Shown piece after piece: positions 1 to 64,000 of a DNA stretch of 64,000 nucleotides. Both the position numbers and the translations under genes were made by a program. The notes below the pieces were generated by a model. That model worked only from the letters and a program-made list of their open reading frames with translations. It was not told where the DNA came from and ran no database searches. Source of the stretch: Lingula anatina (taxonomy: Eukaryota; Animalia; Brachiopoda); contig CM120649.1 in NCBI GenBank assembly GCA_051362555.1, positions 1,922,001 to 1,986,000 of the forward strand, written 5' to 3'. The number at the start of each line of letters is the position of its first letter. Position 1 is the stretch's first letter.

Positions 1-2795
1 TACTATATGAAACATATTGGAGAATGGATACAAACAGCCCAGTGCAGAGCACCTGGTATTTACATTATAATTGTAGGAACTCACCACGATCTAGTTGGTG
101 ATAGAGATCCCGACATGCTGTGTCAAGATGTCCGGCATAGGTTCAAACAACAAGCGGATTGGAACATGGAATGGCTACAAAACGGAGTTGACGCACATGC
201 ATTTCAAGGGAGAAGGGTTTCATATTTTTCGAATTCCCATGTGGACATCTTCACGATCAGCTCAGCCGATATGTTTGGAATGGAGAACCTCTCGGCGTAC
301 CTGGTTCAGATAGCCAAGGAGAGAGGAGTCGTCCTCCCTGAGGCCTGGGTGGATGTGATGAATGAAATAGAGAGGATGAAGTTCGAACCTACAACTAACA
401 CTCTGACAGAGGGGGCTGTCAGAGAAATAGTTAAAGTTGAGGTTGCACGTAGAAAAAAGAATAGTGCACGCCAGGCAGACGTTTCCCTAGAGGAAGAAAA
501 GGGGAACCAGATTTCGCGAATCGTAAGGAGAATGATGTGCTGCACAAGTCTCTTCCATGAAGAAGTCGAGGAAATAAATCAAGTGGCAAGTGGTCCCCAA
601 ACCCCTCACGAAGACGACGAGGATATTTCTCCAGCACAAGTGGCATATGTGGTGCAAGATGTCCTTGATTATATGTCAAATACTGGTGAAGTAGTGTGGT
701 TCAATTCCAATACAGCTCTCGGGAAAGTCATATTCCACAAGCCGGAAGTCTTAATCAATCTCCTCAATTCCGTCCTACACCATGATTTTGAGGTTAAAAA
801 GAAGACACTGAAGGACAATTACACCAAACAGAAATTTGAGGAAATAGAGGACAACCTTGAGATGAGGGGTATTATTGACGAGGATGTCATGGAGTTTCTC
901 TGGCAGTCCTTTGGGGTTCCTGGCATTGAAAGGGATGCCATGATTGAGCTTATGACAAAGCTTGACCTGAGTTATTTTGTGGATGGCGGATCTGTAGCAA
1001 AAAGGACGGGCGCATTTCATTTTCCATGTTTACTACAACAGAATGAACCATGTGACTTAGAAAGTTCGGGCAAGTGGCCGGCCAGATTGCCATGGGGGGT
1101 TCTACAGTTGACCCTCCAGATTCACACACCTCACCGATGTCCAAGCGACGTGTTCGAAAAGCTCTCAGTCAGAATCCACAAGTATCTTCATATGTTCGAC
1201 AGAAGACGCATCGACTGGAATAATGGTGTCTATGCAGTCACCAGCCGTTGTAAAATTCTCCTTACGCGTCACAGCGAAGAGCGAGACTGGGTAATCACGA
1301 CAAATGTCAGAGGGAAAGATCGACTCGCCATGTGGGACATCCTGCTCAAGCTCCATCAAGACCTCGTCGACATTTTGAAAAATGACTGGCCGGGTGTTTT
1401 CTACAGCAAGCACCTGATGTGTCCACACTGCATTGAAGAAGGCATCCCCTCCCCCACCCTTTTTCCTGGAGACATCTTGGACCAACCAGACTACGTTCCA
1501 CGCGTGAAGGTCTTACCATGCAGAAATGCGCCCTCTCAAACTATCAGCGCAACGCACGTGTACCCAGCTCTGGCAGGTACAGTACTCAAATCTATCTTGT
1601 TTACAACTGAAAAGGGGTCTCTTTTCAATGTATTGTTTTAAAGTCATGGTTTTGGAACAATGTGACTACCAACATCACCAGTGTCCTTAAAATGTGACTG
1701 CATATTTAATCACAATCGATCATCGCCGTGAGGAGTCAAGTTTAATACAGAGATGAGACTTTTGGCTATAAGTAGGAAATCCCTTAATTTTTACAGTTCA
1801 AGTATTATTTAGCATTTAACTAAGACCCCATTCCCATTGACACCATCGGTCCACGTAGATCGATCCAAATCTGTAAGGACAGTCACTGAGTGCAATCAGC
1901 TTAACTGAATGACACTCCACTCCCCCTCCTTGGCGTAAAGTAGAATACAGAAGAGATGGAGATTATACGAGCTCACTGGAAACAACAGGAGGGGCCTAAT
2001 TCAGCTAAACTGATTGCACTTAAAGCGAGTCCCCGCAGAGATGTAGCCAAGTGCGTATAGGGTAAACTTGTGTATTTCTTTTAATTTCCTTATTTCATTT
2101 TCTTAAAGGGAGAGACGGTGTGCTGAAAGAAAACAAAGACCGACTGCGGCGAAACAGGGTGACGTTGGTTCAGTCGGTTACTGAACAGTGCCTTCTGGAG
2201 GTACTGAATAGTCTTACAGCACAAGCCATTTTTTTGCCCAGAGAAAAGGAGAATATAATGAAAATTGCCACACAGCAAGAGCGGGTTGAGGAGTTTTTGG
2301 ACATTTTGAAAAACAAAGAAGACAGAGCTTTTTACATATTCCACAAACATCTAGAGAGCAGTGGACAAACGCATTTGGCTGACCTATTGCGTCCAAGGTG
2401 AGTTGAAATTGTTCCTTCACAGTGAGTATTGGCATATGTTGATCATTTAATGAGCGGAGTCTGCAGATGTTTCGTTCATTTAATGAAATGAAATATGCTT
2501 CAGAGTCACTGTCCGAAAATTACTGTCGGTGAAGTTAAGATGATAGACGAAATGTTATCCTCGCGGATTTTATTTTCTTTTTCTTCTTGGCAGCGAGACA
2601 TGCCCTTACAGTGTCCATCATGATAAATATTATTGATGGTTAAACTTTATAAAATAGAATTAACAGTCTCAAATGTTAAAACAATATAGCTACATTTAAT
2701 TACGCATATATTCTATTTCTCCAATGTCATATTCTTATTTCAGAGAGGAAATCATGGATGAGCTACCGAGTGGTGAGATAGTCTATTGGGTTTAG
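1..2795 (+). CDS. ROCO-family protein (MFHAS1-like Roc-COR) with C-terminal CARD; 5' part outside window. Exons <1-1576, 2109-2397, 2744-2795
   Basis: ORF 7-1641 has Roc G4 (IIIVGTHHD) and G5-like (FTISSA) motifs, then COR-type motifs (GEVVWF, VIFHKPE, FPCLL, CPHC). Donor GCAG|gtacag at 1576 (phase 1) joins taaag|GG at 2109 in frame to a CARD-like helical exon (LKENKDRLRRNRVTLVQ...ERVEEFLDILKNKEDRAFYIFHKHLESSGQTHLADLL). Donor AG|gtgagt at 2397 (phase 2) joins tttcag|A at 2744, giving REEIMDELPSGEIVYWV* (TAG 2793-2795). Confidence 0.8.
1825..2062. mobile_element. Short dispersed foldback (MITE-like) repeat in ROCO intron; related copy at ~56515-56745
   Basis: Internal inverted arms agtgcaatcagcttaactgaat / attcagctaaactgattgcact; shares ccccatt(c/t)c, gagtgcaatcag and aagtagaatacagaa with 56515-56745. 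Confidence 0.55.
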
Positions 2796-3883
2796 CTGTG
2801 TGGTATTTCGCATGTGTCGACTCAGAGAGGAAAAGGAAAAACTCGGAGACGTTAGTGATGCAGTAATAGCCTGCTGATCTGATCTAGCGTGGTATGCCTC
2901 AAAGTTTACTGAAAATGACTGCCCAGTGGATGGGAAACAGAAATATAAACATACCAAACGTTGATTAGATAAATTTGGACCGTATTATAAAGGTGTTCAA
3001 GCTGTTAGGAAAAATCAAATTACTACGCACACGATTTACTTATAAATATGTATATTCATCTTTGACATGTTCATAGCTATAAAATGACTTTTCATCTTCT
3101 CCTCATTAATGGATAGCAGGCATTGAGAACGTTACTAAGAACTTGACCAACGGAAAGTAAAGACACGCATTTTCTATTTAAAGCTTGGACAATCGAGCAT
3201 TTAGAAAATAAATTAATACGAAGAACATTGTTAAAATGTAACTGTTGTTTATTATCAAGCGTTACATATTTTTTGTGTTTATTTTAAACAGTCAATATAT
3301 TTTTTGAAATGTTAATTTCTGTTGTTATCTGTTTTATACATATGCACTGAATAAAATTATCTAAATTAAATTCCTTCCTCATGTTATAATGGTGTTTAAT
3401 ATTTAATTTACTGGTGTGGTTATTTTTTCAGAGGCGTTTGAATCAAGTTCACCACCACTACACAAATATTAAGTCGACGTATTAACTAGTATGTCACAAG
3501 CCCTTCTAGGGTACCACGCAGAATTCGGCAATCAAAAAAAAAAAAAAAAAAAAACGCCGCGGTTAGCTTTCGTGCACCTTGTAGCTTAATGACAGTCTTA
3601 TGAGAAGGTACAAATGAAGGTTTGCAAATAAAGCAACTGACACGCATCGGGTCTTTAACTTTATGATACAGTCATTTTCGTAGTACCTCTTAATAACTGA
3701 TAACAATATAGCACTGTAAAAAATTAATAATAAGCAACAGTAGCATAAAATGACCCAATTTGCACAGGTTCTTCAAATATTTGGTAGGAATTGGATAAAA
3801 AAACAAAAATTATAACAAATAATTATCTATGGTAGTTAGGAAATTAAACCAGAGATTGCTTGTTAAACAAATAACTGACAAAA

Positions 3884-3922
<39 letters not shown>

Positions 3923-4035
3923 AAATCATTTTAAAATAATTTGGCATCATTCTTTAAAAATAGGTAGTTGTTTTAAAAAACGAAATGGGCAATCCAACAA
4001 ACGTTACTCCTTTGTTGCCCTTCCGTTTCGCTTTC

Positions 4036-4047
4036 TATGACGTCATA
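4036..4047. promoter_or_regulatory. Palindromic CRE/ATF site (TATGACGTCATA) ~115 bp upstream of the orphan gene ATG
   Basis: Perfect TGACGTCA consensus at 4038-4045 within a 12-bp palindrome; function inferred from position only. Confidence 0.4.
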
Positions 4048-4159
4048 AGTGGCCACCACGTAACGGCATCAGCCCCGTAACGTTAGTTACAATATCAAAG
4101 CCAATGGCGATGTTCGTAATTTATGAAGCTGTGAGCTTTTATCAAGTAATTTTGATTTA

Positions 4160-5843
4160 ATGGAAGAATCCGAAGACAACGAAGGTAGATTGAGTCGCGC
4201 CCGTAAACGTGTTCGAAATGTTGCGTCTCGAGCTGCAAGCGCATTTCGCATACGCCGTCGGAGCAGAAGGATTGCTCCTTCCGCTCGAGCTGAAGAGCTG
4301 GAATCTGAGGTACCAAAGGGTCCGAATCAGGTACGTTATATAATTTCGGTTTTACTTTCTTATTTTTATGCTCAGTGTATTTTATGTATATCTGTGGCCT
4401 AAATAAACTCATTTTTACTCTTTTTCTTCATCAAGTAACCTTTTTCAAGTAACATTTGTTAGTAAAAACAACTAAACAATGAAAGTCTGTTGAAAGCAAA
4501 CGTTTGAACAAAATACTATAATTCTGCAGAAAGAATAATGTCCGATAACAATTTTGAAGACATATTTTATTTTCCAACTAAAGTTTTTCCACATGTTTAT
4601 ATTATATAGACAAATAACTCGAATAAGAGCAGTGCAGGGAGTCCTGCCAGTGAGCGGACCCCCACACCAGAGCGGTATGTTGCCGAACCAGTACATCATT
4701 TGCTTGTTTGGCTTTTTTCCTTAATATTTCAGTTAAAATTTGAAATAGTTAGCTTATTAAACAGTTTTCATTTGCGTACACCATTTTTTTCAGTTTTGCT
4801 TTAATTGGCCTTTTTTCAAATATGTGATCATAATGTAAAATACATTTAATTTAATTAGTTTTTTATCTAAATCCTAATTATCTTCGTTTTTATTTCGTTG
4901 AAAGGGCCGAATCGACTTCCTCTGTGGAAGAGGAGAATAGTCTGGAGAAGACTAAAGCAAGACTGAGAGAGGCCCAAGAAAGATATGAGACAAAACAGGA
5001 TGAAGAAAGGGTGGAAGAGATACCCAAGGAGGTCTCAAGATGGCAGGCATTCCTTGCCGTTTTCTGTTGCTGCTTTCTGCAGGTTAGTTTTTGGATTTTT
5101 ATTAGAATTTGATCATTAATTCACAATTAAAATTTAGGTATTTCTTCGAAGTAAACTAATATGAAAATCATCTATTTCAGCCAGACCCTGGCGTCTATCC
5201 CACCCCAGCCAATCCTGGGCAGGAACCAAGACCTGTAAACCTGTTCGACAAATGTTGTCCTCCGGATGACTGCCCAGTGGATGGGAAAGTTAGAGGGGAG
5301 TTAGTGGACAGAGTTCTCGTCCAAAGAAAGGTAGAGAAACAAAAGGAGAAACAGCGAAAGAAAGAAGAAAAGGAAATGGAGAAGGAAAGGAAGAAAGAGG
5401 AGAAAGAGAGAAAGGAAGAGGAGAAGAAAAAGGCCAAGATGGAGAAAAAGGGGAAGACCTATGTCCCGAAGCCAAAGAAGGAGAAGAAAGAGAAAAAGAG
5501 GAAGCCGGTTAAGATCTTGGACATCAACACCAAGTTCCCCGAGCCAGACGGAGAGACTGCCGAACCCTCAGATCTGCTGCCAGTCGCTGAGCTCAACCCT
5601 TCTTTAAGTTCGGAGTCCGTGCTCTCCAAAGGTGCCATCGCCGCTGCTCTGTCAGGAAGTGGACTTGGGGCTACAGCCAGCACCGAGGTTAACTACGGGG
5701 ACGTTGAAGTCTGGGACGACTGGAACGAGCAAAAACTGCAAGAGTTAATAATGGAAGATCTGGTGCTGCAACAAGTATTGGCCAGCGGCGGGAAAGGCAA
5801 AGGGAAGGGCAAGAGCAGCAAGAGAAAGGCCGAGGAGGAGTAA
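4160..5843 (+). CDS. Uncharacterised 358-aa charged low-complexity protein; exons 4160-4330, 4610-4674, 4905-5082, 5181-5843
   Basis: Canonical GT-AG introns with consistent phases (0,2,0) join three ORF-track fragments plus a 65-nt exon into one frame ending TAA 5843. Arg-rich N-terminus, WQAFLAVFCCCFLQ segment, KE-rich coiled coil. No family recognised. Confidence 0.75.
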
Positions 5844-6199
5844 AATGCCATCAGCTACACAGTCAACAACAGCATGCTAAATTATTGTATTTAATTTAAT
5901 TTTTCATGGGCTCTATAAATAGTTCTCTCTAACAAAATCGTTTTGTAAGTATTTTATTCAACATAATGTTAATCCGTTGACGCATAGTGTCACAATTTAT
6001 TTGGACATTCAAAGTCTTTCTAAAAAATTTCAGAAAATATGTTGTTGATTGTACCAGTTAAAATACACACACAACCATTTTGGATTTATCGCAGGGCACA
6101 TGAATTTAAACTGATGCACTTCAATATTAAGATATTTAATGTAGGTATTTAATCCAATGTATTTATTACAAACACCAGTCTTGCCTATTGCTGGCAAAA

Positions 6200-6810
6200 G
6201 GCAAGAAGTAGATGCTTTAGGCATCGATGAAACAGTATGTGAGGATGGAGGTATGGACGGCAGTTGTTATCGGGCCGTCGACCCCTTGACGTACGGTGTT
6301 AGTAACTATATCAGCGAGCTGCTCACTGTCTTTGCACGGAAGATGACCGATGGACGTGTGAGTTCAAGTTGACTAGGTGTAAGAAAAAAAACTTGAGGGC
6401 GGAGGTGTTTTTTAACTGTGAAAGCGAGTTACTATATTTACACGGCAGACGACCGATAGACAAATGAAAGAAACGACGGAGGCGTGACTTAAAGAGGCTA
6501 GATGAAATAAAAGATGAATAAGTGAAGATGGAGGCATGGACGGCAGTTGTTGTCCGGCCGTGGACCTCAGGGGGTGAGGTCTTGAGATGTTACATTTAGT
6601 AATTACAAAAGCAAGTTACCATCATTATAAGGTGGGCGATATTAAGATGAACAGTTCAAATGAATCAAGGAAGATCATAGAAACGACGGAATTGTGAGGA
6701 GTCAAGCGGCGGCTGGACATGGGTTAGGGCTGTCGACTCATAGAAGTGGCAAATTATCTAAAACAACGAGTTACTTTTTTATTGCACGGAAGACGAACAA
6801 TGGAGATATG
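6200..6810. repeat. Degenerate direct repeats (2-3 partial copies)
   Basis: gatggagg(t/c)atggacggcagttgtt..ggccgt(c/g)gacc at ~6244 and ~6527; gaaacgacgga at ~6470 and ~6680; ttgcacggaaga at ~6332 and ~6782. Confidence 0.5.
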
Positions 6811-8154
6811 GATTATGTAGTTCGTATATAGTGTATAACAGGAAAAAAAAGGGAGTGGAGTAAAGATTGTGTTTTGAATTACTGTTTGTCAACAAAGCTA
6901 GATACATAAAAAACCCTGCAGTCAACACCAACAAGGGCAATTTTATTAATCGAATTTTCCACTTTGTTTTGCACATTTTTCCAATCTGTTCACCACCTCA
7001 AGTTTTAATATTTTTAGTCGAATAATTGGTGATTTGTTGGCGGAAAAGTGTGAGGCAAAACAATTGTTACAGCAGTTATTAAAGTGGTCATATATTTTAA
7101 TTCAGCCAAAACAAATGGTTGCTTTTAGTTAACACTTGTGATTCACAATGTGCGCGTGCTCGCCTAGGCGTACATTGGCACTGGAGACGGTAGATATGTT
7201 TAAAACAAACTGCTTAGCTATTTAGGTAAAACTACATTTCTGCCTAAATATTTGAGGATTTTCTGTAAAGAACCCCTAGTATTGATTTCAAGTTTACGTG
7301 TGCTGTGTGAAAGAGGGTAGGCCCCTATTTGTTAAATGAGTATATTCACTTTTTAGGGCGAAGGATATATTCTGCAAGTAGTAAAATATAATGGAATAGC
7401 GCAAGGTAATTTACATCGAGGTATTGAGAAACAGAGATAAAAACCGAGGAATTATTCAAATGTGGGTGATATTGTCATCACGTAGAATTCAATGCAGACC
7501 AGAGCTTCAACATACCTGACAGGGCTGCTTGATAACAAAATATCTATCTAAACCTTGGATATTCGTTATTATGTCCAAGTCTAAACAGGGAACTAAGTAC
7601 AACATGAGAAATGGAGCGATGCGGGGAGTAGAGACCCCCGAATTTTCTTTTCCTCGGGATTTTTATTTTTATATCATTATTACTATCGATTGATATCTTC
7701 ATGTCGAAAGTTAAGAAATTTTATACCAAGCAGTATCATATACGTTAACATTTTCAAATTGTACAGTTATCTAAACCAAGTGTTTTCATGCTGTGTCAAC
7801 CGTTTTATCTGCATATTTTTCTGGGGGAAACCAGCTGTATTGTATTTTATGATAACATTTATTCTCTTTCATTATATGCAAGAACATATGCCATTTTTTT
7901 TTTCAATTTGTTGCAGGTACATGTAGGCCTACAATATTTTCCACGACTAAGCCTACATGTACATATTTTTAACAAAGTTTTTAATGTTTTTTCGAAAAAT
8001 GGATCGGTGATGATAATTATTCAGCGATACCATATGCATTGTGTCTTGCTTTGCAGGATTAACGAGACACAGTGAAGGAAGCCAACTGTTTAAGTTCTAC
8101 AATACATATATAGATTTTTATCAATGATGAAATATCATAGCAATTATATTTTCT

Positions 8155-8221
8155 TGAAAAAAAAAAAGAAAGAAAAAGAGGAGAAAAAGAGGAAAAAAGA
8201 AAAGACAAAAAGGAAGGTTAT

Positions 8222-8252
<31 letters not shown>

Positions 8253-8320
8253 AAAAAAAGAAAAAAAAGAAAAAAAGAAAAAACACTAACAAGCTTTACC
8301 CTTATATTGATTTGTTTTAC

Positions 8321-8367
<47 letters not shown>
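8155..8367. repeat. A-rich low-complexity tract plus (ATT)n microsatellite
   Basis: Seen directly; explains the spurious poly-K/poly-I ORF 8124-8411. Confidence 0.9.
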
Positions 8368-8835
8368 GGCCTATTGGAAAAATAAAGAATTTTGAAAGTT
8401 ACAATGTTTAGTCAACATTTCTTCTTCCTCGTTTTAATTATTAGTAGATGTAAATAAAACTTTAGAGATATTTTTATTATGACTACTGTAGTATCAATTA
8501 ATCATTTCTACGGGAAAAAACCGTTGAATACCAGAACACTAACTTTTGGGCCCAATATACGTGTGCAAATATCCCTTTTCTCTGTCGGGGGGACTGCCGC
8601 GTCATCAGGCTGATAAATATAGTAGTATTTTGACTAGTTCCAGGCAATAAGAGCTCGCTGTATGATACATTTTTTACATTGATAACAATTAAAATATTTC
8701 AAATTGAAATAAGTTGGAGAAAAAATTATCTTTTTATTACTATTAATCTTTTCACCTAGCATTCGAATGTTTGATTATGAAGTCGATTAAAATAAAAGTG
8801 TCTCACACTGATATGAGGAACAAAGCGCAAACAAT

Positions 8836-10675
8836 ATGGAAGGACGGGAACACGTGTTGTCGGTGTTGACAACAAATTTTGAAGGAAATTTGCGGTCTCT
8901 GGTAGATTTCAGACAGATTGTAGACGAACACACACTCTACAACACACAGGTAATGATTGTATGTTATAATTCAGAGTCAAATTAGTTTTATATATTGTAG
9001 ATTATTCCTTATCACATCAGCTGTCTTGTGTTCGTGTCGTGTGTCAAGTGCAAGGTTCTAGTAGCTATGACTATATACGGCACTAGTGCTTTATCTATCT
9101 AGTGTGAACTAACATAACAGTGAACAGAAGTGCTAGGAGGCTTATTGTTCTGAATACATGCACCACAGGTTTTGGGATTCTTCTGAGTTCCAGGTGAGTG
9201 GATACGGAAGCTGTTAATAGGGTGGCATGCAGACAGAAGCCTAATTACTCGTTACTGTTATGGAGTGCTTCAGTTGTACAGCATACAAACGGATAAATGA
9301 AGTTAAAATATGGTTGCTGTAGACGCCAAATTTAACTAATGTATTGGTTTAGTTAAATATAGTAAGCAGTTAATTGTTCTTCAATTGTTTTTGAGGAATG
9401 GAAATTCCTTTATTGCGTTATTGCTTGGCATTTAATTGTGCCCTACTTGGCCTTGAGTCTATAATATTTTAATCTTTTTGCTTATTCTCAGAAAGCAAGT
9501 CAAATTCAAGATGAGATAAGTAAAATCAACTCAGGTCTAAATGCAGCAAAATCCAGGTAAGCATACACTTATTGTTTCTGTTTAAAACTTTTCCCATGTT
9601 ATATATCATATATATGTATGTTCCAACTACCAAGCTAATGAACATTTTTGCTCATTTTCCCATATTACTTTTATCTGTTATGTTGAGAGAAAACAGGGGG
9701 CCTTCTACGTAATTTAGACTTGTGTTTAGCTCTCATTTTCTTTTATTTACTTATTTCTGAAGTAATTTTTATGTGTGAGATATCTTGTTTGTTATTATTT
9801 TACTGTTTTTTTTTTTTTCATTTTTGTACATTTTTGTAGAGTTGAGAGTCTTGTACTGCTGAATGATCTTCTCAGCCAGTGTAGCACAGAAACTCTGTCA
9901 CAGTATACCATCACTTGGACACGCCTTCTCATACAGATTATCAAGGTAAGAATAACCAATAAAATTAAAGCAGATCAATGTCTTACCAGTTAAAGGGATA
10001 ATAACTCTTCGTTTTGGCCAAAAAATGAATTTTCCTGGAGTAAACAACAATTTTCCCATACTAACCAATGGTTAATGAATCCATTTTCACATTCAAAGTT
10101 AGTCCCTGGTTTTTTTCTAAAAAGTTTGGTTTTTTGTTAAAATCTCTTAAGATTAAAATCCCTTAAGAGATTATAACAGAGTATAGCCATCAATGGAGGT
10201 CACATGGTCTGAAGGCAAGCTCAGATATCAGAATAATAGCTATAACTGCTGTTTTTGTCATACCACAGAATATATTATATTTCTGTGAGTTATTCACAAT
10301 GTTTTTATTGTGAAAAATAGACCTCATACGAAGAGTTATTATCCCTTTAACTTCTTTTTTTTTCAGGACCAAGTATTATTGTAACCAGTCAGCAAAATTG
10401 GGAATCTTCAACAAGAAGAGAAATTTATTTTAAATTGAATTGTTAAGATAAATGACCCATTTTCAAATAACCTGTTTTTTTCCAAATCTGTCATGTTTTC
10501 CATGTATAACCTTTCAGGGCTATGCACCAGCAAGTATTCACAGACTGGCGTGTTATGTACTAGGAAGTCTTACAGAGAAGTCCTCCACTTGCCCTGAGTT
10601 GGCTCGACAGGTTGCCCTTGACTCCTTGCCCCAGCTCATTCCTGCTCTGCTTGCTATGAAGGAAGAGGTATGTAT

Positions 10676-10723
<48 letters not shown>

Positions 10724-12498
10724 ACACATCTTTATTGAAATAGCTGATAGTTAAGATGCTATAAGATGTTATTAGGATGTTATTATATCAGTTATTCACA
10801 ATGTCCTGGCTTATTCAATAATCATTTGCCTTAGTACATTAGTTCTATGTTCACTTTAATGACACCTAATTGAAAATTCAGCTCAGATGCACATAATGAC
10901 AACTCTGTCTCTGTTTTATGACTGTAACTACTTGCATGGGAAACAAGTATTTGAAATTTATAGAACTTTCATTCTTTACATATGCATTTATCTCTGTTTA
11001 AATTATGAATGTGCATTTTCTATCTAACAGAGTTTAGAAGCAGCCTTGTACTGTATTGGGAAGTGTATGCAGTTCTATCCGGGACCTTGTGGCACTTTTA
11101 AGGTTATAACACTATATATTTCATACATGAATATATCTGGTTTCTCATCATTATTATTACCATTGGTTTATCATTTTAAAATCTCTATATTCTTAAAGCC
11201 TATTTATTATTAATTCTATGTAATTTTGTTTGACATTAATCCATGGTAAAATATTTATTACATTAACATTTTATGTCTTCTATCATTTCAGGGTAAAATT
11301 GAAAACTGGGTTATAGATCAATTAACTAAAGAGAACCCCAGAGTTGTGGAGGTAAGATAGCAGATTATATCATTTGGGTGTGTAGAAAATATCTTTTTTA
11401 AAATTATGGCACAGGTTTCAAACTCCCACAACATTGAACAATATTGATCTCTATCTGTTACAGATGATTACTGTGCATTTTAATATACAATGTTTAAAAA
11501 TATTTTTTATTATCATTCATTTATTTGCTTTTTTGTGTCTGTTTTTACTATGAAGTTTACTTTTCAGTGTAAAATACATACACAGTTCATCACATCACAT
11601 ACCAGTTGTGATGACCAAACTTGGCACTGATTCTTAAAATAGACTGCAATTTTCATACATTTATTTTGCCCATACCCACTTCTTGTCAGTCCTGATAGAC
11701 AAACATGTTCCTCTTCCAGGCTGCTGTTTCTGTCTTCCCCTGGCTGTCTCAGTGTGGAGGGGGAGGAAACCAGGGAATAAAACACGCAGAATCATGGAGC
11801 AGTAACTGTCACAAGCTGCTGGGCTCTCTTCATGATACTCTTGATCAGCTTTATGAAGGGGTGGAGTCAGGTATGGATTTAATTACATTTAATTTATTTA
11901 TCTATTTGTTTTACTAACTTGTCTGTTTATTTGATTTTGTTATAAAAAACCTATTTATGAAAAATTGAAATGGCTCACTCTTTTTTAAAGCTGAAAATCC
12001 CTCATGATGTGACCACAGCATTTTATTTGATTTTGTTTAAAATTTTAATTTTCAGTGTACATATTTTGTAAAGGAAGCCAAAGCAATATGTGAATTTTTT
12101 TATGGCAAAATTCACAATGCACCATTTTTAAATTCCAAATAAAACTGGAGGGTAGGTATAGATGGCACTGAATACACTGAGGCCTGAAATTGAATATGGA
12201 AATGAAACATATTTTCAAGGGGACAACCTGAATTAAACCTATTGGATGAATTGTTTATTTTGTAGGAGTGGAAGAGAACAAGAAGAAGTCTGAAAAGCTT
12301 TCTTTGAGTCCAGTACAAGGCACAGGCATGGAGAGAATTGTGGGTTTACGTAACAGGCTGGACATGTTATGTGGTTGTCTAGGGGGAATGCTGAGGTAAG
12401 GTTTTATTATTTTCAGTACCTTTACTCATCAGTGCCACCGTACCCATTTTTATGTACAGACACAGATGTGTCTGTACATATAGCCATCATCTGCGTCT

Positions 12499-12529
<31 letters not shown>

Positions 12530-15509
12530 CTGTCGCCGTCGCCGTCGCCGTCGCCGTGCACTTTTACCGATAACACGATAAGTGGAAAACCATTTTGCCT
12601 TTTGATTTGAAACTTGCAGAACTGATGAATATTCATAATACGCAGGTCAAGTTCGAAAATCAGCATGATGGGGTCACTCTTAGGGAATTTATGCTGTTTT
12701 TTCACTTTTTTCAACATATATGCAGCACCGATAACACGATAAGTGGAAAACCATTTTACCTTTTGGCTTGAAACTTACAGAACTGATGAATATTCATAAT
12801 ACGCAGGTCAAGTTCGAAAATCAGCATGATTGGGTCATTTTTAGTGAATTTAGGCTATTTTTTCACTTTTTTTCAGCATTTTTGCAACACTGATAACACA
12901 ATAAATGAAGAGCTGTTTTACCCTTTGGCTTGAAACTTACAGAACTGATAAATATTCATAATACGCAGGTCAAGTTCGAAAATCAGCACGATCGGGTCAT
13001 TTTTAGTGAATTTAGGCTATTTTTTCACTTTTTTTCAGCATTTTTGCAACACTGATAACACAATAAATGAAGAGCTGTTTTACCCTTTGGCTTGAAACTT
13101 ACAGAACTGATAAATATTCATAATACGCAGGTCAAGTTCGAAAATCAGCACGATCGGGTCACTTATAGGGAATTTATGCTGTTTTTTTTCACTTTTTTCA
13201 GTATATATGCAACACTGATAACACAATATAAGAAAAACAGATTGGCCAATTGTCATTATACTCACAGGAGGGGCCAATCTTACTAAAACGCAGGTTGAGT
13301 TTGAAAATCAGCATAATCAGTCCATTATTTTAAAAGGTAATGCTGTTTTTTCACATTTCCTCACATTCAATTCTTAGGCATGTTAACAGTCTCATTATTG
13401 AACTAATAAGATACGTAAATGTGTTTGTTTGGCATTTCCTGCATCTTTACAACATTGTTAGTTGATTTTGTAAAAATGATGGTAAACTTGTTATCATGTA
13501 TTGTGTAATAAAGTGTCAAAAATGGAAATAAACTCATATCATTGCAGTTTGTCAGATGCATTCATCCACTATGTTCAGAATCTCAGAATGGAGGAAGTTG
13601 GGCATTTAAAACTGTTCTATTGATACTTTTCCCATCTCATCAATTTTCTTCATTGGTCATATAAAAATGGCAGTAAACTGTTTATTTTGTTTAATGTTTA
13701 AAAAGTGTTAAAAATGGAAATAAACCCATTTCAGAACAGTGCTGTATTGTTTACATTTTGGCATTTTCAATATGTGACTTTGAAGTTCCATGGGCCTGAA
13801 GGCTTTTGCTAGTCACATTTTCTGAATAACCATGATGCTAATATTTTATAATTAAAAATTGATGGTCATTATGCTGTAAAACATGTAATATTGCATGAAA
13901 ATTTGAAGAAACCCCTATTTTGGGCACTGCTCCCATGATGACCATTTAAGGAAAATCATGTCACTTACTGTTCTCAAACTTACAGGAAAGAAACATGGGA
14001 CTAAAATACAGCTCCAGTAGGCAATGCAGGCCGTTTGGTAAATTTTTCTGGCAATTAAACAGTTTTTTGTGAAAATTTAATTTTTCACTTATTGGCATTT
14101 TCAAGGTGTGACTTTGAAGTTCCATGATCCTGAAGACCTTTGCTTGTCACATTTCCTGAATATCCGTGATACTAATATTTTATAATTAAAAATTGATGGT
14201 CATTATGCTGTTAAACATTATGTAATGTTGCATCAAAATTTGAAGAAACCCCTATTTTGGGCACTGCTCCCATGATGACCATTTAACAAAAATCATGTCA
14301 ATTACTGTTCTCAAACTTACAGGAAAGAAACATGGGTCTAACATACAGCTTCAGTAGGCAATGCAGTCTGTTTGGTAAATTTTTCTGGCAATTAAACAGT
14401 TTTTTTGTGAAAATTTAATTTTTTACATATTGGCATTTCCAAGGTGCGACTTAGAACCTCCACGGGCTTGAAGACCCGTGCTAGTCACATTTTGTGAAAA
14501 TCCATGACACTGATATTTTATTATTAAAAATCGATGGTCATTATGCTGTTAAGCATTATGTAATGTTGCATCAAAATAGAAGAAAACACAATTTTTGGTG
14601 CTGCTGCCTTGATGACCATTATGGGAAAACCGTGTTACTTATGACTGTCAAACTTTCAAAAAAGAAACACAGGACTAAAATGCAGCCTGATTCAGAAAAG
14701 CAGTCTAATTGGCTTCTTTTTCTGGAAGTTATACATTTTAGTGTTATATTCATTATCTTTTTTGGCATATTCATTGTGGGACTCGGAGCTCCCATGGACA
14801 TGAAGCCAAATGGTAATCATATTTTCTACATGTCCATCCTATTTATAGTCAATAAATAAAAATTGGTGATAATTATTCTCTAATTTATTATGTAATGTTA
14901 CATCAAAATTGACAATATTTTTGCACTGCTACTGCAAACATTATGAAAAGAAAACTGTGCTACTTATTATAATTTTAAACTTACAAGTACGATTTTTAGG
15001 ATTGGCCTTCAGCTCATGAGAAAACCAGCTCTATTGGATTATCATGTTTATTGTATTTATGCATTTTTTGTGAAATTTTCATTTTTCTCATTCTGGCACT
15101 TTCTAAGTATAAACTTGAACTCTGATGGGCCTGAAGCCTTATGCTTTTACTTTCCTCTGTGTTACCTGTTGTGCATAAGTTGATGTTGACTGTGCAGTTA
15201 AACATAATGTATTATTGCATCAGAATTGGTAGTCTCCTATTTTGGGCATTATGGTTTTGTGCTTTTCTTAAGGTGACTTATGGGCCTGAAGACCTTTGAG
15301 TGGGTCAGTCTGTAAATTACCCTTGGGTATCACTAGATTAATTTCAGAGTTATAAAGTCATTTGCTTTAATAGGCCATTAAATGAGATTACGTAAAGCAC
15401 ACTTGTTGATATTTCCCTGTAAACTCCCAAAGGGAAAGCTCTCTGCTAGATTAATAATAAGGAAGCAGTGATAATTATGCAGGTAAATTTTGTTTAATAT
15501 TGCAAATAA

Positions 15510-15556
<47 letters not shown>

Positions 15557-18500
15557 AACTGGAAGATTAAAAGTTTGAATAGCAGCTTCATTGGAATTAT
15601 ATTTACCTCAAGCTCTGCCAAGGAGGTTATATTTTCACCCCTGTTTGTCTGTCATCCACATAACACAAAAAGTTATGGACTGATTTTGCAGAAATTTTCA
15701 GGAACTGTCGGAAGTGGGCCAAAGAGGACAATGATTAATTTTTGGTGGTGGTCCGGATCAATAATCAATCAATTATCAATAATAATCAACAATTGCTGCC
15801 TTGGCAGAGGTCTGCACTCTCAAAGTGCTTTTCTAGTTTTGTTGTTCTCCTTTATAATTTTTTCTCAAACACTTGCATTTGTGACTTTTAGCCCCAGGCA
15901 GGCTGTCATCTGCCTGGGGCTCTGCACATTTTCTGTATTTCTACATAAGCAGTTATATTGTTTTTTATGTCTTTAAACATTATGTAATATTATTTTATGC
16001 ACTGTCATCATTTTTCAAATATTGAGACTTTCATAATGTGAATTTGAACTCTCATGGTCCTGAAACTGTAATCTTATTGAAGGGGTGGATTGAGACCATC
16101 TTCTGGGTCTTCCGGAAGACAGTCAGGTTATTAAGTTTATATTGACTGGTATCTATTTTTTTCTGTTGGAACACCATCAAAATGGAGGATGGATCAACAT
16201 AGATACTTTGTAATACTGTCAGAAAATATCTCTGGGTCCGCTCCTTTTATTGACCATGTTACCTGTTGTGCAAGATTAAAATTCAGTGTTGACTGACAGT
16301 GCTATTATAAGCATTATTTATTATTGCATCAAAATTGACAAAATGACCTTTTTTGCATCTTTATTTTCTGTTTTTTGTCTGTACATTTGACAGCTTTGCT
16401 GCCTTGTTCTTTGATTGTTTTTCCAAAAGAAAGTATAAAAGTATAAAAGTATTTTAAAATTTAAAATAATAGTAATTAAAAAAAGGTGTTCTAATTCCGT
16501 ACTTAAAACTGTCAGATGCAACTTAATTTCATTTATCTGACATAAATGAAGTCATTATAAACGTCAATCACTAATTTGCTATTGATATTTACCAGTGCTA
16601 TGATACTGTTTATAGCACCACCTTCCCAGCTGTAGTGAGGATTCCTGTACCAGAAGTGATCGGGTTCATACAGAGGGCGCTGGCAGTTACTGGTAGAGCT
16701 TTGGTAAGATGATCCCCTCAAACTTGTGTAGATTGCCAAATGTTGAGACAAAATATTTTAATTTTTATACATGTTCAATGTCGTACATATTACACACAAA
16801 AATAAGAGATGGATGGAGTGAAGAAGAGGTAGAGAAACATTGTGAATTTTTATTGACTTTAAATTTTTCTTCATGATAAAAATGTCAACTCTGATTTGGC
16901 TATATTTGTAGATATCAAGTTTATTAAATTTATTTATTATTATTGTTACTATTATTTTAGCTACTCCGTCCATCCACAGATAATCTACAGTTGCTCTCAG
17001 TGTTACCATTCCTGCACACCTCTGTCCTCAGGGTGCTGTCCTGTCTCATCTCAAGGTATGTGTTACCATTCCTGCACACCTCTGTCCTCAGGGTGCTGTC
17101 CTGTCTCATCTCAAGGTATGTGTTACCATTCCTGCACACCTCTGTCCTCAGGGTGCTGTCCTGTCTAATCTCAAGGTATGTGTTACCATTCCTGCACACC
17201 TCTGTCCTCAGGGTGCTGTCCTGTCTCATCTCAAGGTATGTGTTACCATTCCTGCACACCTCTGTCCTCAGGATGCTGTCCTGTCTCATCTCAAGGTATG
17301 TGTTACCATTCCTGCACACCTCTGTCCTCAGGGTGCTGTCCTGTCTCATCTCAAGGTATGTGTTACCATTCCTGCACACCTCTGTCCTCAGGGTGCTGTC
17401 CTGTCTCATCTCAAGGTATGTGTTACCATTCCTGCACACCTCTGTCCTCAGGGTGCTGTCCTGTCTCATCTTATGGTGTGTATATGGTAGAATTAAAACT
17501 TTTTTCTAGAGATCTTTAATTTCTCTCTTTTTACTTCTTAACTGATGCCATTTTCTAAAAAAATCAATTAAGAATTGTAAAAAATTCACTACCCTTGCTG
17601 AAGTTTTTTATGTGAAAATAATTTAGTTCAAAAATTTTAAGGTTTTATGTAATTTTATTTATGCTTCGTGATTCTGATTATGATGAGAATTTAAGCTTAG
17701 TGAAATAATTGTCTTCATAAACTTAGTTCTTTCTTCAGCTTTTTTCTTATGTACCTACTAGTAACTATTTGTATTTGTAATTTTTTGTTCATCTTTATTT
17801 GATATGTTTTTTATTTTTATATTTCTTTTTCTTTTATAGTTGCCAAAAGAACCTAATCTCCTATACCAGCACAGTAAATCAACTTCTCATCCAAACTCTG
17901 TCCTGGACTATAACTGAAGACACAGCAGATGGTAGGAAAAGACCTTATGGGTAAGTCACATGACTTCTCACAGAATTTCCAGAGTTCAGTGCTTTATGCA
18001 AAAAGAAAGCAAATCTGTTTCTTTAAAGTAAAAATGAATACAAAGAGGGTCATTAAGTAGATAAGTTTGAACAGATTGGCTTTTGTATAGCAATTTCCAT
18101 TGTTAAAATAATAATTACTATTATAATTATACTTGCAAACTTTTCTTAAAAAATAATGTTAAAATGAGCAAAGGACACAGAATTTTCACAACTAATAAAC
18201 TTGCAAATAAATTTGTATAGAAAGAATGAATTTGTATGTTTATCTACTTCTCCATTTATTTACTTTTAGTAATTTACGAAAAGAAGTATATTCCACACTC
18301 GTCGTCTGGGTCCAAACACTTGGTGCATCCTCTAATGTTCATAATATTATAGACCAGTTGTTGACTCAGCTGAAAAGAGATATCACTCCAGATGTTGACG
18401 TTATAAAGGTATTAATGAGATTTCATGATTACATATAAGAGAATTAAACAAACTGACATTAAGTGTGTGATCATTCAAGTACATGTCCTACTGAAGGTAT

Positions 18501-21203
18501 TTACTTTGGTAAGGTAACTTTCCATATGCAGACACTATTATAAATAATAGTGGTTAATTAAATGTATGTCTGAATAATGCTGTCGTGTTAAGTTTAGTGA
18601 CAGTGAGGAAGAGTACTAAAGTTTCTGTACAGGTTACCATTGTTTACAGCTCTGTCTTCCCGAGCAGGAGCTGCATGTTCATCTCTGGTTAAAATATTAT
18701 TGTACTAGTAAAACAGTGCTTCCATCTTACTCTAATCTCTCTGGCAGAAGTAAACTTTAAAATAGTTATTTAATAAATCCGATTTTCTTAAAAACATTTT
18801 CGTACTGACTTTATTTCAGCTGGAGACTATTAATAAGAAGCCAGATCAGTACACAGAGCCTCCTAATAAAAGGAAGAAGGGTAATAAAGCTGGATTAGAA
18901 GGTGTGTCCACTCGTAAAGTTCTTGACCACTCGGCTAATGCTGATGTCTGTCTCTCTGCTCTGGCTGCTTTGAGACACCTTCTGGTGGCTGTTGGAAGTT
19001 TGTTAAAAGTTCAGAGGATTAGGGTAGGTGAATTGCTAAACATTAATCACTCACAAATTTCAAACACCTTATTTTCTTACAATATTTATTCCCAAAAGAT
19101 TTATATTTTTGATTGCGCTCAGAAAAAATTCCCCTCTGATGGAAGCCTGACCTGCTTCTTGAAACTTTTTTATTTATTACTTGCAGATTTTTTTTAGGAG
19201 GGAGGACATGATTTTTCTGATTAAAAAATTAAATTGAAAGCAAATACTAGTATTGATATTTGGGTTTTTCATTATTTATAGTTGCAGTGAGTTATCAGAT
19301 ATGATGTTTTGTTTCTTGTCTGATAAAAAGTGAAAGCAAATATTGATATTCGTGTTGTTTTATTATTTATAGCTGCACTGAATTATCAGACATGATATTT
19401 TTGTGTTTAGGAGAGGTCGTATGTAATCAAAAACAGCTAACATGAATGACTATAGACAAGGAGAAAAGTAAGGACACTTAGATTCATGTACTTTAACATG
19501 GTGTTTTACATATATATTCTATCATTAATACAGGATATCCAAGAAATCGCCTTACCCCTGGCACTGCGTGTCCAGGCCTTCACTGACCAGGGGTCACCTG
19601 GGCCATACTCAGACCCAGAGTGCAGGAGAGAGCTGTACCATGTGATCCAGTGTCTGTTTCTGATCCCGGCATCCAAGTGTCCGCCCCCCACCCACTGTGT
19701 GATAAGGCTGTTTACTGGTGGACAGAATGACCCAGACAGAAAGGTGACATGAGAGAAATGTTTATTGTAAAATATGAACAGTTTTATGTGATGCGTAAAT
19801 TTTACTTCTGCGATACTGTTCATGGGAACTTGACTATTGTGGTGACGACCTTTTTCAAAGTATTTAAACTGAAGGCTGTGGGAAATGGAAAAAACTCTCA
19901 AGAAAAATTTATCAGTCATTAGTCATGAGCATCAGTTTCAATATTTAAAAATGGTAACTGTCTTAAGAAAAATGAATTTTGCTGATTAAGATACATATTT
20001 TAAAAGATTCAACTCTAAGACTTACATGAATAATTATGTGTGGTTTAAAGATATTTGCACAACATATCAATACTGATGAGTGGGTAAGAAAATAAGGGTA
20101 ATACTTTAAATTAAAATATTCTTTTCAGTTGTTGAAAATAGAAAAGCAATGGCTAACTTATTGAATTGACCTTTTCATTCAGGTATCTTCATTCTGTCAA
20201 GAGGCACTCACAATTTGCGAAGCAGTCATTCATCCCAGAGTCCCATCACTCCAACAAACTGTTCTCTGGACTGTAGATGGCAGCAAAATCCAAGATGTTA
20301 ACAAGACAAGCCAGGTTTCAAAATCAACTGTTGACAATTCTTTATTTATAAGTGGGAAAAATAGGCAATGTGGGGAATCTATTTTCACAACGAGTTTCCA
20401 AGATTCACAGTCAGTTGTAAAACAAACAAATTACCTAATAAAAGATGACACGATAGGTAAATCTGGTGCACCAAGTAACGTGTCTGCTGCCATGGACAAG
20501 CCTGCTGCTGAGGAGAACTCTTCAGAAAGTGAGGAAGAATGTTCTGATGTTGCTATGGAAACTGAAGAGAAGGAGGTTAAAAAGAGCAAAACAGTTTCCA
20601 CAACTGAAAGCTTGACCACCAAATCAGACGATATTTTCACTGAAGCATCAACAAGTAAAGATGATACACTCTCAGGTAATGGGAATGAATTTTTTTCTGT
20701 AATGTCTACACAGCCAACTGGGACTAAAGCAGCTACTGTGGCACCACCTGTAGGGGGTAATAGAAATGAAAGGACGGCTACAGCAGTGACACCTGCAGGA
20801 GAATTCCTCAGTGAAGATGAAGAGACAAAAACCCACAAGCGAAAATTGTCAGAAATGGAGGAAAGCAGTGATCAGGTTAGTGAAGGATGATAAAACATGG
20901 TCACAACTATATGTGGGTGGCAGAAGACGCCTTGGGCTCTGTCTTCTTTTTTATAGCACCCAAAGGAATTGATGTGTAGCCCCACCTAGCAGGAGGGAAT
21001 TATTTTCTTCCTTCTGAGCTCCTAACTGGGCCATCTTTATCAACTAGTAGTTCAATATTATCAACCTTATTTTGGAAAGAAAACAACCATATAATTGAGT
21101 ATAATTATGAAACTAATCTTTATTCATTAATTTTTTTCTGTTCTCTTTACAGGTGGAGAGCATGTTGGCTAGTTTTGTAGATGCCCAGCCAGACTCAGAC
21201 TGA
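8836..21203 (+). CDS. PELP1: PELP1 (Rix1 ortholog), ~812 aa, 16 exons: 8836-8949, 9492-9556, 9840-9945, 10518-10667, 11031-11102, 11292-11351, 11720-11870, 12266-12395, 16616-16703, 16961-17055, 17840-17950, 18270-18408, 18820-19023, 19534-19743, 20183-20875, 21153-21203
   Basis: All introns GT-AG with compatible phases. Recognisable PELP1/RIX1 segments: LPQLIPALL, CMQFYPGPCG, SQCGGGG..HAESW, RPYGNLRKEVYSTLVVWVQTLG, PYSDPECRRELY, VSSFCQEALTICEAVIHPRVPSL, acidic tail ending SMLASFVDAQPDSD*. Confidence 0.9.
9994..10346. mobile_element. Non-autonomous DNA transposon (MITE), TTAA target duplication, Kolobok-like termini
   Basis: Perfect 19-bp TIR AGGGATAATAACTCTTCGT (9994-10012) / ACGAAGAGTTATTATCCCT (10328-10346), flanked by TTAA on both sides; in PELP1 intron 3. 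Confidence 0.8.
10678..10719. repeat. (CT)n microsatellite
   Basis: Seen directly, just after the PELP1 exon 4 donor. Confidence 0.9.
12565..13350 (+). repeat. Tandem array, ~160-165 bp unit, ~4.5 copies
   Basis: Recurring gataacac..., tgaaacttacagaactgat.aatattcataatacgcaggtcaagttcgaaaatcagca; copies begin near 12568, 12729, 12891, 13054, 13216. Confidence 0.9.
13755..15250 (+). repeat. Tandem array, ~335 bp unit, ~4-5 progressively diverged copies
   Basis: ttggcattttcaa..tgtgactttgaagttccatg..cctgaag recurs at ~13758, 14092, 14430, 14762, 15093. Confidence 0.8.
15601..15838 (+). mobile_element. Short HINE-like element nested in the larger Helentron-type element
   Basis: 5' ctctgccaaggaggttat..tttcacccctgtttgtctgtc; 3' ccttggcagagg (inverse of 5' motif) plus hairpin gcactctcaaagtgc and terminal ttctagtt. 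Confidence 0.7.
17000..17475 (+). repeat. 60-bp minisatellite (~8 copies) spanning the PELP1 exon-10 3' end and splice donor
   Basis: Unit tgttaccattcctgcacacctctgtcctcagggtgctgtcctgtctcatctcaaggtatg, near-identical copies; each full unit contains AAG|GTATGT. Confidence 0.95.
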
Positions 21204-21595
21204 TTGCGACATTAATTTGTGGTTTAAAACACATCACTTGAAGATAAATTTGGGACAGCGTCTTTGATTTTGAAGGATCACTCGGTGTGAATTATGAAGT
21301 GTTGACAACATGTGCAACAAAACTGAGAAAAAGTTGAGAAATGGTCCACTATTTGGACAAGAAAAAACTGGAGACATGACCACGGATTTTTCGAAATATT
21401 TCTTATTATTTTCTTTTCTTTTATTTATATTTTTTACAATGTCGGTTTCAGAAAGCGCGTTATGGTTCTCTAACTACACAAAATCTTGAAAGCTTTATTG
21501 TGTTATATCCTGAAGAAAAAACTTTAGGAAACTGGACTTGATGCTTTATAAAGGCAAGAACTTGGCAGACGTGCAAAGACGGCAGTTGTCCCGGA

Positions 21596-24500
21596 CTATA
21601 ACGAGTCGTGGATGGCGTGGAGGCAAATATGGCGGACCTGAGAAATAAAGATAAAATAGACTAATAAATGCAGAAAGGCAGAAAAGACACTACCACATCC
21701 GACCTTTACGAAGAAAATTTTTACCCGAACACTTTTTTAAAATAAAGGACTTCAATATGCCATTTGAGGTCATTTTGTGCTGTCTCTAGTCTGTCTCTAA
21801 TTCTTATCATTAAGTTTAACATACGTCCCAAAGTTGGTGAATTTTTACTTACGTTAACACATGGCGGGGCACCGAGGGCAAAGATCACGGCGGCAGCGAC
21901 ATCGTCTGGTTGAAGACTCTAGCGTGAAATGATATTACATGAAAAAATAGGGTGCATTTAGATTCACACATCGTACAAGCTTGGTCGACCCAACTCAGTG
22001 GGGGATACTCGCTTAAGTGCAATCAGTGTAACCAGCTTTATAAGCACACAATAAGTAAAACTTGCCCAACTGCACTGAAAGAAAATCCCCCGCAGAGTTG
22101 GACAGTCCTAAAAAGTTCAGTGTGTGAACCTGAATGCCGTCATAGATTTATAATCAATCATGTCAATTGGTATGGAAATGCGTTTTCGTTTGTTAGAACC
22201 ATGTAAGCAAGGTTATGAAACAATTTCTTTGGAAATATTATTGCACCTTATACAAAAAAGGTAAAATTTAGTAAAACTGCCTTTAATATGAATCTACTTA
22301 ATAGCAATGTGAGATTCATTTTGGTTTAAAAAACATCCTCCATACCCGAATATATCTGAAAAGACTTTGTAAACCTTATAGGCCGAGTGAATAAAATCAA
22401 GGTTTAGGTTTATTTCAGAGGAAAACGTGGCGTGTCACAGACCTATCATAAGCTGGACACAGTGTACAACAGGTCCAAAATGGTAAAAGATTAAGGAACC
22501 GTTCCTATAACCCTACCTTACTAGCTTGATCGATCTAACTCCTCGTGGTTTTCGCTTCTTGCATTCATTCAAAGCGGCTTAAATGCCTGGCACGCCCCCT
22601 CGTAACTTAAAGTGCTTGGATAAATTTGGGAAATCTTTCGGGCCCATGGTATTTGTATTGCTTTTCAAGGGAGAATCCACGCTGAGATGGATCATTCCTC
22701 TAGTACGATAAAGTTAGGGGAACGTAGTCGTAGATCCCATTCCCATACCTAGATCGATTTAACAGAATCGATACTTCTCCGAGGGGGTTCTCAATCAATT
22801 GCTTTCAGCTTAAGCGGCTCTGTTGCCTGGCACGTCTCCTGAAGCTGTTAGGTGGTAACTAACTATCGTTTAGCAGCTTTAGTAGGCTTGTCACACATCT
22901 AAGCCGTTCAATCTGAAAGCAATTTAGCGAGAAACCCTTCGGAGATGGATCGATCTTCTTAGATCTATATAAGTATACGAATGAGGTCTAAGCCCGCAAG
23001 AATTTATTGTAGCTTACATATTCCGGGCAGAAGACGCTGGCATCAAATAACCCTCTAACGAGCGGAGTGTCGACCACTGCAGGACTCAGGACCTAGTGAC
23101 AGAGCATGATATTTATATAACAGGATGAGAATATTGCTCTGCATTAAAAAGATCTTAAATATACTTAATAAAATCATATTATCTAATCGCCCGTCTATGG
23201 ACACTCGTGCGTTGCGAGGGACAGTTAATTACTAATAACACAAATACGACCCTTGTTATTCCAATACTGTATAAATACATTTATTGGCTTGTGCTTGCCT
23301 AAATTCTCTTTGCTTAATCATCTACTATAAAATTAATTATCGTCTGAACTGTTATAGTATATATATAAGTACATGTATCTTGAACCCAAATATAACTCTC
23401 TCCTTCTCTCTCTCTCATACCGTCGTCCTAATTTTCGTTTTCTCCTTTCTCAGCTCGTGTCGTAGGCCCTCAGTGAAAGCGTTCAGGGCTTGCTTTGTTG
23501 GGGTATACATGTGACATGGGATGTCTGCATGGACCGTGCTTCCACATACACTATAAACAGAGAAAAATGTCGAATTCAGCACGAATAACTAGTTAATCAT
23601 ATTTGGGATATGATTTTAAAAGTTTTCACATAAAAGGGCCATTCAGAATAGATGATCCGAGTACTAACTGATCCTCCGACTAAATATGGCCGACCCCACT
23701 TCAAAAGCGATGCCGTAAATTCCATATTGGTCTCCTGGCAGGGGCCTAACAATTAAACCTCGGACCTGAGATTTTATCCGTTTAATGGCGCGTGTAATTG
23801 TTGACCTGATCATTTATCTGTTAGTAAGTCATGATAATAAATATTTACCACGGCTGGCGCTTCAAACAATAGGATAATTGTACTCTTTTATGCCGCGCAC
23901 AGTGGACGGCGAGCAGTTGAAACTAGTATGTATTCTGTTTAAAGCTGGTGTATGTATTACCTGCTGATGTTGATAATGTGCCCGTCATCCTTGTTCCTTT
24001 CTTGTATGGACTGAATGGTCAGCTGGGAAACGGTGATGACAGCGAATACATTCACCTGGAAAAAAAGGCTTTAGACTTATTCGCAATGAACGGTCGTTTA
24101 ATTGCCGGTGTGACAGCAATGTCCTAGGAATAGAAGTCCTGGGAATTGAAGTCCCGCCCACCCATATAATCAGTACAGGTTGGGGTTTGTCGGATTCTTG
24201 GGGTTAGTATATATACATGTATATATATAGGACGAATGCCACCTGTACAAAGTCATAGGAAGCCGACTTCGGTTCCTAGCGGAATTCCGTTCCTGTTACA
24301 CAAGTGCTTACGAAGAAAGTAAAAATTTAAAAAATGAGAAAATTTTCTAGGACTGGACAGTCATCTCGCTAGTACATGACTTTAACCCCCCCCCCCCCCC
24401 CCTCTCCCTTCGATTTCTGGTCCCCTCTTGAAATTTGTATTTTGCCTATCTGAAACATAAACATAAACCTTACCAAATGGCACCGTTCGCCATCTACAAT

Positions 24501-25544
24501 ACCAAAATTTTCGGGGCCCTTAAGCAGACTCCACGCCAAGTGGGGGCGGCGGGGGTAGACTTTGCATCCGCCGACCCCCCCCCCCTCCCCTTCAAACAAT
24601 CCTGGATCCGCCCCTTCACCTGGATACTGGATCTTACAGTAATACGACTAATAATATGCTGAAAACATAGCAGCTGAGTTCTCTTACATCATACAATGTC
24701 TTGGTATCAGATAAAGACCCTGTCTTGCAATCCTGGTAGAAGTTGACTCCAGCGTTGTTAACGCATACGTCGACACCGCCCAACTGTTCCTTGATCTTTT
24801 GAAACATGGACTCGATCTCTTCTGTTTTGGTAAGGTCGCACTTCATTGGAATCAAACGACCCTTTTCGCCCTCAAGTCCCACTGCTGCTTTCTGGAATAC
24901 AGATACATGTATTCAAACATCTTTTCTTCCAATGACAAAAATTAATTGATCAGTTTTGTGATTATCGTATTTAACATCTTAGTTACGCAACTAAACGTCT
25001 ATATGTAGGAAGATGTTTGTAAGAGGTCGGTATTCTATACCAACGTCTATCTATTCTTCATCGCCCGAACGTATATGAGTTGTTGAATAAAGTATATCTA
25101 TCATACATTGCCATTGTAGAAATAAAATAGATATAAAAATAATAAATAAGGGATAGCCACGAATTATTTGGGTAATGCACAATTGCCATTGGCAACTAGC
25201 TATATATCATGGTTCCAAATTCGTATTTTTATAGATATATAGGACATGAACAGGGAAACATGTACAGTTCTTTTAAAGAATTTGTCCTTGCATGGTTTTA
25301 ATTTTTTAATTCTCCGCCCACACAATTTAATAGCAGTTATAGTGCTTTTCACCGAGGCATCCAATCTTAATTTTATTCTTCTTCTTCTTCTTCTTCTTCT
25401 TCTAAAACATACCTGCATTCCTTCCACGTGTCTGGCACATCCAACCACCACCATACCATTCTTAACCAGAGCACGAGCAATGGCTTCTCCCATCCCCCTC
25501 GATGCTCCTGTTACCAAGGCAACGCGCCCTGCCCAGCGATCCAT
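21596..25544 (-). CDS. DHRS11: DHRS11-like short-chain dehydrogenase/reductase, copy 1 (247 aa); exons 25544-25413, 24891-24688, 24055-23961, 23550-23421, 23092-23018, 21918-21853, 21637-21596
   Basis: [19 protein letters not shown] (TGxxxGxG), KCDL, CVNNAG, GHIINISS, catalytic [21 protein letters not shown]; all GT-AG with consistent phases; TAG stop. Confidence 0.88.
22735..22990. mobile_element. MITE-like foldback repeat; related copies ~22500-22700, ~53185-53330, ~60202-60412, partial ~21950-22110 and ~42710-42855
   Basis: Shared terminal cccattcccata..agatcgat motif and inverse end; shared core ctttcagcttaa.cggct..tg.ctggcacgtc..ctgaagctg. Confidence 0.55.
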
Positions 25545-28500
25545 TTCTGAAACAACTTCATATTAAAAGCAAATTTCCATTGGCAAAAACTTGTCGACTC
25601 TTTGGGATCGAGGGACAAGGTAAAACGACGGAGAGGGGGCGGATCGCAAAGCTTAACTTATTTCAAAGCACTTTAAACGCGTTTGCATATAATTCTTTCG
25701 ATAATTGTGCATGGAGCCGTCGTTAGTTCTGCGATCATACACATATATGATAACCTCGTATCCCCTGTTATGGAAACCATATGTGTTAATCACATTATTC
25801 ACCACGTTAGGTACACGTATATGTCGGATGCAGGGTATGTTGTATTAGAAATGCAGGGCATGTTGAATCAGTGAGGTAAACGAGTACACGAAGCACGTGT
25901 GGTTGCCAGCAAGTGCTTTTCATCAAGAACCCTATATGAACTAAATACGAGAACCTAAGGGAAACCCTTGTTTAAAAAAGCCCTGAAAATATCGCGCTGT
26001 AAAAGAAAAGCAGATTTGTAAGAAATAATATAAATATGGAACAGGAAATACATCTTTAATGTAAACCTCACTTTGCCCCCCCCCCCCTCCCACTTGACCC
26101 CAAGTCACCCGCACGACAATCCCCTTATATATACGCCGTTGGTTGGATATGACACATACATGTACTATATAACGTCTGTTAACTAGGGCAAATAGCACAA
26201 ACTCAAAGTATGGGCACAGAAATGTTGTTACAGACTACTATATCGGGCCCTGTAATCTGACATTACTCACGCAAAATGTAGTCCACGTTTGTCTAACAGC
26301 AGGTGAGTCTTTTTTTCTCGACACCCGGAAGCTTCATCAAACGCCACCTTTGTTTTACCCCCAAATAAGCAGGGCTTTACTTAGGCCTACTCATTATTGT
26401 CAATGTGATAAGTGCCAAAAACAAGGACGCCGGTAGCTATTAAGCGGAAAAAATAGAGCGCAAACTCACCTTTCTACAATCTCCTTACCTCTTGTCGTTT
26501 TTAGTCAACGTAAATGGCAGAGTTATAACAGAGAGGTAGACTTCCAGTGACCTCAAAAACCTTAAGTTTCAACCGGTCGATATCAACTATAACGTGACTT
26601 GAAACCACCTTCAATCCTGCTTTATACACATGTACCAGTTAACCTATTTATAGCCACGAGTGAAATGACCTCGTTCTTCAGGCTAAGCATTTACAATTGG
26701 GTCAAAATGTAGAAACTTTTATAGTCTTAAGGTCGTTATACGAAACATTTATGGAACTATGCGGTTTTCTATGTAGTTCATAAATATTTTAAAGTTGGGT
26801 ATTTCCATTTATAAAACACAGCACATGTGCATTATAGTAATGCTGGCTCTATGAACAAAATAGCACTAAATATGCAAAATGATAAAGCAAAAAAAAAGTT
26901 TGCATACACACCAAAACGTACCTCCAGGCTAAAATAGGTTACATGTATTATTATTATTGATAAATAATTCCAATCTTAGATAAACTCAGAAAATAAACAG
27001 CAGACCATATGCTGATATATCTTCCCTAGCTTTTGTCCTCAGCTTCACTGCCTTGCAACTTTTGACCAGGTTTTGCTACGCTTACACTGGTACAGTGCCG
27101 CCGGAATCTACCTTTACCAAAGGGCCGCAGGGACTCCCAACCCTGCGCTGCATGGTCGAACAATGGCTTGTTTCCTTGACAGTTCCCGAGTGATGGAGCT
27201 ATTTGAGGTACACATAAGAGTTTACCTCTGTTTTACATGCACCAATATAATCATGCCCAATTCCCGTGTCATCACACTGCGATCTGGCAAATATGCAAGG
27301 TAATAAACAAGACGCGCAAATGTTGGCCATGGTTTAAAACGGGCCATGTATATGGTGGAGGCAAATATGAGACAGTTGTACCATGTTTCTGTACCCGGCG
27401 TCCAGGTGTCCACCCCACCCCATCCCCCACCACACCCCCCTCCTACTGCGTGATAAGGCGCTTGGCCAATGAACAGAATGACCAGGGCAGCGAGATTACA
27501 TGCTTATTGTAAAATATGACTTTTAAAACTGCGGTACTGATACATTTCAAAGTATATCAGAGTGATCAAGACCATGGGAAATTGAAGAAAGCTGTTGTGA
27601 TTGGTTGACTGTTTTCTTTTTTTCTTGACACCCGCAACTGCCAACTGCCGTCTTTGTTTTATCACGACCCGGGACCCGATAAGCGTTCGTATATTTTGTT
27701 TGATCTCACAAGAGCGAGAAAGATAGAGAGAGTTGCGGTTTGTTTTACACTTATTAAAATCGCTTTTATTTTAAAATCATCACTAACCTCTACTGAACGT
27801 GGTGGATCTTATGAATTTTAAATGGATTTTAGATTTTAAGTAAATTAGTAATAAGTAGCAGTAACGGAAGTAGTAGCAGATGTTTTTGTTGTTGTTTGAG
27901 GGAGGGATCGCTGTCCTCTGGGTATTTGCCTTTATACGGCGGTGTTTTAAATACTTGTTTATAATTTACTCGTGACTGACCTTCCTTTTGAAAGTTTTCG
28001 TGTAGTCCAGGTTTGCCACAAAATTCGTTCGAAAGTTTTCTTGAGGTGTACGTGAATTGCATTCCACGCTATAAAAGTTTTATTTCAGTATTTGTACAAT
28101 GTCTTTTGGATAGGCTTATAACATTCGGTTTAATGATTCAGTGTTTTGCGGCTTCTCAAGGTTTGATTTCTTTTTTAAAAAGTTGGCTGGGTCCACTTTA
28201 TTCAACTATTTAACTGAAATTTTGTAAAATATTTAAAATCAAAATTCGTAACTAAGTTATGACAACTTTCCTTCATTTTGGCAGGAAAGGTCCCAGAAAA
28301 CGGATATTCATGGGGTAAGCGACACTTTTCCCATACTTTCTAACGACTAATAATACGTATCAACCTAACAATATAAAATTTTAAAAATAAAAAAGCAATA
28401 ACTCAAATTCCACTTTTTAACGATTTTTTTTTCAAATACAAAGTCCATGTTCATACTTGAACCCTAGACGTTTGGATATCGCAAGACTCGTGCTGTGACC

Positions 28501-29544
28501 TAGTTTAAACCAATTCATGTTGGCACGAAAAGACATTATGGAAGAAGAGGCTCAGACTGGTCCTTTGAAGACGGCAAAGGTTCAGTAAACACTTTCTCTG
28601 CCTCTTCAAGCTCACGTACTCCACTTCTACCCTGAGTCTACGGACACTATCAAGGTATCTTGTTCATTATACCTTTTCATGTGTTAGCTTTACAGTGCCC
28701 CTGAATAGTAGCGGCAATTTTGACCATCTGCCATTGAAAGGAACTGCTCCGCGGTGAATCTGCATTTGAATGTCATTAGTCCACAATGAAACGTAAAACA
28801 GGTTTAATTTTGCTTAATTTAATTGGATTTGCTGTATTTAAAATTTTAAATGAAAAATACATAGTGTTTTTTAAAGGAAAAAGATAATATTAATGTTTAA
28901 ATAGTTAATTGCTTATCTAAAAACATTATCTCCTGAAAATATAAACACATAACGCGTGCTTGCCATTTGCAAAGTTTGACAGCTATGGCCGATACCATAG
29001 TAAATAGTCGGTACACCAAAATCAGTTTGCCTCATTGTCAACGGTCATTATGCATAATATCTAGTAGTGTCGGTAATCAATGTGCGCAAAAGTCGCGCAA
29101 TTTTTATGGCATTAAGAGGAGATTAAGGTCATAAATAATGGCACACTAGCGAATGTTTTACGACGACGGATAAATCTATTTTCTTAAGCTCTGCTGAATG
29201 CATTGCAGTTCGAATTCAACATATTTTGCGTGTCAGGTCCTTGGATATTATCTATTTAAGATATATTCCCATATATATTATACAGTTTCACCCTTATCGC
29301 TCTTAAAGTGATCCAGATTCACAAGGATTCTCGCTCTTTCTCTTATAGTCTCGTATAATGTAACGTCCTGCAGTAAACCACATATAAGGTTATCTAGTAT
29401 GGCGACCACAGTCAATGCTCTTCCGAGGACGTCATAATCACAACCGGTATCTGTATTTTCCAGGTGGCCTTCCTTTCGGATTGTACTAGCTGTCCTGGTG
29501 CTTGCACAGCACTAACAAGTGCTTTCTAATAATTGCAGCGGAGA

Positions 29545-29655
29545 TCATGTTTTGTCACTGCTGCCTGAGCGCGATATTAATCCAGTGGTTTTCATCCCCA
29601 TAACTAGCGCCCTAACGAAAGCAATCATGGCTTCGTCTTTTTTATGCAGCAGTAT
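29545..29655 (-). pseudogene. Displaced original 3' end of the CARD-NB-ARC-TPR ORF beyond the Gypsy insertion
   Basis: Removing the element and one TSD copy continues the frame: ...CIGQELI-LLHKKDEAMIAFVRALVMGMKTTGLISRSGSSDKT* (TGA 29547-29545), which resembles the TPR unit (EMIEMGNADGAVDVLRRALAMNEKILG). Confidence 0.8.
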
Positions 29656-30269
29656 TGTAAAGGTCTCCGCTTTTCTGCCACCAGTGTACGGTTCTCTTAC
29701 TTCGCTGCCACCAACAAAACAAGGTCTCTGTTTTGTAAACTTTATTTCTACGAATAACTCTCAACACAAATGTACATGTTTCTGTATCTTTTACTAAACA
29801 CTGTCTCTATTCTTGCTGTACTGCTGTACTTCTAATTTAAACAACTGCAACTCAGCTACAATAAACTAACTGGAACTATATTGTGAAACTGACTCAAACT
29901 AAGTTGTGAAACTAAGTCTGACACTATACTCTCACTGAGTACTGCCACTATACTCTACAGTAACTCTAACTGAACTCTAACTGAACAACACTGCGAAGAG
30001 CAGCTGTATTTATACATTTCAAAAGTGGACGGCCTTGAATGGTTCACTGCTACTTTGACTGGCAGCCAGAGTAAAAGTGGACGGCCTTGAATGGTTGACC
30101 GCCAACCCCTCTACTGGACACCACAATCCCCTCTTTCGTAAACTGATACCACTTACAAGCCATTCCAACTTAAGGTTCAAAGTTCAACACACACAAGAAT
30201 GTAAACAAAAGGCTAAAGCTTACTGCGGCAATTTTACCATGAATTTTAAGGCTATGTAAAATCGTTACA
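29656..30269 (-). repeat. 3' LTR
   Basis: tgtaaagg...cgttaca, matches 36074-36687. On the element strand it contains TATA-like TATAAATA and AATAAA; it also has a 24-bp internal direct repeat aaaagtggacggccttgaatggtt. Confidence 0.95.
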
Positions 30270-30281
30270 CTCTTCCCCCCT
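30270..30281 (-). other. Polypurine tract (PPT)
   Basis: AGGGGGGAAGAG on the minus strand, abutting the 3' LTR. Confidence 0.85.
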
Positions 30282-30556
30282 AGGTCTGATCCCACCGGGG
30301 ATCTGTCCCAGCAAAGTACAAAAATCAGTTAAAACTAAAAATATTCTGAAACATTTAAACAGTTAAAATTCAGTCAGTTCATAAAGTTCATTCAATAGTT
30401 CAGTGTCACTTTGATTAAATAAAATTACTCTTAAGTTCAACATTGGGTTAATAATGATAATCATTTAAAGTTCATAGTCTGATTCATAATAATGTTCACT
30501 TTAAAGTTCAAAGTCTGATTAATAATAATGTTCATTTTAAAAGTTCATTGTCACAG

Positions 30557-33500
30557 TCAATCAGCAAATCTCTTGGGAGGTCTTCTTTTCCTTTGTGGTC
30601 TTCCCTCATTTCTCAAATTACTGTCGGGTTGGTTCTTGGGTACTTGCACTTGTTTAGATTGACCACTCTGCTTCATCCTGTGTTTGATGGCACTTCCCTC
30701 ATGTTTCAGTGGACTGCCTTCTACATAATTACCTTTATGTACACATTTCTGCAAACTTGACACCCAATCTGGAACTTGGTCACTTAAAAATGGCTTAAGA
30801 CGGTCATGGTGCACGATCTTCATTTTACACTTAGGCTTGCCTTTCACTGCAAACAACAAATCACTGTGCTTTTTGACAACAACAAAAGGTCCTTGCCATT
30901 TATCACGTTTCAGCTTTGGGCTCAGTCCCACTGTTCTAGTGCTATCTAGTAAGAACACCAAGTCACCAACTTTATAGTTATTTTGCGAAATACGGGTGTC
31001 ATGGTCTCTTTTCTGCCTTTGAAAGTCCTTTTTCAAATGCAATCTCACTATTTCATGAATTCTAGTCATTTTCTCTTGCAACATTTTGACATACTCTGAA
31101 GGAGACGTCACAGATCGGTCTTCTGGTGGTTTTCCAAAGATCAGTTCTGTAGCTGTGTGAACTTCTCTGCCTAACATAAGCAAATTAGGGGAATAACCAG
31201 TGCTTTCATGTTTACAGCACCTGTATGCTGCAGTCAATAAAGGCAAATGAATGTCCCAATCCCGTTGGTCTTCTGACACATAAGCTGATATCATGTCACA
31301 TAACACAATATTGAATCTCTCCACCATTCCATTTCCTGAGGGATGATAGCTGGATGTTCGGGTTTTATTTATTTCTAATACTTGACATACTTGTTTGAAT
31401 AACTGTGACTCATAGTTGCTACCTTGGTCTGAATGGAGATCAAGGGGTAGGCCAAATCTAGAGAAAAACTCTGTCACTAGCTTGTGTGCTACAGTTTTAG
31501 CTGATATGTCAGGGATGGCATAGCACTCCACCCATTTGGAAAACTGGTCCATTGCTAAAAGAATATATTTATTGCCTCTTTCACTGACTGGAAAAGGTCC
31601 TAAGATGTCTGTTGCCACTCTGTCCATGGGAGCGCCTACAGCATATCTTAACAAAGGAGCCTTGGGTCTTGACCGTGGTCTTTTTCTACCACCACAAATA
31701 GCACATCTTCTTATGTAATCTCGCACACTTTCTTTCATCTTGTACCAGTAAAAGTGTCTTTTCAACTTGCTCACTGTTTTCTTGACACCAAGGTGACCCG
31801 ACGTGACTTTGTCATGTACGCCCTTCATCACCTCATTCCTCATCTCTTTCGGAACCAATATCTGTAAAAAGGAACCTGTCTTATCTAACGTTTCCCATCT
31901 CTTATATAAAATGCCCTCCCGCAGCACAAGTTGGTCCCAAAGCAACCATAACTGTCGCACTGCAGGACTTTCTGCGGCCACTTTATCTCTTTCTGGTCTC
32001 TGTGATGACTGTTCCTTCCAGTCCAACACAGTCTTCAACTCAGGGTCTTTACGCTGCAAATTAAACAATTCATTCACAGTGTAACTGCCCAGCCACTCGG
32101 CTGGAAGTCTATCTCTGTCACTCTCAGATTCACTGAGATCTGTATCTTCATCACCATGAGAAAAATCTTGATCCTTGAATGTCAAGTTTTCTCTAGGCAG
32201 CACTTCCTTTTTCTTGGAAACTCTCATCCTTCGAAGAGAAAGTGCTCTAACTTCCTTAAAGATACACTTGAATTTCATGGTCACCCAGCTCAGGATTGCA
32301 AAGAACAATGTCAGTAGGATGTAAAGGCCTGTCAATAAAACTGAACCAGCTGCTGTATACACACGTTTTACTGGACATTTTCCTTGGTTTCCCGATACTT
32401 GACCACTGCCACAGACTCCCTTGTCTGATTTTAGTTCTTTCTTTCGGTTTTCTGTCACTCGTCTGGTTACTAAAGGGACGACTTCTTCTTCCAGATATCT
32501 GGACCATTGTTCATGTTTCTTCTTACACTGTACGCAACCCTCGCATGGCAATTTGCTTAAAATGGACTCCCCATCATAGCATGTACACTCATCTGGGTCG
32601 CATGGAAATCTCGATATTGCATCTGCGTTACCGTGTCTGGCCCCTGCTCGGTGTTCTATTTTAAAATCATACTGTGATAGCACTTCCAGCCATCTGGCCA
32701 TCTGATCATTGGGCTCCTTAAAAGACATAACCCATCGGAGGGCACTGTGATCACTTCGTACCAAAAACTGTCTACCCAATAAATGGTGTCTGAATTGTTG
32801 AACAAAGGTAACAACGGCAAGCAGTTCTTTTCTAGTCACGCAGTAACGGCGTTGAGTTTTCGTCAATGACTTACTTGCATACGCGACTGGTTTCTCTATT
32901 TCTTTCTGGGTCTTCTCACACCACTGTAACTGAGATAAAACGGCACCAATGCCCGTGGCTGAAGCATCAGTGTCAAGAATGTACAATCCTTCGTCTCTCG
33001 GATACGCCATTACCTCATTACCTGTAAGGGCACTTTTGAGGTCCTCAAATGCTGTCTGACAAGAGTCCGTCCAAGTAAACGCCTGGCCGGCCTGGAGCAG
33101 GTAATTAATTGGAGCAGCTCTTGTTGAAAATCCTTTAATAAATCTACGATAATACGAGCATAGTCCTAGGAAACTACGTACATCAGTCAGATTCCTGGGA
33201 ACTGGCCATTTCTTTATACAGTCTACCTTCTCAGGATCTGGTTTAACGCCATCTTGTGTCACTACATGTCCCAAAAACTGAACTTCAGTCTGGAACAACC
33301 TGCATTTGCTTGGCTTCAGTTTTAGCCCTGCTTTTCCAAGACGAATAAAAACCTCGTCAAGTCTCTTATAGTGTTCTTCAAACGATTTACCAAACACAAT
33401 AATGTCATCAAGGTAAATCAACACTGTCTGCCACTGCAAACCACGTAAAATCAGTTCCATACACCGTTCGAAGGTTGAAGGAGAATTAGAAAGACCAAAA

Positions 33501-34885
33501 GGCATAACATTATATTCGTATAACCCATTTCTGGTCACAAATGCAGTCTTTGGCTTATCTTCTTCTGCTACCTCGATTTGATAATACCCGCTCTGGCAAT
33601 CAGCTATTGAGAAGAAAATTGAACCACCAAGAGAGTCTAAACAGTCATTTATTCGAGGTAGAGGGTAAGCATCTTTCACTGTTACATCATTTAAGCGTCT
33701 ATAGTCAACACAGGGTCTTGTTGTTCCATCCTTTTTCTTGACATAAACTAGTGGAGATGACCAAGGTGAGGTGGACTCTCTAATAACACCATTTTGGAGC
33801 TGTTCCTGAATTATTTTCTCTTCTTCCCCAGCAAACGCTCTAGGGGGTCTTCTGGGCTGCTGTTTTATGGGTCTTGCATCACCAGTGACAATCTTATGCT
33901 TTACGACAGATGTGTGACCCATGTCACTGGAAGACTTGGCAAAAACATCACTGTGCTTCTGCAGGAGTTTCTTTAGTTCACATCTTTCAAAGTCAGTCAA
34001 ATTCTCACCTGACTGTTTATAGAGGTCAGCCAGGTACTCAGGCAATTCTGGGCTATGAAGGGTTAAGTCTGACTTTTGTTTACCAGGGGTTAAGTCTGCT
34101 CGTAAGGTGGGCACAGAAAGGCTATCTTCAAGTTTATCACCAATCACATGGTCTACTTCATGTAAATGAGCAACGCAGGTGTCTTTCAAAAGTGAAATGT
34201 CTTCATTAGAAGGGTTAAGGAGTCTCACAGGTATTTTATTGTCTCTTCTGAAAGGATCAACTAGCACATGTCCGATCAGAAAATCACTTGACTTCTCTGG
34301 AATTGCCTCTACCAGTCCCAATCCTGATTTTATTTTGCTAGAATCAACTGTCCCTTCTATGATCAACTCACTGTTTGCAGGAATAATAACGTCATTAGTC
34401 ACTGTCACTCTAAAGGCATGCTTTGGTTCCCTCTCAACCAAACAGGGCACTCTCTTCCCATTAAGTTTCAGTCCGTTCACACCCAGTGAAAAATCATGAT
34501 GGCACAGGAAGTCCATTCCTAACAAACCATCGTCCCTTATTTTTGCTACAAGCATGTCCCATACAAACATTTCTTCGCCAGACTGAAAACTTATTTCTAC
34601 ATGGCCTTCAATTTCAATGTTTCTACTGTCTGCAACCTGCAACTGCAATTTTCTATGAGTCTTTTTCAGTTCAGGTCTAAAATCATGGGGAATTTGTTCA
34701 TAAATGTGGGTAGATATAATTGTTTTTGACGCACCAGTGTCTACAATAAAGTTCACTTCTTGGTCCCGAATCTTCACTGGCCAAGAAACACTAGCATTTC
34801 TACAACTGATGGTTTCAATGTCACTGCCAACAGGTGTTTTTAGGGGTTCATTCTGGCCGGCTGGAATGCCCCTTCTCAGTTTCCC
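30557..34885 (-). CDS. pol: Gypsy Pol polyprotein (aspartic protease, RT, RNase H, integrase), probably expressed as Gag-Pol by -1 frameshift
   Basis: IVDTGAS (PR); SPWSSP, CVDYRRLN, MPFGL, YLDDII (RT); LDTDAS, KELLAVV, SDHSAL, HGNADAISR (RNase H); HDKVTSGHLG...CAIC, DILGPF, HSDQG, GNGMVERFN (IN); no stops. Confidence 0.95.
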   Translation of the reverse strand, partial: GKLRRGIPAGQNEPLKTPVGSDIETISCRNASVSWPVKIRDQEVNFIVDTGASKTIISTHIYEQIPHDFRPELKKTHRKLQLQVADSRNIEIEGHVEISFQSGEEMFVWDMLVAKIRDDGLLGMDFLCHHDFSLGVNGLKLNGKRVPCLVEREPKHAFRVTVTNDVIIPANSELIIEGTVDSSKIKSGLGLVEAIPEKSSDFLIGHVLVDPFRRDNKIPVRLLNPSNEDISLLKDTCVAHLHEVDHVIGDKLEDSLSVPTLRADLTPGKQKSDLTLHSPELPEYLADLYKQSGENLTDFERCELKKLLQKHSDVFAKSSSDMGHTSVVKHKIVTGDARPIKQQPRRPPRAFAGEEEKIIQEQLQNGVIRESTSPWSSPLVYVKKKDGTTRPCVDYRRLNDVTVKDAYPLPRINDCLDSLGGSIFFSIADCQSGYYQIEVAEEDKPKTAFVTRNGLYEYNVMPFGLSNSPSTFERCMELILRGLQWQTVLIYLDDIIVFGKSFEEHYKRLDEVFIRLGKAGLKLKPSKCRLFQTEVQFLGHVVTQDGVKPDPEKVDCIKKWPVPRNLTDVRSFLGLCSYYRRFIKGFSTRAAPINYLLQAGQAFTWTDSCQTAFEDLKSALTGNEVMAYPRDEGLYILDTDASATGIGAVLSQLQWCEKTQKEIEKPVAYASKSLTKTQRRYCVTRKELLAVVTFVQQFRHHLLGRQFLVRSDHSALRWVMSFKEPNDQMARWLEVLSQYDFKIEHRAGARHGNADAISRFPCDPDECTCYDGESILSKLPCEGCVQCKKKHEQWSRYLEEEVVPLVTRRVTENRKKELKSDKGVCGSGQVSGNQGKCPVKRVYTAAGSVLLTGLYILLTLFFAILSWVTMKFKCIFKEVRALSLRRMRVSKKKEVLPRENLTFKDQDFSHGDEDTDLSESESDRDRLPAEWLGSYTVNELFNLQRKDPELKTVLDWKEQSSQRPERDKVAAESPAVRQLWLLWDQLVLREGILYKRWETLDKTGSFLQILVPKEMRNEVMKGVHDKVTSGHLGVKKTVSKLKRHFYWYKMKESVRDYIRRCAICGGRKRPRSRPKAPLLRYAVGAPMDRVATDILGPFPVSERGNKYILLAMDQFSKWVECYAIPDISAKTVAHKLVTEFFSRFGLPLDLHSDQGSNYESQLFKQVCQVLEINKTRTSSYHPSGNGMVERFNIVLCDMISAYVSEDQRDWDIHLPLLTAAYRCCKHESTGYSPNLLMLGREVHTATELIFGKPPEDRSVTSPSEYVKMLQEKMTRIHEIVRLHLKKDFQRQKRDHDTRISQNNYKVGDLVFLLDSTRTVGLSPKLKRDKWQGPFVVVKKHSDLLFAVKGKPKCKMKIVHHDRLKPFLSDQVPDWVSSLQKCVHKGNYVEGSPLKHEGSAIKHRMKQSGQSKQVQVPKNQPDSNLRNEGRPQRKRRPPKRFAD
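34843..34885 (-). promoter_or_regulatory. Predicted -1 programmed ribosomal frameshift signal
   Basis: Slippery heptamer G GGA AAC (34885-34879) directly before the gag TGA, followed by hairpin GGGGCATTC...GAATGAACCCC; pol overlaps gag in the -1 frame. Confidence 0.75.
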
Positions 34886-36003
34886 TGGTTGTTTACATGC
34901 TGAGCCTCTTTCACAGGTGCCTTGCATTCTCTTGCCAGATGCCCATATCTATGGCACTTGAAACACTCTATGTTGTTTTTCCAATTTTCTGACTTGGGTG
35001 ATGGAGGACTTTTCGTGTCTTTTGCTTTCTCTTTCAATATCAAATCTTTTATTTCATCTAACTTCTTGTCAAACTTCTTTTCAAGCTGGTGTAGCTGACT
35101 TTCTGTTACAACAGCTTCAGGATTTGCTGCCCTAACACTTGGTCTTTTCACTGCCTCTTCTCTTAGACTGTTATACATTTCAAGGGCCTCCCTTGCTTCG
35201 TCTAGATTTTTGGGCGTTTTCATGCCCACTGCCACGGCGGCTTGATGGTCTGGCAACCCTTTTATGAAATGGCGCAGTGCGATGGTCTCACGGGTGGTGC
35301 AGTCAGCCGTCGGGTAACCTTTTAACACCAACTTTCTAATATCGGAGATGTACTCTGGCAATTTCTCTCTTGGACTAAGCTTTCTATTCTCTAGCTCTGA
35401 TAGATAGGAGCTTGTAGTACGCTTTTCTTGAAATCGGTTTTGCAACGCCCTCTGTAGCAGAGGGTAGGAATTTACCACTTCTGCTGACAACTGCACAAAG
35501 GCGAAATCAGCAGCCTCACCACGCAGACTGTTACATAATCTAAACAGTTTCTCAGACTCACTCCATTCACAAGTCTGGCTTAGTGCTTTGAATGGCTCAA
35601 TGAAACCCTCCCAGGATTCTTTTCCACTAAAGAGAGTCTGTCTGGGCAAAGGTATTTCAAAGTTACTACGGCCATTAATTCTGTGAAATGGGGTAAGTGT
35701 AGGGGTTATTGTTTCTGATATGGGTTCATTCTGGGCTCTGTGTTCTATTTCTGTCTCTTTCTGTCGCTCTAGGGCTCTGACTCTCTGTTCTGCAGCCTCA
35801 GCACGTGCCTCTAAGATGTCCGCATTTTCTTTTGCTTTTCTAATTAATCTTTCTTTCTCTGCCTCTGCTTCTTCTACAGCATTTTGTAATCTGTGAGTAG
35901 AATTTTCTTTTTCAGCTTCAAGAGCTCTGCAGGCTTCTTCTAACTGTTCCTCCAGGTTTCTCACTTCCTCCTGGTCAGATCTGTTGTCCTTTTTAGGAGG
36001 CAT
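34876..36003 (-). CDS. gag: Gypsy Gag (375 aa) with N-terminal coiled coil and CCHC zinc knuckle
   Basis: FSGKESWEGF..W..EK..L..SLRGEA capsid-like motifs; CFKCHRYGHLAREC knuckle. Confidence 0.92.
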   Translation of the reverse strand: MPPKKDNRSDQEEVRNLEEQLEEACRALEAEKENSTHRLQNAVEEAEAEKERLIRKAKENADILEARAEAAEQRVRALERQKETEIEHRAQNEPISETITPTLTPFHRINGRSNFEIPLPRQTLFSGKESWEGFIEPFKALSQTCEWSESEKLFRLCNSLRGEAADFAFVQLSAEVVNSYPLLQRALQNRFQEKRTTSSYLSELENRKLSPREKLPEYISDIRKLVLKGYPTADCTTRETIALRHFIKGLPDHQAAVAVGMKTPKNLDEAREALEMYNSLREEAVKRPSVRAANPEAVVTESQLHQLEKKFDKKLDEIKDLILKEKAKDTKSPPSPKSENWKNNIECFKCHRYGHLARECKAPVKEAQHVNNQGN

Positions 36004-36053
36004 TTTGAATTTCTTGATTTCTTGAGCTTTTCTCTTGGCGTGTTAAAGTCTGT

Positions 36054-36072
36054 ATCCCAGCGCTTGCCACCA
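36054..36072 (-). other. Primer binding site, tRNA-Leu-like
   Basis: TGGTGGCAAGCGCTGGGAT one base after the 5' LTR; resembles the complement of tRNA-Leu 3' ends (...ATCCCACCGCTGCCACCA). Confidence 0.7.
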
Positions 36073-36073
36073 G

Positions 36074-36687
36074 TGTAAAGGTCTTCGTTTTTCTGCCACC
36101 AGTGTACGGTTCTCTTACTTCGCTGCCACCAACAAAACAAGGTCTCTGTTTTGTAAACTTTATTTCTACGAATAACTCTCAACACAAATGTACATGTTTC
36201 TGTATCTTTTACTAAACACTGTCTCTATTCTTGCTGTACTGCTGTACTTCTAATTTAAACAACTGCAACTCAGCTACAATAAACTAACTGGAACTATATT
36301 GTGAAACTGACTCAAACTAAGTTGTGAAACTAAGTCTGACACTATACTCTCACTGAGTACTGCCACTATACTCTACAGTAACTCTAACTGAACTCTAACT
36401 GAACAACACTGCGAAGAGCAGCTGTATTTATACATTTCAAAAGTGGACGGCCTTGAATGGTTCACTGCTACTTTGACTGGCAGCCAGAGTAAAAGTGGAC
36501 GGCCTTGAATGGTTGACCGCCAACCCCTCTACTGGACACCACAATCCCCTCTTTCGTAAACTGATACCACTTACAAGCCATTCCAACTTAAGGTTCAAAG
36601 TTCAACACACACAAGAATGTAAACAAAAGGCTAAAGCTTACTGCGGCAATTTTACCATGAATTTTAAGGCTATGTAAAATCGTTACA
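36074..36687 (-). repeat. 5' LTR
   Basis: 614 bp; identical to the 3' LTR except at 36085 and 36088. Confidence 0.95.
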
Positions 36688-39600
36688 GTATCAATTCTTG
36701 ACCTATGCAGTGCAGTGTATTGGCTGTACTGAAACACTCACCCAGCACTTCCTCCTTTATACGAAGAGCTCTCTGATATGTACTAAGAGCCTCTGCGTGG
36801 TTTCCCTGTGCAGATATGGCACGAGCTAATTCATGTATTGTGGCTACTGTCTGTTCGTGATATTCTCCAAGTATCTTCTCCTCCATAGCCAAAGCTTTCC
36901 TGAGGACTTCCACAGCACCCTTTGCATTGCCCATCTCCATCATTTCATAGCCCATGTTACGCAGTGTATTGGCTGTACTATGACTTTCACCCAGCACTTG
37001 CTCCTGTATAGGAAGAGCCCTCTGGTATGTACTAAGAGCCTCTTCTTGGTTTCTCTGTGCAGATATGGCAAGAGCTAATATATGTATTGTAGCTGCTATC
37101 TGTTCGTGGTATTCTCCCAGTATCTTCTCCTCCATAGCCAAAGCTCTCCTGAGGACATCCAGAGCACCGTCTGCATTGCCCATCTTTATCATTTCCTGAC
37201 CCATGCTATACAATGTAATGGCTGTACTGCGACTTTCACCCTGCACTTGCTCTAGAATACGAAGAGCTCTCTGGTATGTACTAAGAGCCTCTTCGTGGTT
37301 TCCCTGTGCAGATATGGCACGAGCTAATACATGTATTGTGACTGCTGTGTGTTCGTGATATTCTCCCAGTATCTTCTCGTTCATAGCCAAAGCTCTCCTG
37401 AGGACATCCACAGCACCGTCTGCATTGCCCATCTCTATCATTTCCTGACCCATCTTATACAGTGTAATGGCTGTACTGCGACTTTCACCCTGCACTTGCT
37501 CCAGAATACCAAGAGCTCTCTGGTATGTACTAAGAGCCTCTTCGTGGTTTCCCTGTTCAGATATGGCACGACCTAATTCATATATTGTGGCTGCTGTGTG
37601 TTCGTGATATTCTCCCAGTATCTTCTCGTTCATAGCCAAAGCTCTCCTGAGGACATCCACAGCACCGTCTGCATTGCCCATCTCTATCATTTCCTGACCT
37701 ATGCAGTGCAGTGTATTGGCTGTACTGCGACTTTCACCCAGCACTTGCTCCTGTATACGAAGAGCTCTCTGGTATGTACTAAGAGCCTCTGCGTGGTTTC
37801 CCTGTGCAGATATGGCACCAGCTAATTCATGTATTGTGGCTGCTGTCGGTTCGTGATATTCTCCCAGTATCTTCTCCTCCATAGCCAAAGCTTTCCTGAG
37901 GACATCCACAGTACCCTTTGCATTGCCCATCTCCATCATTTCATAGCCCATGTTACGCAGTGTATTGGCTGTACTTTGACTTTCACCCATCACTTGTTCC
38001 TTTATACGAAGAGCTCTCTGGTATGTACTAAGAGCCTCTGCATGGTTTCCATGTGCAGATATGGCACGAGCTAATTCATGTATTGTCGCCGCTGTCTGTT
38101 CGTGATATTCTCCCAGTATCTTCTCCGCCATAACCGAAGCTCTCCTGAGGACGTCCACAGCACCGTCTGCATTGCCCATCTCCATCATTTCCTGACCCAT
38201 GCGACACAGTGTAATGGCTGTACTACAACTTTCACCCAGCACTTGCTGCAGTATACGAAGAGCTCTCTGGTATGTAGTAAGAGCCTCTGCGTGGTCTCCC
38301 TTTTCAGACATGGCACGTGCTAATGTATGTATTGTGTCTACTGTGCTTTCGTGATATTCTCCAAGTATCTTCTCCTCCATAGCCAGAGCTCTCCTGAGGA
38401 CGTCCACAGCACTGTCGGCATTTCCCATTTCAATCATTTCTAGACCCATGTAGTGCAGTGTATTGGCTGTACTCTCACTTTCACCCAGCACTTGCTCCTT
38501 TATACGAAGAGCTCTCTGGAATGTAGTAAGAGCCTCTGCGTGGTCTCCCTTTTCAGACATGGCACGTGCTAATGTATGTATTGTGACTACTGTGCTTTCG
38601 TGATATTCTCCAAGTATCTTCTCCTCCATAGCCAGAGCTCTTCTGAAGACGTCCACAGCACCGTCTGCATTGCCCATCTTTATCATTTCCTGACCCATGC
38701 GACACAGTGTAATGGCTGTACTACGACTTTCACCCAGCACTTGCTCCAGTATACGAAGAGCTCTCTGGTATGTAGTAAGAGCCTCTGCGTGGTCTCCCTT
38801 TTCAGACATGGCACAAGCTAATACGTATATTGTGACTGCTGTCTGTTCGTGATATTCTCCCAGTATTTTCTCCTTCATAGACACAGCTCTCCTAAGGACG
38901 TCCACAGCACCGTCGGCATTTCCCATCTCCATCATTTCATCACCCATGTAGTGCAGTGTATTGGCTGTACTCTCACTTTCACCCAGCACTTGCTCCTTTA
39001 TACGAAGAGCTCTCTGGAATGTACTAAGAGATTCTGTGTGGTTTCCCTGTGCAGATATGGCACGAGCTAATTCATGTATTGTCGCCGCTGTCTGTTCGTG
39101 ATATTCTCCCAGTATCTTCTCCGCCATAACCGAAGCTCTCCTGAGGACGTCCACAGCACCGTCTGCATTGCCCATCTCCATCATTTCCTGACCCATGCGA
39201 CACAGTGTAGTGGCTGTACTCTCACTTTCACCCAGCACTTGCTCCTTTATACGAAGAGCTCTCTGGTATGTAGTAAGAGCCTCTGCGCGGTCTCCCTTTT
39301 CAGACATGGCACGTGCTAATGTATGTATTGTGACTACTGTGCTTTCGTGATATTCTCCAAGTATCTTCTCCTCCATAGCCAGAGCTCTCCTGAGGACGTC
39401 CACAGCACCGTCGGCATTTCCCATTTCAATCATTTCTAGACCCATGTAGTGCAGTGTATTGGCTGTACTCTCACTTTCACCCAGCACTTGCTCCTTTATA
39501 CGAAGAGCTCTCTGGAATGTAGTAAGAGCCTCTGCGTGGTCTCCCTTTTCAGACATGGCACGTGCTAATGTATGTATTGTGACTACTGTGCTTTCGTGAT

Positions 39601-42600
39601 ATTCTCCAAGTATCTTCTCCTCCATAGCCAGAGCTCTTCTGAAGACGTCCACAGCACCGTCTGCATTGCCCATCTTTATCATTTCCTGACCCATGCGACA
39701 CAGTGTAATGGCTGTACTACGACTTTCACCCAGCACTTGCTCCAGTATACGAAGAGCTCTCTGGTATGTAGTAAGAGCCTCTGCGTGGTCTCCCTTTTCA
39801 GACATGGCACAAGCTAATACGTATATTGTGACTGCTGTCTGTTCGTGATATTCTCCCAGTATTTTCTCCTTCATAGACACAGCTCTCCTAAGGACGTCCA
39901 CAGCACCGTCGGCATTTCCCATCTCCATCATTTCATCACCCATGTAGTGCAGTGTATTGGCTGTACTCTCACTTTCACCCAGCACTTGCTCCTTTATACG
40001 AAGAGCTCTCTGGAATGTACTAAGAGATTCTGTGTGGTTTCCCTGTGCAGATATGGCACGTGCTAATTTATGGATTGTGGCTGCTGTGGTTTCGTGATAT
40101 TCTCCCAGTATCTTCTCCTGCATAGCCAGAGCTCTTCTGAGGACATCCACAGCATCGTCTGCATTGCCCATCTTTATCATTTCTAGACCCATGCTATACA
40201 GTGTACTGGCTGTACTACGACTTTCACCCAGCACTTGCTCCTGTATACGAAGAGCTCTCTGGTATGCTCTAATAGATTCTGCGTGGTTTCCCTGCGCAGA
40301 TATGGCACGAGCTAATGAATATATTGCGATTGCTGTCCGTACGTGGTATTCTCCCAGTGTCTTTTCGCTCATAGACGTAGCTCTTTTAAGAGCAACTATG
40401 GCCTCATCTATATCTCCGGCAACACTCATGATAAAACCCATGTGCGTGAGATTTTTAGCAGTGTAAGGATGTTCGCCATAGCATTCCTCTGCTAAATCAA
40501 CTGCCCGTTTGTGTAATGGCAATGATTCCTTATTTTTCCCAATGACACACAAAGCTACGGTTGCACCTTTTAAAGCAACCACATCCACTCCGTCTTCCTT
40601 ACCATCTGTCGCGGGGTTTGCATTAAGTATGTCATGCAAGGTAGATATAACGGCCTCCTTTTCTCCTCGTCTAGCTTTGATTACTGCCATTCCGGCCTGT
40701 GCAAGATATTTCATACTTAAATCGCGATGAGCAACAGCCTTGTCAAAAGTGTTGTTCAGTATATCGAGGCAATGTGCATAATTTTTTTTTGATTCCTGCA
40801 GCTGTAATGTCAAATAATAACAGCACTTACAGTATTGTTTGTAATTACATCGTCCATCTTGTTTCTCATACATCTCTTTTGCTTTAGACAAACATTTAAC
40901 GGAAGCGGATACATTTCTAAGTTCCGCGTACAGATAACCTGTATTATAATACAAAAATGCTAGGTCAAAATGGTCACTTTGTTCTCCCTGCTGTATAGCG
41001 GTGTTTAGGGCGAGTTTGAAACATCTGAGAGAATCGACTATCCTGCCTATCTGTCTTAGACTGAAGGCCAATTTTTTGGCAATGCTGCATGTTACTTTCT
41101 TTGAGATTGGGTGCATTGTCTTAAAAATATCAATACAGGCCAGATAAACATCCTTGTCTTTTTCAAACAATTTTGTTGCGTGGCGGATATTCTCTGTTTC
41201 AGCAAATGCGTACATCTCATTTATTCTATGCTCCATATATATCATGAATATCTGTTTGAATTGATCCATATTTTCTTTGGAAGCCTGTTCTCGTGCAAAT
41301 GCCTGAATAACACTATGCATAGTATACGTCCCGTTGGCTGCATCATACCCCAGAAACGAAGCATCACAAAGAGTTTGTAGACAAGTTCTGCAATCAAACA
41401 TAGTAAGACTAATTTGATGCTTTCTCAAAAGTGTAAATGCATCATCTGCGTTAAAGCTTGTTGGAAAAAGAGACAGTATTTGAACTGATTCTTGCATTTC
41501 CAGGCCCAAGAGCTTATAAGACAGGTTAATACAAGCAGCAGCGTCTAGGTGCTTGGGTGTTGAAGGTGAACGTTTTAGGGCAAATACCGTTTTTGAGGTT
41601 AGCTCCTCGATTATATCAATTGTTCTGTGACCTTGGCGCAGTAAGTAGCCAAGAATATGAAGCAGCAGTGCTACAAAGCCACATTTTTCACCCAAGTGTT
41701 TGCCGTCTTCACGACACAAATTTTGTGAATACGACTCCAACACGTCGCACGATTCATCCGCTGTCAGAGAATCAAGATTGTGAATAGGTACCACTTCGTT
41801 TGGTAACTGAATAACACGGCGAGTTGTACATAAAATGTAGGTGTTGTTACAGTAAGTTACCAATCGCTGTAGCATGGTATAGAAATGTTTCTGTGTATTG
41901 TCCTGGAGGGCACTCTCACAGTTGTCTAGTATGATGAGCATTTTTTTGCCGTACGACGATATCTCTTGACAGGCCTTGGTTATTAGACGATCAGCGTTGG
42001 TGTCGTCACTGCTTAACCTTGCTGATGATTTTAAAGTAAGAAGGGACAAAGGAATATCGTCTGCAAATGAAGCATTATCCATGTCAGCCACAGCTGAACG
42101 TATTTCTTGACAGGCGTTGGCTATGAGACGATCAGCGTTGGTGTCGCCACTGCTTAACCCTGCTGATGATTTTAAAGCGAGAAGAAGGGACAAAGGAATA
42201 TCATCTGCAAATGAAACATTCTTCAAGTCAGCCATGATTGAACGTATTCCCCACTTTGACACAAAGGTGTGGCCTATTACGGTTGCCAAAGCGGTCTTAC
42301 CTTGACCTCCAAAAGATTTTATTACAGCAAGGCGACGCATGTCCTGAAGAAATATGTCTATTAGCTTCTTGACATCTTCAGCGCGTCCCACAAAGCACGC
42401 CGGTTGCTGTGGTAAAGAGCACGTCTCCAGAACGGACCCTAAAAATATAACTCATGATGACATATTCACAGATAAACAGTATAGACACATTTAGACGTAA
42501 CTGAAATAAACGCTGACAGGGTTAAATTGGCAATATAAACCCAAAGAATGATACCTATTACATTGTACAAATTGAAAATATTTATAACATATTATTAGCC

Positions 42601-43232
42601 TGACCAACAATTTGACAGAGATGTCATTCGATTTCACAACAAACTAGGGGTGTGCTTTCAACAGTATATGGAATATTTTGTGACCGCATTCAGATTCAGA
42701 CATCTCATCCGCCAAGTCAACCTATGTCTGCGGCGATTCTGGCTAAAGTGCAGTCAATGTAATAAGCTTAATTGCCTGGCCTGCCTTTACCCTTGAGCTG
42801 CTCGAGCAGGCGTGTCAGGCATTTAAGCTGATAACGTTAGCTGCACTTAAGTGAAAATAACTACAGAGTGTCTGAATAGGAATGCTCCCAATGAGTTAAA
42901 CAAAGTCTAAAATTACTTATTCGCTTTTGTTTGTCTTCCTCTGTCACTGACGTGTTCAGAAGCCCAGTCACGAGCCACGCGTAATCTTCCTGGAGACAGG
43001 TGAGAAGCTGGTCAAATTTCTGGTTGTCTCCAGTAAGCAGAAGATTCAACAACTTTTGGGTTTGTTTCAAACGTGTTGGTTCCTGCAGGATGTCTTCACA
43101 TTGTGTGGTAGTTATCACGTCAGCCGTGATGAGTCTTTCAGATATATCCCTAACATCAAGATCTTTACATATAGCTTCCCAGTTTTTCTGTATCCTGATC
43201 TGGTTCTCTAGTGTTATTGGATAGGATGCCAT
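36683..43232 (-). CDS. CARD - NB-ARC (STAND ATPase) - TPR-repeat NLR-like protein, ~2,023 aa; coding exons 43232-42917 and 42438-36683 (stop supplied by the LTR)
   Basis: Exon 1 (ACCATGG context) encodes a CARD-like domain (IQKNWEAICKDLDVRDISERLI..TRLKQTQKLLNLLLTG..KFDQLLTCLQEDYAWLV). Donor A|gtaatt joins tag|GG in frame to LPQQPACFVGR, Walker A SFGGQGKT, Walker B LIILDNCE, sensor-1 ILCTTR, INLSY, LSLFP, MHD-like YTMHSVIQ, then ~30 TPR-like repeats. Confidence 0.88.
36688..40500 (-). repeat. Coding tandem array: 249-bp (83-aa, two-TPR) unit x ~15, with a 996-bp higher-order duplication
   Basis: Fifteen LGEYH-anchored units alternate with GES/GEC units; antisense ORFs recur at 249/498/996-bp spacing; block ~38068-39063 is nearly identical to ~39064-40060. 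Confidence 0.95.
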
Positions 43233-44405
43233 GGTTCTGCAATATCGAAAACAAAATCCAATCGTTAGCGTCTTGCGTATGAAGTGTACCAATTCTCAAA
43301 TTAGGGCCATCTCAGAAAAGCCATTACTCGACCAAATCATGCATGGTTTTACGCTTTCTCTGGAGAGGGCAATCTGGGATGGTTCCCTTTGCAAGGTAAA
43401 TACAGGTAGTATTCCAATACATAGCAACACTCTCTCTCACCATACGCACTACATCCCATGCTGAGTAGAAGTGAATGGATCTTAAATCAAAATATGATTC
43501 ACAAAACTGGAATTCTGTAAAATAGACTCTTGTTGTTCCAGAAACAATGTGTGATGTTTTATACGATCTTCGACGCATTCTAAATGTATTCATATCCCCA
43601 CTCATACCAAACCACAATGTGCTTTAAATAAAACAATTTCATGTCAAACTTATTATCGAGGTAAACTTTTACCAAGTCATTTTGTAATACTACCAATTTA
43701 TTATTTTTTCACTGTTTTACTTGTTATTCCCACGACAATAAAAGGCCGTAACGTCTTTTCCTTTCCCTAAAATTGTAAGGATTATGTGATAATGTGATAT
43801 GGTGCATGTTTCGTCCTATTTTGCATAATTATTCTCTGAAATCAATGAAACATTTAGAAATATGTTGGAAATTTATCGTCAAAACAGACAATTTTCCTCC
43901 AATTTGTCATTCTTTGACGAGCTAATATTTTAATCAATAAACTTATCTACACCTTACATGATAAAGCGTGACCATATTGCTACAAGTGCTCGAAAAAAGA
44001 TCGAATATGTAATGGATTTAGATATGCGACTGTCATACGTTCATTTATGTTTTCGTGGAAATTGAGATGACACACAAAAGAATGCAGAGATTCACTATGA
44101 ATGGTATGGTTGAATAAAACATCCATAATAGCAGAGGATATTAATGGTAAAATCCATGGTAAAAACTCTTAGAAACCTTACACATAAGATGATATTTTAA
44201 ATAGCCTAATATTATCTCTCTGTTTAAATTATCATCGATCACTATCACGTACAGTGTATGAAACCCCAAGGCAAATCCCCTCTTGGGTTATTTCTTAATC
44301 CACTATTCTATTATGCGCACATTACATGCACTTTAACTTACAAAATGCAATTTTAAGTATAAGTAACAATTTTAATACATCTATTGAATACTTAGTTGCT
44401 GTTAA

Positions 44406-45358
44406 TACCCCCGTCACACTTACTCGGAATCAGCAGGAATGAAGAAGAAAGAGCCCGAACGAAGAATTTTTAAGATTCGAACCACGTTCGGGGGAAAATT
44501 TGCAAATTGACCTTAATTATTGTAAGAGTACCGTTGGAATACTCAGAATGCGCTTGAATTCGCCTAGAATGATAAGTGCATTTTCGACTGTGTAGCTCTC
44601 AAAAGCAGTTCGAATGAAGTTGGAACACTAGGAATATTTATAATGCTGTAAGAAGGCAGTAAGAATATTTAGAATATACTTTGAACGGCGCACTAGTGTA
44701 GTTCGATTGCTGGCAAAATCAATATTTCAGCTCATCCGAGGCACATTCGAAACATTCTGGCGGAGTATAAAATCCCCGTCACACTAGAGGCGCATTGATT
44801 AAGAATGGAAATAGAATTCTTTGTGCATTCCAGGACATTCGGATAGCATTTTAAAAACATTCTAAAAGTGCATTCCAAATATTTTTACCCATTCTTGTGG
44901 CCGGATCGAATGTTTTTGTCATGTCAAAACCATTCGAAGTGCATTCCAAGATGAAATTTATCGCAATATCCCTACAGTATTCCAATTACATTCGAGGTGC
45001 ATTTGAGAGGTAATATACATGTACCTGGAATGTGCAAGAATCATTCCAGGCGGGTTCGATGTGCATTCTTATTATTCCAGAGGCATTCTTACAAAGCCGT
45101 AATATTTTATGATAATTTGAAATTCCCTCCCGAATATGGTACGAATTGTTAAATTTAGTAATTCCGGCTTGATTCCTATTGATTTTGAATAAGTTTGGCG
45201 GGGGCTTGACAAAAACATTCGGAATGCCACAAGAATGGGTAAAAATATTTAGAATGCACTCGGAATTTTTAGAATGCTCTTCGAATATCCAGGAGCGCAC
45301 AAAGAAATGTCTTTCCGACGGCATTCTTGCTCATTCCGCCTCTAGTGTGACGGGGGTA
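44406..45358. mobile_element. PIF/Harbinger-like MITE with two left ends
   Basis: TIR TACCCCCGTCACACT (44406-44420) / AGTGTGACGGGGGTA (45344-45358). A second left end CCCCGTCACACTAGAGGCG at ~44774 pairs with the right end over ~160 bp of imperfect inverted repeat. TSD not clean. Confidence 0.65.
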
Positions 45359-48300
45359 TACGGAGCCAGAAATCTTATCGTTAGTAACTTGTTGCCCATC
45401 TGACATTTTTTTTTTTAATTCATCAATCCGTTTCAAATGTTTCCGTAATGTTTCTTATAGGCAAACAGGCAAATGGAGCCAAAACAATATATTGTTATAA
45501 CATCCTTGCCGGTGGTAATCAACGAATATTGAATTAATTTATATACATACAACTGCCATTGTAAGGAAACCAGCAACATCATTTTCCCTTTAATAGGGAA
45601 AATGTTTGCAAATGGCAATTCGCTCGAAGACATGAGTCCACAAAATGTGCAGTGTACGCTCAAACATAAAATATATCCAAATATATGGCCATTTAATAAT
45701 CAGAGAGAAGTTCACTATCAAAAGATATATGTCTACCAAGCAAATGCAATACACATGCTGTTAATTAATTATAATTTTATTTAAATGCCCGTCATTCACA
45801 TAGAATGAAGCATTAAAGTCATATCCCCTGTAAGTGGAACGTTTTCTAATTTCATCGATTTCAATAAGACGTCCATTGTACGTTTTGAAAAGTGTGACTT
45901 TGATGCTAAACAAGCACGTCCATTACATCAATTCCATCAATTTTTCAAAAGGCAAAATAGCAATTGCACACGTCCTACAAAATCTACATCTAACATGTTT
46001 CAAAATTAATTATAACTTTCGGAAGAGAGATTTCATTGGCCTCTGCTTGATTCAATTTCTAAATATAAGGGTTTCGTGTTTTAATAAAGCGTGTATCACA
46101 TTTGTGTCATTATTGTTTTTGTCATTATTGTTAATGTTTTCCCAATCTCTCAGATTGGCTAAAATGGTCAAATATCAAATTAAGTCCGTAACCGTAGTAT
46201 TGCAACAAATATTTTTGAGGGAAAATGATAAAAATCTGTCTAATTTGGGGGATTAAGTCCTATCACTGACCAAAAAATAATAAATCCATTTTTCAATCGT
46301 GCGTGTTGGTTCATAGTCGATTTTAACAGAACTCTGCTCTTAAATACATAGATAAACATTAATAAAATTACTCACCGAAATCACTGTCATAGATGTAAAT
46401 ATTAGTCGATGTTTTCTTAAGAGCATTCTCCATTATCCTTTTGTCCTCATATTAAATGTGTGCTAATAATTATGTATATTCGTGTAGTCTTTAAACTGCA
46501 TACTTACCAGTGATATCAGTTTGTACTCGTATAAAGACTGCGATACGGTGGACAAGTTGAAAATTAACTTTGACTCGGCGGACTGGTATTCTGTTCAATA
46601 CCGTTGTCTAAAACTCGATAAAGCGGTGTCAATTATTGGGCTTGCACTATAATAAAAAAAGAAAAAGTAGTCACACTGGATAAACAACTAAAGTTAATTA
46701 TCAACTTGTCACGAGCTCTCTGGCAAACAATGCACAAGTTGTGGATTAAATATTACTTTGTTTATACCACCGTGCTCGGTTTATTGAATATATGACAACT
46801 AAAAATGCAAACATAAAGGTTTTTTCCCTTAGACAAAATGGGGAAAATTTTGTGTGTAACCATTGCAACTTACATTTATAAGGGGGCAGACATTTTATTT
46901 GGATAGTTGAGGACGAAGGGGTATCTGTGGCAAATAAAACAAAAACATAATTCATTTTCAAACCTTGTTGACCCATATTGATTCTTTCAGTTATATGGTT
47001 TTAACTTATTTGTTAGACTTCATTACTTGATTGCTTCGCTAATATCACAGTCAACAATTAAATAGGAAACTCTTTTTGTAGGGACAATGCTACTTATAAT
47101 ATTGGTGTCCTCACGCGCACTGTGAGTGTCAGTAGTCACGTATCTCCGTGCTATCTGTAAATTGTATATTTACCAGTGATATAGGTATCAGTTAATACTC
47201 ACGGGAAGTCTCCAAGATGGCGGACAGGTTAAGGATTAACTTTGACTTCTATGGCGGGCTTGTATTAATATTCAATAAAAGCTCGACTCTAAGACTTGAG
47301 CTATAATTAAAGAACGAAAATGTGATAAATTCGGATACACGACTGTGATTGTAAAGCAATGAATGCAGTCAGTTTTTGTATTGATAGTAAAAAAAACATT
47401 TAAAAAATCGCACACACACACACACTCACACACACACACACTCAAATGCACGGACGCACTCAGTCACTTTATTGCCTTGCATAAAATGTGTTCAAAAGGG
47501 CATATAATATCAAAATTGAAGTTGATTATGAAACTCTCTCCACCAAATAATACACAAGTTGATAGTTTAATATTATTTTGTTTATACTCTTGTCAACCGT
47601 TCACTTATTGAAGAAAGGAAGCCAAAACCTCTGTCAGTAGAATATTAACTTAATCCTAGATATTTAACAAGGCGTCTAGATGTCATGTATTTTTGCTTTT
47701 CAAAATTGCGTTTTTGATTCAAAGGTAATAATTTCGTCGAAAGAATGTCTTTATTGATATTTAAGGCCGGTGATAGGGTTAACTACGCTTAAAATCATGT
47801 TTTTGAGTTTTTTGTGTGTTTATATTAATCAAAAAAGTATCTAACGTTGGATGTAATAATTTTTATGAATTTGCATTGCAAAATGTGTCTTTTGATGAGT
47901 TTTTCAACCGGCACGTGCCCCAGTCAGGCTGACAACTAAGCCACGCCTCTGTTACTAAGGGCCGTTGCCATGAGGGGGTCGGAGCACAGTTAATGAGTTA
48001 TAAGCCGATTACGTGTGCGGTAATAGGTCATAAGTCTTACATCAGCTTAGCAGCGAAGAAGTCTAGCTAGTACACTATGGGGAAGAGAAAAGTTCGTGTT
48101 AAAAGTCCATTTCCAGAGGAAAGAAAGAAAATTTTGAAAGAGAGTAGGGCCTATGCGTGGCGGTTGGGGAAACCCGGCCCTATTTGTTCAGTCGGATGAC
48201 TGATTTCTGTATACCTAATAAATGGGTGAAAGAGTTAATCGAATCGTTTAAATTAATTGACAAATGAAAGAAAAATCGATAAATAAATAAATAAAAACGC

Positions 48301-51091
48301 TAAAAAGGATACTTTTAGCCTAGCTCTTAATTTTTGCGATATATATCGGCGAGCGTATCTGCGACACGTTACGAAACCGGAATGATTGTTGGTCGCCGTT
48401 TGCAAAAGGTAAATCTAATGTTGACAGAATAAAATTTTATTCTCCAAGATATGATATCATGGAGCTTGAGAGACACGCGAAAAATTGTGATGTGAATGGC
48501 AAAACGAGAGAAATCCAAGCAAGGGTTGACAGCATGATTAAAACAATAAATATAAAAACGCATGTTAGCGGCTTTGCATTTTGCGATGTTTGGAGAAAAA
48601 CAATTTCAAAATCACTGATCAAGCGTGAAGAAAGAGTTCAAAATGTATCCAAAAATGAAAATCACAGAAAGACACCGAGAATAGTCAAGACTAGCAGGTA
48701 AAACGCAAATAGGGTCCAAGTGTCATGTGTGTAAAAATAAAATATTTATTCAAAAGCCTTCTCTCAGCCACTTTTACCGCTGAATCTTGTGCAGCTGAGC
48801 GTCTCCCCTTTATCTTAGCTGGCATTTTGAGAGATACCGCTCTGAAGTAATCACTGGATTTTTCCGTTGATCTGACGATTACCAAGTGCCGTGCAAAATA
48901 ATCCTGCAGCGTTACCCGTCAAAAAACTCGTATTAACACAAGTGACGGCCACTTGCTCTCGACAGACAGTTTTATCTGATCACTTTGCCGATAACAGAAA
49001 AGGAATCTCTCAGGTAAAATTACTTGATTGCCGAGGAAGAACCATTGAAACGTTCAAATGCAACTTCACACCTCTTAATTGCGGTTAAACGTAATCGCCT
49101 TTGTTAGCGCTTCCTTCTACATATCCTTGACACCCTACTGGGCATCACTAGGCTAGGCCCTCTCCAGAGCTGTCAATCAAAATGGCGGCACGCTTACATG
49201 CCTAACGAGTGGTCGGAAAATGTAACAAAAGCACGATTTTCTGCCCTTTCAAAGCACCCAAACAAAATATTTTTAGATGACAATAAGCAATGGTTCTATC
49301 TGATCGTATAACCGATAACAGGTAAATTTGCCAGCTAAGCATTTGACTAATAAGCCCTGTTAACCAACCTGTGAACGTTTTTGGCTGTTTTAACAGCTTT
49401 CTATATTGACGAGATAAGTGAATCGCTGCCAAGTATATCTCACTATCTGAGCAACCGATCGTTACAAAAGTTGCACCTATTGTTGTTAGGAATGTGGACT
49501 ACAGCATGATATCAGGGGTTTAAGAGGAAATTGTTTGTTTGAAAGTTATCGCCTTTTGAAGTGAATAACCCATTGAAATATGGGCTGATTTAACGTAAAA
49601 GATGATAAAATCAAAAGTAGATAGTTTAAGACAATTCCCTGGTACCCCGCTGTAGTGCTTTCACCCAGCTTTATGAGGCCTTTTGAATCACTTGAATAGC
49701 TGTCTTGGTTAAAGAGAAAATCCCAATACCGAAAACGGCATTTTTCCCCTCAAATTGGCGCCAGAGCGTCATCCGTTGGACACTGTACTTAATCCCCGTC
49801 TTTAATTGGCCCTTTGGGGAGTTTGTTTTAATTTTTTATAAAAACTTATAAGCCCAGGGCTTTGTTTCTATGACTTTGGTCCTTTTACTATGAGTGGCCT
49901 TAAGCTGGGGAATATACAAGGAGAAAATGGGACGTCTATAAGAGGAGGACTTAACATTACAGTGACATTCTTTAACATGCTGCATGCTCAATGTACATTA
50001 ATTTGACTTTTAAGTTTGTTCCTTACCATAGACTCCCATGTATAGCAATAGTACGATTGGTAGAGTGCCTGCGTTATATTGCCTTCAAACATTCTCTTTC
50101 GGAATCCCTCTTTTAAGTTCGGTCTTGGGACTTTTTTCTTCAGTGGTGTTGATTCAGGATCCAGCTGGTTTGTGGGCGACTTTTCTAGATGGAAGCTCAC
50201 ATGAGAATGACGCATTGATCTGTCACGAGACTACCTTAACGAGACTACCTTATCTTATGACGTATAATTGTGTATGATTGTGACAGGCATCCCTCTAGAG
50301 CAGTATCGACGCCTTATCTTTAATTGTGTCAATGGGAGCAAAGGTAAGATTGAAGTCACACAGTTCATATGAGGTACCTTTGGTGGTTTATTAATTGTTG
50401 GAGGTGGTGCGCATGCGTATGTAAATGCCACTCTGATAATGTTTGCATGTACAAACCACATTGTCGCGACATAAACGTGTGATTTGTATATTTAAAATGT
50501 TTGGGCCGAAGAATACAATTGGCGACAGCAGTTCATTTAGTCGGATAATAATTGCCATATACATGTATGCACGGGCAACTAATGTGACACAGACGATAGT
50601 TTACTTGGAAATTTACACTTTGCTCGTTTGTTTTCGTTTGTTAGTGGATTTTTTCCGTTTAATTGTTCACGAGTTACAGCCCAGTGTTATTTTATTGATT
50701 GTCCTAATTTTGGGTAAGATAATTGGTATTGGCTAAGGAGGAAACCATAGTTGATCCGGATCAGGAATTGATACCATTTTATATTAAATTTTTCATTAAA
50801 ATTATGAGATAGGGCCACTTTTACTTAATTACTCATAACCCAAAATAGGAATTTTATGAAAAGTTATACCCAGTAAGATGATATACAGATAGAATGCGCT
50901 TTAAAACATATTAGGTGTGCTTTTATTTGAAGTGTACACTCACAAGCAACTGCTCTAGCACTACATACACATGTTTAAAAGCTTTTTGTGTGGTATGTAA
51001 AAGAATTACAAATTAAATACAAGGTATTTCCCTATCCAAAAAGGCGTATATTTGTAAGCATGAAAAGCTGGCATCTGTAGTTGGCCATAGA

Positions 51092-54000
51092 TTAAAACGA
51101 GTCGTGTATGGCGTGGAGGCAAAGATGGCGGACCTGGAAAAATAAATTGAAACAATGTAATAAATGGTTGCTCCACTGACGTACCTGATGGATAGGTGCA
51201 AATTTTTTTATTAATTTATTAAAATACGAGATTCGTTCTTTGTGAGAACAAATGGCAATTTTAACATTCAATAATAAAGAATTTTATTTCCCCTTGGACT
51301 TGTGTTCAAAATACTTTAAAACAAGTAAATGACAAGATTCAAGACAACGAAAAACCCTACCATATGTTCATGTAAAGCCACTTAGCTGACTCTAACTGTA
51401 ATATTTTAATTAAAAGTACTGAATGCACAAGTCAGTGCAAATTTTTTCTTACGTTCACACATGGCGGGGCACCGAGAGCAAAGGTCACGGCGGCAGCAAC
51501 ATCGTCTGGTTGAAGACACTAGCGTGAAATGATATTATAAAAGATAGATGATATTGAAGGGTGTATTCTCATATAAATATTAGATATTAAAATTGGTAAT
51601 TAAAGGATAAGAAAAAATTAAGAAAAATTAAGTGACGGAAACGTTAACCAAAATATTTACTATAAGACAATGACGAATTAACGGCACTTAAAGTGTCTTA
51701 TATATGGCCCAAAGGGCAGGGTGATTTATAGAAAGTAACACACAGAACACTAGTTAAATGGATTAATTACGTAAAAGAATTGCACATTAAAAGACTGAAG
51801 CATATCCTCAGTATTTTCGCTTATATTTCAATTTGATTCACTTTACATCCATTAAAATCCAAAAAGTCACGAAAAACTTTGTTTGTATCCGTATTCCAAT
51901 TATTTGGTACCGCAATTTCTGTTATTCGTGAAAGGCAAAGGGGATTAGATGATTGAAGAAGTTTGTCATAAAACCTGGGATTAAGCCACAACATTTTACT
52001 GAAGCTTACTGTTTCCGGACAGAAGAGGTTGTCGTCCATGTCTGCTCTTGCTTGCGGAGTGTCGACCAATCCAGGACTAATCACCTAACAGTAGAGCATA
52101 ATATTCCAATATTGGGTTACATTAACAAATTGTTATATAAATTTCACTAAAATCATATTTTGTAGCCGCCCATATACGGATTCTCGGGCGTTGCAAAAGA
52201 TGGGAAATAGAAGTAGGGGCCTATATACAAATGCGATTCTATTACTGTAAAATTGCAAATTATTTATTTACTTCAATTGCCTTATTATTTTGTTAATTTT
52301 CTCCTCTAAGTTATCTCCTACTGTAAATAAGCAGTCACTGACTGGACTGTGATTTCTCCTTAATATGTACATTTAATCTCTCTCTCATACCGTCGTCCGT
52401 ATTTTCGTTTTCTGTTGTCTCAGCTCGTGTCTCAGACCCTCTGTGAAAGCCTTCAGGGCACACTTTGCTGGGGTATACATGTGACATGAAAAGTCCGCGT
52501 GGACAGCGCTCTCACAAACACTAATTAAATAGAACATACTTGTCAGAAACGATAACATGATAATCTTCCCAAAGCCATTTCAACGGTATGAAAGGCCGAG
52601 TAGCTGCCTTTGCCTGCAATATCACAATTTTATGGGAGTTTTAACCATTTGGGGAATGAATTTTTACCCATTCGCACTAGGTACCAGTGTGCCATATGCG
52701 TTTTTTAAGCCCGGTGTCACATTTTGGTACGTTGTATATCGAATTTTCAATAACTAATTATGGACCTGAATAGGCCATTTACTTGGGAAACGTGGTAAAG
52801 ATACATGTGTATTTTGTTTGAAAGCAATGTATTACCTGCCAATGTTAATAATGTGCCCATCATTCGTGTTCCTCTCGAGTATGGACTGGATAGTCAGCTG
52901 GGAAACAGCTATAGCAGCGAAAACATTTAACTGAAAAAAAAATTGTTTTATTCGAAAGGTCGTCATTGGTTAAAGGTATATCAGGATATAAAACGACAAG
53001 TTGTATTCATTTTTTACTGTAGAGTCCCTGATGACCATTGTTGAAGTCTGAGGCATTTTTGTCTTACTTTGAGTATCAGCTAAGAAGAAGGTTAACGTTG
53101 TTCATGCAGAGCATAAGATAAGCATTCATTTAGACATGTGGCAAAAATTCCATTACTGAGCATATACGCATAAGCTATTAGACCGGGCTCCCATACTAAG
53201 ATCGATCTTACAGGATCGATCCATCTCCAAAGGGTAGTTCTCCCTAAATCACTTTCAGCTTAATCGGCTTAGATGGCTGGCACGTCTATACTGAAGCTGC
53301 TAAACGAAAGTTAATTACCCCCGAACTTAACGCTCTGTTAATATACAGCTTGAGAAGAAATACAAGGGTGGGATGCAGGCAGTAATTTTAATTGAGAAAT
53401 AAACAATTTTTAACAAGAAACCTTGAATACTCAACAAAACTAAAACCCCACATTCTTAAATAAACACTAGCGATTCAAGGAACAGACGTAAGCAGAAAGA
53501 ATATTTCCTCGGGATATAGATTCAGAATACGTCGTGAAAAGTTCTGTTTTGCAGCGAAAAATATTTTTAAGCATTACAAACGCCATTACACCCGAGTTCT
53601 GGTGCTTAAAGATAAATGGCTAAAGGCTTCTAAAGGAAAAATAAAAAATAAATAAGAGTTGTCTTACATCATACATCGTCTTGGTATCAGATAAAGGCCC
53701 TGTCGTGCAATCCTGACAGAGATTAACACCTGCGTTGTTAACACAAACGTCGACACCACCCAACTGTTCCTTGATTTCTTGAAACATGGACTCTATCTCT
53801 TCCGTTTTGGTGAGGTCGCACTTCATTGGAATCAAACGACCCTTTTCGATTTCAAGAAGTGCAGCTGTTTTCTGGAATACATATATTAAAACATCTCTTC
53901 AACAAAAGGATTAGTTAATCATTCGTGATTCATTGTCTTACCGTAGCACTGAACGAAACGGAGGGAAATGTTTAAGTGATTTTGACGCTCAATTGCCAAT

Positions 54001-54290
54001 TAAACAGCCTATTCCGATATTTATGTCTATTCTACATGGACGTCATGATCGACCCAATGTACTTGGAGATGACCAATTATTTGATACCAATGAAATTTAT
54101 TGAAAATGAAAAAGGCCACAAAGAAAAGACAAAGTTTTGGCTGCAAAATTAGACGGAGGACGACAACATAGTGGTATGACTGGTCATTGATTGTCCTTGA
54201 TATTATGATTTTAGAATTACCTAGTGACACAATCTATGATTCTGTTTCTTTCCCTATAATACTAACGTTCAACTTTTACTTGCCAATAGC

Positions 54291-54345
<55 letters not shown>

Positions 54346-54485
54346 AAACATACCTGCATTCTTTCCACGTGTCTGGCGCATCCAACCACCACCATACCAT
54401 TCTTCACCAGAGCACGAACAATGGCTGCTCCTATCCCTTTCGATGCTCCTGTTACCAAGGCAACGCGTCCTGTCCAGCGATCCAT
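51092..54485 (-). CDS. DHRS11: DHRS11-like SDR, copy 2 (247 aa); exons 54485-54354, 53871-53668, 52930-52836, 52520-52391, 52084-52010, 51518-51453, 51133-51092
   Basis: Same exon sizes as copy 1 (132/204/95/130/75/66/42); [28 protein letters not shown]; TAA stop. Confidence 0.88.
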
Positions 54486-54599
54486 TTCTGAAACATACTT
54501 TGTACTGCGATCACTGTAACCCAAATACCCAACAGCCCACAGGAACGAAAAGAGGGTAACAGGAAGTATGGGGGAGGTCAAGACTCTTATGACACAGAG

Positions 54600-54602
<3 letters not shown>

Positions 54603-54649
<47 letters not shown>
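54603..54649. repeat. (AG)n microsatellite; other SSRs at 15514-15553 (AT), 25378-25403 (CTT), 54293-54344 (ATT), 59818-59859 (ATT), 62586-62620 (GT)
   Basis: Seen directly. Confidence 0.9.
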
Positions 54650-54653
<4 letters not shown>

Positions 54654-57600
54654 ATATACACCCACACTCCTATGCACACACTCATATGCACACACTAGTG
54701 AACTAATTGGTTCTACATTCCTTTCTTGATATCGTCAATAAACAGGAAGCGCAATTACTAAAATGAAATATCATATTGTAATGACCACGGACCACCAAAA
54801 TACCTTAAAACTGTGTAGAAGGCCACTTGTGGTGCAATGGAGTCTTTGCAGCAGCGTATTCACCTTTACTCCTATAACATCTGGGTCAACACCTGTGGCA
54901 TTTCCCATTGGGTGAAAAGCATAACGGCTTGTACAGAACGGTGACATATATAAATAGAACAGAGATTTTAAATATGGTACATGTCCCTGTTGTGGGTGTG
55001 CTTGCTGTGCCAGCTTTTTTTTTTCAAAGAAGACCTTAATTCAGTACACTATTTATATTCAGCCATAATACCATTTCTTTGCAAATTTTATTTGTCTGAA
55101 AGGAAACTGAACTATTAGATTTAATATATTTTCCCTTTTGTCTGCCGGGATACAGAGATTCTGCCATCAGGATCAGAGAGAGAGAGAGAGAGAGGGGAGA
55201 GAGATTGGAGAGAGAGGTAATAGAGTTGTGAAAAACGTGTGTGTGCGCAATTATTTCATCATTGCATTTGCTCTTCATTTTCTGTCAATCATGTTCTTTA
55301 TGTCTCCTTGATCTAAGCTAATTTAAATATAACAACATGCTGATAAAGTGATGTGACAAACTCAAGTATGATGTTCGAAATTTGGCCGGTGATGGCCGCA
55401 TTTATTGAAAGTCCCAAACTTCTTTATTCCCGTTTTTTTTTCTGCACTTTATTTTAATTGTGTTTTGTTCTATTGCCGTTCCTTATTCTCCGTCCTTATT
55501 TTCTTTCTTTATACTCTAATGATTTCCATTTGCAACTAGTCTCGTCTCTCGCCTGCTCACTTTACTTCGTTAATTCAACACGTCATTCACATATGCAGGT
55601 AAATTATTTATTTTTATCTTTTTATTACGTTTTGGTTAGTTCTATATCATTTTATTCAACTTTATTTAGTTAATTATTAACATAGTTTTAAGTTACGGAA
55701 GACCTTCATCGACTGTGTTAGGCCTATGTTATAAGAATAAAGAAAGTTTACTCTCAAACAACAGTTAAATATTGAAATAGTTCTAAATTATAAATAAGTA
55801 TCTAATAATGTTTTATTTACAAGAATGCAGCAAGTTTCTCCTATAGACACGTGTATTAATTGAAAACTGCACCCTAAGGCAAGTTTCTCCTCTATATACA
55901 GTATTCATTGAAAATCCCGGTCACACCCAGCACAATCATAACAGGAACACCAAACACATTTGTAATCTTTTCCATAATAATACGTAGCATTAACTCCGCC
56001 CATTGACCAGCAGCCGTCACATATTTCCTCTGAGGATCGAGACGCGTTATGTGACGGTTATTGACCCAGGGACCTGTAGGTAAAACATAACCATAAAACG
56101 ACGAAAGATCTGAAAGAAGAGGACCCACTTCAGCAGAAAAGGAAGCCCGTCTGCAAATTTTTAAGGTACATGTAGGCCTATTTGGTAATTTTTAGTAATA
56201 ATGATATTTTTTTATTTTGGTAGGTACAGTACTTTACCTGTTTAGGGTGCACTGAATTAAATAAGCATCTAATTAAAATACGTTTAAGAGAATCAACAAG
56301 GCGTGAAGTTGGTCAAATATGAGAAAAGATTGCGTTTGGTTGAGTAAAGATAACATCTGAGTTGGGTTTGCCAGTCTCATGTCCACTACGGTTAGGAGAC
56401 AGATATTGAAAACAATGTGACACGTAACCCCCTCTGTTGAGTGTGTACAAGTATAGGTAGGGGAGGGGGGCACACAATCCAGAAACCAATCTTCATCAAT
56501 ATATGAATCTTTGGCCCCATTTCCATAGGCACATCGGGCTACGTGCATCGGCCCAACTCTGCGGAGATTCTCGCTGAGTGCAATCAGTTTAACAGGTTGA
56601 CACACCTCCTCATGGCGCTAAGTAGAATACAGAAAAGCTGGTGATTGTATGCATACATTGCAAACAATAAGAGGCGTGTCATTCAGTTAACCTGATTGTA
56701 CTTAGTGACAGTCCCTGCAAAGGTCGATCTACATGTACTTAAACCGATGCTGTATATATAAAAAACGCGGTATAAGCTAGTTAAATTGAAGACGAGGCAA
56801 TGCCCCTCATGAACGAGTAACCTGGAAGGTCAATGTAGGCCAAAGCACTTCAGCAGACCTCTGTCCGAAAGAAGGCCTCAACTTTTAGTCAAGGCTTTTA
56901 TCCTCAAAAGGCCTTCTAGCCGTCGATGGGACATGAAGTTTATTTCCCTAGAAAACGGCCAGATTACTGATAGGATTTTTAGATATGGGATTTGGGCTAT
57001 ATGATTTGTTGGGAGAGGTTAATGAGCTAGAAAATACCTAAAAGGTATTTCAATGCACCAGAGTAACTGATGCGCTGCTTATGTAAAAATATACTGCATG
57101 TTTAACAACAGCGCTGCCGTGTAAGCGCCTACCCGTCGCACAAACACGTGATCTGCAGCAATTTAGCCAGCGACAGAGGGGATCAGTGTAAATAATTCTG
57201 TACTGGTACATATATTACTATGACCTTGTATAATCTACATGTAATACAATTGTTGGAATGCCATCTAACGTGCTCTCATGTATAATCGCCACTTTTTCTA
57301 TTTTCTACTAAACGCCAGGAGGAGGTGTGTTTTTCTGTCAGTCTGACTGCATTCAGCGAGAGTACCCGTGGATTTGGTGCGCAGTACCTAGGTACCAGTA
57401 GATAAAATTTATTGAAAATTTTCCCTCGTAGTCCAAGAGAACTTGAGTCTGTTTAAAGAGTTATGCTTTTCACTGACAAATTACGTCTTTGAGCCTACAG
57501 ACGGCACATGTCACATTAAGGTATACTGGTCACGGATTTTCTAATAAAATACATGTAGTAAGTTGTACACACACTGACGTTTTTTTTTACTGCAATTTTT

Positions 57601-57695
57601 TACTGCAGTTTTTTTACTGCAATCGCTTACTGTTGACAATGCATATATTGTGCGATTGTTGTTGGCTTGACTATGAACATACAATTATTTTAGAT

Positions 57696-59809
57696 ATGGA
57701 TTGCTGGGCAGGGCGCGTTGCCTTGGTAACAGGAGCTTCGAAAGGGATAGGAGAAGCCATTGCTCGTGTTCTGGTTAAGAATGGTATGGTGGTGGTTGGA
57801 TGTGCCAGACACGTGGAAGATATGCAAGTATGGTTGAATTTGATATTTTTCTTGACAGTTTTTTTTTAATTTAACTATTATGACATTACATTGATGGTTA
57901 AACATTTTCAACATATTTTCATAAATTTGGTCGAAACATGACATACATACATTTGATGGGCAGGAAAATGGCTTCAGGACCACAAAACATTTTCAGGTAA
58001 TAAATAAACCTCGCGTCAATGAGAAAATGAGATTTTAAGACATTTGTTTCCGTCCTTGGGTCTTAAACACATTTCAAATTATCAATCAATTATTTCAGAC
58101 TGCAAAGGAAAATCTGGCGAGCGAAAAGGGCCGTTTGATTCCAATGAAGTGCGACCTTACCAAAACGGAAGAGATAGAGTCCATGTTTCAAGAAATCAAG
58201 AAACAGTTCGGCGGTGTGGACGTCTGCGTTAACAACGCTGGGATTTCATTTTTTCAAGATTGCAAGACGGGGACGTTGCCTGATACGAAAGCAATGTATG
58301 ACGTAATATTGTTATTAAAACAACGTGTTCTAACTGTTCGATCAAGACATAATGGTGTTTGAGACAATTTTAATATTTCACGTGTCAGAACTAATCGTAG
58401 CTTTACCATCAGTATATTCTAACTCTTTCTTTGCAAATTGTATTGTTTTAGGGGCTATTTATTTTGTCGAGTATTTTTATTATGACAATGTTTTGTTGAC
58501 TATTCTAACTACTATGTGTATATTTCAAAGTGTAGCGATACAGAAAACAAAAATGAATGAACATATTGTAGTAGACTTTCTGTTTGGAACCGTTCATAAC
58601 GTTTTGAAACTACATAGCCTGAGTACTACGTGACAGAGTCATTTGAAACGCTCGACAGGGCCAGATAACCGGATTGATTTTGCTTGGTCCAAACAGTCGT
58701 TAGCCAAAACAAGCCAGAATTCAAACACCAAGTATGGTAGCGTAATTGCACAAAAGCACCGGTCAGGTGTACAAGATGGTGAAGAAAGGTGCACCTCACC
58801 ATGTTATATAACCCTATATATATGTTTGGGCAGTCTGGCAAAGCTATAAGTCAATTTTTATTTATGCTATGACTAACTTATGTTGATCATTTTGTCTATA
58901 ATTACACTCTCAGTAGTGAATACAAACTATTTGTAAGCTAATTTTAATCAAGAAATGGGCGCAAATATTTTTATACTTTTTTTTATTTTTTTATATTTTA
59001 TATATATATATATTTTTTTTTTAGTAATTTAAATTAAAAATTGTAATAATTAAGGGCGTATGTTACATTTTCAGTTGAATGTTTTCGCTGCCATAGTTGT
59101 TTCCCAGCTGACCATTCAGTCCATTCAAGAAAGGAACATGGATAACGGGCACATTATCAACATCAGCAGGTGAATTTTTGCGACGATTTTGTGCTCCATA
59201 AGGTCTGTCCGGAAAATAGCTAAGAAATAAACATGCTACTCCAATTTGGCGAATATAAAATGTTGGGAGTGTTATGATTCCCAATTGTCCCCAAATAATT
59301 ACTTTTAGTTATGAACCTTTCCCTGTCAATATGGTAAGTTGACAGCCAATAGGAGCGATAAAATTGACGCCTTCTCTATTGTGACCGTGACCGTTACTAT
59401 AATAGGACAGGTAGAAGAGCGCGATCCCCCCTCCCTCCAACCCCCCCCCCCCCCCCCACACCCCATTACTTTTCTTAAAGAAATATGCACCTGTATACTT
59501 CTTTTTCGTTACGGAGGTTAGGCTACGTCCATATTGGGTTATACATGTATTTCAATCATGCTATACAATATATCGTACACTTACTAATAATAGAGATAAA
59601 ATGACAAAAGATGATTAAATTTTTCGGAAATTTTCCTATCTTATAATGCAGTAAATTGTTCATTATTAATCCATCATTCAATACAATCGGCTGTATATTG
59701 TCATTTATTTCAGTGTCTTCAACCGGACGACGTGGCTTCCGCAGTCACCTATGTGCTTGGGGCTCCACCAAACGTCAATGTAAGGAAAAAAGGTTTTATT
59801 TATTTATTC

Positions 59810-59861
<52 letters not shown>

Positions 59862-60148
59862 AAGACGCTTAAGGGGAGCAGAGCACGTAAATGCCCCAGA
59901 GACCAGGTGGAGAAAATTAATCGTTTTAGATCCTTTTACACTGGTCCCGTTCCAAGAAGTTTCCATGGGCCTTCAACGTATTGAAGTTCGATGGTAAAAA
60001 AAGAAACGAATTCATCTGAAATGCAGAGTTGTCACATGGCCACTCCTTCCGTGGATTCCTCGGTGGAGCAACTTAGTTATAAAGTTCTTATATCTTCTTT
60101 TTTCAGGTCCGACATATTTGCCTCCACGCCATTCACGGCATATTGTAA
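57696..60148 (+). pseudogene. DHRS11: DHRS11-like copy 3, inverted, lacking exons 4-5; exons 57696-57827, 58099-58302, 59075-59169, 59714-59779, 60107-60148
   Basis: Exons homologous to 1, 2, 3, 6 and 7 with intact splice sites. No YxxxK exon or SPGxVDT exon is visible in 59170-59713; exon 3 (phase 2) to exon 6 (phase 0) is out of frame. Confidence 0.75.
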
Positions 60149-60480
60149 GTCGAAGACGGCTGTCAAATGCAAGTCTAAAAGAATTTAAAGGGACTAGTAA
60201 CACCCCATTCCCATAGATTAGATCGACCTACTTTAGATCGACCTAACTCCCTGGGGGTTCACGCTAAATAGCTGTCAGCCGGGCGGACAGGAAAGTTAAT
60301 TACCCCTAACAGCTTGTAGTAGGCGGGGACGGACACTTAAGGGGGATTATCTGACAGTAATCTAGTGAGACTCCCCGCGGTGATAGATCGATCTAAAGTT
60401 GTGGGAATAGAGCCTTAGTCTCCTATTCTGAATGAGGCCTTAGTGTGCCGGAACATAAATAACAGAATTAAGTGTACTAA

Positions 60481-60962
60481 GATGACAGTGCTCCTTGTCA
60501 CAGATCCAGAGCAGTTGATGATTGGTTTGACCAACAGGACATTCGCAGGGTGACGTGGCCTGACCCTGCAGAGTCCGGTTGCAAACATAATAGAAAAAGT
60601 GTGGAATGATATGTTAAAACTTTTTACCAATACCCGACAAACCAGCGGACAAACTCTGTTAGATTCAGCGTTTCATGATTGGGCCAGCATAAGCCCTGAA
60701 CGCATCAGACAATTGTATGAATACTTGCCTCGCAAACTGGCACCTATTATTATGTCACGTGGATATGCCACTAAGTACTAATTTTGGACTTGAAACTGCA
60801 TATCTTGGTAGAATGCATATTTTGTTCTCATTTTTTTTTTTTTTTTTTTTGTAAAATTTGATGTCAATAAACTGATACCAGGAAAATATCATTCCACAGT
60901 CATTTATCTCCCCCAAGGTATTGGTTTAATAGGGGTGACACTTCTATTGTCCAGTGGGTGTA
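60481..60962 (+). mobile_element. Tc1/mariner transposase C-terminal remnant and probable right end
   Basis: DDSAPCHRSRAVDDWF..VTWP, then after a frameshift QSPVANIIEKVWNDM...IRQLYEYLPRKLAPIIMSRGYATKY*, matching Tc1 motifs (DNAPCH, WPxQSPDLNPIENVW, SMPRR..GGATKY); ends ...CCAGTGGGTG-TA. Confidence 0.75.
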
Positions 60963-61399
60963 GTTAGCGCAATTTGTTTTGTAACGCAAATAATGGGGGG
61001 TAAGAATAAATGAAAAGAGTTAAGAAATGAACAACAAAAAAGAACTATTGAAGAGTAATTGTAATTCAAAGCTGCTTGGACCTGGGCCGATCTAAACAAG
61101 TTGGCTGAGCAGTGAATTATTGCAAAATCAGGTTGGCAAATAAGGCTGACAAGACAATTGGAAATTTATCGTGTGGAGAAGAACTTGTGAAATGATACCT
61201 AATAAAATTGTAATTTAAAAAGACGAGAAAATGCAAATGACATAACAACGTTTAATCAAAAGTAACAAAACAAATCTGAACAATAATGAATCTAACAATA
61301 ATCATATTCATATATGCTCAATGGTTTCAAAAAGAAATAAAACATGTTCTTGGTTTCTACATCGTTGAATTAAAAACTTAAAAGAATGTATAATTATGA

Positions 61400-61760
61400 T
61401 AATAGGTGCATTTAAATCCAGAGAGATACTCAAACAACAGGTAGCCAATATAATGACACCTGGCTTAAAGAGCCACTACATACGTAATTTTCCCACCAAA
61501 ATGAATTTCTTGAAGTTCTCTCCAAGCTTTTAAATCCCCCACAGTCGTATTCATGAACTGCAATGCATCTTATATTTCCCAATTCAGACCCAAAAGATAA
61601 TAAAACCCTCAAGATATAAATTTATATGAAGTATACCTTGTGTTATTATTATCATCTAATCTCCTTTAGAAGCCATTGCCAGTTTGCAACGTCTGAGTTA
61701 AAATTGCTCTTTATACCAGGAAAATTAATTTTGGAAGGGAAAAATCCCATATGGTGGGTC
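61400..61760 (-). mobile_element. Possible degenerate L1/Tx1-like LINE fragment
   Basis: Only a weak motif (HEYDCGGFKSL, cf. YExGGL downstream of L1/Tx1 RT). Confidence 0.25.
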
Positions 61761-62819
61761 TTTAATTATCTCTACTCTCTGCTACATGCCTATCTAGATG
61801 TTACTTAACTCGGCTTAAATCTGTGCAATTTTGAAACAGCTACCGTTGATTTGCGTCAGCTGAAAGCAGCTTATCTCGGTTACAGTGTCCGGACGTGGGT
61901 GATATCATAATTAAACTGTCTTCCTGCTGCTAATAATCTTGCTTGAATAAACCATCACAAACTAACTAAAACTAACTTAAGACTCTCGGCGTTGCTCAAT
62001 GTCCACAAATATGGATAGAAAAATCGCACAGTTTTGGATTGACAATTAGACGCTCTCTTCTTTTGTGCTCTGTCTATATTGACATACACTAACCCAACCC
62101 TCTACCAGGGCCACATAAGGGATTTTTCAACAATTTTTCATTTATATTTCTCTTATTATTCACCAGCTGTGCACGTTTCTTCGAATTCTGTGCCAGATGA
62201 AGGTTTTTGCGCAACAACTGCACAGGCCCCAGTTTCACATAACAACTTAAGTGAGTTCCCTGTCTAAGTTGGCTAGGATTTCCATGAGAGCGCTGTAACG
62301 CCGTTTCTGATAGGGTAAGATGTGGGCATGTGACTATTTAACGTTGGTAATTAAGTTTTTAACCAGGGAACCTGACCGAAGTTTTTTTATGAAACCAGGT
62401 CTCTGTCGTGGCCTCTGGTTTACAGTAATGGTGAAGAGTAAAGTGAACCTAGGTATCTTTGCCTGAATACAAAACTTATACAATAAATAAATAATAATAA
62501 ATACCTAATACCTAAAACATATATACCAAAATAAAACCTAAAAATATCTTAACCTTCGTAACATATTACTATAAGTATGGTTATATGTGTGTGTGTGTGT
62601 GTGTGTGTGCGTGCGTGTGTCCAGCATACGTCAAAATTACATTATTCAATTAACAATATATATTTAAAATATAACATTCCAAATCAACAATCATTCAAAC
62701 CAACAATAATTCCTTTATAGTATGAGTACAGACTTATAAGAAATAATATCACAATAATTTGACCAGACATTAATTACCCACCCAAGAACCAATTATTATA
62801 CAATAGCTTCCTATCTCTC

Positions 62820-63280
62820 ATTTTCCCATTTCGTACTATTTTTCCTGGAGTTTTTCATAAATTGAGCACAAAAAAAAAAGAATGATACTCGCCTTTAACA
62901 TTTTGTTCATTTCAAAGCATGGAACGTCATCTTCCAAGATCTTGTCAACAAACCGACCGGTTTTATCTAGTAGTGGTAGTACACCGTCTCTGAACTGAGT
63001 AGAGATTGACCTTTCTGCCGGCTTCAAATGGCATGTTACATATTTCTCTACTGCTCAAGTTCTTTTATATTTCCTGTAGACCATTAATTTGTACTTCAGT
63101 CTGAATCATTCTTGGTAAAGTCACCTGATGTTCTCCATAGGTATAACGTACAAGATACAGAAAATTTCCATTTCCAAGTCAACCATTTGACATTTGATTG
63201 TGTCAGTTTATTGCCGCTGATTTTATAAGTCCAATTGGCTGTTGCGATCGTCCACAGTTCTTCTGAAGACTAAAAGGCCT
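62820..63280 (-). mobile_element. Degenerate non-LTR retrotransposon ORF2 C-terminal remnant (L2/CR1-group-like)
   Basis: KLMVYRKYKRT*AVEKYVTCHLKPAERSISTQFRDGVLPLLDKTGRF...FLCSIYEKL resembles the KLRTY..FK..E.Y..RS..AQFR.G.LPL.IETGRF..C..Y pattern of invertebrate LINE C-termini; contains a stop. Confidence 0.65.
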
Positions 63281-64000
63281 ATACCGTGGGGCCATGCGTT
63301 CAGCCATGGGGTCAAGTGTGACGTGGCACCGCTTTCTTTATTGCCCCATCCATCTATCCTCTTTTTCGAGCTTTTTTCCTTTTAAACGAGGCAACAAGCG
63401 TCTTAGCATGACGCCACTTTTTTATCCACGTGAAATTAATAACGTTTCGTTGATTGTTCTAATCCATGGGTTGAAGGAGAGTTACTTACATCTGCTGCAC
63501 TCGGTTAAATGTAGACGTTTTCTATCAGATGTCGACATTAAAGTCTATCACTGTAACTGAGTGTTATATGTGTAGATGCGTGCCAGAGAGGGAACAGGAA
63601 GTTGGTACGTCTTCGTACCGTAGGACGTGTGCACCAATATTGTGTCACGCTATCAGTTCCTAGGATGATTACTGAACAATGACTGCTTCAAAGGCAGCTA
63701 TGGTCTGTCACCTTGCAAACGTCAGTTCAGTCATAACGGTCACCGATGTTTATATCTGGCTGTGCCCGTTGCCATTGGGATTTGGTAAAATTCGGAGGGC
63801 AGATGGTTGCAAGTGGCTCTAAGTTTCAAAATGGAAAATAAAAATATCATCCACATAAGTCACATATAGTGTATAAAAGGACACTTCAGTAGAAAGCGTC
63901 TGTGTCTGTGACGGTGTCTCGAGACTACTGCAGTCTTTAGCGTTCTGTTGTTTATTGTAGGTGTCACAATCTTCGTAGAACAATCCAGTAGAGGCCCCTC

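Follow-up and report, generated by a model that had tools for sequence, protein, structure and literature searches.

The locus and its gene model

The window, by which we mean the whole 64-kb stretch of Lingula anatina DNA that was analysed, carries on its reverse strand a gene whose 3' end is interrupted by a retrotransposon (Table 1). Judged by its sequence, the gene's domain anatomy is confirmed as CARD-STAND-TPR. The first-pass annotation had described two coding exons, and this model is borne out: joined in phase 1, the exons translate into a spliced frame of 6072 nt (2023 aa) with a single stop, and the CARD-NBD junction in this translation is collinear with that of the annotated L. anatina paralogs P0001-P0003. 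Exon 2 lies in one uninterrupted frame of 1922 codons, which holds the whole TPR array; for all the turnover of its repeats, which is heavy, no stop breaks this frame over 5.7 kb. The intron carries a short dispersed repeat near 42680-42835.

Support from RNA for the 42917/42438 splice junction did not materialize: it was not seen in three runs (X10, X13 and X16), which were sampled at about 6, 6 and 25 in 100, derived from different samples and lacked a positive control. Runs X10 and X13 yielded no exonic reads, and X16 yielded 12, mostly partial or mismatched and none across the junction.

Table 1. Features of the CARD-STAND-TPR locus (window coordinates)
Feature	Position	Strand	Description
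Coding exon 1	43232-42917	-	Start codon and CARD; 316 nt, followed by GT
CARD	about 43193-42960	-	Residues 14-91; Pfam PF00619
Intron	42439-42916	-	478 nt, GT-AG, phase 1; from the sequence
Coding exon 2	42438-36683	-	Preceded by AG; STAND and TPR parts together, intron-free
Diverged NB-ARC-type STAND module	41280-42438	-	NBD, helical domain, winged helix; from alignment, profile and model
Tandem duplication inside NBD	41960-42248	-	About 141 nt (47 aa); the copies match at 87% over 148 nt in self-BLAST
Helical arm and degenerate TPR-like hairpins	40355-41279	-	All-helical model, weak TPR_12 match; aligns with P0018
Conserved TPR array	36688-40354	-	14 full 249-nt units and a partial 15th
Ty3/gypsy LTR retrotransposon	29656-36687	-	Inserted in the last TPR
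LTRs	36074-36687 and 29656-30269	-	612/614 identical, TG...CA
gag	34876-36042	-	Retrotransposon
pol	30557-34948	-	Encodes, in this order, protease, RT, RNase H and integrase domains
Native C-terminus	29545-29649	-	34 codons: last TPR helix and short tail, with stop

The interrupted 3' end

The gene had been taken to end at 36683. The frame is indeed open to that point, but the stop codon now in place (36683-36685) is part of the retrotransposon's 5' LTR and is not that of the native gene. This insertion in the last codons had been overlooked; the gene's own end is found at 29649-29545. The native tail is in frame with the pre-insertion codon and matches the C-terminus of paralog P0018, the insertion is flanked by a 4-nt target duplication, and in DNA runs X1, X2 and X3 contigs of a close paralog or diverged allele pass from the tail directly into TPR sequence. 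Because the LTRs differ at only 2 of 614 sites, the insertion is recent. The element has recently deprived the copy of its last helix and 3' end, and the copy may be weakened; the insertion, taken with the ATPase duplication described below, raises the chance that it is impaired.

A stronger version of this idea is that the family is functional while the window copy is a dying paralog, whose capping helix and 3' UTR have been lost, whose ATPase is disturbed by the duplication and whose long array results from relaxed constraint. We regard this as unlikely, though worth weighing with care. The retrotransposon in the last codons would fit it, as would the lack of reads clearly from the window copy in all three RNA runs. 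However, the insertion is young, 2023 codons contain no stop or frameshift, and the RNA result has to be read with the sampling and the missing positive control described above.

The CARD and the ATPase module

Exon 1, previously called CARD-like, encodes a death-fold domain by its match to the Pfam CARD family (E 3.6e-12; 46.6 bits against a cut-off of 23.9). Among PDB sequences it matches the CARD of Apaf-1 best (E 0.0012), and the exon 1 product shows 51-59% identity with the N-terminal regions of three L. anatina paralogs. In tblastn searches of the 64-kb window we found no second similar CARD elsewhere and no second NBD. A different CARD, at 2066-2401, shows no similarity that we could detect to that of exon 1.

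All five ATPase motifs that had been named beforehand were found (LPQQPACFVGR, SFGGQGKT, LIILDN, TTR and MHS). The Walker A motif SFGGQGKT (42316-42293) has its leading G replaced by S, while Walker B LIILDN and sensor-1 TTR align to conserved columns. The proline of the GxP (GLPL) motif is lost, with GFVAL in its place; paralogs P0001-P0003 have GFMAL, and P0005 retains GHMP. MHS stands where MHD is expected, the histidine being conserved and the aspartate varying among relatives.

The assignment to an NB-ARC-type ATPase holds in part: relatives, profile search and predicted fold all favor it, but Pfam NB-ARC (PF00931) finds no match in the window protein. Nor is NB-ARC among the precomputed Pfam domains of the three nearest full-length paralogs. 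Paralog P0005 exceeds the Pfam cut-offs for CARD, NB-ARC and TPR jointly (NB-ARC 26.4 bits against 23.5). A NACHT match in the window protein falls under the cut-off (E 0.046). In a profile search of the PDB, AfsR was the best match (1e-46, using an alignment that contained three AfsR-like unnamed rows), and NRC4, Roq1 and Apaf-1 followed at about 1e-24; a single-sequence PDB search with the ATPase returned only AfsR, at E 0.14. The predicted ATPase structure (mean pLDDT 87.8) aligns with murine Apaf-1 (3sfz) over 398 residues (Z 28.0, rmsd 4.0) and with NRC1 at Z 25.2, and its top Foldseek match is PH0952 (E 7e-13). The module is too diverged for Pfam NB-ARC, yet it is predicted to adopt an Apaf-1-like STAND fold. 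For residues 1-470 of P0002, the ESM Atlas ranked a CED-4-like cluster first (0.98), which we treat as a lead only.

The first-pass annotation had read this region as an NB-ARC-type STAND ATPase, and a 47-aa tandem duplication inside the NBD escaped it. A contig from DNA run X2 crosses the duplication junction with 0 differences. The duplication occurs in none of the 22 other rows of the ATPase alignment, a uniqueness that would suit a dying paralog; on the other hand, it is modelled as a loop outside the confident core (pLDDT is low at model residues 94-102 and 115-144), which speaks against that reading.

Variation in the TPR array

The repeat unit is 83 aa long and comprises two TPRs (42+41 aa). 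Fifteen copies at 249-nt spacing give 29.5 TPRs, in keeping with the roughly 30 highly similar TPRs originally proposed, and Pfam recognizes them as TPR_12 (1e-88) and TPR_10 (3e-54). Units 2-5 are duplicated as units 6-9, a 996-nt block with 18 differences (98% DNA identity). Mean pairwise identity between units is 78% at the amino acid level, and mean identity to the majority residue is 84% (78-92%), the fungal criterion being about 85% over at least 100 aa. Recombination among units is indicated by a PHI-like test (0 of 2000 permutations as low).

Groove positions were fixed beforehand from PMC1261162 (TPR positions 2, 5, 6, 9, 12 and 13); they replace a post hoc omega of 2.1 for hypervariable columns, which was circular. 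In the TPR consensus register, at least three residues occur in 7 of 12 groove columns versus 13 of 71 others (p 0.006), so that, on this sequence evidence, variation is enriched in the predicted TPR groove. Model M2a was preferred over M1a with an LRT of 51.6, whereas none of 115 null simulations with recombination exceeded 19.0. With codon-wide gamma rates the LRT was 10.2, a value that also occurs under the recombination null simulated for the simpler test; the signal that repeat codons evolve under positive selection is weaker when codon-wide rate variation is modelled. Likewise, groove omega reaches 2.9 (p 2e-6) only if the synonymous rate is shared; given a synonymous rate of its own, the groove has an omega of 1.6 (p 0.17). 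The number of highly variable columns showed no excess over the neutral-class null: it was at least as high as in the real array in 228, 110 and 23 of 300 simulations.

These rates bear on two alternatives. The overall omega among units, 0.86, is what a dying paralog might show, but omega at non-groove positions is 0.59-0.66 and 39 of the 83 unit columns are invariant, which argues against it. Alternatively, the protein might be an endogenous stress or developmental sensor that substitutes for the apoptosome, with groove variation as a by-product of repeat turnover at weakly constrained surface positions. Given its own rate, the groove has an omega that does not significantly exceed 1, the CARD and the predicted fold are closest to Apaf-1, and L. 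anatina is reported to lack Apaf-1 (PMC11463336). A fixed self ligand would nevertheless leave unexplained both the repeat shuffling with its groove-concentrated variation and the fast divergence of the paralogs (42-58% identity over the ATPase for the four nearest), and we consider such a sensor improbable.

The Lingula family and its phylogeny

The closest named relatives are all from the brachiopod Lingula. Five are L. anatina proteins: P0001, P0002, P0003 and P0005, each with a CARD, and P0018, a partial model. Further contigs at 90-95% were found in DNA run X2 (33 of 50), part of which reflect the intronic repeat. Like the window gene, LOC106167851, LOC106167867, LOC106165459, LOC106162306 and LOC106159931 show the CARD-STAND-TPR order, a collinear CARD-NBD junction and the 83-aa register, and LOC106159931 has the C-terminal helix as well. 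They differ in that their arrays are shorter and more degenerate (best 100-aa self-identity 25-80), and the aligned Lingula relatives lack the NBD duplication. RefSeq labels the paralogs "uncharacterized" and our literature search gave no match to the term CARD-NB-ARC-TPR, so the description of the family as little known stands; Gerdol et al. 2018, on Lingula immunity, may already cover it.

The nearest named relatives outside Lingula are coral and sponge proteins. In a quick tree of 79 rows, hand-picked from about 420 proteins and built without fungal, algal or Apaf-1 sequences, all 12 named animal rows (window, Lingula, corals, sponge) split from all 24 named bacterial rows (SH-aLRT 96). The phylogeny that had been suggested for the NB-ARC module is thus available for named animal and bacterial rows, with the bacterial rows separate and coral and sponge grouped with the window. 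When the unnamed CARD-NB-ARC-TPR protein P0142 was the query, the best 120 of 279 matches were bacterial STANDs or unnamed rows, with no named animal relative among those 120.

We also considered whether the STAND-TPR exon is a recent horizontal acquisition from a bacterial, fungal or algal donor, or whether the window is contaminated. The two parts do share one intron-free exon, and AfsR is the best PDB profile match, with the AfsR-like rows in that alignment to be kept in mind. We nonetheless find this explanation very hard to credit, given the spliceosomal intron, the spliced genes adjoining the locus, the paralogs on long Lingula scaffolds and the presence of the sequence in DNA runs. The bacterial version appears already weakened by the tree, within the limits of its sampling.

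Comparison with known STAND-TPR systems

The first-pass annotation had regarded the architecture as foreign to animals, a view that published proteins do not support. TPR-ended NB-ARC or NACHT proteins occur among Apaf-1 homologs of marine invertebrates, of the amphioxus type (PMC2246300), and NB-ARC/NACHT-TPR proteins are described from corals (PMC4083563), placozoans (PMC6321704) and the pearl oyster (PMC9646362). Given these precedents and the grouping with coral and sponge, the window gene is a variant of a known architecture and not a fungal import. The invertebrate proteins share the STAND-TPR layout, lineage-specific expansion and the presence of death-fold effectors in the same repertoires, but no effector domain is listed for the four Trichoplax NB-ARC-TPR rows, whereas the window gene has a CARD. 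The triple of CARD, NB-ARC and TPR, or diversification of the repeats, is not mentioned in the text (figures excluded) on these proteins.

The proposed likeness of the array to fungal TPR receptors with high internal conservation is upheld by the recombining units and the groove-focused variation. Fungal NB-ARC/NACHT-TPR NLRs of the Podospora Pa_2_10340 type have near-identical tandem TPRs, recombining units and variable concave positions (PMC4986451). However, their effectors are HeLo, PNP_UDP and sesB, whereas the window gene has an animal CARD, and their repeat unit is not the TPR pair seen here. The Ectocarpus NB-ARC-TPR genes are likewise candidate receptors with shuffled TPRs, but these are shuffled as exons (PMC3341825), while the window array lies inside one exon. 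Prokaryotic PH0952, MalT and AfsR share the NBD-HD-WHD-arm-TPR layout, but have no CARD and have transcriptional or unknown outputs.

Apaf-1, CED-4 and Dark resemble the window protein in that an N-terminal CARD precedes a fold of NB-ARC type, predicted in our case, but sequence identity is only 14-16%. Unlike Apaf-1, the protein ends in a TPR solenoid and not in WD40 propellers, and its family is multi-copy and fast-evolving. A bona fide animal NLR is defined as NACHT-LRR (PMC3879445); the window protein falls outside this definition, with NACHT under the cut-off and TPRs as its repeats.

Proposed function

It is important to emphasize that the architecture as such is unsurprising and that the window copy may be impaired. 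With this caveat, the CARD, the predicted Apaf-1-like module and the reshuffled, groove-varying TPRs together point to a likely immune sensor of fungal style. Our preferred interpretation, which we hold to be somewhat better than even, is that the small Lingula CARD-STAND-TPR family encodes innate-immune sensors of the cytosol. Ligand binding in the concave groove of the TPR solenoid would release the STAND switch and lead to oligomerisation; the CARDs clustered in the oligomer would then attract an adaptor or a CARD caspase. As in the Podospora TPR receptors, unequal crossing-over and conversion within this one large exon would keep generating new binding specificities. Counting against this interpretation are the weakened selection signal, the RNA results, the lost GxP proline, the Walker A substitution, the NBD duplication and the transposon-derived stop. 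Nucleotide exchange, oligomerisation, CARD-CARD signalling and a non-self ligand are inferred by analogy with Apaf-1, plant NB-ARC and fungal NLR biology.

Brachiopods are reported to have lost caspase-2 as well as Apaf-1, and to have caspase-Y expanded to six paralogs, the number given for Lingula. As a more specific and quite tentative proposal, which we think doubtful as it stands, the family might be a platform for CARD-caspase activation whose specificity is renewed by TPR-pair recombination under diversifying selection. If so, it would be the animal equivalent of the non-self receptors of fungi, coupled here to caspases, and a concrete candidate for CARD caspase activation where Apaf-1 has not been found. 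The failure of Pfam NB-ARC on the window copy and on its three nearest full-length paralogs illustrates how domain screens overlook such candidates. The family would also extend to an animal the diversification of receptors by repeat shuffling and groove variation known from fungi.

Structure of the gene

The first-pass annotation had described a two-exon gene for a CARD-NB-ARC-TPR receptor, and the gene is real. Joined in phase 1, its two exons give an open frame of 2023 codons, and all five motifs that had been quoted are found in the protein. Exon 1 encodes a CARD (PF00619, E 3.6e-12, 46.6 bits against a Pfam cut-off of 23.9), whose best match among solved structures is the CARD of Apaf-1 (E 0.0012). 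Aligned with three annotated L. anatina proteins, the spliced N-terminal 218 residues show 53-57% identity and a single gap position. Because this gap falls away from the exon junction, where the alignment is gapless, the splice is supported. A pyrimidine-rich stretch (43233-43260, minus strand) ends in CAG four bases ahead of the start codon, which suggests an additional, non-coding exon upstream.

Features of the window, in window coordinates
Feature	Position	Strand	Remarks
CARD-STAND-TPR gene, exon 1	43232-42917	-	316 nt, GT next; encodes CARD
CARD-STAND-TPR gene, exon 2	42438-36683	-	AG directly before
Ty3/gypsy element	29656-36687	-	LTRs, target duplication, gag, pol
Native C-terminal tail, beyond element	stop 29547-29545	-	34 codons; host frame resumes
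ROCO-type gene, 3' part	1-1641, 2066-2401	+	COR-A, COR-B matches, E about 1e-6
Lysine-rich frame	5160-5843	+	227 codons; without a Pfam match at E <=0.01
PELP1-like gene, exons	about 10452-20887	+	RIX1, PELP1_HEAT matches
Tandem arrays	12536-13367, 13729-14967, 17000-17481		periods about 161, 337, 60 nt
Short-chain dehydrogenase paralogs (three), exons	24637-25562, 53623-54734, 57477-58359	-, -, +

The ROCO-type gene has a CARD exon (E 4e-14) after COR-A/COR-B; it is a second CARD-bearing signalling gene in the window, unrelated to the first. Two of the short-chain dehydrogenase copies flank the STAND gene and the retrotransposon, with a duplication spacing of about 28.9 kb.

The ATPase

Pfam's NB-ARC family gave no match to the window protein. 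Despite this miss, the ATPase is an NB-ARC-type STAND, given its profile matches, its predicted fold and a paralog. A profile built from 23 sequences matched AfsR at 1e-46 and NRC4, Roq1 and Apaf-1 at about 1e-24. An Apaf-1-like STAND fold is predicted by a structure model of 778 residues (mean pLDDT 87.8), for which Foldseek ranks the archaeal STAND-TPR protein PH0952 first (E 7e-13) and VIA-align ranks murine Apaf-1 first (Z 28.0, rmsd 4.0, 398 aligned). In the L. anatina paralog LOC106162306, CARD, NB-ARC and TPR each exceed the Pfam cut-off in one protein.

Several motifs of the module are altered: serine replaces the first glycine of Walker A, the GxP proline is missing (likewise in the paralogs LOC106167851, LOC106167867 and LOC106165459), and the MHD position reads MHS. 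Ahead of Walker B lies a 47-residue tandem duplication (41960-42248, 87% identity), which the structure model renders with low confidence and which none of the 22 other alignment rows carries. A contig from DNA run X2 crosses the duplication junction with 0 differences; assembly error is therefore improbable, and the duplication is probably not an artefact.

The TPR array

The array is built of 249-nt units, 14 of them full and the 15th partial; a unit encodes a pair of TPRs, one of 42 and one of 41 residues. Units share 78% mean pairwise identity, and 84% with the majority residue. Units 6-9 repeat units 2-5, with 18 differences across 996 nt, a block that could alternatively have arisen as an assembly artefact. 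Recombination among units is shown by a PHI-like test on 13 unique units (59 informative sites), in which 0 of 2000 permutations scored as low. Such conserved arrays are not special to this gene, since near-identical blocks within the protein occur in some coral relatives as well (99/100 in P0192).

Groove positions were located through the TPR consensus register. Ligand-contacting TPR positions are given as 2, 5, 6, 9, 12 and 13 (PMC1261162). Variation is concentrated on this predicted groove: columns with at least three residues make up 7 of 12 groove columns versus 13 of 71 others (p 0.006). Using codon models implemented in-house, M2a was favored over M1a (LRT 51.6, omega 6.6 for 13% of sites), against a maximum LRT of 19.0 in null simulations on block-shuffled trees (n=115). 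With gamma rate variation over whole codons, the LRT drops to 10.2. For the groove, omega comes to 1.6 (p 0.17) if the groove is given its own rate and to 2.9 (p 2e-6) if the rate is shared; outside the groove it is ~0.6. The number of very variable columns shows no excess over the null simulations. The evidence for positive selection is thus mixed, and we therefore retain the focus on the groove and regard an adaptive cause as likely only.

Retrotransposon insertion and transcripts

The anatomy described in the first-pass annotation stands, but an LTR-derived stop had gone unnoticed: the stop codon (36683-36685) falls within the first bases of an LTR. The Ty3/gypsy element, on the gene's own strand, has two LTRs of 614 nt with 2 differences between them, a 4-nt target duplication, and frames for gag and pol that encode protease, RT, RNase H and integrase. 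It is recent and apparently uninterrupted. The tail beyond it matches the C-terminus of the L. anatina paralog LOC106159931 (a partial model). Because the element splits this tail from the frame, the 3' end of the window copy is damaged: its last helix and 3' UTR have recently been lost. A contig that joins the tail straight to TPR sequence, with 4 differences, occurs in each of the three DNA runs; a close paralog or diverged allele therefore lacks the element.

Word depth in the LTR is roughly 10- to 30-fold that in the flank. This points to tens of copies, although word depth does not equal copy number. Further insertion flanks of this LTR appear as loose ends in X1 and X2. The 3' flank (29192-29560) is represented by contigs in X1 and X2 and by none in X3; this could reflect presence/absence variation or a diverged population, the gap by itself being no proof.

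RNA runs X10 and X13, each sampled at about 6%, gave 24 and 19 reads, respectively, all on an intron repeat and none exonic. This short dispersed repeat (42680-42835) attracts RNA reads of other loci and contains a joint between opposite strands at 42704/42833. X16, sampled at about 25%, yielded 12 reads, of which 11 fit only in part. Some lie on the exons, and because they carry several differences, they more likely originate in a close paralog. No read spans the exon junction in the three runs, and none in X16 falls on the native tail. Since the runs come from other samples with no control gene, absence of a transcript is weak evidence.

Relatives

The nearest relatives are all L. anatina models named 'uncharacterized': LOC106167851, LOC106167867 and LOC106165459 (42-43% identity over the ATPase), and additionally LOC106162306 and LOC106159931. 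Searching 1.84 billion representatives with HMMER yielded 1083 relatives at E <=0.001 and merely 3 at 1e-30. Beyond Lingula, the named relatives belong to corals (Porites, Orbicella, Dendronephthya), to the sponge Sycon and to bacteria. We picked 79 ATPase domains by hand for a quick maximum-likelihood tree, which covers no fungal, algal or Apaf-1 rows; in it, the window protein groups with four Lingula paralogs (99), and all 12 named animal rows split from all 24 named bacterial rows (SH-aLRT 96).

Many database relatives (P0004, P0016, P0024, P0027, P0035 and others) form a large group of unnamed NB-ARC proteins with hydrophobic, possibly membrane-spanning segments at one or both ends and, in some (P0053), an N-terminal Death domain; members included in the tree fall on the animal side. 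P0046 and P0017 represent a second L. anatina NB-ARC-TPR group, P0046 with a DZIP3-type HEPN effector. P0142 is an unnamed CARD-NB-ARC-TPR protein far from the Lingula family.

Possible mechanism and known systems

Apaf-1, plant NB-ARC receptors and fungal NLRs provide analogues for a mechanism. By this analogy, the TPR solenoid would hold the STAND module in its closed state, and a ligand in the groove would release it; nucleotide exchange would then lead to oligomerisation, and the clustered CARDs may recruit an adaptor or a CARD caspase. Groove residues could be reassorted through unequal crossing-over inside the single exon.

The first-pass annotation had seen a fungal- or algal-style architecture in an animal genome, but the broad kind, an animal STAND-TPR protein with a death-fold effector, is already known. 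Invertebrate Apaf-1 homologs are described with TPRs in place of WD40 repeats (Zmasek 2007, PMC2246300), and a review lists CARD, DED and Death effectors as well as TPR repeats among about 500 coral NACHT/NB-ARC loci (PMC4083563). Trichoplax is reported to have 4 NB-ARC-TPR genes, none with a listed effector (Kamm 2019, PMC6321704), and pearl oyster has NACHT-TPR genes (PMC9646362). The fungal pattern of highly conserved repeats was defined by Dyrka 2014 (PMC4986451), where such repeats are given as 0.8% of metazoan ANK, TPR and WD repeats; in Ectocarpus, shuffling is described at the exon level (Zambounis 2012, PMC3341825). The window gene resembles fungal TPR NLRs in sensor evolution and Apaf-1 at the output end, but lies outside both families.

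For L. anatina, Horkan 2024 (PMC11463336) reports Apaf-1 and caspase-2 as undetected, counts six caspase-Y paralogs, one with a PARP pro-domain replacing the CARD, and puts CRADD forward as activator. Apaf-1 is likewise reported as not found in molluscs and annelids (Krasovec 2023, PMC10959488). We found no description of the Lingula CARD-STAND-TPR family in the literature searched; earlier work on Lingula immunity, figures or supplements may name the triple. So far as searched, then, the undescribed element is the variant, with its CARD output, Pfam-escaping ATPase, recombining array and groove-focused variation, and it occurs in a lineage reported to be without Apaf-1.
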